This document shows, piece after piece, positions 1-64,000 of a stretch of 64,000 nt of DNA. How positions within the stretch are numbered: position 1 is the first letter of the stretch; each line of letters starts with the position of its first letter. This DNA is from an uncultured Chloroflexia bacterium. GTDB taxonomy: Bacteria; Chloroflexota; Limnocylindria; Limnocylindrales; CSP1-4. Below the pieces are notes generated by a model that saw only the letters and a program-made list of their open reading frames with translations, was not told where the DNA came from and made no database searches. A program made the position numbers and the translations under genes. The stretch spans positions 96,001 through 160,000 of the forward strand of contig CAVVNQ010000003.1 of the NCBI GenBank assembly GCA_963749705.1. Reading direction: 5' to 3'.

Positions 1-740
1 TGGCACTCAACATCTCGGTCTGCGGGACGATCGTGTTCACGCTCCTCGCCCTGTTCGCGAAACAGCGGCAGAGCGCGCTGACGGCCCTGCAGCTCGCCCA
101 GGACCGGGCCGAGAACCTGCTTCTCAACGTGCTCCCGCGGCCGATCGCCGAGAAGCTGAAGGCCGAGCCACAGACGATCGCCGACCAGTTCACCTCGGCG
201 TCGATCCTGTTCGCCGACGTGGTCGACTTCACGCGACGCTCGGAGCAGCTGTCACCCGCCGAGGTCGTCGGCGTCCTCGACCAGCTGTTCAGCCATTTCG
301 ACGCGCTGGCCGAGCGATACGGCGTCGAGAAGATCAAGACCATCGGCGACGCCTACATGGTCGCCGCAGGGGTCCCGTCACCCCGGCCGGATCACGCTCG
401 CGCGCTGGCCAGCATGGCGCTCGACATGGTCGACGCCATGCGCACGCAGGGCGCGGTGGCGCACCTCGGCATGGAGCTCCGCGTGGGGATCAACTCCGGC
501 CCCGTGGTGGCCGGCGTCATCGGCCGCAAGCGGTTCCTGTACGACCTGTGGGGCGATGCGGTCAACACCGCCAGCCGCATGGAATCGTCGGGAACTCCGG
601 GCCGGATCCAGATCACCCGCGCGACCCATGACCTGGTCACGGACGAGTTCGTGTGCGAGGCGCGAGGCACGATCCCGGTCAAGGGCAAGGGCGAGATGGA
701 GACCTGGTACCTGCTCGATCGACGGCCGGCCGCCCCATGA
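1..740 (+). CDS. Class III adenylate/guanylate cyclase, membrane-associated (5' end outside window)
   Basis: FADVVDFT, KIKTIGDAY, GINSGPVVAGVIG and YDLWGDAVNTASRME motifs; K/D specificity residues favour ATP; frame is open back to the window edge. Confidence 0.92.
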   Translation, partial: ALNISVCGTIVFTLLALFAKQRQSALTALQLAQDRAENLLLNVLPRPIAEKLKAEPQTIADQFTSASILFADVVDFTRRSEQLSPAEVVGVLDQLFSHFDALAERYGVEKIKTIGDAYMVAAGVPSPRPDHARALASMALDMVDAMRTQGAVAHLGMELRVGINSGPVVAGVIGRKRFLYDLWGDAVNTASRMESSGTPGRIQITRATHDLVTDEFVCEARGTIPVKGKGEMETWYLLDRRPAAP

Positions 741-1126
741 GCCGGGACGTCGAGGATCTCAACCGGCGCCTCCTGCGCGCCCGGGACGCGATGGACCGCG
801 CCTACGCCGAGCCCCTGGACGTCCAGGCCGTGGCCTCGGTGGCATGCGTGTCGCCGGCGCATTTCATCCGCAGCTTCCATGCCGTGTTCGGCGAGACGCC
901 GCACCGCTATCTGCAGCGGCGGCGGGTGGAGCGCTCGATGTTCCTGCTGCGCGAGACCGATCGCAGCGTGACCGACATCTGCCTCGACGTCGGGTTCACC
1001 AGCCTGGGGACGTTCAGCCGCACCTTCCGGGAGATCGTCGGCGAGACGCCGTCCGGCTATCGGGCCGGGCATGGGCCAATGGTCGCGCCCAACTGCTTCC
1101 AGCTGGCGGCGACGCGGCCCTGGTGA
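737..1126 (+). CDS. AraC-family transcriptional regulator (stand-alone HTH)
   Basis: ATG overlaps cyclase stop (ATGA); SPAHFIRSF...GETPH and VTDICLDVGFTSLGTFSRTF AraC signature. Confidence 0.92.
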   Translation: MSRDVEDLNRRLLRARDAMDRAYAEPLDVQAVASVACVSPAHFIRSFHAVFGETPHRYLQRRRVERSMFLLRETDRSVTDICLDVGFTSLGTFSRTFREIVGETPSGYRAGHGPMVAPNCFQLAATRPW

Positions 1127-1227
1127 TCCCCGGGGCACGGCAATTCGCGCAGTTCCGGAGAAGCCGCCCGCGGCCGGGCACCTCTAGGATTGGGTCCGTC
1201 CCATTCCCATCGCGGAGCGCACGACCG

Positions 1228-1659
1228 ATGATCACGATGCTGAACGTCACCGCCATGAAGGTCCTCGACCAGGACGAGGCCCTCGACTTCTACGTCAACA
1301 AGCTCGGGCTTGAGGTGGCCCAGGACTTCCAGCAGGGACCGGTCCGCTGGCTGACCGTGCGGGTCCCCGGTGACCCCAACACCGAGATCTACCTCGAGAA
1401 GCCGGCCCCGCCCGCGTATGACGAGGCGACCGCCGAAGAGGTCCGGCAGCTGATCGCCAAGGGCGCCATCGGCTGGGTCGCGTTCCGAACCGACGACTGC
1501 CGCGCGCTGTACGAGACCCTCAAGGAGCGCGGCGTCACCGACTTCACCCAGGAGCCCACGGACCACTTCTACGGGACCGACATGGGCGTGCGAGACCCGT
1601 TCGGCAACGGGATCCGGATCCTGCAGCCGGCGAAGGTGGCACACGAGGCGACGGCCTGA
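1228..1659 (+). CDS. VOC/glyoxalase-family protein
   Basis: DQDEALDFYVNKLG ... TDDCRALYETL ... RDPFGN; GGAG upstream; typical partner of the preceding AraC gene. Confidence 0.9.
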   Translation: MITMLNVTAMKVLDQDEALDFYVNKLGLEVAQDFQQGPVRWLTVRVPGDPNTEIYLEKPAPPAYDEATAEEVRQLIAKGAIGWVAFRTDDCRALYETLKERGVTDFTQEPTDHFYGTDMGVRDPFGNGIRILQPAKVAHEATA

Positions 1660-1698
1660 CCGACTCCCGCAGGAGCTCGCCGATGACCGGGTCGATCC

Positions 1699-2343
1699 TC
1701 ACCCGCGGGCGAATGCCTCGAGGGCGTCAACGTCCGCCTGGCTGATCAGCGGGATCGCCTCGGTGACGCGCTCCGGCGGCCAATCCCACCACGCGATCCT
1801 GAGCAGCCGGTCGACGGTGGGCGGGTCGAACCGTTGGCGGATCAGGCGAGCCGGGTTGCCGCCCACGATGGCGTACGGTGGGACGTCCGAGGTCACGACC
1901 GACCGGGTCGCGACGATCGCACCGTCGCCGATGGTCACGCCCGGCATGATCAGGGCGTCGTAGCCGATCCAGACATCGTTGCCGACGACGGTGTCGCCGC
2001 GCGTGGGAAAGTCGAACTCTCCGGCCCATCGGCCCCGCCACGGCGCGAAGATCGGGAACGGGTAGGTCGACACACCCGACGTCCGGTGGTTGCCCCCGTT
2101 CATCACGAACTTGACGCCGGTCGCGATCGCGCAGTAGCGCCCGATCCGGAGGCGGTCGCCGGTGAACTCGAAGTGGTACAGGATGTTGGCCGTGAACGCG
2201 TCCGGCCCGGCGGGGTCGTCGTAGTAGGTGAACTCGCCGATCTCGACGTTCGCCGGCAGGCCCGGGAGGTTGCGGACGAACATCACGCTCGGCTGGTCCG
2301 GGATCGGGTGGAGCGCGGCGGGATCCGGAAACGGCGGCGTCAT
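1699..2343 (-). CDS. Vat/CatB-like xenobiotic O-acetyltransferase (hexapeptide repeat)
   Basis: [57 protein letters not shown]. Confidence 0.9.
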
Positions 2344-4130
2344 CGACGCTCCTCGCTGACGGGCAGAGGCAGCCAGGCACGCAGCCGCGTTCCATCCCCG
2401 GGCGGGCTGTCGATCTCGAGACGGCCGCCAACCGCCGACACCCGGTCCCCAAGCCCGACGAGACCCGTGCCGGCGCCGGCGGCGGCACCCCCAGGCCCGT
2501 CGTCCGCGACCTCGAGCTCAAGCCGGTTCCCGGTCACGGCAGCGCGTACTGTGGCGGTCGCCTGCGGGGCATGCTTGGCGATGTTTGCCAGCGCCTCCGA
2601 GACGAAGAAGTACGCCGCGGCCTCGATCTCGGCCGGCAGCCGCTCCGACGGCACCGCGGCCACCGTCACGGCGACCGGCGAGCCGCCAGCCAGCGACGGG
2701 ATGGCACCGGCCAGCCCCGATTCGGTCAGCACCGCGGGGTGGATCCCCTGGGCGAGCTCGCGCAGCTCCGTCAGCGCGTCGCGGACCATCGTCGAGGCTT
2801 CTTCGAGGCTGGAGGCAAGGTCCGGCGTGCCGTCGCCAAGCTGATTCCGGGTTCGTCGAAGGGCCAGCGACAGCGCGACCAGACGCTGCTGGGCGCCGTC
2901 GTGGAGGTCTCGCTCCAGCCGCCTCCGTTCCGTGTCCGCAACGCTCACGATCCGCGCCCGCGATGCCTGGACCTCGGCGAGCTGGGCCTCGACCGCTGCA
3001 TGCAGCTGCTCGTTCTCAACGGCCAGCCGGGTCGCCGCGACGACCGAGGCCACGAGGCCCGGGTCGTCGAGCAGGTGGGAGTCGTGGAGGATCGCGCCGA
3101 TCGTCCCCCGATCTCCTTCCAGGACCGACACGGCCCGGTCGGCCTGAACCGCCGGAATCGCCGTGCGCGTGCCGTCGGCTGCCAGGAACGCGGCGTCGTC
3201 CTCGGACCAGGACAGGAGCTCCAGGCTCGGGTCGCCGAGGGCATTTGCGAGGGCATCACGGAAGTGCTGGGGCTGCGGCGTGGAACCGAGCCGGATGACG
3301 AGATCGGCCACGGCGCCGCGGGCCATGCGCTCGCGCAGCAGTGCGACCAGGAAGCCCAGCGGCAGGCCGACCCACACGATGGGCAGCCAGCCGATCGGCT
3401 GTGCCTGCGTGTCGCCCAGGCGGACGAGCACGTCGGGCAGGACGGACAGCAACGAGAAGGCGCCCCCGGCGAGCACCGGGATGAGGGTCCGACGGAGGGG
3501 CCCGGACGCGCGCGCGATCCGCGCGAGCACCAGCGGCACCAGGATCAGTGTCAGCGCGATCCCGACCGCGGCGCTCGCGCTCGGCAGCTGGTCGGCAAGG
3601 TCGCCGGCCGCGGCAATCGCGAACGGGCTGGCAGGACATGGGCAGAGCGATGCCGGGTCGACCGTCACCAGCTGGAGCAGGGCGAGACCGGTCGAAATGG
3701 CGCCGATCGCGATCACCGCAATGCGGTGCAGTCCGGATCCGAGGCGTCCGGATGGGAACGCGAGCAGCAGCCACGCGAACAGGACCCGCGCCAGCGCCTG
3801 CGCCGCGAGCGACGCCGGGCCGACGAACGGGACCGGTGCGAACAGGAAGTCGCCGCCGAACCAGGCCAGGCCGATCCCCACCATCAGCGGCCCTGACCGG
3901 TTCGAGGGGCGCCGGGCCCACGCGATCAGGCCGGCGAGGACGAACGCGTAGCCCGACGCCGCGTCGGTCACGATCCCATCGGGCCCGACACCGGCATTGA
4001 GCAGCGCCAGCTCGGCGAGCCCGCCGAACAGGACCGCCGGCACCAGCAGCAGCAGCGGGACCCGGAGATCCGCGGATGGGGTCCCGGTGGCCGTCGTGGG
4101 GGACGCGGGTGGCGCGACGCCGCCGTTCAT
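2340..4130 (-). CDS. Multi-TM sensor histidine kinase (HisKA_3/NarX-like)
   Basis: About 7 hydrophobic segments; [18 protein letters not shown]-box; [10 protein letters not shown]; DDGPGG; [11 protein letters not shown]; start uncertain (4130 or 4148). Confidence 0.92.
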
Positions 4131-4240
4131 CGCGGCATGGTGGCACACGCCGACACGAGGCGGAACGCAGGCATCGATCCGCCGCCGCGCATGGCCGGGG
4201 GCTGGTCATCGCCGCGCCCACGTGCGACGATCTTGGCTCG

Positions 4241-4930
4241 ATGAGCGTTCCGGCGGCGCCCAGAGCGCCTCGCATCGTGATCGGCGACGACTCCCTGCTG
4301 GTGCGGGAGGGGACGGCGCGCCTGCTCACGGACGCTGGCTTCGAGATCGTGGGCCTGGCCGGGAACGCCGAGGCGCTGCTGGACGAGGTCGCCCGGACGC
4401 ACCCCGACGTCGCGATCGTGGACATCCGGATGCCGCCCGACTTCAGCGACGAGGGCCTCCGTGCGGCGGCGGCCATCCGGGAGCGCTGGGGTGACGAGGT
4501 GGGCATCCTGGTCCTCTCGCACCATGTCGAGGCCGCGTTCGCGTTGCGACTGCTTCGCGAGGGCCGGCGTGGCACGGGATACCTGCTCAAGGACCGGATG
4601 GCGGATCTCGAGGACTTCACGGACGCGATCCGGCGGGTCGCTCGCGGGGGTTCCGTGGTCGACCCCGCCGTCGTCTCCCGGCTGGTCGATCAGCCGCAGT
4701 CGCGGAGCCGTCTGGCGGAGCTCACGGACCGTGAACGGGAGGTGCTGGGATTGATGGCGGAGGGCCGGTCCAACCAGGCCATCGCCGACCGCCTGTTCGT
4801 GACCCCCAAGACGGTCGAGGCGCACATCGCGTCCATCTTCTCGAAGCTCGATCTGCTGCCGGCCCCGGACGACCATCGGCGCGTCCTCGCGGTGCTCGCG
4901 TTCCTCGGGATGGAGCCCGCGACGAGCTAG
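4241..4930 (+). CDS. NarL/LuxR-family response regulator
   Basis: IGDDSLLVREG, DIRMPP, GYLLKDR, LTDREREVLGLMAEGRSNQAIA HTH. Confidence 0.93.
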   Translation: MSVPAAPRAPRIVIGDDSLLVREGTARLLTDAGFEIVGLAGNAEALLDEVARTHPDVAIVDIRMPPDFSDEGLRAAAAIRERWGDEVGILVLSHHVEAAFALRLLREGRRGTGYLLKDRMADLEDFTDAIRRVARGGSVVDPAVVSRLVDQPQSRSRLAELTDREREVLGLMAEGRSNQAIADRLFVTPKTVEAHIASIFSKLDLLPAPDDHRRVLAVLAFLGMEPATS

Positions 4931-4979
4931 AGCGCTCCTCGGAGCTCGACGCGCCGAGGGCGGGGGGCGATCACGGACG

Positions 4980-5369
4980 TCAGCGGCTGCGGCCACCCGG
5001 TCCCTGTGTCCGCGGAACGACCGGCACGAGGGCCGAGATCGCGTCGGCGGACAGGTTGTCCTTGCGCACGAACCCTGCGGCCCGGCTCGAGGCGATCCGC
5101 CCGCCATAGGCCGACGCATCGCGACTGGATATCAGCACGACGCCCGGTGATGGTGTCGACGCGGCCAGGCGCTGCGCGACCTCGAAGCCGTCGATGTCCG
5201 GCAGGCCGATGTCGAGCAGCACGACGTCCGGGCGCAGCGCGACGGTCTCGTCCAGCGCGGACTGGCCATCCGACGCCTCGCCCACGACCCACAGCCCTTC
5301 GGCCTCGAGCAGTGCGCGCGCCTCGCGGCGAAAGTCGGCGTGGTCGTCCACGATGAGGAAGCTGGTCAT
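4980..5369 (-). CDS. Single-domain response regulator (receiver only)
   Basis: LIVDDH, LLDIGLPDIDG, GFVRK; no output domain. Confidence 0.88.
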   Translation of the reverse strand: MTSFLIVDDHADFRREARALLEAEGLWVVGEASDGQSALDETVALRPDVVLLDIGLPDIDGFEVAQRLAASTPSPGVVLISSRDASAYGGRIASSRAAGFVRKDNLSADAISALVPVVPRTQGPGGRSR

Positions 5370-5475
5370 GCGATGCGGGCCATGGGGCGGTCTCCTGGAA
5401 GTCATCCGCGCACAGCATGCGGTCTCCGCGCCCGGTTCGCATTGGGGTCATCCCGGAATCGGTGGCGGGCAGCCC

Positions 5476-7014
5476 CTATACGGCCTGGCGCCGCCGGTCG
5501 TGCAGCTGGTCGTGGATCTCCGCATGCGTCCGTCCATCGCGATGATGGCGGCTGTGGGGCGGACCACCCTGCCCGTATGCAAACGCGAGCTCGGGATCCT
5601 CGTCGTGGACGTGAGGCTCCTCCGGTGCCCAGGGGACACCGGATTCGAACAGCACCGCGAACACCTCCACGATCTCGGGATCGAACTGGATGCCCGCCTG
5701 GCGCCGCAGCTCCGCGATCGCCTCGTCATGGGTGATGGCCGTGCGGTACGGGCGCCCGGCGATCATCGCCTCGTAGGCGTCGACGACGGACACGATCCTC
5801 GCGCCCACCGGGATGTCGGCACCGGTGAGGCCCAGCGGATAGCCGCGCCCGTCGAACCACTCGTGGTGATGGAGCACGATCGTCGCCGCGTCCCGCAGCG
5901 CACCGGCCTGCTCGAGCACGACCTGGCCGATCTTGGGGTGCTCGGCGACGACCCGCCACTCCGCGGCTCCGAGGTCGGACGGCTTTGACAGGATCTCGTC
6001 CGGGATCGCGAGCTTGCCCAGGTCGTGGAGCAGGCTCGCCGTCCGGATCCTGTCCAGCTCGCCTTCGGGCAGCCCGATCGCGCGGGCAACCGACACCGAG
6101 GCCTCGGCGATCAGCCTGGACGGCTTGCCAGCCCAGCTGGCGCGCTCCGTGAGGGACGTGATCAGCGCGTCCCGCGCCGCCCCCATCGCCGCCCGGCCCA
6201 CATCGAGCGCCTGGCTCCGCGCGGCGGCGGTGATCGGCGCCCGACGGATCGTCCCTTCGTCACCGGTCTCGCGGAACACGAACACCTGGTCCCGGCCCAG
6301 CGCCTTGGCCGAGTACAGGGCGGCATCCGCGTCGCGGACCAGGGCATCGAGACGGAGCACCTGTCCCATGCCCCCGGCCACGCCGGCGGACATCGTGATC
6401 CGCGCCTGCTCGCTGTCGCCGATCCGGACCTCTGCGCCACCCACCGCGCGTCGCAGCTTCTCGGCCAGGGCGGCGGCCGCGTCCACGTCGGTCTCGGGCA
6501 GCAGGATCAGGAACTCCTCGCCACCGTAGCGTCCGGCGACGTCCACCGATCGCACGTTTGCCGCGAGCAGCTGGGCGACGTGGCGAAGCACCGCATCGCC
6601 GGCCGCGTGGCCGTGCGAATCGTTGAGGCGCTTGAAGTGGTCGAGATCGACCAGGATGACCGACAGGGGACGCTGGTACCGGACCGCGCGCGCGAGCTCC
6701 TCCTCGACACGCGACAGCACCGCCTGGCGATTGGCGATCCCCGTCAGCGGGTCGATGGTCGCCAGCCGCCACGTGTCGGCGACCCGGTCACCGAGCTGGC
6801 GGAACGCGGCGCGGAGTCGAGCGTCACGAATCCGGCTTGCATCGAGGGCGACGAGCGCGCCCTCGTCAGCGGCGCTGACCAATCGTTCCGCCAGGGAGGC
6901 GAGCCGGTGATTCTGGCGCCGGACGATGAGCAGGGAGAACCCCGCGGTGCCGGTGAGGGCGCCGATCAGGGCGATCACCACCAGCATGGCCACGATGGAC
7001 GTCAGGAAGTCCAA
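5476..7014 (-). CDS. Membrane-anchored diguanylate cyclase / HD-GYP hybrid
   Basis: N-terminal TM; DPLTG, DLDHFK, RxxD I-site (RSVD), GGEEF; HDLGK and HHEWFDGRGYP. Confidence 0.92.
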   Translation of the reverse strand: MDFLTSIVAMLVVIALIGALTGTAGFSLLIVRRQNHRLASLAERLVSAADEGALVALDASRIRDARLRAAFRQLGDRVADTWRLATIDPLTGIANRQAVLSRVEEELARAVRYQRPLSVILVDLDHFKRLNDSHGHAAGDAVLRHVAQLLAANVRSVDVAGRYGGEEFLILLPETDVDAAAALAEKLRRAVGGAEVRIGDSEQARITMSAGVAGGMGQVLRLDALVRDADAALYSAKALGRDQVFVFRETGDEGTIRRAPITAAARSQALDVGRAAMGAARDALITSLTERASWAGKPSRLIAEASVSVARAIGLPEGELDRIRTASLLHDLGKLAIPDEILSKPSDLGAAEWRVVAEHPKIGQVVLEQAGALRDAATIVLHHHEWFDGRGYPLGLTGADIPVGARIVSVVDAYEAMIAGRPYRTAITHDEAIAELRRQAGIQFDPEIVEVFAVLFESGVPWAPEEPHVHDEDPELAFAYGQGGPPHSRHHRDGRTHAEIHDQLHDRRRQAV

Positions 7015-7169
7015 GGAACCTCACGCGGCTACGTCTTGTGCAGGTCACGGCCGCACCTCCATGAGGCTACGTCCGGCGTGCGGAAGGTCCATGACGCGAT
7101 GGTCCCGATGCCGGCACCGCCGCGCCGAGTGGTTCCGGGGGGCAACGATCGGGTCATGGCCCGAACGTC

Positions 7170-7943
7170 CTATTTCCCGGACACCACCCTGCCCCTGGCC
7201 AGCTCCCGGTCACCGCCACCGGTGAGGCGCCACGCCCAGCCCGGTCGACCAGGGGATCCGTCGAGCCACACGGCACCGGCCAGCGCCTCAGCGGCCGTCG
7301 CGGGCGTCACGTACTCGAGCCGAACGGAGCGCGGCATCGTCGACACCGCGTCAGCCGCGGGCGCGCCGGCGGCGATCAGCGCCTCCTCGAGGTAGTCGAG
7401 ATATGCCGCGTTGTTGACGTGGCCCATCGGATCCAGGTCCTGCGGCCGCACGAACGTCCGGGCGATCACGGCGCCCGGTGGCGTCGGCGGCAGCGGGACC
7501 CGGCCGGGCTCGAAGGTGCCGGGCGGTACGACGAACGCGCCGGGGAACTCCGACGGGATCCGCGTCGGCAGGCCCCGGTCATCGATCATCACCCAATCCG
7601 TGTGGCCCCACATGACGAGGTCGCCGCCGGGCAGTCGCGCCTCCGTCCGTCGCCGGGCCCAGACCTTCCGGAACCCGATGACGGCCGTGGAGATGTCGAG
7701 CGTCTGTCCGAGCAGGACGGGTTCGAGGATGGCCAGCTCCGCGGCCCTCACGACCCAGGTCAACCCTCGCTCGAGGTACCAGGCCCGGTCGAACCCCATT
7801 CGCTCGGAGTGCACCCACGCGACGTCCTGTGCGTAGCGCAGCAGCGTCGACGACCGGGCGATGCCGTCCGGCCCGCATTCGTCGAACCGGACCCGATACG
7901 GGATGGTCACGCCGCTGACCGGCCGCTCGACAGGTCCGGTCAT
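7170..7943 (-). CDS. Acyl-ACP/acyl-CoA thioesterase (double hotdog)
   Basis: YRVRFDECGPDG and VRPQDLDPMGHVNNAAY motifs; ATG overlaps upstream stop. Confidence 0.85.
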   Translation of the reverse strand: MTGPVERPVSGVTIPYRVRFDECGPDGIARSSTLLRYAQDVAWVHSERMGFDRAWYLERGLTWVVRAAELAILEPVLLGQTLDISTAVIGFRKVWARRRTEARLPGGDLVMWGHTDWVMIDDRGLPTRIPSEFPGAFVVPPGTFEPGRVPLPPTPPGAVIARTFVRPQDLDPMGHVNNAAYLDYLEEALIAAGAPAADAVSTMPRSVRLEYVTPATAAEALAGAVWLDGSPGRPGWAWRLTGGGDRELARGRVVSGK

Positions 7944-8629
7944 GCGGGCCGGCGCCCGGCAAGGCGGTCCAGGCCCTCGAGCCCGATCAGCTTCAGACCG
8001 GCCAGCGCCACCGGACCACGCTCCCGGACCAGGCGCACCTCGCACGATCGGCGCGCATCGAAGACCACGAGGCCGACCACCAGCCGTGCATCCTCGTCGG
8101 ACGCGTGCCGGCGGGCGTCGTCCAGCTGGTGGAGCACGTCGGCCTTGATCCCGCGCGCCCCCCACTTGCAGTCCCACGCCTCGGCCGCGGTGTCGTGCTC
8201 GACCGTCACGTCGTAGGGATGGATCTCGGCGGGAACGCCATCGAACAGGATCCGGCGCTCCCGGCGGACGGGCCCGGTCCGCGCGGCCAGGAGGCGCTCC
8301 GTGAGCGCCTCGACGACGGCGCCCCGGTACTGGCTTCGCGTCTGCTCACCCCGGTCGGCGACCTGCAGGGAGACCCCGAGGATCGCATCGGAGCGGTCGC
8401 GGACCGGGTCGCCCGGCGCCGGCGCGGTGGCACCGAACAGGACCGGAAACATGCGGTGCCACTGCGCCGGGTCGGTGGACTCGCCGTTCATCGCGGCGCG
8501 CGCGAGGAGTCGCTGGGTCGTCGTCGCGTCCGCGAGGAGCTCGGCGGCCCGCGCGACCAGCGGATCCGCCTGGATGCGCGCATAGACGATGGCGCGTCCG
8601 TCGGGGCGCGCATCCTGGAATCGCATCAC
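7940..8629 (-). CDS. Hypothetical protein, possible PD-(D/E)xK nuclease fold
   Basis: Overlaps both neighbours; E...PYDV...EAWDCKW pattern. Confidence 0.6.
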   Translation of the reverse strand: MMRFQDARPDGRAIVYARIQADPLVARAAELLADATTTQRLLARAAMNGESTDPAQWHRMFPVLFGATAPAPGDPVRDRSDAILGVSLQVADRGEQTRSQYRGAVVEALTERLLAARTGPVRRERRILFDGVPAEIHPYDVTVEHDTAAEAWDCKWGARGIKADVLHQLDDARRHASDEDARLVVGLVVFDARRSCEVRLVRERGPVALAGLKLIGLEGLDRLAGRRPA

Positions 8630-8931
8630 GACGCCTCGCCAAGCGCGGCCAGGGCGATCTGGGGGCAGGTCGACAACCAGTCGATCGCACGATGCGGGTC
8701 AGCGATCAGGCTCGCCTCGACGGCCAGCGCCTCGATCGCGACCGCGGCGCCGTCCGGAGCGGGGTCGGAGCCGCGGGCCTCACCGACGGCGGCGAGCCGT
8801 GCCCGCCACACCGTCCCGAGGTCGGTGACGTACTGCCACTCGTCGTCGACCGGCTCGGCGGTGGCCGCCAGCGTCGTGAAGGCGTCAAGCGCGCGCTGGA
8901 CAAGGTCGGCGATGCTGAGCTGTTCGGGCAT
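8626..8931 (-). CDS. Hypothetical helical protein (~101 aa)
   Basis: MPEQLSIADLVQRALDAF...; TACGCT 6 nt before ATG; stop overlaps next start. Confidence 0.65.
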   Translation of the reverse strand: MPEQLSIADLVQRALDAFTTLAATAEPVDDEWQYVTDLGTVWRARLAAVGEARGSDPAPDGAAVAIEALAVEASLIADPHRAIDWLSTCPQIALAALGEAS

Positions 8932-8981
8932 GACCGCAGCGTACGACGCGGAGCCCGGCGTCGCTCCCGGGAGCCGCGGCC

Positions 8982-9293
8982 TCAGGCGGGTTCGGTGCTC
9001 GCTGCGAGGCTCGGGCTGGCGTTCGCACGCGCCGAGCTGGCGAGCCGCTGCTGCGCCTCGCGATTCAGCCGCTCGAGCGCGCGTCGACCCTTCTCGTCCC
9101 AGCGCGTCGAGTAGGTTTGCAGCGCGTCGCGACGGACCTTCCAGGCGATCTCGCGCTCGCCGATGTGCTCCAGGCGCGCGACGGTATCGAGCACGGCGCG
9201 ATACAGGTGCGGGAGATCCTCGGCCGGGGTGTGCTCGTCCACGAAGCGAAGCGTGCTCCCCGTCGCCGCCGGTTGGAATGGGCGGGTCGTCAC
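8982..9293 (-). CDS. Hypothetical protein (~103 aa)
   Basis: Protein-like composition (EDLPHLYRAVLDTVARLE...YSTRWD); co-oriented in gene string. Confidence 0.6.
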   Translation of the reverse strand: MTTRPFQPAATGSTLRFVDEHTPAEDLPHLYRAVLDTVARLEHIGEREIAWKVRRDALQTYSTRWDEKGRRALERLNREAQQRLASSARANASPSLAASTEPA

Positions 9294-9404
9294 GGGTCGT
9301 GGCAGCCATGAGTCCGGGAGGTGCGCGGGTGCACCGGCGTCATGGTTTCCGGCGACGGGCGGCGACGCGGTCGCGCGGGCGACGCGGCGGGCATCGGCGC
9401 CGGC

Positions 9405-9479
9405 AACGGCCCCTCAGTCGCCGCGCTGGAACGGCCCTCAGTCGTCGCGGTGGGAACGGCCCTCAGTCGCCCCGGTGGG
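9405..9479. repeat. 3 x 25-bp tandem repeat covering the acyP stop codon
   Basis: aacggcccctcagtcgccgcgctgg / aacggccctcagtcgtcgcggtggg / aacggccctcagtcgccccggtggg. Confidence 0.85.
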
Positions 9480-9780
9480 CGCCGCTCTCGATGCGGAACC
9501 CGCCCGCGATCCCACGCGCCGGCTCCCAGCGGACGATGACCCGGTCGACGATCGCGGCGGGCGGGCCTTCCTCGAGCCGGACGAGCAGGGCGTCGAGGAT
9601 GGATCGATCGCCCTCGGCGACGACGCGGACGCTGCCGTCGCGCTCGTTCGCGACGAAGCCAGCGAGACCCAGCCGGCCCGCCTCGCGCAACGCGAACACC
9701 CGGTATCCGACTCCCTGGACCCGGCCGACGACGCGGGCGTCCAGCCGGGCACGACGGCTGGCCGTCATCCCGTCCGTCAC
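9463..9780 (-). CDS. acyP: Acylphosphatase
   Basis: VVGRVQGVGYR, GFVANERDGSVRVVAEG, GPPAAIV. Confidence 0.93.
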   Translation of the reverse strand: MTDGMTASRRARLDARVVGRVQGVGYRVFALREAGRLGLAGFVANERDGSVRVVAEGDRSILDALLVRLEEGPPAAIVDRVIVRWEPARGIAGGFRIESGAHRGD

Positions 9781-9793
9781 GCGCGGCGCCCGC

Positions 9794-11026
9794 TCATGCG
9801 GCCAGGGCCGGCCCGGGCCAGTGGACGAGGAGCACGTCCAGCAGGAGCTCCGGGCTCACGTTCGCGTCCAGCAGCTCGCCCGCGCGCAGGAGCCGGGCAA
9901 GAACCTCCCCGCCGGCCCCCTGCGACCAACCGCGGGCGACGCCCTCGAGCTCCTCGAGCAGGGCGACATCCCGGATCTCCTCGGTCGCGCCGGCCTGCGC
10001 CAGCGCGAGGTCGCGCGCAAGCTCGCGCCAGGCGTCCAGCAGCGTTGCGAGCGCGCGGCGGCGTTCGGCCGCCGGCGCCCGGCCACCCGCGGCGACCGCG
10101 GCCTGGCCCGAGGCCTCCCCGGGGCCGGCACCCTCCGGACCGGCGCCATCCGCGGGTTCCTCGGTCGCAGCGGCGCGGCGCCGAGTGGCGCCACCACCCC
10201 GAGCCCGTCGCGGCGCGTCCTCCGACGGGACGACCGCCGGAGCGGCGAGCAGCGCGGCGAGCTCCGCGGATCGGCTCATCAGGTCCCTTGCGGCATGCAG
10301 TCGTGCCGCGCGACCACGGCCCGAGAGATCCAGCAGCGTCCGCGTGATCTCCCCGCGAATACCCTCGGCGTCCGGAGCCGTCGCGTACGCGACGGCGAGG
10401 CCGGGGCGACCTCCCGCCAGGCGGGCCAGCCGGGCTGCCGTCGGCGCGTCCGCGAGGCCGCGCGATGCCAGCAGCTGCTCGATGTCACGCGCCCCGACCG
10501 TGCCCAGCCGGATGCGCGCGCAGCGCGACCTGACCGTCGGCAGCAATCGCTCCTCGTCGTCGGCGCACAGGATGATGGTCGCGCCGACGGGCGGCTCCTC
10601 GAGCGTCTTGAGGAGCGCGGACTGGGCGTCGTCGTTCATGCGGTGCGCGTCGCGGATGATCGCCAGGCGACCGCCGGCCTCGACGGCAAGCAGCGCCAGC
10701 TGCGAGGCCAGCCAGCGCACGGTCCCGGGCTCCGGGTGGTGGCTGTTGCCGATCCGGACCTGGCCGCCCGGGCCCTCCGGATCGACCCGATGGATGTCGG
10801 GGTGGTTCCCGTGCTCCACCATCCGGCAGCTGCGGCAGGCGCGACACGGCCGGTCCGCTCCGGTCGCGCCGGTGCACAGCAGGCCGGCGGCGAGATCCAG
10901 CGCGAGGGCCTGCTTGCCCACGGACGCCGGACCCGACAGCAGGACGGCGTGAGGCACGTGCGAGCCCAGCATCGCGCGGACGGCCGTGACCGCTGCCGGC
11001 TGGCCTACGGTCAGGAAGCCGTCCAC
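9794..11026 (-). CDS. holB: DNA polymerase III delta' subunit
   Basis: HAVLLSGPASVGK, C4 zinc module (LLC...PCRACRSC), HPD, AHRMNDDAQSALLKTLEEPP, LLPTVRSRC. Confidence 0.88.
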   Translation of the reverse strand: MDGFLTVGQPAAVTAVRAMLGSHVPHAVLLSGPASVGKQALALDLAAGLLCTGATGADRPCRACRSCRMVEHGNHPDIHRVDPEGPGGQVRIGNSHHPEPGTVRWLASQLALLAVEAGGRLAIIRDAHRMNDDAQSALLKTLEEPPVGATIILCADDEERLLPTVRSRCARIRLGTVGARDIEQLLASRGLADAPTAARLARLAGGRPGLAVAYATAPDAEGIRGEITRTLLDLSGRGRAARLHAARDLMSRSAELAALLAAPAVVPSEDAPRRARGGGATRRRAAATEEPADGAGPEGAGPGEASGQAAVAAGGRAPAAERRRALATLLDAWRELARDLALAQAGATEEIRDVALLEELEGVARGWSQGAGGEVLARLLRAGELLDANVSPELLLDVLLVHWPGPALAA

Positions 11027-11054
11027 GTGAGACCTGGGTCGGGCCGAGCCGGGA

Positions 11055-13061
11055 TCAGCCCTCGGCGGGGTCGGCGGCCTTGCGGCGGGTCGTCCGTCGC
11101 TTGGGGGCCTCGGTGGCGGTCGGAGCCTCCGGCGACGCCGTCGCCTCCGCCGCGGGGGCTGCCGCACGGCGGGTCGTCCGTCGCTTGGGCGCCTCGGCGG
11201 ATGCCTCCGCTGCCGTCTCGGCGGTCGCGGCGGCCTTGCGGGTCGTGCGTCGCTTGGGGGCCTCGGTGGCGGTCGGAGCCTCCGGCGACGCCGTCGCCTC
11301 CGCCGCGGGGGCTGCCGCACGGCGGGTCGTCCGTCGCTTGGGCGCCTCGGCGGATGCCTCCGCTGCCGTCTCGGCGGTCGCGGCGGCCTTGCGGGTCGTG
11401 CGTCGCTTGGGGGCCTCGGTGGCGGTCGGAGCCTCGGGCGACGCCGTCGCCTCCGCCGCGGGGGCTGCCTGCGGGCGGCTCTGCGCGAGCTGTGCGCGGA
11501 GGAGCTCCTCGACCTCCGGGGGAACCTCGCTCCACGGTTCGGAGCCGCCACCGCTCCTCGGAGCGCGGTCGAACCGGTCCGGGCGATCCTGGCGCTCGGG
11601 CCGCGGCCCACGCGACGGCTGCTGGGACCGGCCTCCGCCGCCACTGCCGCCACCACGGCGCGTTGGCTGCTCCGTGAAACGGTTGACGCCGGCGCCCCGG
11701 CCGCCTCCGAAGCGCTCCCGCTCGATGGCCGCCGCATAGGCGCTTCGTGCGCCGCCGCGTCCCTGACCGCCGCGTCCCTGACCGCCGCGTCCCTGGCTGC
11801 TGCGACGCTGCTCGGCGATCAGATACTCGGGGATCTCCGGCTCCTCGAAGTCCTCGTCCTCATCGGGGAGCGGCGCAAGATCGCTCGCGGCGGGTCGTGC
11901 CGTCGGGGTCCCGAGCTGGCGATCCCAGACGGAGCCGAACGGCGTGGACCTGGGCGCCGGACGCGAGGGCGCCAGTGATTCGATGTCATCGAACGGCGTC
12001 GGCAGCTCGCCCTCGGCGGACCTGCGAACCGGACGTGCTCGCGTCGAGCGTGCCGCCGGTGCCGGTGCCGCGTCGGGCGCCTCATCCTCGGACGCGACGG
12101 CGGCCTCCGGGCCTACGGCGTCTTCGCCATCCTCGCCGGCCCCGACCTCGAGGCCCTCGCGCCGCCCACGACCGCGGCCGCGCCCACCACGGCGGCGGCG
12201 GCGGCGGTGCCCGTCACCGGCCTCGGTCGGCTGGTCACCGTCGACCGTTTCGAGCGCGTCCTGCTCCTCGACGTCCTCGTCCGTGACCTCGACCGGCGTG
12301 GCGACCGCGACCGCTCGCGACAGCCGCTCACCCGGCAGGGCGACCAGACCCGGTGCGCCGGCAGCTGCCGGGACCGAGGCGGCGGCCGCAGCGGGAGCGG
12401 CCGTGCGGGAGACCCCGCGCGACGAGCGCGAGGCGGCAACGGGCGCTTCGTCGCGCTCCGAGCGTCCGCGGCCACGACCGCGTCCGCGGCCACGACCCGT
12501 GCCCTCGGTGATCTTGTCGGGGACCTCGGTCATCGACAGGTCCTCGTCGTCGTCCGCCACCCGCCGGCCGGAACGCGTGGAGCTCTTGTCGACCTTCGCG
12601 ATCTGGGTGATGTCCATGAACAGGTCCGCGGCCTCGATGAGGTCCGAGGACGTGTTGCCGCGGAAGCTGATGACCTCGACGCGGACGCCCATCTCCTGGA
12701 CCGCGCGGATCGCGGACGCGAAGTCGCCGTCGCCGGACACGATCACCGCGACGTCAAGGTTGCGGGCCGTCTTCATCATGTCGACGACGAGCTCGATGTC
12801 GAGGTTTGCCTTGACCTTGCCGTCGCCGTACTTGCGGATGTCCTTGCTCACCACCTTGTAGCTGTGGCGCGCCAGGAACTGGTGGAAGTTGCGCTGGTTC
12901 TCGTTGTCCGGGTCCAGCCCGGTGTAGGCATACGCCCGGACGAAATCGCGTCCGGCCGTTGCCGACTTCAACAGCGTGACGTAGTCGATGTCCACGCCGG
13001 CCGCCTTGGCCGCGTAGAAGATGTTCGCCACGTCCACGAAGACGGCGACGTTCTTGCCCAC
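11055..13061 (-). CDS. NYN (LabA/DUF88, PIN-like) domain protein with long low-complexity C-terminus
   Basis: AGGAG + GTG; VFVDVANIFY, KANLDIELVVD, VSGDGDF, SSDLIEAADLFMD; ~490 aa Arg/Gly/Glu/Ala-rich tail. Confidence 0.9.
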   Translation of the reverse strand: MGKNVAVFVDVANIFYAAKAAGVDIDYVTLLKSATAGRDFVRAYAYTGLDPDNENQRNFHQFLARHSYKVVSKDIRKYGDGKVKANLDIELVVDMMKTARNLDVAVIVSGDGDFASAIRAVQEMGVRVEVISFRGNTSSDLIEAADLFMDITQIAKVDKSSTRSGRRVADDDEDLSMTEVPDKITEGTGRGRGRGRGRGRSERDEAPVAASRSSRGVSRTAAPAAAAASVPAAAGAPGLVALPGERLSRAVAVATPVEVTDEDVEEQDALETVDGDQPTEAGDGHRRRRRRGGRGRGRGRREGLEVGAGEDGEDAVGPEAAVASEDEAPDAAPAPAARSTRARPVRRSAEGELPTPFDDIESLAPSRPAPRSTPFGSVWDRQLGTPTARPAASDLAPLPDEDEDFEEPEIPEYLIAEQRRSSQGRGGQGRGGQGRGGARSAYAAAIERERFGGGRGAGVNRFTEQPTRRGGGSGGGGRSQQPSRGPRPERQDRPDRFDRAPRSGGGSEPWSEVPPEVEELLRAQLAQSRPQAAPAAEATASPEAPTATEAPKRRTTRKAAATAETAAEASAEAPKRRTTRRAAAPAAEATASPEAPTATEAPKRRTTRKAAATAETAAEASAEAPKRRTTRRAAAPAAEATASPEAPTATEAPKRRTTRRKAADPAEG
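11085..11469 (-). repeat. 153-bp (51-aa) near-perfect coding tandem repeat, ~2.5 copies
   Basis: ttgggggcctcggtggcgg recurs at 11101, 11254 and 11407; encodes five EAPKRRTTR motifs. Confidence 0.92.
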
Positions 13062-13117
13062 GTTGACTCCTACTGTGGTTTGGCGGCCCGGAGCTTGTCC
13101 GGCCGGTCCAGGGGGCG

Positions 13118-13579
13118 CTAGCTGCGGCGGGCCGTCGAACCGGCCGCCGCGACGGGTCGCCGGAGCGTCGGCCCGGCGGCGAGGAACCCGGCGCGCTCGA
13201 GGCGGGCGAGGTCCTGGGGATCGGAGGGTTGGGCCGCCTCGACCGTCGAGCAGCCCTTGTTGCTCGCGGACCGGAGGATCTCCTCGAGGAGGGCCTCCGT
13301 CACGCGATCTGCGTCGTGGTCCGGAGCGATGACGAGCAGGTCGATGGTCCCGATGTAGCCGCCGGCGACGACCGACGGGCGCAGCACGAGCAGCGCCCCG
13401 CCCGCGATCTCCCGCCGGGCCTCGGCAACGAGCACGCTCGCGTGCGGGAGATAGACGAGCTGGCGGAGGAGGTCGGCGGCATCGAGCGCGCCTCGGTCCG
13501 ATCCCCGGATCGACGTGCCGCCGAGGGCGGCCAGGCGGTCGATGTCGGTGATGCGAGCCTGCCGGATCAGGTACTCCAC
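13118..13579 (-). CDS. GNAT-family N-acetyltransferase-like protein
   Basis: IRQARITDID N-terminus, VLVAE...IAG strand, IDLLVIAP, LERAGF; acetyl-CoA loop is atypical. Confidence 0.7.
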   Translation of the reverse strand: MEYLIRQARITDIDRLAALGGTSIRGSDRGALDAADLLRQLVYLPHASVLVAEARREIAGGALLVLRPSVVAGGYIGTIDLLVIAPDHDADRVTEALLEEILRSASNKGCSTVEAAQPSDPQDLARLERAGFLAAGPTLRRPVAAAGSTARRS

Positions 13580-13737
13580 GCCGAAGGACGGACCTCATTG
13601 AGTGTGCGGTCAGTGCGGTTACGCTCCCACCACGACCGTTGTCGGAGGGGGCGGCCACGCCTGCCGCCGGTTAAGGGCCCGGGAGGGCGAGCGACACGAC
13701 GCTCGAGACAGCCAATCCCGGTGCGAACGGCGCCACC

Positions 13738-13765
13738 TTGCATCCACGGCGCCGAGGCCTATGAT
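13738..13765 (+). promoter_or_regulatory. Putative sigma70 promoter of liv operon
   Basis: TTGCAT-16 nt-TATGAT about 160 nt before the livK ATG. Confidence 0.5.
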
Positions 13766-13925
13766 ACGGCATCGATCCGCGGTGGTTCACATCGGGTCGA
13801 ATGGGTCCCTCGCCCGCGCCTCCGTCACCTTCCTGCCGAGATGTCATTCGGCTAACCGGGACGCGACGCGGGCCGCGCAGCCTTGGCGGCTGGCGGCAAT
13901 GCGAGGGGAGATGGAGGAGGCGTTC

Positions 13926-15173
13926 ATGAAGGTACGCGCGTTCGGCGCATTCGCACTGGCCGCAGGCGTCGTCGTCGCTGCATGCGGCAGCGGCACGTCC
14001 TCTGGCGACAAGACGGTGAAGATCGGTGTCGACCTTCCGCTGTCGGGTGGTGAGGCTCCCAACGGCGAGCCCACGCTCAATGGCATCAAGCTTGCGGTCA
14101 AGCAGGCGAACGATGACGGCGGCGTCAACGGATACAAGATCGAGGTGAGCGTCCAGGATGACGCCGTCAACGGCGTCCACGACCCGCAGCAGGGCGCAAA
14201 GAACGTCACGGCGCTGGCGGCAGACCCCGCGGTCATCGGAATGGTCGGCCCGTACAACTCGAACGTCGGCATTGCCGAGGTCCCCGTGACCAACGAGGCT
14301 GGTCTGCTTCAGTGCAGCCCCGCGAACACGAACCCGGGTATCACCAAGCCTGACTTCGGCGCCCTCGATGTGCGCAAGGCGAACCCGACCAAGATCAACT
14401 ATGTCCGCGTCGCCACGACCGACGACATCCAGGGACCCGCTGGCGCGCAATACGCGTACAACGACCTGGGCAAGCGGAACGTCCTGATCATCGACGACAC
14501 CGAGACCTTCGGCAAGGGTGTCGCGGATGCGTTCGAGGGTGAGTTCGTCAAGCTCGGCGGCACGGTTGCCCAGCACGTCGGACTGCCCAAGTCGACCACC
14601 GACTACACGTCCGCCCTTACGGCGGCCAAGTCGCTCAACCCTGACGTCGTCTACTTCGGCGGCGTGACCACGACCGGCGGCGGCGTCCTGCGCAAGCAGA
14701 TGGCCCAGGCCGGCCTCGGCGACCTCCCGTATGTCGGACCCGACGGCATCGTCGACGGCTCCGGCGCGACGGACGGCTCGTTCATCAACATCGCCGGCGC
14801 GGCGGCGGCCAACTCGTTCGGGACGATCGCGGCGATCCACGACATCCCGAACCCGACCGCGTTCAGCGACGCGTACAAGACTGAGTACAGCAAGGATCCG
14901 GGCGCGTACAGCGCGCCGGCCTACGCCTGCACGCAGATCATCCTCGAAGCTCTCAAGAACGTGACGGCCACGGACGACATGGCTGCGCTTCGCGAGGCCA
15001 TCCGGGCCTACGTGACGGGCGGCAACACGTTCGACACCGTGCTCGGCACCGTCGGCTTCGACGAGAACGGCGACACGACTCAGCACATCATCTCGTTCTA
15101 CGCGACCGACATGTCGCTCGCCGACGGGAAGGGTGACTGGGCGTTCAAGAAGCAGCAGGACTTCGGCAACTAG
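13926..15173 (+). CDS. livK: Branched-chain amino acid ABC transporter substrate-binding lipoprotein
   Basis: GGAGGAGG RBS; lipobox VVAAC; KIGVDLPLSG, VGPYNS, DDIQG, GTVGFDENGD. Confidence 0.9.
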   Translation: MKVRAFGAFALAAGVVVAACGSGTSSGDKTVKIGVDLPLSGGEAPNGEPTLNGIKLAVKQANDDGGVNGYKIEVSVQDDAVNGVHDPQQGAKNVTALAADPAVIGMVGPYNSNVGIAEVPVTNEAGLLQCSPANTNPGITKPDFGALDVRKANPTKINYVRVATTDDIQGPAGAQYAYNDLGKRNVLIIDDTETFGKGVADAFEGEFVKLGGTVAQHVGLPKSTTDYTSALTAAKSLNPDVVYFGGVTTTGGGVLRKQMAQAGLGDLPYVGPDGIVDGSGATDGSFINIAGAAAANSFGTIAAIHDIPNPTAFSDAYKTEYSKDPGAYSAPAYACTQIILEALKNVTATDDMAALREAIRAYVTGGNTFDTVLGTVGFDENGDTTQHIISFYATDMSLADGKGDWAFKKQQDFGN

Positions 15174-15185
15174 CCGAGGCTCGCG

Positions 15186-15219
15186 CGAAGGGCCGGGGAG
15201 GTTCCTCCCCGGCCCTTCG
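15186..15219 (+). terminator. Intercistronic hairpin (terminator/mRNA stabiliser) after livK
   Basis: cgaagggccggggagg-tt-cctccccggcccttcg perfect inverted repeat; no U-tract. Confidence 0.7.
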
Positions 15220-15272
15220 GCAATCTCCGGAGGTTCCGTTCGGGATCGAGTCGTGGAGGAGTCTGGCTGGCG

Positions 15273-16199
15273 ATGGACATTCCGACGGTCACCCAGCAGT
15301 TCATCAACGCCCTCACGCTGGGGTCGATCTATGCGCTGATCGCCCTGGGCTACACGATGGTCTACGGGATCATCGAGCTGATCAACTTCGCCCATGGCGA
15401 CGTGTTCATGGTCGGCGCCTTCGTGGCGATGTGGCTGCTCACGATCCCGCTCGGACTGACAGGCGCCCTCAACGACCCGGTGCAGCTCGCGCTGGTGCTC
15501 GTGCCGGTCCTGCTGGTGACCATGCTCGTGATGGGCCTGGTGGGCGTCGCGATCGAGCGGTTCGCCTACCGGCCGCTCCGCTCGGCACCGAGGCTCGCGC
15601 CGCTGATCACGGCGATCGGCGTGTCGTTCATCCTCCAGAACATCATCCAGGTGCTGTTCGGGCCCTCACCCCGGAACGTGCCGCAGGTGATCAGCTTCGA
15701 CAACCGGTTCGAGGTGCTGGGCGCCAACATCTCCTACCTGAGCATCATGATCCTGATCCTGACGATCAGCCTCATCGTCGGGCTCCAGCTGTTCATCAAC
15801 AGGACCAGCCTCGGCCGGGCGATGCGCTCCACGGCGCAGGATCGAGAGGCGGCCGCGCTGATGGGGGTTGACATCAACCGAACCATCGCCGCCACGTTCT
15901 TCATCGGCTCCGCCCTCGCGGGTGCCGCCGGCCTCGTCCATGGCCTGTACTTCGGCAGCATCATCTTCAACCTCGGGTTCTTCGCCGGGCTCAAGGCGTT
16001 CACCGCCGCGGTCCTGGGCGGGATCGGCAACACGACCGGAGCGGCCCTGGGCGGCTTCCTGATCGGGTTCGTCGAGGTCGGGGCCGCAGCCGCGGGCTAC
16101 GCCCGATGGTCCGAGGCCATGATCTTCGGGGTCCTGGTCATCGTCCTCGTGTTCCGCCCGACCGGCCTCCTGGGCCAGCAGCTCGGAGAGCGGGCATGA
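15273..16199 (+). CDS. livH: BCAA ABC transporter permease
   Basis: GSIYALIALGYTMVYGIIELINFAHGD, GRAMRSTAQD, KAFTAAVLGGIG, RPTGLLG. Confidence 0.95.
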   Translation: MDIPTVTQQFINALTLGSIYALIALGYTMVYGIIELINFAHGDVFMVGAFVAMWLLTIPLGLTGALNDPVQLALVLVPVLLVTMLVMGLVGVAIERFAYRPLRSAPRLAPLITAIGVSFILQNIIQVLFGPSPRNVPQVISFDNRFEVLGANISYLSIMILILTISLIVGLQLFINRTSLGRAMRSTAQDREAAALMGVDINRTIAATFFIGSALAGAAGLVHGLYFGSIIFNLGFFAGLKAFTAAVLGGIGNTTGAALGGFLIGFVEVGAAAAGYARWSEAMIFGVLVIVLVFRPTGLLGQQLGERA

Positions 16200-17365
16200 G
16201 CCGGGCGCCGTCGGTCACCTCCCGGGCGATGGGCCTCGTCCCGGCACCGGTCGTCGAGTTCGCCGGCAGGCACCGCTCGACCTCGATCGTGGTCGGCATG
16301 GTCATCGTCACGATCATCCTTCCCCTGATCGTGCTCCTGCCGCCGTTCAGCACGTTCAGCCGCCAGGCGGTGTGGATCGACGGGTTCGCGATCTCGGGCG
16401 TGTTCGTGCTGCTCGCGCTGGGGCTCAACGTGGTGGTCGGTCTCGCCGGCCTGCTCGACCTCGGGTACGCCGCGTTCTACGCGATCGGCGCCTACGCCTA
16501 TGCCTACGGCGCATCACCGTTCAGCGGGCTGCACATCCCGTTCTGGCCGATGCTCCTCATCGGCGCCTTCGCGGCTGCCGTGTTCGGCGTCCTGTTGGGC
16601 GCCCCGACCCTGCGCCTGAGGGGTGACTACCTGGCGATCGTCACGCTGGGGTTCGGCGAGATCGTGCCGATCGTGTTCCTCAACGCGGACACGTACACCA
16701 ACGGCACCAACGGGATCGGTGGCGTCTACAAGCCGGAGCTGCTCGGCTACACGTTCCCGCTGATCGAGCCGATGCCGTTCTACATCACGATGGCGGTGAT
16801 CGTGACGATCACGATGATCTTCCTCTACCGGCTCCAGGATTCACGCCTGGGGAGAGCCTGGCAGGCCATCCGGGAGGACGAGCTCGCGGCCGACAGCAAC
16901 GGCATCAACACGGTCACCACGAAGCTGCTGGCGTTCGCGCTCGGCGCGTCAACCGCCGGCCTTGCGGGCGTGTTCACGGCGGCCAAGCTGACGCTGGTCA
17001 GCCCGGACCAGTTCCTGTTCACGGTCTCGTTCACGATCCTGGCCATGGTCGTGCTCGGCGGCATGGGCAACATCTGGGGCGTCGCCGTCGGGGCGTTCGT
17101 GCTGTACACGATCCAGAGCGTCCTGCTCAAGCAGCTCAACCAGTTCTTCCACGCGATCCAGGCGCCGATCCTCAAGGACATCGACTTCGTGCAGTACCAG
17201 TTCCTGCTGTACGGCCTCGCGCTGGTGTTGATGATGCTGATCAGACCCGAGGGCCTGTTCCCAAGTGGGCGGAGGCGGCAGGAGCTCCATGAGGCGGAGT
17301 TCGAGGTTGCCGGCGACGGCGGAAATGGCGACGCAGGAACGCCGGCCGGGGAGGGTGCATCGTGA
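16196..17365 (+). CDS. livM: BCAA ABC transporter permease
   Basis: GLNVVVGLAGLLDLGYAAF, LRLRGDYLAIVTLGFGEI, SRLGRAWQAIREDE. Confidence 0.95.
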   Translation: MSRAPSVTSRAMGLVPAPVVEFAGRHRSTSIVVGMVIVTIILPLIVLLPPFSTFSRQAVWIDGFAISGVFVLLALGLNVVVGLAGLLDLGYAAFYAIGAYAYAYGASPFSGLHIPFWPMLLIGAFAAAVFGVLLGAPTLRLRGDYLAIVTLGFGEIVPIVFLNADTYTNGTNGIGGVYKPELLGYTFPLIEPMPFYITMAVIVTITMIFLYRLQDSRLGRAWQAIREDELAADSNGINTVTTKLLAFALGASTAGLAGVFTAAKLTLVSPDQFLFTVSFTILAMVVLGGMGNIWGVAVGAFVLYTIQSVLLKQLNQFFHAIQAPILKDIDFVQYQFLLYGLALVLMMLIRPEGLFPSGRRRQELHEAEFEVAGDGGNGDAGTPAGEGAS

Positions 17366-18366
17366 GCGGCACCACGACCGATACCGTCCTCCACGCGCGC
17401 ACCGTGACCCGCCGGTTCGGTGGCCTGGTGGCCGTCAACGAGGTCGACCTGGAGATCCCGCGCGGCGCGATCATCAGCCTGATCGGACCCAACGGGGCCG
17501 GCAAGACCACCCTGTTCAACGTCATCGCCGGCATCCTCGAGCCGACATCCGGCGAGGTCGACCTGGTGGGCAGACGGATGGTCGCACCGGCGGAGCGGGC
17601 ATTCCTCGAGCCCGTGCTGTGGGTCCTGCCTGCGGTGATCGTCGCGCTCGTCGCGCTCGGGCTGTACCAGGTGACCCAGAGCGAGGCCCTGATCGGGATC
17701 GCGATCCTGGGAACCCTCGGCGTGCTCATCACGACCCTGCTGTCGGCGATCATCCGGCCGCCGCGCTACCAGCGAATCCTGATCCGGCTCGGGATCTTCC
17801 GATCCGCCAGGCCCAGCGACATGGTCCACGCCGGCATCGGCCGGACGTTCCAGAACATCCGGCTGTTCCAGAACATGACCGCCCAGGAGAACGTGCTCGT
17901 GGGCATGCACACCAAGCTCCGGAGCACGCCCGTCGACGCATTCCTCAGCACCCCGCGGCAACGGGCCGAGGAGGCCCGGGCCCGCATGCGGGCGAGCGAG
18001 CTGCTCGCCCTCGTGGGCCTGGCGGGACGGGAGAACGAGACCGCCCGCAACCTGCCATATGGTGACCAGCGTCGCCTCGAGGTCGCTCGTGCCCTGGGCA
18101 GCGAGCCGGCCCTGCTCCTGCTCGACGAACCCACGGCCGGCATGAACCCGAGGGAGACATCGGAGATGACCGAGCTCATCGACCGCCTCCGGCGCGACCT
18201 CGGGCTTGCGGTCCTGCTGATCGAGCACGACATGCGGGTCGTGATGGGCATCAGCGACCGAATCACCGTCCTCGACCACGGCGAGCGGATCGCCGAGGGC
18301 ACCCCGGCGGAGGTCCGGGCGAACCCGCGGGTCATCGAGGCCTACCTCGGATCCCCCGCGGCATGA
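17362..18366 (+). CDS. livG: BCAA ABC transporter ATPase with hydrophobic insertion
   Basis: GPNGAGKT, RTFQNIRLF, LPYGDQRRLEVARAL, LLLDEP, IEHDM. Confidence 0.93.
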   Translation: MSGTTTDTVLHARTVTRRFGGLVAVNEVDLEIPRGAIISLIGPNGAGKTTLFNVIAGILEPTSGEVDLVGRRMVAPAERAFLEPVLWVLPAVIVALVALGLYQVTQSEALIGIAILGTLGVLITTLLSAIIRPPRYQRILIRLGIFRSARPSDMVHAGIGRTFQNIRLFQNMTAQENVLVGMHTKLRSTPVDAFLSTPRQRAEEARARMRASELLALVGLAGRENETARNLPYGDQRRLEVARALGSEPALLLLDEPTAGMNPRETSEMTELIDRLRRDLGLAVLLIEHDMRVVMGISDRITVLDHGERIAEGTPAEVRANPRVIEAYLGSPAA

Positions 18367-19106
18367 GCGGCAACGGAACGCCTGCCCGGACCGACGACGT
18401 CGTCCTCAAGCTGGAGGACGTCAATACCTACTACGGACACATCCACGCCCTGTCAGGGATCTCGATGGAGGTCCACCGCGGCGAGATCGTCACCCTCATC
18501 GGCGCCAACGGCGCCGGCAAGACGACGACCCTCAAGACCATCAGCGGCCTCCTGCACCCCAAGGTCGGCCGGGTGTTCTTCGAGGGGGCCGACATCTCCC
18601 AGACACCCGCCCACAAGCTGGTTCGATCGGGGATCGGGCACGCGCCCGAGGGCCGGCGGATCTTCTCGCGCCTGACCGTCCTCGAGAACCTCCAGATGGG
18701 CGGCTACACGCGCACCGCCGCCGAGATCAAGGAGGAGCTGGAGCGGGTCATGACGCTGTTCCCGCGGCTGCGGGAACGGGTCGACCAGAAGGGCGGGACG
18801 CTGTCCGGCGGCGAGCAGCAGATGCTCGCGATCGGTCGGGCGATGATGTCCAGGCCGCGCGTGCTGTTGCTGGACGAGCCGTCGCTCGGGCTGGCGCCGA
18901 TCCTGGTCCAGCAGATCTTTGCGATCATCCGGCAGATCAACCAGCTGGGAAGCACGATCCTGCTCGTCGAGCAGAACGCCCTCCAGGCGCTGGCCATCGC
19001 CCACCGCGGCTACGTCCTCCAGACCGGACGGGTGGTCCTGTCCGGAACCTCGGACGAGCTGAGCCGGAACGAGATGGTGCGCAAGGCCTACCTCGGCGAG
19101 GACTAG
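18363..19106 (+). CDS. livF: BCAA ABC transporter ATPase
   Basis: GANGAGKT, PEGRRIF, LSGGEQQMLAIGR, LLDEPSLGLAP, VEQN. Confidence 0.96.
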   Translation: MSGNGTPARTDDVVLKLEDVNTYYGHIHALSGISMEVHRGEIVTLIGANGAGKTTTLKTISGLLHPKVGRVFFEGADISQTPAHKLVRSGIGHAPEGRRIFSRLTVLENLQMGGYTRTAAEIKEELERVMTLFPRLRERVDQKGGTLSGGEQQMLAIGRAMMSRPRVLLLDEPSLGLAPILVQQIFAIIRQINQLGSTILLVEQNALQALAIAHRGYVLQTGRVVLSGTSDELSRNEMVRKAYLGED

Positions 19107-19125
19107 CGAGCAGGCGGCGCCAACC

Positions 19126-19923
19126 GTGGACGAGCACGGGAGACCCGCCTACCGGGAGCCGCCGCGCCCCATCAGCCCGGGCACCGATCGGGGGCGGATC
19201 CAGCTCCTGATCGCGTTCGTCCTCGGGGCGCTCGTGATCCTGGTGATCCACCCCTGGGGCGCCGGCGGACCCGCCGCCGCGCCCCCGGCCACCGGGTCGT
19301 TCGCCCGTTCGACAGCCGCCCCGGCGACGCCGCGGGCGACGCCCGCCGCGGCATCGGCCGCAACCGGACCGGTGGACGTCTCCCATCTCAGCCTGCCATG
19401 CGGATCGACGGACAGCTGGCGCGCCACCACCATGCAGGTGTGGCCGGACCGGGCGATCCCGATCCGATCCTGGATCGCCATCGAGCCGGTGGAGGCGGCC
19501 GGCCCGCTCGACCCGGCCATCCCGTTCGCCCCGGTCGCAGCGGACCAGGTCACGGCGATCGGCTTCTGCGCACCCCTCGATGAGGCGCTCCGGCCGCCGG
19601 TGACCATCCGCCCCTCCCTGTGGAGCCTGGCCGACGGTCGCGTCACGTCGCTCACCCTCGTCCCCGCCGATCCGTCCGACCATGACACCCTGCGCGGGCT
19701 GTGGCTGCCGCCCTCGAGCCTCCGCGATCCGGCGGCCGGCGTCGCGGCGGACGCGTGGCCGCCCGGCAGGTACGTGATCGAGCTCGCGTCGCCCAGCGAT
19801 AGCTACGTCCGGTGGCTCGGGATCGAGGTTCTCGACCTGGGGCACCAGCGCTCGTCCTCGTCGACGCCGTCACCCGCCCCGGAGGCGACCGCAGCACCGT
19901 CGCAGACCCCGGCTCCGTCGTAG
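19126..19923 (+). CDS. Hypothetical single-TM extracytoplasmic protein
   Basis: N-terminal TM, Ala/Pro/Thr linker, globular region with two Cys and WPPGRYVI. Confidence 0.65.
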   Translation: MDEHGRPAYREPPRPISPGTDRGRIQLLIAFVLGALVILVIHPWGAGGPAAAPPATGSFARSTAAPATPRATPAAASAATGPVDVSHLSLPCGSTDSWRATTMQVWPDRAIPIRSWIAIEPVEAAGPLDPAIPFAPVAADQVTAIGFCAPLDEALRPPVTIRPSLWSLADGRVTSLTLVPADPSDHDTLRGLWLPPSSLRDPAAGVAADAWPPGRYVIELASPSDSYVRWLGIEVLDLGHQRSSSSTPSPAPEATAAPSQTPAPS

Positions 19924-19953
19924 CACCGGCTCCGTCGTAGCACCGGCGCCGTC
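19909..19953. repeat. 17-bp tandem repeat spanning a stop codon
   Basis: ccggctccgtcgtagca x2 plus partial third copy. Confidence 0.8.
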
Positions 19954-19993
19954 CGCGGGGCCGTTCGCGCCGCCCGCGGCGCGCGGTCCGCGT

Positions 19994-20422
19994 CTAGCGG
20001 TGCGGCGGCTCGAGCGAGATGTTGTAGGCGGCTCGCCCGAGCATGATCGTCCCGAGCAGCGTGATCCAGTAGCCGTACGCCCGGTCCGGCAGCAGGCCCT
20101 CGGGTGCCACCAGGGCGTCCGAGCCCGGGATGAACAGGATCAGCCCCACGAGGCCCAGGATCGCGAGCAGCCCGAACGCCAGCCCGCGGTCGACCGCGAG
20201 CGGACGCTCGCCGGCGGCATAGGGAAGCGCGACCAGGGCCATCGTCGCCAGCGCCGCCAGGAAGGTCAGGATCCCCGCCCCGTCGAACGCCGTCATCCGG
20301 ATGGCGGTCAGCTGCCCCGCCTCACCGCCCAGCGTGTACCACGGGAGCACCGATCCGATCACGACGACGATGGCGCCGAGCAGTGCGAGTCGGCGGCCTG
20401 CGCCGAGCGGTCGTCGATGCAT
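19994..20422 (-). CDS. Hypothetical 4-TM membrane protein
   Basis: Four hydrophobic segments, GSVLPWY motif; start overlaps hpt stop. Confidence 0.75.
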   Translation of the reverse strand: MHRRPLGAGRRLALLGAIVVVIGSVLPWYTLGGEAGQLTAIRMTAFDGAGILTFLAALATMALVALPYAAGERPLAVDRGLAFGLLAILGLVGLILFIPGSDALVAPEGLLPDRAYGYWITLLGTIMLGRAAYNISLEPPHR

Positions 20423-20988
20423 CAGTCGGCCGGCGTGTAGACCTCGGGGCGCAGCACGCCCACGAAGCGCAGGTTGCGGTATCGCTCGGCGTAGTCGAGC
20501 CCGTAGCCGACCACGAACTGGTCCGGGATCTCGAAGCCGACGTAGTCGACCGGGATATCGACGAGCCGTCGGGCCGGCTTGTCGAGCAGGGTGCAGATCC
20601 GGAGCGACGCCGGGTTCTTGCCGCGCAGGTAGCGGACCAGGTAGTTGAGCGTCAGGCCGGTGTCGATGATGTCCTCGACGAGCAGCACGTCCTCGTCGGC
20701 GATGCTTGCCGACAGGTCCTTGATGATCCGCACCAGGCCGGACGACTCGGTGGCGATGCCGCCGTAGGAGCTGACCTCCATCAGGTCGATCCGAAGGGGT
20801 AGTGGGATCTGGCGCATCAGGTCGGCCATGAACGGCAGCGAACCCTTGAGCACGCTCACCAGGGTGAGGTTCCGTCCCGCGTAGTCGGCGGCGATGGCGC
20901 GGCCGAGCTCGGCCACCTTGGCGGCGATCTGCTCCTCGGTCAGGAGCACGTCCCCGATGTCGTTCTGGAGATCAGCGAGACGGGTCAT
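20422..20988 (-). CDS. hpt: Hypoxanthine phosphoribosyltransferase
   Basis: VLKGS, VSSY, VLLVEDIIDTGLTL, FVVGYGLDYAERYRNL. Confidence 0.97.
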   Translation of the reverse strand: MTRLADLQNDIGDVLLTEEQIAAKVAELGRAIAADYAGRNLTLVSVLKGSLPFMADLMRQIPLPLRIDLMEVSSYGGIATESSGLVRIIKDLSASIADEDVLLVEDIIDTGLTLNYLVRYLRGKNPASLRICTLLDKPARRLVDIPVDYVGFEIPDQFVVGYGLDYAERYRNLRFVGVLRPEVYTPAD

Positions 20989-21078
20989 CGATTCCTCGGC
21001 TCGGCCTCGGTATGGGTGTCGATGGGTGGGGGTCGATCATGGCGCGTCCGGCGGGCCGGCGCACGCCCGGGCGGCGGG

Positions 21079-21819
21079 TCAGGTGGCGTCGATCGCCGGC
21101 TCGGCAGCCGACGCGACGTGCGCACGGGCCGGATCTGACGTTCGCCGGCGTCGCCGGCCGCGACGCCGGCCGCGCTGTTCGGCGAGCGGCACCGGATGCG
21201 GCAGGACAGGTGCCAGGGTGGCAGCGCCGCCGGGGTCCACCGGAGCGCTCCCGGACGGCCGCGCGGCCACGACGGTGGGTGCCTCGGCCCGCACGGACGC
21301 GCCGTGGTCCCGGACGGTTGCCTCCGCGCGCTCCGCCGCGGATCGCGGCGGTGTCGCCTGACCCGTGGTGCCGGTGAGCTCGTCGACGAGGGCCATCCGG
21401 CCGAACTTGAGCAGCAGCATCCGGAAGTCCCGCGCGTAGAACAGCTTGATCCGGACGTCCGGGTAGAGCTCCCGGAGGCGGCGGAGCTTGCAATTCTTCT
21501 TGCGCACGAGCTTCTGCTTGAGCGTGGTGAGCTCCACGTACAGGTCCAGGTCCGGCAGGTAGAAGTCGGGTGCGAAGCTCTCGACGACCTCGCCGTCGAG
21601 GTTCCAGCCGATCGGGAACGTGTCGGGCTCGTACCGCCAGGCAACGTCGTAGAAGTCGAGGATCCGCGCCAGCTCCGCCTCGCTTGCGTGGGCGAACCGG
21701 TGCGAGGACGGCCCGGCGGACGTCGCCGGCATCTCGGTCGCCGACAGCTCTTGCGCCGGCGCGGCGCCGTCGACCCTGCGGCCGCGCGTCCGGCGCGGCA
21801 CGGGTCCCGACCCCGTCAT
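21079..21819 (-). CDS. PD-(D/E)xK-like (T7 endonuclease I-like) domain protein
   Basis: FAHASEAELARILDFY..WRYEP..F...FAPDFYLPDLDLYVELTT; ATG overlaps upstream stop. Confidence 0.7.
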   Translation of the reverse strand: MTGSGPVPRRTRGRRVDGAAPAQELSATEMPATSAGPSSHRFAHASEAELARILDFYDVAWRYEPDTFPIGWNLDGEVVESFAPDFYLPDLDLYVELTTLKQKLVRKKNCKLRRLRELYPDVRIKLFYARDFRMLLLKFGRMALVDELTGTTGQATPPRSAAERAEATVRDHGASVRAEAPTVVAARPSGSAPVDPGGAATLAPVLPHPVPLAEQRGRRRGRRRRRTSDPARAHVASAAEPAIDAT

Positions 21820-22190
21820 CGGGGTGTCCCGGGGCCCGCGGCTCCGTCGGGCCCCTGCAGCAACGTGCGCAGGTCGCCGTCCCACGTCGCGAGGAAGCCG
21901 CGCATCGAGGCCACATCGGCCGCGCCGATCGGGGCTCTCCCGGCCAGCCGCGCTTCGGCGCGCGGATCGAGCTCCGGATGCGCGGCGGTGTCGAGGAACG
22001 GAGGGGAGGATCCATGATCCGGGCCCAGCAGCACGCTCAGCGTCTGGCTGCCGCACGCGGGACAGGTGAGCTCGACGAACGCGAGGTCCCCGCGATCGGC
22101 GAGGACGGCGATCCGGTCCGAAGGGATGGCCGCACCACACGAGGTGCAGCCGGCCCCGGTGAGGCGCGTCCGGAGTCCGCGATGGTCCAT
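21816..22190 (-). CDS. Small zinc-ribbon protein
   Basis: CTSC...CPAC; C-terminal PIGAADVASMRGFLATWDGDL. Confidence 0.7.
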   Translation of the reverse strand: MDHRGLRTRLTGAGCTSCGAAIPSDRIAVLADRGDLAFVELTCPACGSQTLSVLLGPDHGSSPPFLDTAAHPELDPRAEARLAGRAPIGAADVASMRGFLATWDGDLRTLLQGPDGAAGPGTPR

Positions 22191-22250
22191 CGATCGTGAA
22201 GTCTACCGTTGGCGGCGATCGCGGGCACTGGCGCGGTTCGTTCGGGATCG

Positions 22251-22271
22251 GATACTCCCATGGGGTATCAT
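22251..22271 (+). promoter_or_regulatory. CsoR-type operator palindrome overlapping csoR -10 element
   Basis: GATACTCCCATGGGGTATC palindrome (TAC..C-tract/G-tract..GTA); TATCAT at 22266-22271. Confidence 0.75.
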
Positions 22272-22277
22272 CCTGCC

Positions 22278-22643
22278 ATGCCCCAGCCAACCCCGGAGCC
22301 TGTACCCAGCCAGGGCGCCGGTCACGACACGTTCCGCCACAGCTACAGCAAGGACAAGGCCCAGCTGGTCCGGCGCCTCAGCCGGCTCGAGGGTCAGGTT
22401 CGCGGGATCGCGAGGATGATCGAGCGCGAGGAGTACTGCGTCGACATCCTCCAGCAGACCGCCGCGCTGCGAGCGGCGGTCGATGCCGTCTCGATCCTCA
22501 TCCTCGAGGACCACGTCCAGGGCTGCGTCCGAACGGCCGCTGAGCACGGCGACGCGGACCGGTACGTCGATGAGGTCATCGACGTCGTCCGGCGCACGCT
22601 GGGGCGACCGGTGCGAGCGGGCGGTCGCACCGTCCAGCCCTGA
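22278..22643 (+). CDS. csoR: CsoR/RcnR-family metal-sensing repressor
   Basis: RLSRLEGQVRGIARMIE; C(EEYC)...H-x3-C (DHVQGC) Cu(I) ligand set. Confidence 0.88.
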   Translation: MPQPTPEPVPSQGAGHDTFRHSYSKDKAQLVRRLSRLEGQVRGIARMIEREEYCVDILQQTAALRAAVDAVSILILEDHVQGCVRTAAEHGDADRYVDEVIDVVRRTLGRPVRAGGRTVQP

Positions 22644-22721
22644 CCGGCGGGGTTCGTTCGGGCCGAAACAGCGGGCCAACCCGCCTGCCGCCGCACGACC
22701 GACGGTGGACGAGCGACCGGG

Positions 22722-22730
22722 TTATCCACA
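22722..22730 (+). promoter_or_regulatory. Consensus DnaA box
   Basis: TTATCCACA exact match in an intergenic region of very GC-rich DNA. Confidence 0.55.
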
Positions 22731-22767
22731 ACTCGCGCGCGGCCCCGGCGTTTCGTTGATAAGGGGG

Positions 22768-22796
22768 TTGACGGTGCCCGGGTGCCGTCCTAACGT
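22768..22796 (+). promoter_or_regulatory. Sigma70 promoter upstream of rsmG
   Basis: TTGACG-17 nt-TAACGT. Confidence 0.7.
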
Positions 22797-22974
22797 CCGG
22801 ACTCCGCACGCAGCGTGCGCGCACCGGGGAGCGCGATCCATGAGGGGCCACGGGGAGACTCGGGCCTGAGCCGAGGGGGTTGCGCCAGACCGGGCACAGC
22901 GCGCGTGCCGCGGCGATCGAACGACGCCGGGAGCGGCTTCCGGATGGCCTGGTGCACAAGCACAGGAGAGTGCC

Positions 22975-23748
22975 CTGGTCCATCCGAGAGAACCGCTCCC
23001 GACGCGCGTTCAGGACCTTCCCCCGCTGCCGTCCGGGTACCACGACGTCCTCGACGATGGGCTCCGCGCACTCGGCGTCGTGCTCGACGACCCGGCACGC
23101 GACGCGATCGACAGCCATGTCCGCCTGCTGCTCGCGTGGACCACCGCGATGAACCTGACGGCGATCCGCGAGCCGGCCGAGGTCGCCAGGCTCCACGTGC
23201 TCGACAGCCTGGCGGCCGTACCCCACCTGCGCCGGTTCGGTGTTCGACGGCTCCTCGATCTTGGCAGCGGCGGCGGGTACCCGGGGCTGCCGGTCGCGGT
23301 CACCCTCGACGCGGACCGTGCACTGCTCGTCGATGCGGTCGGCAAGAAGGTCCGGTTCCTGCGGACCGTGATCGAGGCCACCCGGCTGGGCACGCGGTTC
23401 GCCGCGGAAGCGGCGCGCGCCGAGACACTGGCCCACGACCCGCGTGACCGCGAGGCGTGGCCGCTGGTCACGGCCCGTGCCGTCTCGTCGCTCGCGGAGC
23501 TGGTCGAGCTGGCCCTGCCCCTGGTCGCGCCGGGGGGCCGGCTGGTGGCATGGAAGCGGCTGCCGCTGGACGACGAGCTGCGGGCCGCGGCGCCCGCCCT
23601 TGCTGCGCTGCGCGCCGGTCCGGTCGAGGTGGTCGACGCGGGCGTCCCGGGCCTCGCGACACACCGGCTCGTGATCGTGCCGCGGTCCGGACCGATCGAC
23701 GCCCGCTTTCCCCGGGACCCCGCCGTACGGCGGCGTGCGTCGCTGTGA
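22975..23748 (+). CDS. rsmG: 16S rRNA m7G527 methyltransferase
   Basis: WTTAMNLTAI, HVLDSL, DLGSGGGYPGL, KKVRFL, RAE, TARAV; start inferred at CTG 22975 (first standard start is GTG 23080). Confidence 0.9.
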   Translation: MVHPREPLPTRVQDLPPLPSGYHDVLDDGLRALGVVLDDPARDAIDSHVRLLLAWTTAMNLTAIREPAEVARLHVLDSLAAVPHLRRFGVRRLLDLGSGGGYPGLPVAVTLDADRALLVDAVGKKVRFLRTVIEATRLGTRFAAEAARAETLAHDPRDREAWPLVTARAVSSLAELVELALPLVAPGGRLVAWKRLPLDDELRAAAPALAALRAGPVEVVDAGVPGLATHRLVIVPRSGPIDARFPRDPAVRRRASL

Positions 23749-23799
23749 CCGGCGCATTGCACGCATTCGGGGCTCGCGCCCTGCGCTACCCTGCCGTGG

Positions 23800-24522
23800 A
23801 TGCGTGTCGCCGTGCTCTCGGACATCCACGCGAATGTCACGGCTCTCGATGCCGTCCTCGCCGCCGTCCCATCCGTCGATGAGCTGTGGCACCTCGGCGA
23901 CGTGGTCGGCTACGGGCCCCACCCCGACGCGGTCGTCACCCGGATGCGCGAGGCCGGTGCGGTCGGGGTGCGGGGCAACCACGACGCGGCCGCGGTCGGC
24001 GGGCTCGAGATCGAGGCATTCAACGTCGACGCGCGGACCGCGATGGAGTGGACGCGCTCGGTGATCGGGGAGGAGACGCGGGCCTGGTTGCGGGCGCTGC
24101 CGGAGCGCCTCGAGCGGGCGGATTTCACGATGGTCCACGGCAGCCCGCGCGATCCGACCTGGGAGTACGTGACATCGACCCCGGTGGCGCGGGCGGGCAT
24201 GACCTCGATGGCGACGCAGTTCGGGCTGCACGGCCACACGCATATCCCGATCGCGTATGTCGAGCAGGACGGCCGGCTCGTGACCATGAGCCCCGGCAAT
24301 GGCTCGACGCTCACCTTCGATGGTCGTCGCGTGCTGCTCAACCCGGGCAGCGTCGGCCAGCCGCGCGACGGCATCCCGGCGTCCTCGTGGCTGCTGCTGG
24401 ACACCGACGCCGGGACCGCGACGTGGCGGCGGACCGCGTACGACGTCGCCACGGTGCAGGCCGCGATGGTGGCCGTCGACCTTCCGGACCGCCTGGTCAC
24501 CCGGCTGGCACATGGCCTGTAG
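23800..24522 (+). CDS. Calcineurin-like metallophosphoesterase
   Basis: SDIHAN, LGDVVGYG, GNHD, HGSP, GHTH, NPGSVGQPRDG. Confidence 0.93.
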   Translation: MRVAVLSDIHANVTALDAVLAAVPSVDELWHLGDVVGYGPHPDAVVTRMREAGAVGVRGNHDAAAVGGLEIEAFNVDARTAMEWTRSVIGEETRAWLRALPERLERADFTMVHGSPRDPTWEYVTSTPVARAGMTSMATQFGLHGHTHIPIAYVEQDGRLVTMSPGNGSTLTFDGRRVLLNPGSVGQPRDGIPASSWLLLDTDAGTATWRRTAYDVATVQAAMVAVDLPDRLVTRLAHGL

Positions 24523-24534
24523 CGAGGCGCCCCG

Positions 24535-26592
24535 ATGATCGGCGGACGGCGGCCGCTCAAGGGCCGGAAGCCGGGTGACAAGCGGATCCGCGTCGAGCGC
24601 CACCACGCTCCGTACTTCCGGTACACAGGCCCCGGCCAGCTGACGGCCAAGGCTGCCGCGAGCGCGCCGACGACGGCCATGGGCCGGCTGCTGGCACGGA
24701 TCAAGGGCACGTTCATCGGCCGACCGCTCGCAAACGAGGAGGAGATCGGGGAGCGGCTGTCCAAGAAGAAGGCGCTCGCGATCTTCAGCTCGGACGCGAT
24801 CTCGTCGTCCGCCTACGCGACCGAGGAGATCGTCCTCGCATTCGTGCTCGCCGGCGTCGGCGGCGCCGCGTTCAGGCTGTCGATCGAGATCAGCATCGCG
24901 ATCGCGGTGCTGCTGGGGATCGTCGCCTTCAGCTATCGCCAGGTGTGCATCGCCTACCCGAACGGCGGCGGCTCGTACTCCGTGTCCAAGGCCAACATCG
25001 GGCGGATCGCGTCGCTCGTCGCCGCGTCGGCGCTGCTGATCGACTACACGCTGACCGTCGCGGTGTCCACCTCGTCCGCGGTCGAGCAGATCGCGTCGGC
25101 CGTCCCGGAGCTCGATCCGGTGCGCGTCGAGATCGGCATCCTCGCGATCGGGCTGATCACGCTCGGCAACCTGCGCGGCATCCGCGAGGCGGGCAACATC
25201 TTCGCGATCCCGACCTACCTGTTCCTGGGCAGCGCGTTCCTGATGATCGCCATGGGCGTGTTCCGGATCGTCGTCCAGGGGGACTCCGGTCCGCCGCCCA
25301 CGGCGGAGGTGATCGCAGCCACCAAGCAGACCGCCGAGAGCGTGGGGATCCTGATCCTGCTGCGCGCGTTCGCATCCGGCGCCGTGGCGCTGACCGGAAC
25401 CGAGGCCATCGCGACCGGCGTGCCCGCGTTCCAGCCGCCCGAATCGCGCAACGCGGCCCGGACCCTGATGACGATGGCGGTCATCCTGGGAATCCTGTTC
25501 GTCGGGATCACGTTCCTGGCGACGAACTTCCACATCCTGCCGATCGAGGAGCCCAGGGAGACGGTCGTCGCCCAGATCGCAAAACACGTCTACGGCGACA
25601 CGATCGGCTTCTACCTGTTCCAGGCGTTCACCGCGCTGCTCCTGTTCCTGGCCGCCAACACCTCGTTCGCGGCGTTCCCCCGGCTGGCGGCGGTGCTCGC
25701 CGAGGACGGGTTCATCCCGCGCCAGTTCGCGTTCCGCGGCGACCGGCTCGCGTTCTCGACCGGGATCCTGCTGCTGGGCGTGGTCGCCGCGCTGGTGGTC
25801 ACCGCCGGCGGCGGCTCGACCCATGCCCTGATCCCGCTGTACGCGGTGGGCGTGTTCATCGACTTCACGATCTCGCAGACGGGCATGGTCCGGCACTGGA
25901 TCACGAACAAGCCCCAGGGGTGGCGCTACCGCCTCGTGATCAACGCGGCGGGCGGGGTCCTGACCGGGATCATCGCGATCGTCGTGACATCGATCAAGTT
26001 CACGGCCGGCGCCTACCTGGTCGTGCTCCTGATCCCGACCCTGGTCATGCTGATGCTGTTCGTCCGCCGCCAGTACGACGGCCAGTCGAAGGAGCTCAAC
26101 GTCCGCGACGACCTCGTGTTCGACCGGCCGCGCCGCGATCAGCGGGTGGTGATCCCGGTCAACGGGATCAATCGCTCGGTCGTCCAGGCCGTGATCTTCG
26201 GCCGGTCGCTGGCGACCGATCCATCGATGCTCCAGGCCGTGTACGTCACGACCGACGCCCAGGAGGCGGAGCTCCTTCGCGAGCGCTGGGAGCGCCAGCT
26301 GCCGGGCGTGCCGCTGGTGATCGTGGAATCGCCGTATCGGGCGCTGGTCGGGCCGGTGGTCACCTATCTAGAGGTGCTCGACCGGGCGTGGCCACCCGAC
26401 CGCGAGACGCCGACCACGATCGTGGTGCTCCCCGAGTACGTGGCGCGCCACCTGTGGGACCGCATCCTGTACAACCAGACCGCCAAGCGCCTCAAGGCCG
26501 CCCTCGTGGGGCGGGAGCACACGGTGATCGCGGACGTGCCGTATCGTCGCTCCGCACACCACGACGATCAGCCTCCTCGCGCCGACGGCTGA
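24535..26592 (+). CDS. APC-family permease, KimA/YdaO-like K+ transporter (paralog 1)
   Basis: FSSDAISSSAYATEE, YPNGGGSY, LIDYTLTVAVS, ALTGTEAI, ANTSF..FPRL, LIPLYAVGVF, ESPYR. Confidence 0.9.
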   Translation: MIGGRRPLKGRKPGDKRIRVERHHAPYFRYTGPGQLTAKAAASAPTTAMGRLLARIKGTFIGRPLANEEEIGERLSKKKALAIFSSDAISSSAYATEEIVLAFVLAGVGGAAFRLSIEISIAIAVLLGIVAFSYRQVCIAYPNGGGSYSVSKANIGRIASLVAASALLIDYTLTVAVSTSSAVEQIASAVPELDPVRVEIGILAIGLITLGNLRGIREAGNIFAIPTYLFLGSAFLMIAMGVFRIVVQGDSGPPPTAEVIAATKQTAESVGILILLRAFASGAVALTGTEAIATGVPAFQPPESRNAARTLMTMAVILGILFVGITFLATNFHILPIEEPRETVVAQIAKHVYGDTIGFYLFQAFTALLLFLAANTSFAAFPRLAAVLAEDGFIPRQFAFRGDRLAFSTGILLLGVVAALVVTAGGGSTHALIPLYAVGVFIDFTISQTGMVRHWITNKPQGWRYRLVINAAGGVLTGIIAIVVTSIKFTAGAYLVVLLIPTLVMLMLFVRRQYDGQSKELNVRDDLVFDRPRRDQRVVIPVNGINRSVVQAVIFGRSLATDPSMLQAVYVTTDAQEAELLRERWERQLPGVPLVIVESPYRALVGPVVTYLEVLDRAWPPDRETPTTIVVLPEYVARHLWDRILYNQTAKRLKAALVGREHTVIADVPYRRSAHHDDQPPRADG

Positions 26593-26628
26593 CTCGCCAG
26601 CTCGCACGAGGTCGTCCCGGACAAGCCC

Positions 26629-28725
26629 ATGATCGGTGGACGCCGGCCCATGAAGGGCCGCAAGCCAGCAGACCGACGCGTTCGCGTGGAGCGGCCGCAC
26701 TCCGCCTACTTCCGCTACACGGGACCCGGCCAGCTCGTGGCCAAGCCGACCGCCTCGGTCCCCCGCTCCGGGCTCGGGCGGACGCTCGTGCGCTGGAAGG
26801 CCTGGCTGATCGGCCGGCCGCTGGCCAGTGAGGAGGAGATCGGCGAGCGCCTGTCAAAGCGCCTCGCCCTGCCGATCTTCAGCTCCGACGCGATCAGCTC
26901 GTCGGCGTACGCGACCGAGGAGATCCTGCGGGTGCTGGTGCTCGCGGGGGCTGGCGCGCTGCTCGTGTCGATCGAGGTCGCGATCGCGATCTCCGTGCTG
27001 CTCGCGGTCGTGGCGCTGTCCTATCGCCAGGTCTGCAACGCCTTTCCGGGCGGCGGTGGCGCGTATGCCGTCGCACGCCAGGAGCTGCGACCGATCCTCG
27101 GCCTGATCGCGGCCGCCGCCCTCCTGATCGACTATGTGATGACGGTCGCGGTCTCGACCTCGTCCGCGATGGACCAGCTGATCTCGATCCTGCCCGGGCT
27201 GGAGCTGCTCCGGATCGAGACCGCGGTGGGTGCGATCGCCCTGATCACGATCGCGAACCTGCGCGGGCTGCGCGAATCGGGCAACGTGTTTGCCGTCCCT
27301 ACCTACCTGTTCGTCTCGCTGGCGCTCCTGATCATCGCCAGCGGGCTGTTCCACATCGCGACCGGGACCGTCACGCCCATGCCCCGCCAGGCGGAGGCCG
27401 TGAGGCTGGGCACGGAGAGCCTGGGGATCCTGTTGATCCTCAAGGCGTTTGCCAGCGGCTCGGTCGCGCTCACCGGCGTCGAGGCGATCGCCAACGGCGT
27501 CCCGGCGTTCAAGCCGCCGGAGGCACGGAACGCCGGCAACACGATGCTCGCGATGGCGATCCTGCTGGGCACGATCTTCATCGGCGTGACCATCATCGCG
27601 AGGGTCTACAACATCGTCCCGTCCGCCGCGCTGTCCGGCGGACCGACCGTGATCGCGCTGGTCGCGCAGACCGCGTTCGGCGCCGACGGCCCGCTGCTGT
27701 ACCTGTTCCAGGTCGCCACGGCGCTGATCCTGTTCCTCGCCGCCAACACGAGCTTCAACGCCTTCCCCCGGCTGGCCGCGATCCTCGCCCAGGATGGCTA
27801 CTTCCCCCGCCAGTTCTCGTTCCGCGGTGACCGCCTGGCCTACAGCTGGGGCATCTTCCTGCTGGCCGCCATCGCGGCCGGCCTGTACGTCGCGTTCCGG
27901 GGCAATACCACGGGCCTGATCCCGCTGTACTCGGTCGGCGTGTTCGTGTGCTTCACGCTGTCGCAGGCCGGCATGGTCCTCCACTGGTACCGGGGTCGCC
28001 AGGGCGGTTGGTGGTGGCGACTGTCGGTCAATGCCTTCGGCGCCGCCCTCACCGGCGTCGTGCTGGCGATCGTGCTCCTCGAGAAGTTCGAGCACGGTGC
28101 CTACGTGGTCGCGATCCTGATCCCGACCCTGGCCGCGATGATGCTGTTCGTCAACCGGCAGTACGCGGCATCGCGCCGGCAGCTTGCGGTCCGCGACGAC
28201 TTCATCGTGCCGGCTCCGATCCGCGAGGAACGCGCGATCGTGCCGGTGCCATGGCTCAACCGGTCGGTGGTGCGCGCCGTCAACGTCGCCCGATCGATCG
28301 CCCGCGACGTCCTGGCCGTGTACATCAGCGACGACCCCGAGGCTTCGGCAGCCATGCGCGAGCGCTGGGAACGCCAGATCCCCGGCGTGCCGCTGGTGAT
28401 CGTGGAATCGCCGTATCGCGCGCTCGCCGGCCCGCTCATGGCGTACCTCGACGTGCTGGATCGGGCATGGCCGCCGGACAAGCCGCAGCCGATCACGTTC
28501 GTCGTGATCCCCGAGTACGTCGCGCGGCACTGGTGGGAGCGGCTCCTGTACAACCAGTCCGCCCGTCGACTGCGCTCGATCCTGCTCGGCCGCCCGCACA
28601 CGGTGGTGGTCGACGTGCCGTACCGGCGCGATGAGCCCGGCAAGTTCGGGATCGGCGAGGCCGAGACCGGACCGCCCACCGACGAGCAGGCGGCCGTGAA
28701 GCGCCAGGGGTCCTCCCGGCGGTAG
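26629..28725 (+). CDS. APC-family permease, KimA/YdaO-like K+ transporter (paralog 2)
   Basis: Same motif set as paralog 1 (SSDAISSSAYATEE, LIDYVMTVAVS, ALTGVEAI, LIPLYSVGVF, ESPYR). Confidence 0.9.
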   Translation: MIGGRRPMKGRKPADRRVRVERPHSAYFRYTGPGQLVAKPTASVPRSGLGRTLVRWKAWLIGRPLASEEEIGERLSKRLALPIFSSDAISSSAYATEEILRVLVLAGAGALLVSIEVAIAISVLLAVVALSYRQVCNAFPGGGGAYAVARQELRPILGLIAAAALLIDYVMTVAVSTSSAMDQLISILPGLELLRIETAVGAIALITIANLRGLRESGNVFAVPTYLFVSLALLIIASGLFHIATGTVTPMPRQAEAVRLGTESLGILLILKAFASGSVALTGVEAIANGVPAFKPPEARNAGNTMLAMAILLGTIFIGVTIIARVYNIVPSAALSGGPTVIALVAQTAFGADGPLLYLFQVATALILFLAANTSFNAFPRLAAILAQDGYFPRQFSFRGDRLAYSWGIFLLAAIAAGLYVAFRGNTTGLIPLYSVGVFVCFTLSQAGMVLHWYRGRQGGWWWRLSVNAFGAALTGVVLAIVLLEKFEHGAYVVAILIPTLAAMMLFVNRQYAASRRQLAVRDDFIVPAPIREERAIVPVPWLNRSVVRAVNVARSIARDVLAVYISDDPEASAAMRERWERQIPGVPLVIVESPYRALAGPLMAYLDVLDRAWPPDKPQPITFVVIPEYVARHWWERLLYNQSARRLRSILLGRPHTVVVDVPYRRDEPGKFGIGEAETGPPTDEQAAVKRQGSSRR

Positions 28726-28825
28726 GCGGCCGTGCACGGTGGTATCGTGGCCCAGCGCGGCGACCGTCGCGGGCACTGCCCAGCGCCCTGTCCATCGTCG
28801 CCGACTACGCGGAGGCTCCAAGCCT

Positions 28826-29287
28826 GTGGCCGACTCGTCGGCTCCCCAATTCCGGCGCGCCGTCATCGCGCTGTCCGGCGCCAGAACAGATCGACCGATC
28901 GTCGCGCTGGCGGCAGAGCTCGCACGGACCGGACACGCGGACCTGGTCGGCGTCCATGCCGTGGAGATCGACTGGACGCTGCCTCTTGACGCGGACGTGG
29001 CCGGCCGCTCCGAGGAGGCCCAGCGCGCGCTCGACATCGCCGAGGCAACGGCCGAGGCGCACCACTACAAGCTCGAGACCGTCCTCCTCCAGGCTCGCGA
29101 CGTCGGCGCCGCGATCGTCGACGAGGCGACCGAACGCGAAGCCGACCTGGTCATCTGCGGCCTCCCGTTCCGGCGGCGCTTCGGTGGCGACTTCGCGATC
29201 GGCCGCACCATTCCCTACATCCTGCGGAACGCACCGTGCGCGGTGTGGGTGATCCGAGAAGCCATCCCCGAGGAGCAGAAAGCATGA
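28826..29287 (+). CDS. Universal stress protein (USP)
   Basis: GGAGG + GTG; AIVDEATEREADLVICG...GRTIPYILRNAPCAVWV. Confidence 0.85.
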   Translation: MADSSAPQFRRAVIALSGARTDRPIVALAAELARTGHADLVGVHAVEIDWTLPLDADVAGRSEEAQRALDIAEATAEAHHYKLETVLLQARDVGAAIVDEATEREADLVICGLPFRRRFGGDFAIGRTIPYILRNAPCAVWVIREAIPEEQKA

Positions 29288-29931
29288 AAGCCGTGATCGT
29301 CGGGTGCGGCCGGGTCGGCGCCCGCATCGCCGACGAGCTGGACCGCGCCGGCTGGCAGGTCCTGATCATGGACCTCACGTCCGCCGCCTTCGACCGCCTC
29401 CCGTCCGGGTTTGGCGGCACGGCGCTGCGGGGCGACGGCACCGACGAGGACGTGCTGCGCCGCGCCGGCGCCGAGGATGCCGACCTGTTCCTCGCCCTGA
29501 CCGAGGGCGACAACCGCAACGTGATGGCCGCCCAGCTGGGCGTCGAGGTCCTCGGGGCGCAGCAGACGATCGCCAAGATCAACGATCCGGTCCGCGCCGA
29601 GGCCTACGCGCACCTCGGGATCGCGACGCTGTGCCGGACCAACCTGATGACCGCGGCCGTGCTCGGACACATCGGGCAGGCCGTGCCGGAGCAACCCGGG
29701 ATCTACGCGCCGGCGCTGCCGCACCCGCACCCGCCCGAATCCGAGGGCACGGCTGCCCCGGGGTTGCCGGTCGCGGCACCCTCGACCGGTGGCATGCCGG
29801 CGCCAGCCGAGGGCGGCGCGACGCCCGGGGTGACACCCGGGGTGACACCCGGCGCGACACCGGGCGGCACGGTCCCGGCGGCACCGGGTGGCGACGCAGC
29901 TCCGGGCGATCGGCCCGCGACGGAGGCCTGA
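29284..29931 (+). CDS. TrkA/RCK-N protein (CeoB-like) with Pro/Gly tail
   Basis: IVGCGRVG, GDGTDEDVLRRAG, TEGDNRN; no RCK-C, tail has TPG repeats. Confidence 0.88.
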   Translation: MKAVIVGCGRVGARIADELDRAGWQVLIMDLTSAAFDRLPSGFGGTALRGDGTDEDVLRRAGAEDADLFLALTEGDNRNVMAAQLGVEVLGAQQTIAKINDPVRAEAYAHLGIATLCRTNLMTAAVLGHIGQAVPEQPGIYAPALPHPHPPESEGTAAPGLPVAAPSTGGMPAPAEGGATPGVTPGVTPGATPGGTVPAAPGGDAAPGDRPATEA

Positions 29932-29934
29932 TCG

Positions 29935-30606
29935 ATGTTCGTGCTGGTCGTCGGCGGCGGCAAGGTCGGCTACTACCTGACCAAGGAGCTCATCGAGTCG
30001 GGGCACGAGGTCGTCCTGATGGAGCGGGATCTGCGCCGCGCGGCGCAGATCGCCGACGAGATCGGGTCGGTCGTGATCGCGCAGGACGGCTGCGAGGGCA
30101 AGTACCTCCACCAGGCGGGCGCGAACCGGGCCGACATCGTGGCGGCGGTCACGGGCGACGACGAGGACAACCTCGTGATCTGCCAGATGGCCAAGCATCA
30201 TTTCGACGTGCCGCGGACGATCGCCCGGGTCAACAACCCCAAGAACGAGCAGCTGTTCCGGCACCTCGGCGTCGACGAGATCATCAGCCCCACCCGGATG
30301 ATCCTGGGCTCGATCGAGCAGGACATCCCGGTCCACGAGCTGCTCCATCTCGCGGCCCTGGGCGTGGGCGAGCTGGAGATCATCGAGGCGCGGCTCGAGT
30401 CGGGCTCGCCGGCAATCGGCCGGATCGCCCTCGACCTGTCGGTGCCCAAGGGCTGCTCGCTGTTCGGCGTGATCCGTGACGGCGTGCCGACGCCGCTCCG
30501 GGGCGACACGGTCCTGGCGGTAGGCGACAAGGTCATCGCGATCGGCCGGCCGGACTGTGAGCCACTGCTGCGTGAGCAGCTGATCGGGGACGCCGTCGAG
30601 GCGTAG
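29935..30606 (+). CDS. TrkA-family RCK-N + RCK-C protein (CeoC-like)
   Basis: VVGGGKVG, AVTGDDEDNLVIC, ARVNNPKNE, PLRGDTVLAVGDKV. Confidence 0.9.
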   Translation: MFVLVVGGGKVGYYLTKELIESGHEVVLMERDLRRAAQIADEIGSVVIAQDGCEGKYLHQAGANRADIVAAVTGDDEDNLVICQMAKHHFDVPRTIARVNNPKNEQLFRHLGVDEIISPTRMILGSIEQDIPVHELLHLAALGVGELEIIEARLESGSPAIGRIALDLSVPKGCSLFGVIRDGVPTPLRGDTVLAVGDKVIAIGRPDCEPLLREQLIGDAVEA

Positions 30607-30610
30607 CCCC

Positions 30611-30690
30611 GGCCGCACGCCAGGGCGCACGCCAGGGCGCACGCCGGGACGCGCGCCAGCCCGGTCGCACGTCAGGGCGCACGCCAGCCC
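30611..30690. repeat. Degenerate 12-bp tandem repeats (gggcgcacgcca)
   Basis: About six imperfect copies right after the trkA stop. Confidence 0.75.
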
Positions 30691-30815
30691 CGCCGACAAC
30701 CCAGCCGCGTCGCCGTCGCTCGCTTCGGCGGCTGGCCTCATCACCCCGCCGACGGCGCCTCGCTGCGGGAGGCGCACCGTCTTGGCAGGAATTCTGCGAG
30801 ATCTTGGTTAGAACT

Positions 30816-30846
30816 CTTGACAACGCCATTGTCAAGGTTTTAGCCT
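30816..30846 (+). promoter_or_regulatory. Heat-shock promoter with HAIR-like inverted repeat
   Basis: CTTGACAA-cgcca-TTGTCAAG (30816-30836) overlapping TTGACA-18 nt-TAGCCT. Confidence 0.8.
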
Positions 30847-30945
30847 GTTCGTTGTCCGGTGATGACCCGTCTGGCCGCACCGGCAACCACTCACCACAGC
30901 ACCGTCGGTGGATCGCCGCCGGTGGATTGGCAGGAGGCTCGACCC

Positions 30946-31458
30946 ATGACGCTCGTACGCCGGTCGTCGCCCTTCAGCGAGCTGTTGACGCTTCGCCAGG
31001 CGATGGACCGCCTTTTCGATGACACCGTATTCCGTCCGTACACGGCCTACTCGGCAAACGGCGACCTCGCGCGGCTTCCGCTCGATGTCCGAACGACGCC
31101 GGATGCCCTGCTGGTGGAGGCCGAGCTGCCCGGCATGAAGCCCGAGGACGTCTCGATCACGGTCGAGAACGGCACGCTCACCATCCACGCCGAGGATCGC
31201 AGCGAGCGGTCCGAGGAGCAGGGGGACTGGCTGGTCAGGGAGATCTCCCACGGCAGCCTGATGCGGACGGTGACGCTGCCCACCGGTCTCGAGGCCGACA
31301 AGGCGGAAGCAACCTTCGAGCACGGCGTGCTCAAGCTGCGGATCCCCCGAGCCGAGCAGGTGAAGCCGCGCCAGATCCAGATCCGTCCGGTCACCGCGGG
31401 CGAGGCCCGCGCGGTCGAGGACGGTCGCGCCGTCGGCACCGGGAAGTCCGAGGCCTGA
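30946..31458 (+). CDS. Hsp20/alpha-crystallin small heat-shock protein
   Basis: AGGAGG RBS; AMDRLFDD, AELPGMKPEDV, ATFEHGVLKLRIP. Confidence 0.94.
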   Translation: MTLVRRSSPFSELLTLRQAMDRLFDDTVFRPYTAYSANGDLARLPLDVRTTPDALLVEAELPGMKPEDVSITVENGTLTIHAEDRSERSEEQGDWLVREISHGSLMRTVTLPTGLEADKAEATFEHGVLKLRIPRAEQVKPRQIQIRPVTAGEARAVEDGRAVGTGKSEA

Positions 31459-31461
31459 CGG

Positions 31462-31866
31462 ATGGCGGCGGCGCGCCGGCCGGACCGGGACCCCACCAGA
31501 CCTGTCTACGTCATCAGCGTGGCCGCGACCCTCGTGTCCGCGCACCCGAGGACGCTGCGGATCTACGAGGGCGAGGGACTGATCTGCCCGGCGCGCACGC
31601 CGACGAACATCCGCCTCTACTCCGAAGAGGACATCCGCCGGATCCTGTGGATCCGGCATCTCACCCAGGATCGCGGCGTCAACCTCGCCGGGGTCCGCAC
31701 GCTGTTCGAGCTCGAGGAGCGCCTCGGCCAGCGGATCCTCGAGGCGCTCTACGACGAAGGAACCCGCGACAAGCCCCGGGACGGAACCGCCGAAGCCACG
31801 GCGGGACGCACGGCCGGCTCCGCAGGGACCGCACCGGACAACGGCTCCGGAGCGAAAGACCGATGA
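31462..31866 (+). CDS. hspR: MerR-family heat-shock repressor HspR
   Basis: [31 protein letters not shown]...RLYS, GVNLAGV; chaperone context. Confidence 0.85.
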
Positions 31867-31942
31867 ACAACCCCAGCCGGAATCAACACCGCAACCGAAC
31901 CGTCGCGCCGGGCCAGCCGGGCGACAACGCAAGGAGAACCTG

Positions 31943-34432
31943 ATGGCCAAGCGACCGTCGAACCCGGAGGAGCAGCAGGCAGCCTCCGCGCCGCGCGAGC
32001 TGCCCCTCGTCGCCCTCCGGGAGACGGTCATCTTCCCGGAGATGATCGTTCCGCTCCAGGTGGGGCGCGAGAAGAGCGTCGCGGCGCTCAATGCCGCCGT
32101 CGAGAGCGGCGGCCCCATCGCGCTGGTGACCCAGCGTCACCCGGAGCAGGAGGAGATCGGCGACCCGTCCGAGCTCTACCCGATCGGTACCCTGGCCAAG
32201 ATCGCCCAGGTGGTCCAGCTCCAGGACGGCACCGTGCGTGCGATCGTGCAGGGCCAGGGCCGGATCCGCGTCAACGGGTTCGTCCACACGTCGCCATATC
32301 TCGCGGCGCGCGTGGAGGAGCTGGCCGACGCGAGCCCGGGCGGCCTCGAGATCCAGGCCCTGATGCGCAGCGTCCAGGCCCAGATCGAGCAGTACGTCGC
32401 CAACGGGGCACCCGTGCCGCCCGAGGCGGCCGTCGCCGCCCGCAACATCACCGAGCCGGGCCTGCTCGCCGACATGGTGGCGTACAGCCCCGACATGTCC
32501 ACCGAGCAGCGCCAGGAGCTGCTCGAGACGATCGACGTCGAGGAGCGGCTCAAGCTCGTCTCGACGTTCCTCGCCCGCCAGATCGAGATCCTCGAGCTCA
32601 AGGGGAAGATCCAGAGCGAGGTCAAGTCCGAGATGGACAAGACCCAGCGCGAGTACATCCTGCGCGAGCAGCTCAAGGCCATCCAGCGCGAGCTGGGCGA
32701 GGACGATCCGCAGCAGGCGGAGATCAACGAGCTTCGCGAGAAGGTCGAGGCCGCCGGCATGCCCGAGGAGGTCCGGACCCGGGCGATCAAGGAGATCGAC
32801 CGGATGAGCCGGATCCCGTCCGCCTCACCCGAGGTCGGCGTGATCCGCACCTACGTCGACTGGCTGGTCGCGCTGCCGTGGAACGTGTCGACGGACGACC
32901 GGCTCGACATCAAGGAGGCCGCCCAGATCCTCGAGGAGGATCACTACGGGCTGGAGAAGGTCAAGGAGCGCATCCTCGAGTACCTCGCGGTGCGCACCCT
33001 CGCGGACACGATCCGCAGCCCGATCCTGCTGTTCGTCGGCCCGCCCGGCGTGGGCAAGACGAGCCTGGGCAAGAGCATCGCCAAGGCGATGGGTCGCAAG
33101 TTCACCCGGATGAGCCTGGGCGGAATCCACGACGAGGCGGAGATCCGCGGCCATCGGCGCACCTACATCGGGGCGCTTCCCGGACGGATCATCCAGAGCA
33201 TCAAGACGGCGGGCACGAACAACCCGGTGTTCATGCTCGACGAGGTCGACAAGATCGGCATGGACTTCCGCGGCGATCCGTCGTCCGCGCTGCTCGAGGT
33301 CCTCGACCCGGAGCAGAACTTCAGCTTCCAGGACAACTACCTCGAGGTGCCGTTCGACCTGCGCAAGGTGCTGTTCATCGCCACCGCCAACCTGCTGGAT
33401 CCGATCCCGGCCGCCCTGCGCGACCGGATGGAGGTCATCCAGCTGCCCGGCTACACCCAGCGCGAGAAGGTGGAGATCGCCAAGCGGTTCCTGGTTCCCA
33501 AGCAGATGGAGAACCATGGCCTGACCGCGAAGCGGATCGAGCTCACCGACGCCGCGCTGGTGGAGCTGGTGCAGGCGTACACGCACGAGGCCGGCGTCCG
33601 GAACCTCGAGCGCGAGATCGCCAACATCATGCGCAAGGTTGCCCGCGCCGTCGCCGAGGGCCGCAAGCGCAAGGTCGTCGTCGACCTCAAGCAGCTCAAC
33701 GCGTATCTCGGGCCGCCGCGGTTCGAGTACGGCGAGCTCGAGGCCGAGGACCAGACGGGCAGCGCGACGGGCCTGGTCGTGACCGAGGTCGGTGGCGATG
33801 TCGTGGCCGTCGAGGTCACCAAGATGGAAGGCAAGGAGGACTTCATCCTCACCGGGCAGCTGGGCGACGTGATGCGGGAGTCGGCGCGTGCCGCGCTGTC
33901 GTGGATCCGGTCCAACGCGGCGGACCTCGGCATCGCCCGCGAGGTGTTCGAGAAGAACACCCTGCACATCCACGTCCCGGCCGGCGCGATCCCCAAGGAC
34001 GGGCCGTCCGCGGGCGTCACGATGGCCACGGCGATGGTCTCCGCGCTGGCCGGCATCCCCGTCCGCAAGGACGTCGCGATGACGGGCGAGATCACGCTCC
34101 GCGGGCGCGTCCTTCCCATCGGCGGCCTCAAGAGCAAGATCCTCGCCGCCCACCTGTCGGGTGCCGGCATGGTGATCCTTCCCCGCAAGAACGAGAAGGA
34201 CCTTCGCGACATCCCCGAGGACGTCCGGAAGCAGCTCAAGCTGGTGATGGCCGACAACATGGACCAGGTGCTCGACGCGGCGCTCCGGCGCCGCCCGAAG
34301 CCGCTCAAGCCCACGACACCCGTCGTGACCGGCGGCGGCAGCTCCAAGCCCGAGTCCGAGTCGGGGACCCGCGTCCGCCGGGCCCCCTTCCCGCCTGCCG
34401 ACCAGCCGCAGGTCGTCGTCGGCGGCCGGTAG
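31943..34432 (+). CDS. lon: ATP-dependent Lon protease
   Basis: LON N-domain, [22 protein letters not shown] catalytic Ser. Confidence 0.98.
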
Positions 34433-34557
34433 GAGGACTGCTGGGACGCCCGATGCGCCTGTCGTCCGCACCCACTCCCGCCGGCGTGCGCGCCGTGTTG
34501 CCCCGATGGGGCCGCACGGCGCGGCTGCGCTGCGGCGCGCCCGAAGGGGGTTGAGCC

Positions 34558-35646
34558 GTGGAGTATCGGGACTACTACCAGATCCTCGGCATCCCGCGGA
34601 CCGCGTCCCAGGCCGAGGTCAAGAAGGCGTTTCGTAAGCTGGCCCGCCAGCACCACCCGGATCGCAACCCCGGTGACGCGTCGGCCGAGAAGCGGTTCAA
34701 GGACGTCAACGAGGCCAACGCGGTCCTGTCCGATCCCGACAAGCGCAAGCAGTACGACACGCTGGGCGCGGACTGGGAGCAGTTCCAGCACGCCGGCGGG
34801 AGCCGGGGCGCCGATCCGTTCGGTCCCGGCGGCCCGTTTGCGGGCTTCAGCGGCTTCAACAGCCGCGGCGGCGCCGGCCAATCGGGCAACGTCCGCTACG
34901 AGTTCCGGACGTCCAGCGACACGGATGCGGGCTTCTCCGACTTCTTCCGCATGTTCTTCTCGGGTGCCGGGTCCGCGCCGCCGGGTGGTCGCCGCGATGC
35001 CGCGGCGGACCGTGCCGCCAGGCGGGGCCGCACGGGAGGGCCGGGGTTCGAGGACATCCTGGCCGGGATGGGCCTCGACGGCGCGCCGTCCGGGCGCGCG
35101 ACTCGTTCCGGAGCGGGAGCGCGGACGAAGGTGCGCCCGCCCGAGGTCGAGGCTCCGGCCGAGCTGAGCCTCGAGGAGACGTATCACGGCACCACGCGCC
35201 TGGTCGAGGTGGAGGGCAAGCGGTACGAGGTCCGGATCCCGCGCGGCGCGGACACGGGCAGCCGAATCCGCCTGAGCGGCAAGGGACCCGACGGCCGCGA
35301 CCTGATCGTCACGGTGCGGGTACGTCCGCACGAGACCTACACGCGGCGGGGCGCAGACCTCGAGCGCGAGCTGCCGGTCACGCTCCGCGAGGCGCTGCTC
35401 GGCGGCGAGCTGCCCGTGACCACGCTCAAGGGCCGGATCCTGCTCACGATCCCCGCCGGGACGCAGAATGGCCGGACCTTCCGCCTCACCGGGCAGGGCA
35501 TGCCCAGGCTCAAGGGGGACGGCATGGGCGACCTGTACATCAAGATCCGCGTCGTGCTTCCGGCCAGCCTCAGCGACGAGGCCCGGGCCGCGGCGGCCAC
35601 CTTCCTCGACCTCGTCGACCAGCCGGACCCTCGGGCAGCCGGCTGA
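34558..35646 (+). CDS. DnaJ class B / CbpA-like co-chaperone (no zinc finger)
   Basis: DYYQILG, HPD, G/F-rich region, C-terminal DnaJ_C; no CxxCxGxG. Confidence 0.92.
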
Positions 35647-35679
35647 CGTTCATGCGGCCCGACCACGCAGAGACCGACC

Positions 35680-38424
<2,745 letters not shown>

Positions 38425-38449
38425 CCGCGACGCGGAGCCGGACGGCCCG

Positions 38450-39097
38450 ATGCAGCACGAGGAGGCCGTCCGACGCCTGAAACAGCTGCCCGCGCAGCTG
38501 CCGGAGGGCCCGGCCTCGTTGATGCCCGTGGTGGTCGAGACCGGCGAGGCCCGCGTCCGGCCCCCGTGGGACGAGGTCGCGGCGTCATCGTCCCGACCTG
38601 CCGCCGTGCTGGTGCTGCTATACCCCGATGCGGACGGCGTCGCCCGGATCGTGCTGACCGAACGAGCGGATCGCGGCGGGCATCACTCGGGCGAGGTCTC
38701 GTTCCCCGGCGGCCGCGAGGAGCCCGGCGATGCCGATGCTGCGGCCACCGCGCTCCGCGAAGCGTCCGAGGAGGTCGGGCTCGATGTCGCCGCCGCGGGG
38801 GTGCGCGTCCTCGGAAGCCTGCCGGTGCACTGGATCCCGGTCAGCAACTTCGCGGTGACTCCGGTCATCGCCGTCGCGGACCGGCGGCCGGCGCTGACCG
38901 CGCAGCCAACCGAGGTCGCCGCGATCCTCGAGCCACCCCTGTCCGCGTTCCTGCCCGGCGCGTCGCTGCAGATGGTGGAGCGCGACATCCGCGGGGTCCG
39001 GGTCCGCTACGCGGCCTATCCGATCGACGGGCTGGCCGTCTGGGGGATGACCGCGCGCGTGCTGGGCGGCCTGGGGGCGTGGCTGACGCGAGGCTGA
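38450..39097 (+). CDS. Nudix CoA pyrophosphatase (NudL/PCD1-like)
   Basis: AAVLVLL, LTER...HSGEVSFPGG, ALREASEEVG, VWGMTA. Confidence 0.9.
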   Translation: MQHEEAVRRLKQLPAQLPEGPASLMPVVVETGEARVRPPWDEVAASSSRPAAVLVLLYPDADGVARIVLTERADRGGHHSGEVSFPGGREEPGDADAAATALREASEEVGLDVAAAGVRVLGSLPVHWIPVSNFAVTPVIAVADRRPALTAQPTEVAAILEPPLSAFLPGASLQMVERDIRGVRVRYAAYPIDGLAVWGMTARVLGGLGAWLTRG

Positions 39098-39103
39098 CGT
39101 CCG

Positions 39104-40903
39104 CTACGGGGTTGCCATGACCGATCCGCCGTGCGCGCGGGTGGTCGTCCCATCCCGATAGTCGACATCCGCCGTGTACGTTTCGAAACCGTCGGCGGTC
39201 GCGAACGTCACGGCCCAGATCCACGTGGTGTCGTTTGCGCCTCCTTGTTCGTCAACCACCGCGACCGGCCCCGCCTCGGCGGACAGCAGGACGAGGTCGA
39301 CGCCCGACACCATGGAGCTCCCATTGAGGTACTGCCGGGCCGCGACCACCGCCTCATCGAGCGAGATGCCACTGGATGGCTGGGCCGCCAGGTACACCGG
39401 GGCGATCCGAGCCGCCCCGTACATCACCACGCGGTCGAGCACCGGCTTGAAGGCGCAGTCCGCCGCGGCGCAGCCCCGGTCGCGCACGTGCACCTGGAGC
39501 AGGACCGGCCGTTGCTCCGAGCGGCCCGGCAGTGCCAGGTTGTCCATGGTCGGGGTCGAGAAGATGGGCAGCGAGGCACCGCCGTCGCCCGTGGCCCGCA
39601 GCAGGATTGCCATGCATTCTTTGAAATAGACGCCGTTGGAAGCAGGGGTGCCCAAATCAAAGGAAGCGGAACAGCCGAGCTGATCGGTGCCCAACAGCCA
39701 ACCGCTGACGAAGATCGGCGAGTCGTCGGTCGCGGCGGCGATGCGGGCATCGGCCTCGGACCCGACCTGGACCACGGGCTCACCGTCGACCGACGAGGGG
39801 AACGTCTGACCCGGGTCGAGGACAGGAGAAGCACCCGACCCGATCGGTCCGCTGCCGCCCCCGAACACTGTCCCATCCATGTAGTCCACATACTCGACGC
39901 GCTCGGTATAGCCGTCGTTCAAGACCATGTTCACGACCCATTCCCAGCGAGCGGGCTGGTCGCCGGCCTGATCATCCAGCCACTGGGCCGTGCCGACCGC
40001 CACCCGGAGCACGGGCAACTGGCCCGGTGCCGGCGGCGGATAGTGCACCAACTGGCGACGAGCGCTCTCGATCGCCTGCTCGGCGGTGATCCCACCGGGC
40101 GGCATCGCGGAGGTCAGCAACCCGGGCGCAACCATGACCGCCCCGTACATCAGGACGCGGTCGAGCACCGGCATCCGGGCACAGTCGCTTCCCTCACATT
40201 GCGGGTCGCGGACATGAACCTGGACCAGCACCGGCTGTGCCCGCGCCGGGCCGGGCCGAACCAGAACCAGGTACGGACGCGCGGCGATTGTCGAGAAGAT
40301 CCGGAGCGCGGGACCGCCGTCGGCCGCAGCCCTCAGGAGTGTCCCGATGCAATCCGGTCCGAGCGTGCCATCTGGAGCCGGCACGCCGCCATTCTCCTCG
40401 GCGCAGTCGATCCAGTTCCAGTCCCCAGACACCAGCCACCCGCTGAGGTAGATCGGCGCGTCGTCGGTCGCGGCGGCGATACGGGCGTCGGCCTCGGGCC
40501 CGACCTGGACCACCGACGTGCCGTCGACCGAGGGCGGGAAGGTCTGGTTCGGGTCGAGGACCGGGACCGTGACCCCGTCCGGGTTGACGCTCGCCGACGG
40601 CGCGGGCGATCCGGTCGGCGTCGTCGGCGTCGAGATCGGGAGCGGAGACGCCGCGGTCGTGTTTGGCAGCCGCAGCCCGTTCAATCCGACAACGAGCGCA
40701 ACGACCGCCACCGCCACGACCGCGAGACCCAGGACGAGGCCGGTGCCGCGGCGGCGGGCTGCCCCGCCCCCCGCCTCGAGCGCCGTCGACACGAGGTCGC
40801 GGTCGGCGAGGTCGTGCTCGGCCCGGGACACGGCCCGGGACCAGGACGCCTGCAGTCGCTGCTCGATGTCCCGGTCGTCGTCGGGGCGCATCGGGGACGT
40901 CAT
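39104..40903 (-). CDS. Single-TM protein with duplicated extracellular module; putative anti-sigma factor
   Basis: Start overlaps ECF sigma stop; short cytoplasmic N-terminus, TM, two ~245-aa repeats. Confidence 0.7.
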   Translation of the reverse strand: MTSPMRPDDDRDIEQRLQASWSRAVSRAEHDLADRDLVSTALEAGGGAARRRGTGLVLGLAVVAVAVVALVVGLNGLRLPNTTAASPLPISTPTTPTGSPAPSASVNPDGVTVPVLDPNQTFPPSVDGTSVVQVGPEADARIAAATDDAPIYLSGWLVSGDWNWIDCAEENGGVPAPDGTLGPDCIGTLLRAAADGGPALRIFSTIAARPYLVLVRPGPARAQPVLVQVHVRDPQCEGSDCARMPVLDRVLMYGAVMVAPGLLTSAMPPGGITAEQAIESARRQLVHYPPPAPGQLPVLRVAVGTAQWLDDQAGDQPARWEWVVNMVLNDGYTERVEYVDYMDGTVFGGGSGPIGSGASPVLDPGQTFPSSVDGEPVVQVGSEADARIAAATDDSPIFVSGWLLGTDQLGCSASFDLGTPASNGVYFKECMAILLRATGDGGASLPIFSTPTMDNLALPGRSEQRPVLLQVHVRDRGCAAADCAFKPVLDRVVMYGAARIAPVYLAAQPSSGISLDEAVVAARQYLNGSSMVSGVDLVLLSAEAGPVAVVDEQGGANDTTWIWAVTFATADGFETYTADVDYRDGTTTRAHGGSVMATP

Positions 40904-41445
40904 GTCAGCACCTCCCGCAGCTTCGCCAGACCCAGGCGCAGCAACGTCTTGACCGTGTTCTCGCTCACGCCCATCGCGCCGGCGGTCTCCGCGACCGACA
41001 GCGACACGAGGTGGTGGAGCACGACCGCGACCCGCATCCGCGCAGGCAGCTTCGCGACCGCCATCCGGACCACCAGGTCCTCATCGGACGGGCCTCCCGC
41101 CGGCGCCTCGAGCACGCGGCCATCAAGCGACACGAGCGATCGCAGGCGGCGGCGAAGCCTGAATGCCTCCCGCATCTCGATGGTCAGCAGCCACGAACGA
41201 AGCCGCGCGGGATCCTGAAGCTGGCTCCGTCGGCGGACGGCGATCTCGAGCGTCGCCTGGACGAGGTCCTCCGCGTCGGCCTCGGAGCGCATCAGGTAGC
41301 GCGCCGTCGCCAGCAGCGTCGGCGCCAGCGCGACGATCTCGCGGTCCCCGATGACCTCCGTGTCCGCCGCCATGCGCAGCCCAGTCCCCTCGATGCTCCA
41401 TCCCGGCGCCTCGTCCCGCGCGAGCGACGCCTCATGCAGGGTCAT
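40900..41445 (-). CDS. ECF sigma factor
   Basis: DAEDLVQATL, LRSWLLTI, LPARMRVAVVLHH...SVAETAGAMGVSENTVKT; start uncertain (41445 or 41373). Confidence 0.9.
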   Translation of the reverse strand: MTLHEASLARDEAPGWSIEGTGLRMAADTEVIGDREIVALAPTLLATARYLMRSEADAEDLVQATLEIAVRRRSQLQDPARLRSWLLTIEMREAFRLRRRLRSLVSLDGRVLEAPAGGPSDEDLVVRMAVAKLPARMRVAVVLHHLVSLSVAETAGAMGVSENTVKTLLRLGLAKLREVLT

Positions 41446-41518
41446 GCACATACAGAGGCGGCGGAAGGGCCGAATGGGTGAACGCCGATCGGGAGATCCG
41501 GGAGCGCGCCAGGCGCAG

Positions 41519-42013
41519 CTAGAGGGGCTCGCCCTCACCGGCGCCGGGGACGGGCTCGCCGGCACGCGTGTTGATCGGGCGCGGCGCGAGGCGCCCCTCA
41601 CCGCGCGCGGGCCGGCGCGCCGGAGGTGATTGCGGGTCGGGCGCGACGGCGTCGCTGTCGATGACCGATGGGAGCGCCAGCTGCGGCACCGGGAGCTCGA
41701 CCACGATCGCGCGCATCGGCGCGCCATCGGTCCAGGCAGCGTGGATGACGTCCGGCGGCCACACGGCGGCCTCACCGGCCTGGATGCGCGTCCGCTCGTC
41801 GCCCACCAGCACCCAGCCGCCGCCCTCGATCACCAGGAAGTAGGTCGTGTTGGGGTTCGTGTGCGGCGCGATCCGCGCCTGGCGGCCGAACGCGAGCTCG
41901 GCGATCGTCCCTGAGCTCGCGCCCTGGATGACCTGCGCTTCGATCCCGGTTGTTCCTGGTGGCCCATCCGGGCGCCGGTGCCCGACGCCGAACCGACGGA
42001 CGTCAATGGGCAT
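41519..42013 (-). CDS. Cupin-domain protein
   Basis: IAPHTNP..FLVIEGGG...IQAGEAAVWPPDVIHA. Confidence 0.8.
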   Translation of the reverse strand: MPIDVRRFGVGHRRPDGPPGTTGIEAQVIQGASSGTIAELAFGRQARIAPHTNPNTTYFLVIEGGGWVLVGDERTRIQAGEAAVWPPDVIHAAWTDGAPMRAIVVELPVPQLALPSVIDSDAVAPDPQSPPARRPARGEGRLAPRPINTRAGEPVPGAGEGEPL

Positions 42014-42025
42014 CGCGGCGCGGCG

Positions 42026-42457
42026 TCAGCGGCGGCGGCGGCGCCGCGACGAGCGGGTCCGGATCGTCGCCTCGGGCTTGGCAAAGCGCTCGCGGGAGAA
42101 GTACCGCTGCTTCGCAAGCTGCCGCTCGTACGCGCGGAACTCGGGCGGGAACCGGAAGAACCGGATCCACAGCAGCGTCCCCATGCCGACCACGATCGTC
42201 GAGAACACGATGATCCAGTCGAAGCGGAACAACGCGTACACGAGGAGCAGGCTGAACACGATGATCCCGGTCCACAGGATCCACTCGTACATGTCCAGGT
42301 ACACCTTGTGCCGGTGCAGCTGCCGGGTCCTGACGTTGTACAGCACGACCGTCGCGACGAGCATGACCAGCGACCCGATCCAGATCGGGTTGTAAAGATC
42401 CGGGAAGTTCTCCAGGCTGAACGACCGGAACAGGTATTCCCAGGGATAGAGCCTCAC
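42026..42457 (-). CDS. Hypothetical membrane protein with Arg-rich C-terminus
   Basis: GAGAGGA + GTG; three hydrophobic helices; ends RRRRRR. Confidence 0.75.
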   Translation of the reverse strand: MRLYPWEYLFRSFSLENFPDLYNPIWIGSLVMLVATVVLYNVRTRQLHRHKVYLDMYEWILWTGIIVFSLLLVYALFRFDWIIVFSTIVVGMGTLLWIRFFRFPPEFRAYERQLAKQRYFSRERFAKPEATIRTRSSRRRRRR

Positions 42458-42638
42458 GCGGGTCCTCTCGACGTCGGCCGGCGGACCGGCCCGATGATTG
42501 GCGGTCCGAGTATGCCACGGGCCCCACGGTATACTCGGCGCCTGAACGCGCCCGCCCGAAACGGCCCGGAACCCGTCCCACGGCCCGGTCGTCGAAACGG
42601 CGTGTCGCACCCACCGCCCGGAGGGAGGACCCACGCAG

Positions 42639-44186
42639 GTGCGTGCGCTGCTCTCGGTCGCAAGCCGCGAGGGGATCTCCGGATTCGCGCGCGAGCTCAA
42701 GCAGCTGGGCGTCGAGCTGTTCGCCACGGACGGCACCCTCGAGCACCTGGCGGCTGACGGCATCGAGGCGGCGCCGATCGGCGACCTCACCTCCGTGCCA
42801 CCCCTCGTCGGCGGCCAGGTCCGGACGTTCCACCCGGCGATCTACGCGGGCATCCTCGCGCGGCGTGACGTGCCGGACCAGCTCGAGGAGCTGGCCACCA
42901 ACGGGATCGGGCTGCTGGACATCGTGGTCGTCAACGTCAAGCCGTTCGCACCCGAGGTGGGGCGCCAGCACATCGGCATCGACGAGGCGATCGAGATGAT
43001 CGATGTCGCCGGGCCCGCGCTGCTCGGTGCCGCGGCACGCAACGCGGCCGGGGTCACCGCGGTCTGCCGGCCGGAGCACTACGCGATCGTGCTCGAGGAG
43101 ATGCGCGAGATGGGCCAGGTGTCGGCCGAGACCCGGTACCGCCTGGCCGCGGACGCCTACGGCACCGTTGCCGCGTACCACGCCGAGATCGCCGCGTATC
43201 TCAACCAGATCTCGGGCAATGCCTTCCCGCAGCGCCTGGCGCTCGTGCTCGAGAAGGTGACCGACCTTGCGTACGGCGAGAATCCCCACCAGCGAGCGGC
43301 GTTCTACCGCGAGACGACGCACCGGTCGGGCTCGCTGGCCGACGCGGCGCAGGTCCACGGTGCCCCGCCGACGTTCAACAACCTGATGGACATCGATGCC
43401 GCCTACCGCATCGCAGCCGACTACACGTCGCCCACGGTGGTCATCGCCAAGCACACCGACCCGGTGGGCATCGCGACCTCGGACGAGCTCGTGGAGGCCT
43501 ATCGAAAGGCGCTCGAGACCGATCCGGTTGCCTCGTTCGGCGGCATCGTCGGCGTCAACCGGGAGCTGGACGGCGCCACGGCGCGCGAGATCGCCGCGAA
43601 CTCCTACGAGGCCGTGGTCGCGCCCGGGTTCTCGCAGGCCGCCATCGGCATCCTGCGCCAGAAGGCCGGGCTCGAGCTGCTGGCCGTCCCGCCGTCGCCG
43701 ACGGAGGGCATGCGGGACTACGGGATCGCCAACCTCGACTTCAAGCGCGTCGGCGGCGGCCTCCTGGTGGAGGCCCTCGACGCGGTCGATCTCGACCGAG
43801 GCCAGCTCCAGGTCGTGACGCGGCGCCACCCGACGCTGGGTGAGCTGACCGACATGCTGTTCGCATGGCGCGCCGTGCGGCACGTCCGGTCCAATGCCAT
43901 CGTGCTCGTGCGCAACGCCGCGACCGTCGGCATCGGCGCCGCGCAGGCCAGCCGCAACACCTCGGTGGACATCGCGCTCCGCCGTGCGGGCAGTCGCGCC
44001 AAGCTCTCGGTGATGGCGGCGGACGCCTACTTCCCGTTCCCGGATGGGATCCAGATCGCCGCCAACGCGGGGATCACGGCGATCATCCAGCCCGGCGGCT
44101 CGATCCGCGACGAGATGGCGATCGAGGTCGCCGACCGGCACCATCTCGCGATGGTGTTCACCGGCAAGCGCCACTTCCGACACTGA
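42639..44186 (+). CDS. purH: PurH-family AICAR transformylase/IMP cyclohydrolase (divergent)
   Basis: RALLSV, YGENPHQ, KH catalytic pair, SNAIV, DAYFPFPD, IQPGGSIRD, RHFRH. Confidence 0.88.
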   Translation: MRALLSVASREGISGFARELKQLGVELFATDGTLEHLAADGIEAAPIGDLTSVPPLVGGQVRTFHPAIYAGILARRDVPDQLEELATNGIGLLDIVVVNVKPFAPEVGRQHIGIDEAIEMIDVAGPALLGAAARNAAGVTAVCRPEHYAIVLEEMREMGQVSAETRYRLAADAYGTVAAYHAEIAAYLNQISGNAFPQRLALVLEKVTDLAYGENPHQRAAFYRETTHRSGSLADAAQVHGAPPTFNNLMDIDAAYRIAADYTSPTVVIAKHTDPVGIATSDELVEAYRKALETDPVASFGGIVGVNRELDGATAREIAANSYEAVVAPGFSQAAIGILRQKAGLELLAVPPSPTEGMRDYGIANLDFKRVGGGLLVEALDAVDLDRGQLQVVTRRHPTLGELTDMLFAWRAVRHVRSNAIVLVRNAATVGIGAAQASRNTSVDIALRRAGSRAKLSVMAADAYFPFPDGIQIAANAGITAIIQPGGSIRDEMAIEVADRHHLAMVFTGKRHFRH

Positions 44187-44199
44187 ACGAGAGGCCACC

Positions 44200-45183
44200 A
44201 TGGAGCTGATGCTCGCGCTGGAGATGGTCCGGGTCACCGAGGCCGCGGCGATCGCGTCGGCCCGGTTCATGGGCAAGGGGCAGCGCGACGAGGCGGACCA
44301 GGCGGCGACCGAGGCGATGCGCCGGACCATGGACGAGGCCCACATCGCGGGCACGATCGTGATCGGCGAAGGCGAGCGCGACCAGGCGCCGATGCTGTAC
44401 ATCGGGGAGCAGGTCGGCCGCTCCGAGGCGTCGGACGCGGCGAGCGCCGTGGACATCGCGGTGGACCCGCTCGAAGGGACCAACCTCGTCGCGACCGGCC
44501 AGGGCGACGCGATCACCGTGCTCGCGGCGTCCGAGCGCGGCGGCCTGACGCATGCGCCGGACACGTATCTGGAGAAGCTGTGCGTGGGGCCGGTCGCCGC
44601 GGGTGCCGTGGACATCACCCGGCCGGCCGCCGAGAACTGTCACCGGATCGCGGAGGCGCTGCGACGCAAGGTCCAGGACATCACGGTGATCATCCTCGAT
44701 CGGCCCCGGCACGACGACCTGATCGCCGAGGTCCGGTCCACGGGCGCCCGGATCAAGCTGATCACCGACGGCGATCTCTCGGGCGCGATCAGCTGCGCGG
44801 TCCAGGGAACCGGCGTCCATGCCGTGATGGGCATCGGCGGGGCGCCCGAGGGCGTGATCACCGCGGCCGCGCTGCGCTGCCTCGGTGGCGAGATCCAGGC
44901 GCGGTTCCGCTTTCGCAACGACGAGGAACGAGAGCGCGCGACCCGGATGATGGGGACCGCGGACGAGGAGCGGGTCTACCGGACCGAGGATCTCGCATCG
45001 GGGGACGAGCTGGTGTTCGCGGCCACCGGCGTGACCAACGGGGAGCTGCTCCAGGGCGTGCGCTTCTTCGGCGGCGGCGCGCGGACGCACTCGCTCGTGA
45101 TGGGCTACCAGACCAAGCAGGTCCGGTTCGTCGATACGGTCCACATGTTCGACCGCGACCGTCCGCCGGCGGTCCGGCTGTAG
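44200..45183 (+). CDS. glpX: Class II fructose-1,6-bisphosphatase
   Basis: RVTEAAA, VIGEGERD.APML, DIAVDPLEGT, LDRPRH, DGD, GGAPEGV, ATGVT. Confidence 0.96.
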   Translation: MELMLALEMVRVTEAAAIASARFMGKGQRDEADQAATEAMRRTMDEAHIAGTIVIGEGERDQAPMLYIGEQVGRSEASDAASAVDIAVDPLEGTNLVATGQGDAITVLAASERGGLTHAPDTYLEKLCVGPVAAGAVDITRPAAENCHRIAEALRRKVQDITVIILDRPRHDDLIAEVRSTGARIKLITDGDLSGAISCAVQGTGVHAVMGIGGAPEGVITAAALRCLGGEIQARFRFRNDEERERATRMMGTADEERVYRTEDLASGDELVFAATGVTNGELLQGVRFFGGGARTHSLVMGYQTKQVRFVDTVHMFDRDRPPAVRL

Positions 45184-45238
45184 GCGGGCTCGACACCCGG
45201 CGGGCGGGCGATCCGCTCGCGCTTTCTCCAGCCGCGGG

Positions 45239-45835
45239 TCAGGCGAGCGGGCGCCACCCGGCGCCGTCCCATTCGGCGACCGCCTGCACCGCGTCGGCTC
45301 CCTCGACCGAGCGCTGACGCCCCGCGGCGGTCGCGACGGTCTCGCCCCAATCCGGCGGCGTGAGGCCGGGCACGAGATCGGACAGCGGGGCGAGCACGAA
45401 CAGTCGATGGCGCGCCTCGCGGTGCGGCACGGTCAGCGGAAGCGCCGCCTTGTCGGGATCCGCGCTTCGTGCGCCCGCCGGTCGGTCGACCTCGATGACA
45501 TGGCGGCCGAACACCAGCAGGTCGAGATCGACCTCACGCGGACCCCAGTGCCGGCGCGGCCGGCGGCCGAGGGCATGCTCGAGACCCTTGAGCGCGATCA
45601 GCAGGGCGACGGCACCCTCGTCGGGCGAGTGACCCGACGGGACGTCCAGCGCCACCGCCGCGTTGCTGAACCGGGGCTGGTCCAGGACACCGACCGGCGT
45701 GGTGGCATACAGGCGCGACACCCCGGCGAGCCGGGCGCCGGGGAGCGCGGCAAGCGCCCGGACGGCGGCGGCCAGCGTTGCCGGAGCGTCGCCGACGTTG
45801 GCGCCGAGCCCGATGTATGCCCGCACACGGCCCAC
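45239..45835 (-). CDS. folK: HPPK (7,8-dihydro-6-hydroxymethylpterin pyrophosphokinase)
   Basis: AYIGLGANVGD, SRLYAT.P, FSNAAV, LE..LGR, WGPREVDLDLL, LTVPH, RLFVLAPL. Confidence 0.92.
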   Translation of the reverse strand: MGRVRAYIGLGANVGDAPATLAAAVRALAALPGARLAGVSRLYATTPVGVLDQPRFSNAAVALDVPSGHSPDEGAVALLIALKGLEHALGRRPRRHWGPREVDLDLLVFGRHVIEVDRPAGARSADPDKAALPLTVPHREARHRLFVLAPLSDLVPGLTPPDWGETVATAAGRQRSVEGADAVQAVAEWDGAGWRPLA

Positions 45836-45871
45836 GGCCGGAACCCTCCGCGTCGCTAGACTCGACCGGTC

Positions 45872-46963
45872 ATGCCGCCGGTCACCGTCCTCGTCCTCGC
45901 TCCCGCCCCGGCGGTCGACGCCGGACCCCTGGAGCGCGGCCTCGATGCGGCCCGCGCGGACCTCGCCGAGTGGCACCGCGCCGGGTTCCTCGCGGCCGGC
46001 GCCTCGGAGGTGATCGTCCGGCGGGAGCCGCCCGACGATACTCCATTCGGGGCACGGCTCCGCCGGCTCGCCGGCGAGCTGCGACCGGCGGGCCTGGTGG
46101 TGCTCGGCGCGGGCGCCATGCCCCTCGCGACGTCGGCGGACAGGCGTGCATTCGTCGCCGTTGCCGCGGGGACGGCGCCGGCTGCCCTGGCAAACCAGCG
46201 GTACTCGGCCGACGCGATCGCGCTCGCGTGCGCCGGATCGATCCTCGCCGGCATCCCGGACCTTGCGTCGGACAACGCCCTGCCGCGCTGGCTGGTGGAG
46301 GTCGCCGGGGTCGAGGTGGCGGACCTGGCCCGGAGGCGCCGGCTGGCGATGGACGTCGACTCGCCGCTGGACCTGCTGCTGCTCGATGGAGCGCGCGGCG
46401 CGGCGCACGTGTCGCTGCCGTCCGATGCCGACTCGGCGCCGGTCCGGGCCCGGCTGGCGGCGCTGCGCGCCGTCGCCGACGACCCGGCCGGCGAGATCCT
46501 GGTCGCCGGACGCACGTCCGCATCGGACATCGGCTGGCTCGAGCGAGCGACGCGGTCGAGGACGCGGGCGCTGGTCGAGGAACGTGGCCTCCGAACGGCC
46601 GAGGCCGCGACACAGCTCGGTCGCCCCAACCGCAGGCCGCCGCGCAGCATCCTGGGGACGCTCCTCGACGCCGACGGGCCCGAAAGCCTCGGCCGGCATG
46701 CCGGTTCGCTCGCCGACGGCGCCCTGATCGACACCCGGGTCCTGCTCGCGCACCGGCTGGGACCCGATGAGCGCGCCTGGCCGCGCCCCGAGGACCGGTA
46801 CGCGAGCGACCTCCTGCTCCCCGATCGCGTCCGCGATCCGTGGCTGCGCGCGCTGACCGCCGCCGCCGCCGGTGCCGGCATCCCCATCCAGCTCGGCGGA
46901 CACGCGCTGGTGGGTCCCGGCGTTCGGCTTGCGCTTCGTCGTCCCGGATCCGGCCGTGGATGA
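45872..46963 (+). CDS. Hypothetical protein, CofC/nucleotidyltransferase-like
   Basis: LGAGAMPL, NQRYSAD, SDNALP, MDVDSPLDL (resembles CofC DVDTPxDL). Confidence 0.55.
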   Translation: MPPVTVLVLAPAPAVDAGPLERGLDAARADLAEWHRAGFLAAGASEVIVRREPPDDTPFGARLRRLAGELRPAGLVVLGAGAMPLATSADRRAFVAVAAGTAPAALANQRYSADAIALACAGSILAGIPDLASDNALPRWLVEVAGVEVADLARRRRLAMDVDSPLDLLLLDGARGAAHVSLPSDADSAPVRARLAALRAVADDPAGEILVAGRTSASDIGWLERATRSRTRALVEERGLRTAEAATQLGRPNRRPPRSILGTLLDADGPESLGRHAGSLADGALIDTRVLLAHRLGPDERAWPRPEDRYASDLLLPDRVRDPWLRALTAAAAGAGIPIQLGGHALVGPGVRLALRRPGSGRG

Positions 46964-48167
46964 CGACACCGCCCTGGCCGGGCTGCGCCTGATCCGTGAC
47001 CCGCTCCCCGACCCGGAGTCGGTGGGGGAGGACGAGGAGCTGATCGCGCGCATCCGGGAGGAGATCGGGACCGCCGGCCCGATCACCGTTGCCCGGTTCA
47101 TGGAGCGCGCCCTGTACGAGCCGGATCACGGCTACTACCGTCGAGCCGCGGCCGGGCCGGGCCGGGCCGGGGACTTCCTCACCGCTCCCGAGACCCACCC
47201 GCTGTTCGGGGCGGCGGTGGGACGCCTGCTCGAACAGGCCTGGCAGGCACTGGGTCGTCCGGTGCCGTTCACCGTCACCGAGCCGGGCGCGGGCACGGGG
47301 ATGCTGGCGGCCGGGCTGCTGGGCGGGTTGCGGGACCTCGGGTCGCCGTTGTTCGAGGCGATCCGCTATCGCCCGGTCGAGGTGGAGCCCGAGCGCCTGG
47401 CCGCGCTGCGCACCCGGCTGATCGAAGATGGGCTGGCCGAGCGCCTGCACGCGGAGCCGCCCGGATCGAGCGGCGAGACGGGCGCCGTGGTCGCCAACGA
47501 GGTGCTGGACGCGCTGCCGGTCCACCGCGTGATCGGGCGCCAGGGGGCCCTGCGCGAGCTTCTCATCGACGTTCGGGACGGGGCGTTCGTCCAGGTGGAG
47601 GCCGAGCTGACGGATCCGCGACTCGCCACGCGGCTGGAGGCCGAGCAGGTCGCGATCGGCGAGGGCCAGGTCACCGAGGTATGCCTGGCCATCGAGCCCT
47701 GGCTCGCAGACGCGACGGCCCATCTCGCGCGGGGCATCGTCGTGCTCGTCGACTACGCGGCGGAGCCCGCCGAGCTCCACGGACCAGGCCGGCCTGCCGG
47801 GACCCTGCGGTCGTTCGCGCGCCACGCGGTCGGTGGCGATCCGTTGCGCCACGTCGGTCGCCAGGACCTGACGGCGACCGTGGACCTGGCGGCGGTGCGC
47901 ATGGCCGCGGCGGCCGCGGGCCTCGAGCCGGTGGGCGAGACGACGCAGGCGGAGCTGCTCGCGGCAGTGGGCTCCGGCGAGCTCGTCCAGGCGTTCCTTG
48001 CGCGACCCGGGGCGAGCCTCGGGGATGCCCTCGAGCTCCGTTCGGCGCTGGTGCGCCTCATGGATACGCGTGGCATGGGCGGCTTTCGCGTGCTCGCCTA
48101 CGGTCGCGGGCTGCCTCCCCGGGTCACGCTCCCGGGACTTGCCCGGATCGCCCGGCGCCCCGGGTAG
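46956..48167 (+). CDS. MidA/NDUFAF7-family SAM-dependent methyltransferase
   Basis: GPITVARFMERALY.P..GYY, GDFLTAPE, EPGAGTG, ANEVLDALP, VDY, GTL, GRQDLTATVD, MGGFRVL. Confidence 0.9.
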   Translation: MDDDTALAGLRLIRDPLPDPESVGEDEELIARIREEIGTAGPITVARFMERALYEPDHGYYRRAAAGPGRAGDFLTAPETHPLFGAAVGRLLEQAWQALGRPVPFTVTEPGAGTGMLAAGLLGGLRDLGSPLFEAIRYRPVEVEPERLAALRTRLIEDGLAERLHAEPPGSSGETGAVVANEVLDALPVHRVIGRQGALRELLIDVRDGAFVQVEAELTDPRLATRLEAEQVAIGEGQVTEVCLAIEPWLADATAHLARGIVVLVDYAAEPAELHGPGRPAGTLRSFARHAVGGDPLRHVGRQDLTATVDLAAVRMAAAAAGLEPVGETTQAELLAAVGSGELVQAFLARPGASLGDALELRSALVRLMDTRGMGGFRVLAYGRGLPPRVTLPGLARIARRPG

Positions 48168-48213
48168 GCGCCACCGGCGCGACGGCTCGCATCGGCCGTC
48201 GCCGGTACGCCGC

Positions 48214-48222
48214 TGCTAGAAT
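48214..48222 (+). promoter_or_regulatory. Extended -10 promoter of nuo operon
   Basis: TGcTAGAAT about 105 nt before nuoA, after a GC hairpin. Confidence 0.55.
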
Positions 48223-48327
48223 GCTCGTGCCGTGCTTCGCATGCACCAGCGCGGCACGCCCAGCGCCACCACTTCGACCGGGTGCCGACAAACCCCCTCG
48301 TCGGACCCGCTCGACACCGAGGACCAC

Positions 48328-48684
48328 GTGACCGGGATCTGGTACGTCGTCGGGTTCGCCTTCGCCGGCGTCTCGTTCGTCTTCCTGACGATCGGGCTGG
48401 CGTGGCTGATCTCGCATCGATCGCGAGGTGACCGACACAAGGGCTATCCGTACGAGTCGGGCATCGACACGTACGGCGACACCCATGCCCGCTTCGGCAT
48501 CTCGTTCTACATCTATGCGCTGCTGTTCGTCGCGTTCGACATCGAGGTCGTGTTCATCTACCTGTGGGCGCTGGTCTTCCGGGACCTGCTGCTGGGCGGC
48601 TTCGTGAGCATGCTGATCTTCGTGGGGATCCTGCTCGTCGGGCTCGCGTACGCCTGGCGCAAGGGGGTGCTCACATGGCGATGA
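48328..48684 (+). CDS. nuoA: NADH-quinone oxidoreductase subunit A
   Basis: PYESG, FYIYALLFVAFDIEVVFIYLWA, YAWRKGVLTW. Confidence 0.95.
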   Translation: MTGIWYVVGFAFAGVSFVFLTIGLAWLISHRSRGDRHKGYPYESGIDTYGDTHARFGISFYIYALLFVAFDIEVVFIYLWALVFRDLLLGGFVSMLIFVGILLVGLAYAWRKGVLTWR

Positions 48685-49436
48685 CCCCGCCCGGTCCGGA
48701 CGACCGGGAGCTCGGCGCCGGGCCGGACGGCGGAACCGAGACATCCGAGCCCACCGGCCAGCGTCCCTCATCGCTCGTCAGCGCCACGCCGCGCGACCTC
48801 ACCCAGCCGATCGTGGTGCCCAACACGTTGTGGACGTCGACCCGCCCCGAGGCGTACGGCGGCGGGCTGCCGACCGAGGACACGCACCTGCGCGAGCTGG
48901 TGGGATCGCCGCTCGTGACCAGGGACGATGCGCGCTGGGGCGCGCTCGACGTCATCCCCACGAAGGCCGACCTGATCCTGGACCTGATCCGGATGAACAG
49001 CCTGTGGCCGCTCCTGTCCGGGCTCGCGTGCTGCGCCTTCGAGATGATGTCGGCCGCGACGTCCAAGAACGACATGGACCGCTGGGGCATGTTCCCGTTC
49101 CGCGCCTCGCCCCGGCAGGCGGACGTGCTGATCGTTGCCGGGACCCTGACGACCAAGATGGCCGGCCCCCTGATCCGCCTGTGGGAGCAGATGCCGGAGC
49201 CCAAGTGGTGCGTGGCGATGGGCGACTGCACCTGCTCCGGTGGCCGCTACAAGCGCAGCTACTCGACCATCGAGGGGATCGACCGGGTGATGCCGGTCGA
49301 CGTCTACGTGCCCGGTTGCCCGCCCCGGCCGGAAGGCCTGATCTACGGGATGCTCAAGCTCGGGCAGCTGGTCAAGGAGCGCCGCGGGGAATGGCCGGAT
49401 CGCCCGATCGGACCCTCAGTTCCGGAGGACGTCTGA
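48675..49436 (+). CDS. nuoB: NADH-quinone oxidoreductase subunit B
   Basis: GLACCAFEM, RASPRQAD, QMPEPKW, MGDC, PGCPPRPE. Confidence 0.96.
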   Translation: MAMTPPGPDDRELGAGPDGGTETSEPTGQRPSSLVSATPRDLTQPIVVPNTLWTSTRPEAYGGGLPTEDTHLRELVGSPLVTRDDARWGALDVIPTKADLILDLIRMNSLWPLLSGLACCAFEMMSAATSKNDMDRWGMFPFRASPRQADVLIVAGTLTTKMAGPLIRLWEQMPEPKWCVAMGDCTCSGGRYKRSYSTIEGIDRVMPVDVYVPGCPPRPEGLIYGMLKLGQLVKERRGEWPDRPIGPSVPEDV

Positions 49437-49437
49437 C

Positions 49438-49986
49438 GTGGACCGGAGCCTCCGCAAGCGACTCGAGGCGCACTTTGGCGAGCGCCTGACGGGCCCGGTC
49501 CGCCAGCGCCACGACGAGACCGAGATCAGGATCCGCCCGGCCGACGTGACCCAGGTCATGCGAGACCTCCATGACGACCCGGCGTTCGGCTTCGAGATCC
49601 TCGCCGACCTCGCCGGCGTCGACACCGGAACGGACATGCAGGTCGTCTACCACCTGTGGTCGCCGCTCACGCCGGACTGGCTGCGGATCATCGCGGTCGG
49701 CATGCCGCGCGACGACCCGCGCGTCCCGTCCCTCACCGGCCTGTGGCCGGGCGCGGAGTGGATGGAGCGCGAGACGTACGACATGTTCGGGATCATCTTC
49801 GAGGGCAACCGGGACCTGCGGCGCATCTACATGCCACCCGACTACACGAGCTTTCCGCTGCGCAAGGACTTCTACCTTGCCGATGACGCGGCCCGGTCGC
49901 CCGGGGCCGGCGTCCGGCACATGGAGCAGACGCAGGTTCCCAACCAGGCGACGCCGTCGGTCGTCCGCCGGACCGTGAAGGCCTGA
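49438..49986 (+). CDS. nuoC: NADH-quinone oxidoreductase subunit C
   Basis: DLAGVD, VPSL, AEWMERETYDMFGI.FEG..DLRRI, PLRKDF. Confidence 0.95.
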   Translation: MDRSLRKRLEAHFGERLTGPVRQRHDETEIRIRPADVTQVMRDLHDDPAFGFEILADLAGVDTGTDMQVVYHLWSPLTPDWLRIIAVGMPRDDPRVPSLTGLWPGAEWMERETYDMFGIIFEGNRDLRRIYMPPDYTSFPLRKDFYLADDAARSPGAGVRHMEQTQVPNQATPSVVRRTVKA

Positions 49987-49987
49987 C

Positions 49988-51226
49988 ATGACCGCCCCCA
50001 CCACCCCCCGCCAGCACCCGTCCGCGGACGATCCGCGGATCATGCTCGACGACCAGATCGGCGCGTTCGAGACCATTCCGCCGTACCCGCCGCGCACGGA
50101 ACGAGAATCCGAGTTCTTCGCGCTGGGCGACGGCGAGATGTTCCTCAACATGGGACCTCACCACCCGTCCACGCACGGCGTGCTCCGGGTCGTGCTCAAG
50201 ATCAACGGCGAGCAGGTCGTGGACCTGGACCCGGTCCTGGGGTACCTCCACCGCGGCGTCGAGAAGCTGTGCGAGAACTCGGACTACCACCACATCATCA
50301 GCCAGGTCGACCCGCTCGAGTACGTGAGCTCGCTGTTCTGCGAGTGGGCCCCGGTCATGTCGTTCGAGAAGCTCCTGGACGTCCAGGTTCCGCGCCGGGC
50401 CGAGTACATCCGGGTCCTCACCGGCGAGCTCCTGCGCATCTCCAGCCACGTCCTGTTCCAGGGGTTCATGGCCCTGGACCTGGGCGGCCTGACGCCGATC
50501 CTGTACGGCTTCATCGAGCGCGACGAGATCGTGGAGATGCTGGCCGCGGTCACGGGCCAGCGGATGCTGTTCAACTACTTCCGCATCGGCGGGGTCAACG
50601 GCGACCTCAACCACGAGTTCATGTCCCGGCTGGGTGACTGGATGAGCCGGGCGCTGACCCAGGCGGAGGCGAACGCCGGGCTGCTCAACGAGAACGAGAT
50701 CTTCGTCCGCCGGATGCGGGACATCGGCAGGCTCGACCGCGAGACGGCGCTGCGGATGGGCGTCACCGGCCCCAACCTGCGCGCCGCGGGCGTCGCCTAT
50801 GACCTCCGCCGGGCCCACCCGTACTCCGTCTACCCGGAGCTCGAGTTCGACATCCCGACACGTGGCGCCGAGCGCGGTGGCGACAGCCTCGACCGCTACC
50901 TGCTGCGCCTCGACGAGATCAAGCAGAGCCTGCGGATCATCGACCAGTGCCTCCACAACATGCCCGATGGACCGGTCATGGCCAAGCTGCCGCGGCTGCT
51001 GCGGCCGCGCCCGGGCCGGGCCTGGGCCGCGGTCGAGGCCCCCCGCGGCCTGTTCGGGACGTACGCGGTCTCGGATGGCACCGACCAGCCGTTCCGGCTC
51101 AAGATCCACGACCCCTCGTTCGTCAACCTCCAGCTGGTCCCGCTGCTCGTGAAGGGCAACCTGATCGCCGACACGATGGCCGTGATGTCCTCGCTGGATC
51201 CGATCATGGGCGGCGTCGACAAGTGA
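49988..51226 (+). CDS. nuoD: NADH-quinone oxidoreductase subunit D
   Basis: NMGPHHPSTHGVLR, GYLHRGVEK, EAPRG, PSFVNLQ, SLDPIMGGVDK. Confidence 0.96.
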   Translation: MTAPTTPRQHPSADDPRIMLDDQIGAFETIPPYPPRTERESEFFALGDGEMFLNMGPHHPSTHGVLRVVLKINGEQVVDLDPVLGYLHRGVEKLCENSDYHHIISQVDPLEYVSSLFCEWAPVMSFEKLLDVQVPRRAEYIRVLTGELLRISSHVLFQGFMALDLGGLTPILYGFIERDEIVEMLAAVTGQRMLFNYFRIGGVNGDLNHEFMSRLGDWMSRALTQAEANAGLLNENEIFVRRMRDIGRLDRETALRMGVTGPNLRAAGVAYDLRRAHPYSVYPELEFDIPTRGAERGGDSLDRYLLRLDEIKQSLRIIDQCLHNMPDGPVMAKLPRLLRPRPGRAWAAVEAPRGLFGTYAVSDGTDQPFRLKIHDPSFVNLQLVPLLVKGNLIADTMAVMSSLDPIMGGVDK

Positions 51227-52575
51227 CCACGCTCAACCGCGCCTGGGGCAACCTGACCGTGACCGGCAAGGTCCTGCTGCCGCTGCTGTTCCTGGTGCTG
51301 GTCGCGGGTCCGATCCTGATCGTGCTGATCGCCCAGTTCGTGGCGCCGTTCCTGGTGGACCTGCTGGGCGCGAACCTGGACATCGTCCGGTTCGTCGTCG
51401 CGGTCACGGGCGTGCTGGTGTTCAGCATCCCGACCGCGTTCATCATCATCTACATGGAGCTCAAGGTCATCGCCCGGATGAACCTGCGGATCGGGCCCAA
51501 CCGGATCGGGCCGGCCGGAGCCGCGATGTCCGTGGTGCACGGGCTCAAGGTCCTCATGAAGGAGGACTTCACGCCGACCGGCGCCGACCACCTGGTGTTC
51601 ACGATCGCACCGGTGATCGTGTTCCTGACCGCCGTCATGACCTTCCTGGTCATCCCGTTCGGGCCCGGGCTCGTCGGGCAGGACTTCAACATCGGCCTGC
51701 TGTACCTGTTCGCGGTCGGTGGCATGAGCGTCGTCGGCCTGCTGATCGCCGGCTGGGCGAGCACCAACAAGTACTCGCTGCTGGGCGGCCTCCGTGCGGC
51801 GGCACAGGTCGTGAGCTACGAGATCCCGCTCACGCTGTCCGTCGTCGGCCTCATCCTGCTGGCGGGCACGATGAGCCTCAACCAGATCGCGGGGCAGCAG
51901 GCGGGCTGGTTCACGGACTGGTTCGTGTTCCGCCAGCCGCTGGGGGCGCTGATCTTCTTCATCGCGGCCACCGCCGAGGCGAACCGAACCCCGTTCGACC
52001 TGTCCGAAGCGGACTCGGAGATCGTGGCCGGCTTCGCGACCGAGTACTCGGGGATGCGGTTCGGGTTCCTTTTCTTCGCCGAGTACGTCAACGTGTTCAT
52101 CATCTCGGCGCTGCTGGTGACCCTGTTCTTCGGCGCCTGGAACGCGCCGTTCCCGTTCCCGCAGGTCGAGGTCGCCCTCGATCCGGGCACGCTGGGGATC
52201 GGCCTGCTGATCCTGATCGCCGCGGCCCCGGTGGTGCTGACCCTGGTGTTCGCCGCGCCGATCTACCTCATGCGCAGCTCCACCCCCGCCTGGCAGGCGC
52301 TGGTGCTCGGCTTCGTGATGTTCAACGTGGTCGCCATCGGCGCCGTGTTCGGCATCGCGTATGCCGGGCTCGACTGGATGGCCGGCCTCGTGTGGTTCAT
52401 GGGCAAGTCGTACGTGTTCGTGTTCGTGTTCGTGTGGATGCGCGCCACGTTCCCGCGCGTGCGCATCGACCAGCTGATGGGGTTCGCCTGGAAGTGGCTG
52501 CTGCCCGCGGCGCTGCTCAACCTGTTCGTGACGGCCGCGGCGATCGTGGTCGTCGACACGCTGAAGGCCGGCTGA
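51223..52575 (+). CDS. nuoH: NADH-quinone oxidoreductase subunit H (extended)
   Basis: GPNRIGP, KVLMKED, SLLGGLRAAAQVVSYE, EANRTPFDLSEADSE, EYSG, RATFPRVRIDQLM. Confidence 0.95.
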   Translation: MTTLNRAWGNLTVTGKVLLPLLFLVLVAGPILIVLIAQFVAPFLVDLLGANLDIVRFVVAVTGVLVFSIPTAFIIIYMELKVIARMNLRIGPNRIGPAGAAMSVVHGLKVLMKEDFTPTGADHLVFTIAPVIVFLTAVMTFLVIPFGPGLVGQDFNIGLLYLFAVGGMSVVGLLIAGWASTNKYSLLGGLRAAAQVVSYEIPLTLSVVGLILLAGTMSLNQIAGQQAGWFTDWFVFRQPLGALIFFIAATAEANRTPFDLSEADSEIVAGFATEYSGMRFGFLFFAEYVNVFIISALLVTLFFGAWNAPFPFPQVEVALDPGTLGIGLLILIAAAPVVLTLVFAAPIYLMRSSTPAWQALVLGFVMFNVVAIGAVFGIAYAGLDWMAGLVWFMGKSYVFVFVFVWMRATFPRVRIDQLMGFAWKWLLPAALLNLFVTAAAIVVVDTLKAG

Positions 52576-52579
52576 GCCG

Positions 52580-53245
52580 ATGAGCATGATCCCCGGCATG
52601 GGCCTGGTCCGCGGCATGAGCCTGACGCTGCGGCGGTTCTTCGCGCCCAAGGCGACCATCCAGTGGCCCGAGGTCCGCGCGGACGTCGCGCCCAAGTTCC
52701 GCGGCCGGCTGCAGCTCCTCTACGACGAGTACGGCACGCTCAAGTGCGAGACCTGCTTCCAGTGCGCCCAGGCCTGCCCGATCGAGTGCATCGACATGGG
52801 TGGCATCGACACCAAGGGCCGCTTCCACGTCCACTGGGGCGCACCCGAGACGTACGACGAGCGGCGCGAGGAATCGGCGATGCGACGCGCCGGGCGACCG
52901 GTTGCCGACGCCGCGTTCACCCGCTTCGAGGGGATCGACCTCGCCCCGCTCGACGCGATCCTCGAGGCGCACGACTACGACCCCAAGGACATGCTCGCGA
53001 TCCTCGAGGAGACACAGGCCGAGTACGGCTACCTGCCGGTCGCGTCGCTCAAGCACATCTCGCGGGTGACGGGCGCCTGGTACGCGATGATCTACGGCAC
53101 CGCGACGTACTACCGGCACCTGCGGTTCGAGCCGCCCGCGGTCGACGACGCGCCGGCGGCCGGCGAGGCGCACCTGGCCGCGGAGCAGGCCTACCGGTCG
53201 TCGCTCGGCGCCTCGCTGGGCTATGGCGACGGGGGCGCACGCTGA
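52580..53245 (+). CDS. Fusion: N-terminal half of NuoI + N-terminal helical domain of NuoE
   Basis: TIQWPE...PKFRGR...KCETCFQCAQACPIECI (one motif only), then AILEETQAEYGYLP...IYGTATYY..LRFEP. Confidence 0.85.
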   Translation: MSMIPGMGLVRGMSLTLRRFFAPKATIQWPEVRADVAPKFRGRLQLLYDEYGTLKCETCFQCAQACPIECIDMGGIDTKGRFHVHWGAPETYDERREESAMRRAGRPVADAAFTRFEGIDLAPLDAILEAHDYDPKDMLAILEETQAEYGYLPVASLKHISRVTGAWYAMIYGTATYYRHLRFEPPAVDDAPAAGEAHLAAEQAYRSSLGASLGYGDGGAR

Positions 53246-54573
53246 TGGCCCCGTTCCTCACCACGCCGCCGGACTGGCCCCGGATCCTCACCGGTCGCGC
53301 GGACGCGATCTCGGCGGATCCGTCGGACCTCGACGCCGCGGTCGCCGCCGGCGCGTTCGACGGCCTGAGGGTCGCGGTTCGCGACCTGGGCGCCACGGGA
53401 ACGATCGCCACGATCGCCGCGTCCGGACTGCGCGGCCGCGGCGGCGGCGGCTTCCCCACCGCCCGCAAGTGGCGCGCGGCCGCCGGACGTCCCGTGGACC
53501 AGCGATACGTGGTGGCCAACGGCTACGGCGCGGACCCCGCGGTCCGGACCGACGCGACGCTGATGGCCGCCGATCCGTGGGCGGTCATCGAGGGCCTGGT
53601 CATCGCGGCCTTCGCCACCGGCGCGACCGAGGCCATCATCGCGGTCCGCGCCGAGGATGCCGCCCTGATCACGCTGCTCGAGGGCGCCGCCGCGGCGGCG
53701 GAGGAGGCCGGCTTCGCCGGCGATGACGTGCTCGGCTCCCGCCATCGCGTGGGGATCACGATCCGTCCCGTCCAGGGCGCGTACATGCTGGGCGAGGAGA
53801 CGGTGCTGCTCAAGGCGCTCGAGGGACGGCGCGGCCAGCCCGAGCAGCGACCGCCGTACCCCACCGAGCGGGGCCTGTTCGGCAAGCCGACGGTGGTCAA
53901 CAACATCCAGACGCTGGCCGCGGTCCCGTGGATCGTGAAGCAGGGCGGACCGGCGTACGCCGCGATCGGCAGCCCGGCGAGCCCGGGCACCATGCTGGTC
54001 CAGCTCCGCGGCCCCCAGGGGGCGGGCATCGCGGAGGTCCCGCTCGGGACGCCGTTGCGCGACCTGGTCGAGCTCGCCGGCGGGACCGGCAAGCACACCC
54101 TGAAGGCCGTCCTGGTCGGCGGCCCGACGGGCGGGCTGCTGCCACCCGGGATGCTCGACACGCCGTTCGAGTTCGACGCGCTGCGTGCCGCCGGCGCCCA
54201 CATCGGCTCCGGCTCGGTGGTCGTGGCCGACGAGCGCGCCTGCATCGTGGACCTCGCGCGTCTCCTGACCCGGTTCTCCGCCGACGAGGCGTGCGGCAAG
54301 TCGATCCCCTGCCGGATCGGCCTCCGCCGCCTGTACGAGATCGGCGAACGCGTCGCATCCGGGCGGCCGCTGCCGACCGACGCCACGCTCATCGAGGACC
54401 TCGCCCACGACGTGGCCGCCTCCGGCCTGTGCGACCACGAGCGCCTGGCGACCCTGCCGTTCACCAGCGGGATGCGATACTTCCGCTCCGAGATCGATGA
54501 CCACATTCTCCGCAGCTCCTGCCCCGCCGGCGTGTGTCAGCCGATCGCGGTGGCGGCGGGCGCCGCGCACTAG
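53245..54573 (+). CDS. NuoF/HydB-like flavoprotein (degenerate motifs)
   Basis: SGLRGRGGGGFPT..KW, GAYMLGEET, PPYP...GLFGKPTVVNNIQT, GGPTGG, EACGKSIPCRIG, SCPAGVC. Confidence 0.88.
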   Translation: MAPFLTTPPDWPRILTGRADAISADPSDLDAAVAAGAFDGLRVAVRDLGATGTIATIAASGLRGRGGGGFPTARKWRAAAGRPVDQRYVVANGYGADPAVRTDATLMAADPWAVIEGLVIAAFATGATEAIIAVRAEDAALITLLEGAAAAAEEAGFAGDDVLGSRHRVGITIRPVQGAYMLGEETVLLKALEGRRGQPEQRPPYPTERGLFGKPTVVNNIQTLAAVPWIVKQGGPAYAAIGSPASPGTMLVQLRGPQGAGIAEVPLGTPLRDLVELAGGTGKHTLKAVLVGGPTGGLLPPGMLDTPFEFDALRAAGAHIGSGSVVVADERACIVDLARLLTRFSADEACGKSIPCRIGLRRLYEIGERVASGRPLPTDATLIEDLAHDVAASGLCDHERLATLPFTSGMRYFRSEIDDHILRSSCPAGVCQPIAVAAGAAH

Positions 54574-54584
54574 GACCCGAGCGA

Positions 54585-57233
54585 ATGGCCGACCTGATCA
54601 CGCGCCCCGACAGCCCCATCGAGCGGCGTGACGCCCGTCCCGATCAGCCCACGCTGCTGGACACCGTCACGGCCCGCGAGGACACGCTCGCCGAGCGCCT
54701 GATCACGACCCAGTCGCCGCAGCGGCCGCAGAGCACGCCGCGGATCCGGATCGAGGTCGATGGCCGGGTCGTCGAGGGGTTCGAGGGCCAGACGATCCTC
54801 GAGGTCTGCCGCGACAACGGGATCGAGATCCCGACCCTGTGCTACGAGCCCAAGCTGCCCGGCTTCGGCGCCTGCCGGATGTGCGTGGTCGAGGTCGAGG
54901 GCGAGGACACGCCGCCCATCTCCTGCTCGCGGGTCGCCGATGCGGGGATGGTGGTCCAGACGCAGACGGACGAGCTGCGGCGCCTGCGCAGGACCAACCT
55001 GGAGCTGATCTTCAGCGACCACAACGCCTACTGCCTGCCACCGTGCCAGAACAAGTGCCCCAGCCACATCGACATCCCGGGCTTCCTCAAGGCCAACGCC
55101 GAAGCCGACTGGCGCGAGTCCGCGCGGATCTTCAAGCGCACGATCCCCTTCCCGAGCGTGCTCGGCCGGGTGTGCCCGGCCCCGTGCGAGGAGCACTGCC
55201 GCCGCGACGAGGTGGACGAGGCGATCGCCATCCGCGACAGCCACCGGTACGCCGGCGACCAGGTGCTGCGGGCGATGCTCGACGAGGACGTCGATCCGCC
55301 GATCCCGTTCGAGCGCCAGGCGCCGTCCGGTCGCCGGGCCGCGGTCATCGGGTCCGGGCCGGCGGGCATGAGCGCCGCCTACTACCTCCTGCTCAACGGC
55401 CACGACGTCACCGTGTTCGAGCGCGATCCCGCGCCGGGCGGCATGCTGCGGTACGGGATCCCGCAGTACCGGCTGCCCAAGGTGGAGGTCCTCGAGGCCG
55501 AGTACGAGTCCGTGTGGCGGCTGGGCGGCAAGCTCGAGTGCAACCAGGCACTGGGCCGCGACTTCACGCTCGACGACCTCCAGAACCAGGGCTACGACGC
55601 GGTCGTCGTCGCGATCGGCTGCTACAACACCAACAAGCTGGGCATCCCCAACGAGGACGCCGACGGCGTCATCGACGGACTGGAGTATCTCCGCACCGCC
55701 ACGCTCGGGCTGCCCTACCCGGGGCATGCCGGGACCCGGGTGGTGGTCATCGGCGGCGGCTTCACGTCGATGGACTGCAGCCGCACCTCGATCCGCCAGG
55801 GCGCCAGCGACGTGACCCTGGTGTACCGCCGCGACATGAAGGACATGCCGGCGTCGGGCGAGGTCCACGAGGCGATCGAGGAAGGCGTCACGGCGATCTT
55901 CCAGGCCGGCCCGACGCGCGTGATCACGGATGACAAGACGGGCAAGGTCACCGGGGTCGAGTTCATCCGGATGGCGCTGGGCGAGCCCGATGCGTCCGGC
56001 CGGCGGCGCCCGGAGCCCGCACCGGGCACCGAGTTCACGGTCCCCTGCGATCGCGTCCTGCTCGCGATCGGGCAGGGTCCGGAGCTGGACTGGATCGGAC
56101 CCGGGTCCGAGGGACCGGTCGCGACGCGACAGCATCGGCTGGCCTCGGATGCGGTGACCTTCGAGACCGCGCGCCCGGGCGTGTTCGGCACCGGCGACGT
56201 GCGGATCGGCGCGGCGACGGTCGTCCAGGCGATCGCGGAGGGCCGCCGCGCGGCGTACGCCGTGGACGCCTACCTCAAGGGCCAGGACCTCGCCGCGATC
56301 CGCACCCGCCAGACCCTCGCCGAGCCGCAGCCCGAGTTCCTCTCGATCGTGCCGTTCACGGGCGAGGTCAAGGAGCCGCGCTACCGCCTCAAGGCGCTCG
56401 AGGCCGAGGCGCGCAACGACAGCTACGTCGAGTACGAGATCCCGTACACCCGGGACGAGGCGGTCGCGGAGTCGACGCGCTGCCTCCAGTGCACCTGCGA
56501 GGCGATCGGGTTCTGCGACCTGCGTCGGCTGGGCATCGAGTACGGGACGACGCTCAGGACGCTCGAGCCCGCGTTCCACCAGGGCGCCGGCTACCGGAGC
56601 GTGACCGAGAACCGGTTCACCGGGCGCAACCACGACTACGTCCGCGACGACAGCCACGCGTTCATCCTGCGCGAGCCCGCCCGGTGCATCGACTGCGGCC
56701 GATGCGCCAACGTGTGCGCCGAGGTCGTCGGTGCCGCGTGCTACGACTTCATGCGGATCGGCTTCGACACACTGGTCACGACGCCGCTCGACATGAGCCT
56801 CAACGACACGCCCTGCGTGTCCTGCGGCCGGTGCGCCGAGACGTGCCCGACCGGAGCCCTGATGCCCAAGCCACGGGTGCTCCAGAAGTACGAGGTCGAC
56901 GAGAGCCGCTGCATCCTGTGCGGGATCTGCGTCGACGCCTGCCCCTACGATGCCGTGCGCGACAGCGACCAGTTCGAGCTCAGCCACACGTCGCGCGTGG
57001 AGCCGATGATCGACCTCCTCGCGCTGGCCGCGGTCGAGCGCGAGACCGAGATGAGCTATATCCGCCGCGAGCGTGACTGGGCGGAGCGAGCCCGGGCCGA
57101 GGGCCGTGTCCTCGACTCGTCCCGGCTGCTCCCCGTCCTGCCCGCCTCGTTTGCGAGCGGCAATGGAAACGGGAACGGCCACGGAAGCGGACCTGCGTCC
57201 GCGTCCGCGACGGCCCATGCCCACGATCACTGA
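54585..57233 (+). CDS. NuoG-like Fe-S / GltD-like FAD oxidoreductase fused to C-terminal half of NuoI
   Basis: IPTLC..GACRMC..SC 2Fe-2S; GSGPAG, GGMLRYGIP.YRLP, GGGFTSMDC, YRR; CIDCGRC, CVSCGRCAETCP; then YEVDESRCILCGICVDACPYDA..FEL. Confidence 0.88.
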   Translation: MADLITRPDSPIERRDARPDQPTLLDTVTAREDTLAERLITTQSPQRPQSTPRIRIEVDGRVVEGFEGQTILEVCRDNGIEIPTLCYEPKLPGFGACRMCVVEVEGEDTPPISCSRVADAGMVVQTQTDELRRLRRTNLELIFSDHNAYCLPPCQNKCPSHIDIPGFLKANAEADWRESARIFKRTIPFPSVLGRVCPAPCEEHCRRDEVDEAIAIRDSHRYAGDQVLRAMLDEDVDPPIPFERQAPSGRRAAVIGSGPAGMSAAYYLLLNGHDVTVFERDPAPGGMLRYGIPQYRLPKVEVLEAEYESVWRLGGKLECNQALGRDFTLDDLQNQGYDAVVVAIGCYNTNKLGIPNEDADGVIDGLEYLRTATLGLPYPGHAGTRVVVIGGGFTSMDCSRTSIRQGASDVTLVYRRDMKDMPASGEVHEAIEEGVTAIFQAGPTRVITDDKTGKVTGVEFIRMALGEPDASGRRRPEPAPGTEFTVPCDRVLLAIGQGPELDWIGPGSEGPVATRQHRLASDAVTFETARPGVFGTGDVRIGAATVVQAIAEGRRAAYAVDAYLKGQDLAAIRTRQTLAEPQPEFLSIVPFTGEVKEPRYRLKALEAEARNDSYVEYEIPYTRDEAVAESTRCLQCTCEAIGFCDLRRLGIEYGTTLRTLEPAFHQGAGYRSVTENRFTGRNHDYVRDDSHAFILREPARCIDCGRCANVCAEVVGAACYDFMRIGFDTLVTTPLDMSLNDTPCVSCGRCAETCPTGALMPKPRVLQKYEVDESRCILCGICVDACPYDAVRDSDQFELSHTSRVEPMIDLLALAAVERETEMSYIRRERDWAERARAEGRVLDSSRLLPVLPASFASGNGNGNGHGSGPASASATAHAHDH

Positions 57234-57242
57234 GAGGGACGC

Positions 57243-57779
57243 GTGACGCTGCCGGATACGATCCCGCTGATCGGGATCGGGTGGGATGACCTGCTGTTCC
57301 TGGCCCTGGCCGGGGTGATGGTCGGTGCCGCGCTGCTGGTCGTCACGATGCGCGACATCATCCGCTGCGGCCTGGCCATGATCGTGTGCTTCGGCGCCCT
57401 GGCGGGGCTGTACGTGCTTGCCGGGGCCCCGTTCGTCGCCGCCGCGCAGGTGCTGGTGTACATCGGCGCGATCAGCGTCCTGGTCCTGTTCGCGATCATG
57501 CTCACGCAGACGAAGGCGGGCCCGAGGGCGCTGGTGTTCCAGACGCAGGCGGTCCCCGCGGCGATCGCGGCGGTGATCCTCGCGATCCTGATCGCGGTCA
57601 CGGTCACGGCGACCGACTGGCCCCAGTCGGCGGGACGGATCTGGACGCGAACCGCCGACGTCGCGGCGACCCTGTTCTCCTCGTTCGTGCTCCCGTTCGA
57701 GGTGGTGAGCGTGCTGCTGCTCGCGGCCGTGATCGGCGGGGTGTTCATCGCCAAGCGGGAGCGGGGAGGGCCTGACTGA
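57243..57779 (+). CDS. nuoJ: NADH-quinone oxidoreductase subunit J
   Basis: AAAQVLVYIGAISVLVLFAIML, VLPFEVVSVLLLAAVIG. Confidence 0.95.
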   Translation: MTLPDTIPLIGIGWDDLLFLALAGVMVGAALLVVTMRDIIRCGLAMIVCFGALAGLYVLAGAPFVAAAQVLVYIGAISVLVLFAIMLTQTKAGPRALVFQTQAVPAAIAAVILAILIAVTVTATDWPQSAGRIWTRTADVAATLFSSFVLPFEVVSVLLLAAVIGGVFIAKRERGGPD

Positions 57780-58111
57780 TGCTGGCCGCCCTGCACAACC
57801 TGTCCCAGACCCTGGATGCGTATCTCGTGCTCGCGGGGCTGCTGTTCGCGATCGGTGCGTTCGGCTTCCTGGCCCGGCGCAACGCGATCAGCATGCTGAT
57901 GTCGATCGAGCTGATGCTCAACGGCGTCAACCTCGCGATCATCGCGTTCGGCGCGTTCAGCCCCTCGCTCAAGACCAGCGCCTCGGTGATCGCGCTGATC
58001 GTGATGGCCGCCGCCGCCGCCGAGGCGACCGTCGGCCTCGCCATCGTGATCGCGATCTACCGCAACCGGAAGACGCCGCTCGTCGACGAGTACGACGACA
58101 TGCGGCAGTAG
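57779..58111 (+). CDS. nuoK: NADH-quinone oxidoreductase subunit K
   Basis: RRNAISMLMSIELMLN, AAAEATVGLAIV. Confidence 0.96.
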   Translation: MLAALHNLSQTLDAYLVLAGLLFAIGAFGFLARRNAISMLMSIELMLNGVNLAIIAFGAFSPSLKTSASVIALIVMAAAAAEATVGLAIVIAIYRNRKTPLVDEYDDMRQ

Positions 58112-58121
58112 GCGCCGATCG

Positions 58122-60110
58122 ATGTACGAGACCCTGATCCCGCTGATCGTGCTGCTGCCGATCGCCGGCTTCGCGTTCACGGCGCTGTTCGGTCGCCGGC
58201 TCCAGCTCACATTCGGACGCTGGGCGTCGGAGATCGTGCCGGTGGGCGGCGTGATCGCGGTGTGGGTGATCGCGATGATCGTGGTCGCCGGGGCGCTCGG
58301 CCACAACGAGGCGTTCGGCGAGCACGGCCTCGACGTCAAGCTCTGGACGTGGATCCCGGCCGGGGCGTTCAGCGTGGACCTCGGCTTCCACGTGGACACG
58401 CTGACGGCCGCGCTGCTGATCGTGGTCACCACGATCGGCATGCTCGTCCACGTGTACTCGATCGGGTACATGGCGCACGACGACGGGACGTGGCGCTTCT
58501 TCGCCTACCTCAACCTGTTCATGTTCTCGATGCTGCTGCTGGTGCTCGCCAACAGCTGGCTGCTGGTGTTCGCGGGCTGGGAGCTGGTCGGGCTGTGCAG
58601 CTACCTGCTGATCGGCTTCTGGTACCGCAAGCGCTCGGCATCGCTGGCGGCCAAGAAGGCGTTCATCGTCAACCGCGTGGGCGACGTCGGGTTCGCGCTG
58701 GGGATCATGGCGATCTTCGTCAACACCGGCACGCTCAACATCCAGGACTCGCTGGCGAAGCTGATCGAGGCGCCGGCCGGGACGCTGACGATCCCGCTCT
58801 CGATCATCGCCCTGCTCGTGTTCGCGGGCGCGATGGGGAAGAGCGCGCAGTTCCCGCTCCACGTGTGGCTCCCGGACGCGATGGAAGGTCCGACCCCCGT
58901 CTCGGCCCTGATCCACGCGGCGACCATGGTCAACGCCGGCGTCTACCTCATCGCCCGCGCCAACCCGCTGTTCGCCCACGCCCAGGACGCGATGGTGGTG
59001 GTGGCCGCGATCGGCATCTTCACGGCGATCCTGGCCGCCTCGATCGCGTTCACCCAGACCGACATCAAGCGCGTGCTCGCGTACTCCACGCTGAGCCAGC
59101 TGGGGTACATGTTCGCGGCCCTCGGCGTCGGCGCGTTCGTGCCCGCGATCTTCCACCTGATGACCCACGGGTTCTTCAAGGGCCTGCTGTTCCTCGGTTC
59201 GGGCTCGGTGATCCACGCCGTCCACGAGGAGCAGGACATGAACCGCATGGGCGCCCTGTGGCGGAAGATCCCGATCACGCACTGGACGATGTTCGTGGCC
59301 ACGTTCGCCATCGCGGGCATCCCGCCGCTGGCCGGGTTCTTCTCCAAGGACGAGATCCTGGGCGAGTCGTTCAAGTTCGGCTTCACCTGGGTGTGGCTGA
59401 TCGGCGTCGTCGTCGCGGTCATGACGGCGTTCTACATGTGGCGCCTGATGGGCAAGACGTTCTACGGCGAGAGCCGCGTCGACCCGCACGTCGAGCCCAA
59501 AATCCACGAGTCCGCGTGGCAGATGACGCTGCCCCTGGTCCTGCTCGCGATCCCGGCCGCGCTGCTGGGCATTGCGCTGACGTGGGGCGGGCCGCCGCTG
59601 TTCTCCGGCACGGGCCTGCTGGCCGGCTGGCTGGAGCCCGTGTTCGCCGACTCGGAGCACCTGCTCCACGGCAACCCGGAGGCGTTCGCGCTGGCGGGCG
59701 TCGACGGGATCCTGATCCTGATCAGCGTGGCCGCGGCCACGCTCGGCCTGGTCGCCGGCCTGTGGCTGTTCGGTGCCTTCCGCGCCCGTGGCAACCGCGA
59801 GCTGGTGGACCGGATCGCCGGCGCCAACGGCGCCACGCGGTTCCTGTATCGGGCCACCCTCAACAAGTGGTGGTTCGACGAGCTCAACGACCTGCTGTTC
59901 ATCCGGATCGGCGGGCGGGTGGCGGCGGCCATGTGGTGGTTCGACCGGACGATCGTCGATGGCACAGTCAACGGCGTCGGCGCGCTCACGCGTGACGCGG
60001 GCGGGGGCCTGCGCCGGATCCAGACCGGACACGTCCAGAACTACGCGCTGGGGATCGCGATCGGCCTGCTCGTGATGGCAGGCTCGTTCCTCGTGATCGT
60101 GAGCCGCTGA
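58122..60110 (+). CDS. nuoL: NADH-quinone oxidoreductase subunit L
   Basis: HVYSIGYM, WELVGLCSYLLIGFW, GKSAQFPLHVWLPDAMEGPTPVSALIHAATMV, QTGHVQNY. Confidence 0.97.
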   Translation: MYETLIPLIVLLPIAGFAFTALFGRRLQLTFGRWASEIVPVGGVIAVWVIAMIVVAGALGHNEAFGEHGLDVKLWTWIPAGAFSVDLGFHVDTLTAALLIVVTTIGMLVHVYSIGYMAHDDGTWRFFAYLNLFMFSMLLLVLANSWLLVFAGWELVGLCSYLLIGFWYRKRSASLAAKKAFIVNRVGDVGFALGIMAIFVNTGTLNIQDSLAKLIEAPAGTLTIPLSIIALLVFAGAMGKSAQFPLHVWLPDAMEGPTPVSALIHAATMVNAGVYLIARANPLFAHAQDAMVVVAAIGIFTAILAASIAFTQTDIKRVLAYSTLSQLGYMFAALGVGAFVPAIFHLMTHGFFKGLLFLGSGSVIHAVHEEQDMNRMGALWRKIPITHWTMFVATFAIAGIPPLAGFFSKDEILGESFKFGFTWVWLIGVVVAVMTAFYMWRLMGKTFYGESRVDPHVEPKIHESAWQMTLPLVLLAIPAALLGIALTWGGPPLFSGTGLLAGWLEPVFADSEHLLHGNPEAFALAGVDGILILISVAAATLGLVAGLWLFGAFRARGNRELVDRIAGANGATRFLYRATLNKWWFDELNDLLFIRIGGRVAAAMWWFDRTIVDGTVNGVGALTRDAGGGLRRIQTGHVQNYALGIAIGLLVMAGSFLVIVSR

Positions 60111-61645
60111 TGAACGTCTCGGACTTCCCGATCGTCTCGCTGATCACGTTCCTGCCCCTCGCCGGCGCGATCGTGGTCGCGTTCCTGCCGGGCAGCCGCC
60201 CGAACCTCGCCCGGTACACCGCCCTCGGGTTCGCGCTGGCCGCGTGGGTCGCCTCGCTGATCCTCCTGGTCGGCTTCACGCCCGGGCGTCCCGGGTTCGA
60301 GTACATCGACCAGCAGGCGTGGGTGCCCCTGTTCGGGATCCAGTACAAGGTGGGCGTCGACGGGCTGTCGCTGGCGATGGTCGTGCTGACGACGACGCTG
60401 ACCTGGATCAGCATCCTTGCCTCGTTCCGGCCGATCCAGAACCGGGTCAAGGAGTACATGGTCTCGTTCCTGGTCCTCGAGGTCGGCATGACCGGGGTGT
60501 TCGTGTCGCTCGACCTGTTCCTGTTCTACGTGTTCTGGGAGATCGTCCTCGTCCCGATGTACCTGATCATCGGGATCTGGGGCGGCGCGAACCGGATCTA
60601 CGCGACGATCAAGTTCGTCCTGTACACGCTGGTCGGCTCGCTGCTGATGCTGGTCGCGATCCTGGCGACCGCGTTCACGTACCAGGCCGCGACGGGCAGC
60701 TGGGCCGGGGCGTTCGACCTCACCGTGCTGCGCGGCTTCCCGTTCGACTCGACGTTCCAGATGCTCGCGTTCGGTGCGTTCTTCCTCGCGTTCGCGATCA
60801 AGGTCCCGATGTTCCCGTTCCACACCTGGCTGCCCGACGCGCACGTCGAGGCGCCGACCGCCGGGTCGGTGATCCTGGCCGGCGTCCTGCTCAAGTTGGG
60901 CGGCTACGGGTTCATCCGGTTCGCGCTGCCGTTGTATCCGGATGCGGCCCAGACCTTTGCCCCCGCGATCATCGTGCTCAGCCTGATCGCGATCATCTAC
61001 GGCGCCATCGTGGCGCTGGTCCAGCCCGACCTCAAGAAGCTGGTCGCCTACTCCTCGGTCAGCCACATGGGCTTCGTGACCCTCGGCATCTTCGTGTTCC
61101 AGCAGCAGGCGCTCCAGGGCGCGATCCTCCAGATGGTCAACCACGGGCTGATCACCGGGGCCCTGTTCCTGCTGGTGGGCGTGATCTACGAACGGACCCA
61201 CGACCGCACGATCGCCAAGATGGGCGGCCTCGGCGCGCCGGTACCCGTCTATGCGGCCGCGTTCGGGTTCTTCGTGTTCGCGTCAGTCGGGCTGCCGGGC
61301 CTGTCGGGCTTCGTCGGGGAGTTCCTGACCCTGGTCGGGACGTTCTCCGTGTACCCGGTGGCAGCCGCCGTGGCGACGTTCGTGATGATCCTGGCCGCCG
61401 GCTACCTGCTGTGGATGGTCCAGCGGGTGGCGTTCGGCGAGCTGTCCGAGTTCCTCAAAGGTCTGGGCGACCACCTGACCGACATGAAGCCGGTGGAGGC
61501 GCTGACCCTCGTGCCGCTGGGCGCACTGGTCGTCGTGTTCGGGCTGTTCCCCGGGCTGGTCCTGGATCTTGTGTCCGGGTCGGTGACCTCGACGCTCAAC
61601 GCCGTGGCGCAGGGCGCGCCGATCGCGTTCGGGCTGTGGCGGTAG
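60110..61645 (+). CDS. nuoM: NADH-quinone oxidoreductase subunit M
   Basis: GVDGLS, FWEIVLVPMY, IKVPMFPFHTWLPDAHVEAPT, DLKKLVAYSSVSHMG, GFVGEF. Confidence 0.97.
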   Translation: MNVSDFPIVSLITFLPLAGAIVVAFLPGSRPNLARYTALGFALAAWVASLILLVGFTPGRPGFEYIDQQAWVPLFGIQYKVGVDGLSLAMVVLTTTLTWISILASFRPIQNRVKEYMVSFLVLEVGMTGVFVSLDLFLFYVFWEIVLVPMYLIIGIWGGANRIYATIKFVLYTLVGSLLMLVAILATAFTYQAATGSWAGAFDLTVLRGFPFDSTFQMLAFGAFFLAFAIKVPMFPFHTWLPDAHVEAPTAGSVILAGVLLKLGGYGFIRFALPLYPDAAQTFAPAIIVLSLIAIIYGAIVALVQPDLKKLVAYSSVSHMGFVTLGIFVFQQQALQGAILQMVNHGLITGALFLLVGVIYERTHDRTIAKMGGLGAPVPVYAAAFGFFVFASVGLPGLSGFVGEFLTLVGTFSVYPVAAAVATFVMILAAGYLLWMVQRVAFGELSEFLKGLGDHLTDMKPVEALTLVPLGALVVVFGLFPGLVLDLVSGSVTSTLNAVAQGAPIAFGLWR

Positions 61646-61655
61646 GAGGACGATC

Positions 61656-63119
61656 GTGAGCTTCTCCGACGCCGCGACCGTCGCGCCGTTCATCGCCGCC
61701 ATCCTGGTCGCCGGCGCGATCCTCGTGGTCGACTTCATCGCCCCCGGACGCAAGGGCCCGGCCCTGGCGGCCGCGTTCATCGGGCTGGCGCTCGTGGCCG
61801 CGCTGGCGGCGGTGGTGGGGCAGGACGAGCGCACGGCATTCCAGGGGGCCTACGTCGTCGATCCCCTGACGACCTTCCTGGACATCCTGTTCGTCGCGAT
61901 CGTCGCGCTGACCATCGCGTTCGCGCCCGACTACCTGGAGGAACGCGGCCTCCCGGTGCCCGAGTTCGCTGCCGTGCTCGTGTTCGCGATGGCCGGCGCG
62001 ATGCTGATCTCGGCCTCCGCGGACCTGCTGGTCCTGTTCCTGGGACTCGAGCTGATGGTCCTGCCGGGCTACCTGCTCGCCGGCTACCACAAGTCGGACG
62101 GCTACTCAACCGAGGGCGCGATCAAGTACTTCCTGCTGGGCTCGTTCTCGAGCGCGATCTTCCTGTTCGGCCTCGTGTTCGTGTGGGGCACGACCGGCAC
62201 CACCAGCATCGCGGGCGTGGGCGCCGCGCTGACGCTGATCTCGGGTGGTGGCGCGGCCCTGTCTCCGGGGCTGGGCATGGGTCTCGCGTTCCTGACCACG
62301 GGCGTCGCGTTCAAGATCGCGGCGGTCCCGTTCCACTACTGGACACCCGACGCGTACCAGGGCTCACCCACGCCGGTGACCGGCTGGCTGTCGGTCGGCC
62401 CGAAGGTGGGCGCCTTCGCCCTGATCATCCGGCTGTTCGCGTCGGCGCTGGGACCGCTCGCCGCCGACTGGAACATCGTGATCATGGTCCTCGCGGCGAC
62501 CACGATGACCCTGGGCAACCTCGTCGCCCTGACCCAGGACAACGTCAAGCGCATGCTCGCCTACTCCTCGATCGCGCATACCGGCTACATGCTGGTGGGC
62601 TTTGCGGCGTTCGGCGCCGGGCAGATCCAGGGTCTCGAGGGGCTCCTGTACTACGGCGCGGCCTACGCGTTCATGAACCTGGGCGCGTTCGCGGTCATCG
62701 CCGCCGTTCAGAAGCGGCTCGGCGTGAGCAGCAACCTGTCGACCTTCGCCGGCCTGGTCCGCCGGGAGCCGGCGTTGGCGATCCTGATGACGCTGTTCCT
62801 GCTGTCGCTCACCGGGATCCCCCCGACGGCCGGGTTCTTCGGCAAGTTCTACGTCATCCTGGCGGCCGTCCAGGCCGGGGGCTGGCTGAACGTCCTGGCC
62901 GTCCTGGCCATGCTCAACGCCGCTGCTGCCGCCTTCTACTACCTGCGCGTGGTCGTGTACATGTACATGCGCGATCCCGCCGGCGAGGTGCCGGTCGTGC
63001 CGCATGGCCGTCTCGTGTGGACCGGGCTCGCCGTGACGTCGGTGCTCACGATCGTGCTGGGGATGTTCCCGGGCGTCCTGCTCGAGATCGTCGGCAGCGC
63101 CGCCCGCGCGGTCGGATAG
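61656..63119 (+). CDS. nuoN: NADH-quinone oxidoreductase subunit N
   Basis: EGAIKYFLLG, FKIAAVPFH.WTPDAYQGSPTPV, KRMLAYSSIAH, GIPPTAGFFGKF, FYYLRV. Confidence 0.97.
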   Translation: MSFSDAATVAPFIAAILVAGAILVVDFIAPGRKGPALAAAFIGLALVAALAAVVGQDERTAFQGAYVVDPLTTFLDILFVAIVALTIAFAPDYLEERGLPVPEFAAVLVFAMAGAMLISASADLLVLFLGLELMVLPGYLLAGYHKSDGYSTEGAIKYFLLGSFSSAIFLFGLVFVWGTTGTTSIAGVGAALTLISGGGAALSPGLGMGLAFLTTGVAFKIAAVPFHYWTPDAYQGSPTPVTGWLSVGPKVGAFALIIRLFASALGPLAADWNIVIMVLAATTMTLGNLVALTQDNVKRMLAYSSIAHTGYMLVGFAAFGAGQIQGLEGLLYYGAAYAFMNLGAFAVIAAVQKRLGVSSNLSTFAGLVRREPALAILMTLFLLSLTGIPPTAGFFGKFYVILAAVQAGGWLNVLAVLAMLNAAAAAFYYLRVVVYMYMRDPAGEVPVVPHGRLVWTGLAVTSVLTIVLGMFPGVLLEIVGSAARAVG

Positions 63120-63233
63120 CCGGCGCCGACCCCGGTCGGACGGGCGCAGCGGCGCGCTCCCGGGCACGCTGCGCATCACGGTCGCACGGCTCCGGCTCGA
63201 GGTCCGATTCGACCCGTCGGGCATACTTGAGGC

Positions 63234-64000
63234 GTGACTGTCGATCGACCGCGCGTGCTGGATGACCTCCTCGGAGCCGCCGGTCGCCTGATCGTCGTCT
63301 CGAATCGGGGCCCGATCACCTTCCATCTCGAGCCCAATGCCCCCGGCGGCCTGACGGCGGCGCGTGGCGCGGGGGGCCTCGTGACCGCCCTGGGCGAGCT
63401 GGGCCGGCATGCCCCGCTGAGCTGGGTTGCCGTCGCGATCACGCCGGGCGATCGGGCCGTGGCCCAGACCCTCGAGGAGCTCGCGCGGCCCGAGCGCCGC
63501 GTGCGGCGTCGACGGAACGGCGGCGCCCGGAATGAGCCGGGCTTTGACAGGGCCGTCGTCGGCGATCTGGTCGAGTCCGTGCTGCCGAATCAGGACGTCC
63601 GGCTCCACCTCGTGAGCCTCGATGCCTCGGTCTTCCAGCCGTTCTACAACATCGTCGCGAACCCGTTCCTGTGGTTCCTCCAGCACCGGATGTTCTCGCC
63701 GGCCTATGGCCCCAACGTGGACGCCGCGTTGCTCGCCGCCTGGCGCGGGGGGTACGTGCCGGCGAACGATGCCATTGCCGATGCCGCGGTGGCGGCGGCC
63801 GGGGATGATCCGCGGCCGATCATCCTGCTCCAGGACTACCACCTGTACCTTGCGGCGGCGCGCATCCGGCAGAAGCTGCCGTCGGCGACGATCCTCCACT
63901 TCAACCACATCCCGTGGCCGGCCGCGAGCGAGTGGCAGATCCTCCCCGCGAGCATGCGACGGACGATCTGCGAGGGGCTGCTCGAATGCGACATCGTGGG
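63234..64000 (+). CDS. otsA: Trehalose-6-phosphate synthase (GT20), runs off window end
   Basis: Translated by hand: LIVVSNRGP, AGGLVTAL, FYNIVANPFLWFLQH, LQDYHLYL, HFNHIPWP; not in the supplied ORF track because it has no stop. Confidence 0.88.
   Translation, partial: MTVDRPRVLDDLLGAAGRLIVVSNRGPITFHLEPNAPGGLTAARGAGGLVTALGELGRHAPLSWVAVAITPGDRAVAQTLEELARPERRVRRRRNGGARNEPGFDRAVVGDLVESVLPNQDVRLHLVSLDASVFQPFYNIVANPFLWFLQHRMFSPAYGPNVDAALLAAWRGGYVPANDAIADAAVAAAGDDPRPIILLQDYHLYLAAARIRQKLPSATILHFNHIPWPAASEWQILPASMRRTICEGLLECDIV

What the first reader, a model, noticed from the sequence alone, without database searches (positions are those of the whole stretch)
54585..56885. NuoG replaced by a StnC/GltD-like flavoprotein: candidate NADPH:quinone proton-pumping complex
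Seen: a NuoG/HydA-type 2Fe-2S domain and the start of the His-ligated cluster motif (HNAYC). A full GltD/NfnB-like unit is then inserted (about 55040-56480): CQNKCP, GRVCPAPCEEHC, FAD loop GSGPAG, second Rossmann GGGFTSMDC and a YRR motif. The NuoG-like sequence resumes afterwards (RCLQCTC..FCDL, CIDCGRC, CVSCGRCAETCP). There is no molybdopterin-like NuoG C-domain and no H-cluster. Known: this nested layout resembles StnC of the Sporomusa-type transhydrogenase and NsoC-like proteins, and YRR marks NADP(H) preference in GltD-family enzymes. Inference: electrons enter via FAD/NADPH rather than FMN/NADH, or the complex runs in reverse to make NADPH.
Basis: partly seen in the sequence, partly recalled or inferred. 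Interest (0 to 1): 0.82.

Follow-up and report, generated by a model that had tools for sequence, protein, structure and literature searches.

The report
NADPH module inserted into complex I
In this Chloroflexota bacterium the respiratory complex I operon has, instead of the usual NADH-input genes, a cut-down NADPH-using transhydrogenase module sitting inside a split nuoI gene, which points to a proton-pumping enzyme that can probably burn NADPH as well as NADH.

Summary
Window 54585-57233 (+) encodes an 882-aa protein. It has a NuoG/HydA-type 2Fe-2S domain, a nested GltD/NfnB-type FAD/NADPH unit, then His-type and 2x[4Fe-4S] motifs. It is colinear with the NADPH-oxidising subunits StnC/NfnA of solved transhydrogenases (E 1e-159).

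- The protein ends in the C-terminal half of NuoI.
- The N-terminal half of NuoI sits on the upstream gene (52580-53245), fused to a cluster-less NuoE/StnA-like helical domain.
- The NuoF-like gene between them is closer to transhydrogenase/hydrogenase B subunits than to complex I NuoF.

So a stripped Stn/NfnABC-type three-gene module lies inside nuoI of an 11-gene nuoABCDH[I]JKLMN operon. All 64 related Chloroflexota (Limnocylindria-type) loci that hold the three genes show the same layout. A sister protein family with the same tail occurs in Thermoleophilia MAGs.

Best reading: the two NuoI halves refold and staple the module to the quinone module, giving an NADPH- and probably also NADH-fed quinone reductase. 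NADPH use, attachment and pumping are inferred, not shown. No description was found in print. Interest 0.75; new variant of a known kind.

The parts
46872..48167 (+). PF02636 (Methyltransf_28) methyltransferase directly upstream of nuoA. By recall this is the NDUFAF7/MidA family. It is a conserved neighbour; whether it belongs to the system is not shown.
   Evidence: Pfam 3.5e-46. Found upstream on the same strand in 44 of 45 related loci of at least 20 kb.
48232..48684 (+). nuoA (start codon uncertain)
   Evidence: NCBIfam NuoA models, 1.8e-27
48672..49436 (+). nuoB. The start is uncertain: the ORF is open from 48564, and 48672 is the first ATG (MAMTPPG). It carries the CC...C...CP ligands of cluster N2.
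   Evidence: TIGR01957 207.7 bits, above its cut-off; sequence
49438..49986 (+). nuoC
   Evidence: PF00329 7.7e-39
49988..51226 (+). nuoD, with the HHPSTHGVLR and GYLH motifs
   Evidence: PF00346 9.9e-84; NuoD models; sequence
51229..52575 (+). nuoH (start uncertain)
   Evidence: PF00146 8.9e-106; NF004741 321.7 bits, above its cut-off
52580..53245 (+). Gene 'InE' (P0002, 221 aa). Residues 1-100 are the N-terminal half of NuoI, including CETCFQCAQACP (C56, C59, C62, C66). Residues about 116-187 are the N-terminal helical domain of NuoE/StnA/NfnC. It has no thioredoxin-like 2Fe-2S domain and no Cys after C70.
   Evidence: TIGR01971 NuoI profile positions 1-65 of 121 match residues 12-77. PF01257 positions 2-63 of 145 match residues 125-186. 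PDB: TYKY/NuoI chains match residues 9-73; NfnC 9bov_C matches residues 116-186. Sequence.
53245..54573 (+). Gene F' (442 aa), a NuoF/StnB-like FMN/NAD(H) core without the extra domains of bifurcating B subunits. Unusual features: N-G-Y94-G-A-D97-P in place of the usual NADE(S/G)EPG, and C350-G-K-(S/T)353-I-P-C356...C396-D-H398 in place of a four-Cys N3/B1 motif. Its ATG overlaps the InE stop (TGATG).
   Evidence: Best PDB matches are NfnB 9n5u_B (345 bits), HydB, Csac NfnB and StnB (334-338 bits). The best complex I NuoF scores 251 bits. Motif conservation; DNA.
54585..57233 (+). Gene 'GI' (882 aa), the finding itself: a StnC/NfnA-like subunit ending in the NuoI C-terminal half
54741..55034 (+). 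GI residues 53-150: NuoG/HydA-type 2Fe-2S domain (C86, C97, C100, C114) and the start of the His-type cluster motif (H146, C150)
   Evidence: PF13510 7.8e-21; TIGR01973 NuoG profile positions 1-98; ligands invariant in 29 sequences
55035..56339 (+). GI residues 151-585: nested GltD/NfnB-type unit. It holds the two-cluster Cys motifs, the FAD loop GSGPAG, the second Rossmann motif GGGFTSMDC, YRR at 414-416, and His220 at the place of StnC Lys170.
   Evidence: PF14691, PF07992; NfnB 4ylf_B E 1.3e-75
56475..56864 (+). GI residues 631-760: the NuoG/HydA-type sequence resumes. RCLQCTCEAIGFC, then CIDCGRCANVC and CVSCGRCAETCP (2x[4Fe-4S], matching StnC clusters C3 and C2).
   Evidence: In register with StnC and NfnA. 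This is the most constrained part, dN/dS 0.083.
56865..57029 (+). GI residues 761-815: C-terminal half of NuoI (KYEVDESRCILCGICVDACPYDAV...FELSHTSR; C776, C779, C782, C786). It begins exactly where the Fdh-like domain begins in StnC/NfnA.
   Evidence: TIGR01971 profile positions 71-114 of 121. When the tail is scanned alone, its seven best NCBIfam hits are all NuoI models.
57030..57230 (+). GI residues 816-882: C-terminal extension. It is part conserved (RETE..YIR.ERDW..EGR..LLPVLPAS) and ends in a variable Gly/Asn/His-rich stretch. Role unknown.
   Evidence: dN/dS 0.36
57243..57779 (+). nuoJ
   Evidence: PF00499 1.8e-32
57779..58111 (+). nuoK
   Evidence: PF00420 2.5e-25
58122..60110 (+). nuoL
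   Evidence: TIGR01974 715 bits
60110..61645 (+). nuoM
   Evidence: TIGR01972 593 bits
61656..63119 (+). nuoN
   Evidence: TIGR01770 409 bits

Best explanation
The finding is the electron-input subunit of an unusual respiratory complex I.

Shown by sequence and comparison: a three-gene module derived from a soluble NADPH-dependent Stn/NfnABC-type (Bfu family) transhydrogenase lies inside the nuoI gene of an 11-gene nuoABCDHIJKLMN operon. The module is stripped of everything those enzymes need for electron bifurcation. It lacks the 2Fe-2S domain of the E/C subunit, the N- and C-terminal cluster domains of the F/B subunit, and the Fdh-like domain of the G/A subunit. NuoI is cut between its two Cys motifs. 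Its N-half is the N-terminus of the first module gene, and its C-half is the C-terminus of the last one.

Inferred:
- The two NuoI halves refold into one 2x[4Fe-4S] ferredoxin fold (clusters N6a/N6b) on the NuoB/D/H surface. This anchors the module at both ends.
- NADPH reduces the FAD of the GltD-type unit.
- Electrons pass through its two 4Fe-4S clusters, the His-type cluster and the 2Fe-2S cluster to the 2x[4Fe-4S] pair. In Stn the second cluster of that pair, C2, is a dead-end branch. Here it would lead on to N6a/N6b, N2 and quinone, driving the NuoH/L/M/N proton pump.
- The NuoF-like subunit probably still feeds NADH electrons into the same chain, making the enzyme a dual NAD(P)H:quinone oxidoreductase.
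For: Layout:
- The gene order is nuoA-B-C-D-H, InE, F', GI, nuoJ-K-L-M-N, with gaps of 4, -1, 11 and 9 nt around the module.
- There is no separate nuoI, and no other NuoI-like piece in the 64 kb (tblastn, E above 0.7).

Complementary halves:
- InE residues 12-77 match NuoI profile positions 1-65 of 121. GI matches positions 71-114.
- Together the halves supply 4 + 4 Cys.
- The N-half match covers the NuoI-specific N-terminus and not only the ferredoxin motif.
- The tail scanned alone hits seven NuoI models first.

Origin of the module:
- GI scores 537 bits against NfnA, against 54-83 bits for complex I NuoG chains.
- F' scores 345-334 bits against NfnB/HydB/StnB, against at most 251 bits for complex I NuoF.
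- The E part of InE matches NfnC/StnA/HydC and Fdh gamma chains. No complex I NuoE chain reaches E 0.01.

Conservation:
- 485 relatives were found in species-representative genomes, and the best 80 were fetched. 77 of these 80 are labelled Chloroflexota.
- All 64 of 64 loci that hold InE, F' and GI have them as three ORFs in this order between nuoH and nuoJ.
- All 27 cluster ligands of GI are invariant in 29 sequences, including a 42%-identical Thermoleophilia-type one.
- Median dN/dS values: 0.08-0.21 for the GI domains, 0.21 for the NuoI N-half, 0.34 for F', 0.39 for NuoH and 0.42 for NuoJ.

NADPH site:
- YRR aligns with YRR of the three NADPH enzymes StnC, Csac NfnA and T. sibiricus NfnA and of E. 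coli GltD. NAD-dependent PreT has ARE there.
- YRR is present in 21 of 21 Limnocylindria-type, 37 of 41 Thermoleophilia-type and 84 of 84 StnC/NfnA-like sequences.

NADH site (Csac NfnB contacts taken from passages of PMC11829005):
- G156 corresponds to G67, present in 56 of 56.
- K164 corresponds to K75, present in 54 of 56.
- E274 corresponds to E185, present in 54 of 56.
- F159 corresponds to position 70, which reads F/Y/H in 52 of 56.
- F294 corresponds to position 205, which reads Y/H/W in 54 of 56.

Quinone module: the N2 ligands in NuoB and the HHPSTHG and GYLH motifs in NuoD are present.

Stn electron path and its dead-end C1/C2 branch: PMC10482914, sections 7-8.
Against: - Nothing biochemical or structural was obtained. 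The complex prediction of the two NuoI halves never ran (see Tried and rejected). The one structure model that finished was too poor to use (mean pLDDT 52.6).
- I could not see the rest of any of these genomes, so an intact nuoI or a canonical nuoEFG elsewhere is not excluded.
- The FMN pocket of F' is altered at positions that are conserved in relatives. Tyr94 is invariant where relatives have Asp, position 95 is Gly where they have Glu, and position 219 varies between N, Q and H. The second Cys of its cluster motif is Ser/Thr in 56 of 56. F' may therefore not bind FMN or NADH in the usual way.
- If both nucleotide sites are active, the peripheral arm would also work as an uncoupled NADPH:NAD+ transhydrogenase, which a cell might not tolerate.
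- A third protein in the same clade (P0270) carries a NuoI-C-like motif followed by PorB. Such a half-motif is therefore not by itself proof of docking to complex I.
- The gene context of the Thermoleophilia-type relatives is unknown.
Confidence: 0.6

Rival explanations
1. One reading: an NADPH-only quinone reductase. F' and the NuoE remnant are structural leftovers that no longer bind FMN or NADH, and all electrons enter through the GltD-type FAD.
For: - The FMN pocket is altered: Y94 for Asp, G95 for Glu, and variable position 219.
- The N3/B1 motif lacks its second Cys in 56 of 56 sequences.
- N1a is absent.
- F' and the NuoE part evolve faster than GI: 71% and 75% mean identity against 86%, and dN/dS of 0.34-0.39 against 0.08-0.21.
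- A single input would avoid an uncoupled transhydrogenase short circuit (inference).
Against: - The glycine loop, GEET, K75, E185 and the mostly aromatic residues at both adenine-stacking positions are kept.
- C350, C356, C396 and H398 are invariant in 56 of 56, as expected for a retained cluster with one changed ligand.
- The dN/dS of F' (0.34) is no higher than that of NuoH (0.39) or NuoJ (0.42).
Confidence: 0.2
2. The complex mainly runs in reverse. The proton-motive force drives electrons from quinol uphill to the FAD, making NADPH (and/or NADH) for biosynthesis.
For: Complex I is reversible in principle, and the Stn/Nfn FAD site works in both directions (PMC10482914, assay described in the methods passage).
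Against: - Nothing in the window points to a lithotrophic lifestyle that would need reverse electron flow. The neighbours are housekeeping genes, amino-acid transporters and signalling genes.
- Direction cannot be read from sequence.
Confidence: 0.1
3. The three module genes make a soluble Stn-like NADPH:NAD+ oxidoreductase that merely shares the operon. The membrane arm takes electrons from another donor, such as ferredoxin, as other 11-subunit complexes are thought to do.
For: 11-subunit complexes without an N-module are widespread, also in Chloroflexi (PMC3144371, passages). Operon sharing alone does not prove binding.
Against: Without the two halves carried by InE and GI, the membrane complex would have no NuoI at all in this operon. 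The halves are among the most conserved parts. The Fdh-like domain, which mediates tetramer formation and whose deletion prevented purification of active Stn (PMC10482914, section 8), is missing.
Confidence: 0.06
4. The layout is an assembly error, a frameshift artefact or a decaying pseudogene cluster.
For: Many singleton 'fusion' proteins of this region in public sets are frameshifted translations from error-prone assemblies.
Against: - The same three intact ORFs are found in 64 of 64 independent loci from many studies.
- Third-position GC is 0.94-0.96 in these frames.
- Selection is purifying throughout.
Confidence: 0.01

Closest known systems
StnABC (Sporomusa ovata, PDB 8oh5) and NfnABC (Caldicellulosiruptor saccharolyticus 9bov; Thermococcus sibiricus 9n5u): soluble, electron-bifurcating, NADPH-dependent Bfu-family transhydrogenases
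   Same: - Same three-gene order: E-like, F-like, then G/GltD-like.
- GI is colinear with StnC/NfnA over residues 54-786, with all cluster motifs, the FAD loop, R296 (StnC R239) and YRR in register.
- F' and the E part of InE also find these enzymes' B and C subunits as their best solved relatives.
   Different: - There is no Fdh-like domain and so no cluster C1. The NuoI C-half sits in its place.
- The B subunit lacks the parts that align to residues 1-112 and beyond about 527 of Csac NfnB, which in bifurcating enzymes hold clusters B2-B4.
- The C subunit lacks its 2Fe-2S domain.
- The Lys that ligates the FAD-proximal cluster is His. That Lys is called strictly conserved in StnC (PMC10482914, section 9). 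It is Lys in 83 of 84 StnC/NfnA-like representatives, and His in 21 of 21 plus 41 of 41 members of the tailed clade.
- The module is encoded inside a nuo operon, so it is probably membrane-bound and not bifurcating.
Canonical 14-subunit complex I (NuoA-N / Nqo1-14)
   Same: - NuoA, B, C, D, H, J, K, L, M and N are present, some above the curated cut-offs: NuoB, NuoH, NuoK, NuoL, NuoM and NuoN.
- The N2 ligands and the NuoD quinone-site motifs are present.
- A NuoF-type flavoprotein and a NuoG-type 2Fe-2S domain are present.
   Different: - The input genes lie between nuoH and nuoJ, inside nuoI, not between nuoD and nuoH.
- NuoI is in two pieces on two polypeptides.
- N1a and the NuoG C-terminal domain are absent.
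- There is an extra FAD/NADPH unit with two more clusters.
- The E', F' and G' sequences are nearer to Bfu enzymes than to NuoEFG.
Nuo-Bfu, a predicted 14-subunit complex I with a bifurcating BfuABC input module (Geobacter, Deferribacteres, Planctomycetes, Nitrospirae; Schut et al. 2022, PMC9304861, passages seen)
   Same: A Bfu-related module in the middle of a nuo gene cluster, proposed to replace NuoEFG.
   Different: From the passages seen:
- Nuo-Bfu is described as a 14-subunit (A-N) cluster with a full bifurcating BfuBC core.
- It is proposed to oxidise NADH and ferredoxin.
- No GltD/NADPH unit and no split NuoI are mentioned.
- That survey required a ferredoxin-type domain in BfuB, which F' lacks.
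Mbx-like operons of Thermotoga and proteobacteria, in which the NuoI position is taken by a GltD-related flavoprotein (Degli Esposti 2015, PMC4758237, passage seen)
   Same: A GltD-type NAD(P)(H) site attached at the NuoI position of a complex I-like membrane enzyme. This is a precedent for the idea.
   Different: In those operons NuoI is said to be substituted. The complex is Mbx/Mrp-like and ferredoxin-oxidising, with NAD(P)+ as acceptor. Here NuoI is kept but split, the flavoprotein is a StnC-type nested protein with F- and E-like partners, and the membrane arm is Nuo-type. I made no sequence comparison with those proteins.
11-subunit complex I-like enzymes with other input devices (NDH-1 of cyanobacteria, Fpo with FpoF; Moparthi and Hagerhall 2011, PMC3144371, passages seen)
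   Same: An A-B-C-D-H-I-J-K-L-M-N backbone to which a lineage-specific input module is added.
   Different: The module here is NAD(P)H-linked, and it is recruited by gene fusion into NuoI rather than as a separate docking subunit.

Membership tests
StnC / NfnA (NADPH-oxidising A subunit of Nfn-type Bfu enzymes) | Nested layout: 2Fe-2S domain, GltD-type FAD/NADPH unit, then His-type and 2x[4Fe-4S] motifs, colinear with the solved members | tested here: met
   9bov_A E 9.5e-160 over residues 54-786; 8oh5_C E 2.1e-139 over residues 53-788; motifs in register
StnC / NfnA (NADPH-oxidising A subunit of Nfn-type Bfu enzymes) | [quoted passage not shown] | tested here: not met
   His220 in the window (mapping). 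It is His in 21 of 21 Limnocylindria-type and 41 of 41 Thermoleophilia-type sequences, and Lys in 83 of 84 StnC/NfnA-like representatives.
StnC / NfnA (NADPH-oxidising A subunit of Nfn-type Bfu enzymes) | C-terminal Fdh-like (molybdopterin-fold) domain with cluster C1, needed for tetramer formation | tested here: not met
   The protein ends 96 residues after the last Cys motif. There is no molybdopterin Pfam match. The alignment to StnC/NfnA ends at residue 786-788.
StnC / NfnA (NADPH-oxidising A subunit of Nfn-type Bfu enzymes) | NADPH-type second Rossmann fold with YRR | tested here: met
   That YRR determines NADP(H) preference is supported here only by the contrast GltD (YRR) against PreT (ARE). 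It is otherwise recalled.
Bfu family (electron-bifurcating BfuBC core) | B subunit with clusters B2-B5 and C subunit with 2Fe-2S cluster C1 (PMC11829005 and PMC9304861, passages) | tested here: not met
   F' aligns only to residues 113-526 of Csac NfnB, with no N- or C-terminal cluster domains. InE has no Cys in its NuoE-like part and only profile positions 2-63 of 145 of PF01257. The CPAGVC motif that aligns with the CP..VC of NfnB/HydB is kept in 50 of 56.
Respiratory complex I (NuoA-N) | Membrane arm NuoA, H, J, K, L, M, N and quinone module NuoB, C, D with N2 ligands | tested here: met
Respiratory complex I (NuoA-N) | One NuoI polypeptide with two CxxCxxCxxxCP motifs | tested here: not met
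   Profile positions 1-65 are on InE and 71-114 on GI. There is no intact nuoI in the window. The rest of the genome was not seen.
Respiratory complex I (NuoA-N) | Canonical NuoE (with N1a), NuoF (four-Cys N3) and NuoG (with C-terminal domain) encoded between nuoD and nuoH | tested here: not met
Respiratory complex I (NuoA-N) | NAD(P)H:quinone oxidoreduction coupled to proton translocation | not testable with these tools
   needs enzyme assays
GltD / NfnB small-subunit family | Stand-alone protein of about 450-480 aa, starting with the RCLxC motif and followed by CP | tested here: not met
   The unit is nested. The RCLQC motif lies after the flavin domain, at residues 632-636, not before it.

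The most novel reading that the evidence does not exclude
Complex I acquired an NAD(P)H-oxidising input module a second, independent time. A whole soluble transhydrogenase operon landed inside nuoI, and the split ferredoxin subunit now works as a two-ended clamp. The result would be the first proton-pumping NADPH:quinone oxidoreductase, with NADH as a second substrate. It would serve as the main respiratory entry point in Limnocylindria-type Chloroflexota, and a sister form may exist in Thermoleophilia. Both lineages are represented here by many metagenome-assembled genomes.
Probability: 0.4. Interest if true: 0.9.

Novelty: new variant of a known kind. Interest (0 to 1): 0.75.

Why it matters
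**Energetics.** By textbook knowledge, respiratory chains take in NADH, and NADPH reaches them only through transhydrogenases. A complex I with its own NADPH site would couple the anabolic nucleotide pool directly to the proton-motive force. That would change how energy and redox budgets are drawn for these organisms.

**Evolution.** The locus shows a concrete route by which a membrane complex recruits a new catalytic module. An operon is inserted into a gene, and the two halves of the interrupted subunit act as the attachment points. It also shows an origin of an N-module that is independent of NuoEFG. This bears on the long debate over how the 14-subunit enzyme arose from an 11-subunit ancestor.

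**Annotation.** The proteins are currently labelled 'FAD-dependent oxidoreductase', 'formate dehydrogenase major subunit' or 'hypothetical'. Pipelines that score complex I by the presence of NuoE, F, G and I will therefore probably call it incomplete in these genomes (inference).

**Mechanism.** The fixed Lys-to-His change at the FAD-proximal cluster and the reuse of the 'dead-end' C2 branch of Stn give two directly testable ideas.

Tried and rejected
**1. Complex prediction of the two NuoI halves.** The job was GI 625-850 plus InE 1-115, as alignments A3 and A2. I handed it in unchanged many times. It was never accepted: the queue was full, and searches gave 'no usable answer'. There is no result of any kind.

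**2. Structure prediction.**
- The model of GI from the shallow alignment A3 had mean pLDDT 52.6 and pTM 0.37, with residues 577-832 below 50. It was unusable, so no fold search was made.
- A second job with the deeper alignment A5 (146 rows) was interrupted on the server.

**3. Gene context of the Thermoleophilia-type relatives.** This was not obtainable.
- The atlas search with InE returned only Chloroflexota clusters at high score.

**4. Naturally fused forms of InE.** I searched with 'longer' lengths and got 71 hits, all but one of them singletons. The nine I read carry Arg-rich out-of-frame stretches. They are frameshifted translations, not real fusions.

**5. Apparent GI-NuoJ fusions in L007, L021 and L067.** These were an artefact of my ORF extension. 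A stop codon follows the GI tail in all three.

**6. Swapped order of the L, M and N hits in 8 short loci.** I take this as cross-matching of paralogous subunits on truncated contigs. I did not examine it further.

**7. Careful IQ-TREE search.** It was unfinished after 465 s. Only quick and FastTree trees are reported.

**8. Literature.**
- Searches for a prior description found none.
- Passages of PMC5736913 and PMC7784846 proved irrelevant.
Those of PMC9304861 (clade tables) and PMC10482914 (StnC alignments) might list members of this family.

**9. Readings considered and rejected.** A circularly permuted stand-alone GltD, an [FeFe]-hydrogenase remnant (no H-cluster domain) and a formate dehydrogenase (no molybdopterin domain).

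Full report
**What is at the coordinates**

The window is about 70% G+C. It carries on the + strand a tightly packed operon, identified by Pfam and NCBIfam:

| Gene | Coordinates |
|---|---|
| nuoA | 48232-48684 |
| nuoB | to 49436 |
| nuoC | 49438-49986 |
| nuoD | 49988-51226 |
| nuoH | to 52575 |
| three unusual genes | 52580-57233 |
| nuoJ | 57243-57779 |
| nuoK | 57779-58111 |
| nuoL | 58122-60110 |
| nuoM | 60110-61645 |
| nuoN | 61656-63119 |

The finding is the third unusual gene, 54585-57233, which encodes 882 aa and which I call GI. Pfam sees a 2Fe-2S Fer2_4 domain, the two-cluster Fer4_20 domain, Pyr_redox_2 and a 4Fe-4S dicluster. It sees no molybdopterin or hydrogenase catalytic domain.

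**What GI resembles**

Against all solved structures, the three best matches are the NADPH-oxidising subunits of the soluble transhydrogenases:
- Caldicellulosiruptor NfnA, 9bov_A: E 9.5e-160, residues 54-786.
- Thermococcus sibiricus NfnA, 9n5u_A: E 2.1e-142.
- Sporomusa ovata StnC, 8oh5_C: E 2.1e-139.

The printed alignments put every Cys/His motif, the FAD loop, the second Rossmann motif and YRR in register. Stand-alone NfnB and GltD chains match only residues about 168-587, and NuoG/HydA chains match only the flanks.

According to the Stn structure paper (PMC10482914; I read sections 7, 8 and 9), electrons run from NADPH/FAD through clusters C7, C6, C5, C4 and C3 to the FMN subunit. Clusters C2 and C1, the latter in the Fdh-like domain, form a branch with no known function.

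No nuoI gene lies between nuoH and nuoJ. Instead:
- The first unusual gene (52580-53245, 221 aa, 'InE') begins with the N-terminal half of NuoI. NCBIfam NuoI profile positions 1-65 of 121 match residues 12-77.
- PDB TYKY/NuoI chains align to residues 9-73, including the NuoI-specific N-terminus and the first motif, CETCFQCAQACP.
- GI ends with the other half. Profile positions 71-114 match KYEVDESRCILCGICVDACPYDAV...FELSHTSR.
- When this tail is scanned alone against 18950 NCBIfam models, its seven best hits are all NuoI models, ahead of HycF, NdhI and generic ferredoxins.

The two matches are complementary in profile coordinates, and together they provide the eight Cys of a 2x[4Fe-4S] fold. 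No other NuoI-like piece exists in the 64 kb. In GI the NuoI half starts exactly where the Fdh-like domain starts in StnC/NfnA.

**The other two module genes**

After the NuoI half and a linker, InE continues as the N-terminal helical domain of NuoE/StnA/NfnC. The best match is NfnC 9bov_C, residues 116-186. It stops before the thioredoxin-like 2Fe-2S domain: only profile positions 2-63 of 145 of PF01257 are matched, and there are no Cys.

The middle gene F' (53245-54573, 442 aa) is a NuoF-type flavoprotein core.
- Its best solved relatives are B subunits of bifurcating enzymes: NfnB 345 bits, and HydB, Csac NfnB and StnB at 334-338 bits. Complex I NuoF reaches at most 251 bits.
- It aligns only to their central part (residues 113-526 of Csac NfnB), so it lacks the terminal cluster domains.

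Passages of PMC11829005 and PMC9304861 state that non-bifurcating homologues lack clusters B2-B5. Here the C-subunit cluster is also gone, so bifurcation of the Bfu type is not expected.

The simplest history is inference, but it fits the E-F-G gene order and the sequence affinities. A complete stnABC/nfnCBA-type operon entered nuoI of an 11-gene nuoABCDHIJKLMN cluster, fused in frame at both ends, and was then trimmed.

**Is it real and conserved?**

- The word-index search found 7745 proteins at E 1e-20 or better among 8000 candidates. The best 120 are 82-91% identical and 859-929 aa long. Where named, they come from Chloroflexota/Limnocylindrales MAGs and are annotated only generically.
- In species-representative genomes, 598 stretches matched the search patterns and 485 encode a relative. 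I received the best 80 loci, of which 77 are labelled Chloroflexota.
- Wherever the contigs are long enough, the gene order is the same as in the window.
- In 64 of 64 loci that contain all three genes, they are three separate ORFs between nuoH and nuoJ.

For the conservation counts I kept only near-complete, stop-free copies: 55 loci for InE and for F', 53 for GI, 49 for NuoH and 66 for NuoJ, plus the window in each case.

| Measure | GI | InE | F' |
|---|---|---|---|
| Mean identity to the window residue | 86% | 75% | 71% |

Median pairwise dN/dS was computed on 150 random pairs among the 30 rows common to all five genes:

| Part | dN/dS |
|---|---|
| NuoG-type FeS part of GI | 0.08 |
| NuoI C-half | 0.16 |
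| GltD unit | 0.20 |
| 2Fe-2S domain | 0.21 |
| NuoI N-half | 0.21 |
| F' | 0.34 |
| NuoE part | 0.39 |
| NuoH | 0.39 |
| NuoJ | 0.42 |

The absolute values are inflated by the extreme codon bias. The comparison still shows that no part is decaying.

**A second lineage and a diagnostic residue**

In the library of 50%-identity representatives, the next full-length relatives are only 36-46% identical, and most are 1000-1270 aa StnC/NfnA-like proteins with Fdh-like tails. One of them, P0139 (816 aa), has the NuoI-C tail.
- Its family has a best 120 of 60-88% identity and 808-880 aa, and is named Thermoleophilia or Actinobacteria where named.
- All 120 of 120 carry the third Cys motif and tail.
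- 105 of 120 have YRR at the motif position.

For the trees, the core was residues 54-757. From the 150 representatives I left out 16 shorter than 640 aa, and then 7 rows with under 85% coverage. All tailed proteins form one clade:
- FastTree, 130 rows: support 95.
- IQ-TREE quick, 43 rows, LG+G4: SH-aLRT 90.
- IQ-TREE quick with the mixture model: SH-aLRT 94 (the careful search did not finish).

The clade also holds P0270. This StnC-like protein has a NuoI-C-like motif followed by a PorB domain.

At the position of StnC Lys170, the unusual ligand of the FAD-proximal cluster that the Stn paper calls strictly conserved, the tailed clade has His in 21 of 21 plus 41 of 41 sequences. By contrast, 83 of 84 StnC/NfnA-like representatives have Lys. 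The protein therefore works like a StnC but fails two defining features of that family: Lys170 and the Fdh-like domain.

**Which nucleotide?**

YRR (residues 414-416) aligns with YRR of the three experimentally NADPH-dependent enzymes and of E. coli GltD. E. coli PreT, annotated as NAD-dependent, has ARE there. YRR is kept in 21 of 21 Limnocylindria-type, 37 of 41 Thermoleophilia-type and 84 of 84 StnC/NfnA-like sequences. This supports NADP(H) at the FAD site, but it is not a measurement.

F' keeps most of the residues that the Csac NfnABC paper names as NADH contacts. The glycine loop, K75 and E185 are kept, and positions 70 and 205 are aromatic in most sequences. On the other hand, F' has an invariant Tyr where relatives have the Asp of NADE, and its cluster motif reads C-G-K-(S/T)-I-P-C...C-D-H in 56 of 56 sequences. 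I therefore rate a working but modified FMN/NAD(H) site as more likely than a dead one, without certainty.

**Mechanism proposed**

Shown: the gene layout, the domain content, the origin of the parts and their conservation.

Inferred:
- The NuoI halves refold and clamp the module to the quinone module.
- Electrons go from NADPH through FAD, the two GltD-unit clusters, the His-type cluster, the 2Fe-2S cluster and the C3/C2 pair to N6a/N6b, N2 and quinone.
- NADH enters through F'.
- The N2 ligands and the NuoD motifs are in place.

The order of clusters in canonical complex I and the role of NuoI there are recalled textbook knowledge.

**Comparison with what is in print**

I found no paper describing a split NuoI, a StnC/NfnA-type subunit in a nuo operon, or complex I of Limnocylindria. 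Related ideas do exist:
- Predicted Nuo-Bfu complexes with a full bifurcating module (PMC9304861, passages).
- Mbx-like operons in which a GltD-related flavoprotein takes the place of NuoI (PMC4758237, passage).
- The view that an 11-subunit enzyme is ancestral (PMC3144371, passages).
- The remark by Spero et al. that many Chloroflexi genomes seem to lack only NuoG (PMC4453560, passage).

**What stayed open**

- The complex prediction never ran, and neither structure job gave a usable model.
- The rest of these genomes and the context of the Thermoleophilia genes could not be seen.
- All functional statements await biochemistry.

Noticed in passing
window 46872-48167 (+): A PF02636 (Methyltransf_28) methyltransferase sits directly upstream of nuoA on the same strand. 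The same holds in 44 of 45 related loci of at least 20 kb. By recall this is the family of NDUFAF7/MidA, the mitochondrial complex I assembly factor that methylates an Arg of the NuoD homologue. The window's NuoD has the matching HGVLR motif.
   Followed up: partly
protein P0270 (1049 aa; no locus): A relative in the same clade fuses the StnC-like core, a NuoI-C-like half motif and a complete PorB (TPP) domain of 2-oxoacid:ferredoxin oxidoreductase (PorB model 367 bits). This suggests an NADPH-linked 2-oxoacid oxidoreductase that also uses a 'half-ferredoxin' junction.
   Followed up: partly
window 54585-57233, residue His220 of GI (codon at 55242-55244): The Lys that ligates the FAD-proximal 4Fe-4S cluster in StnC is His in all 62 tailed-clade sequences examined, and Lys in 83 of 84 StnC/NfnA-like representatives. 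This is a clade-defining change that may retune the cluster potential.
   Followed up: yes
window 53245-54573 (F'), residues 350-398: The N3/B1-type cluster motif has Ser or Thr in place of its second Cys in 56 of 56 sequences. A His two residues after the fourth Cys (LCDHER) is invariant. This points to a cluster with one non-Cys ligand, or to a 3Fe cluster.
   Followed up: partly
proteins P0393-P0463: Dozens of singleton 'NuoH-InE' or 'InE-F' fusion proteins occur in public sets. The nine I read contain Arg-rich out-of-frame stretches, so they are frameshifted translations from error-prone assemblies of these high-GC genomes. This is a caution for anyone mining fusions.
   Followed up: yes
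window 57030-57230 (GI C-terminal tail) and 48564-48930 (N-terminal extension of the nuoB ORF): GI ends in a partly conserved extension (RETE..YIR.ERDW..LLPVLPAS), followed by a variable Gly/Asn/His-rich stretch. The nuoB reading frame has a long low-complexity N-terminal extension before the conserved part. The roles of both are unknown.
   Followed up: no
window 3-740 (+), 2340-4148 (-), 5476-7014 (-): A cluster of signalling genes lies at the left end of the window: an adenylate/guanylate cyclase domain protein (cut by the window edge), a HisKA_3 histidine kinase and a GGDEF-HD(GYP-like) protein. They are unrelated to the finding.
   Followed up: no
window 24535-26592 and 26629-28725 (+): Two adjacent paralogous amino-acid permease genes, unusually long at about 690 aa (PF13520 covers only the first 490 residues or so). 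The C-terminal 200 residues are unassigned.
   Followed up: no
loci L067, L070, L075: Three of the 80 loci are labelled Acidobacteriota, Thermomicrobiales and Saccharimonadales, yet their GI is 80-87% identical to the Chloroflexota ones. These are probably binning or labelling errors rather than transfers.
   Followed up: no
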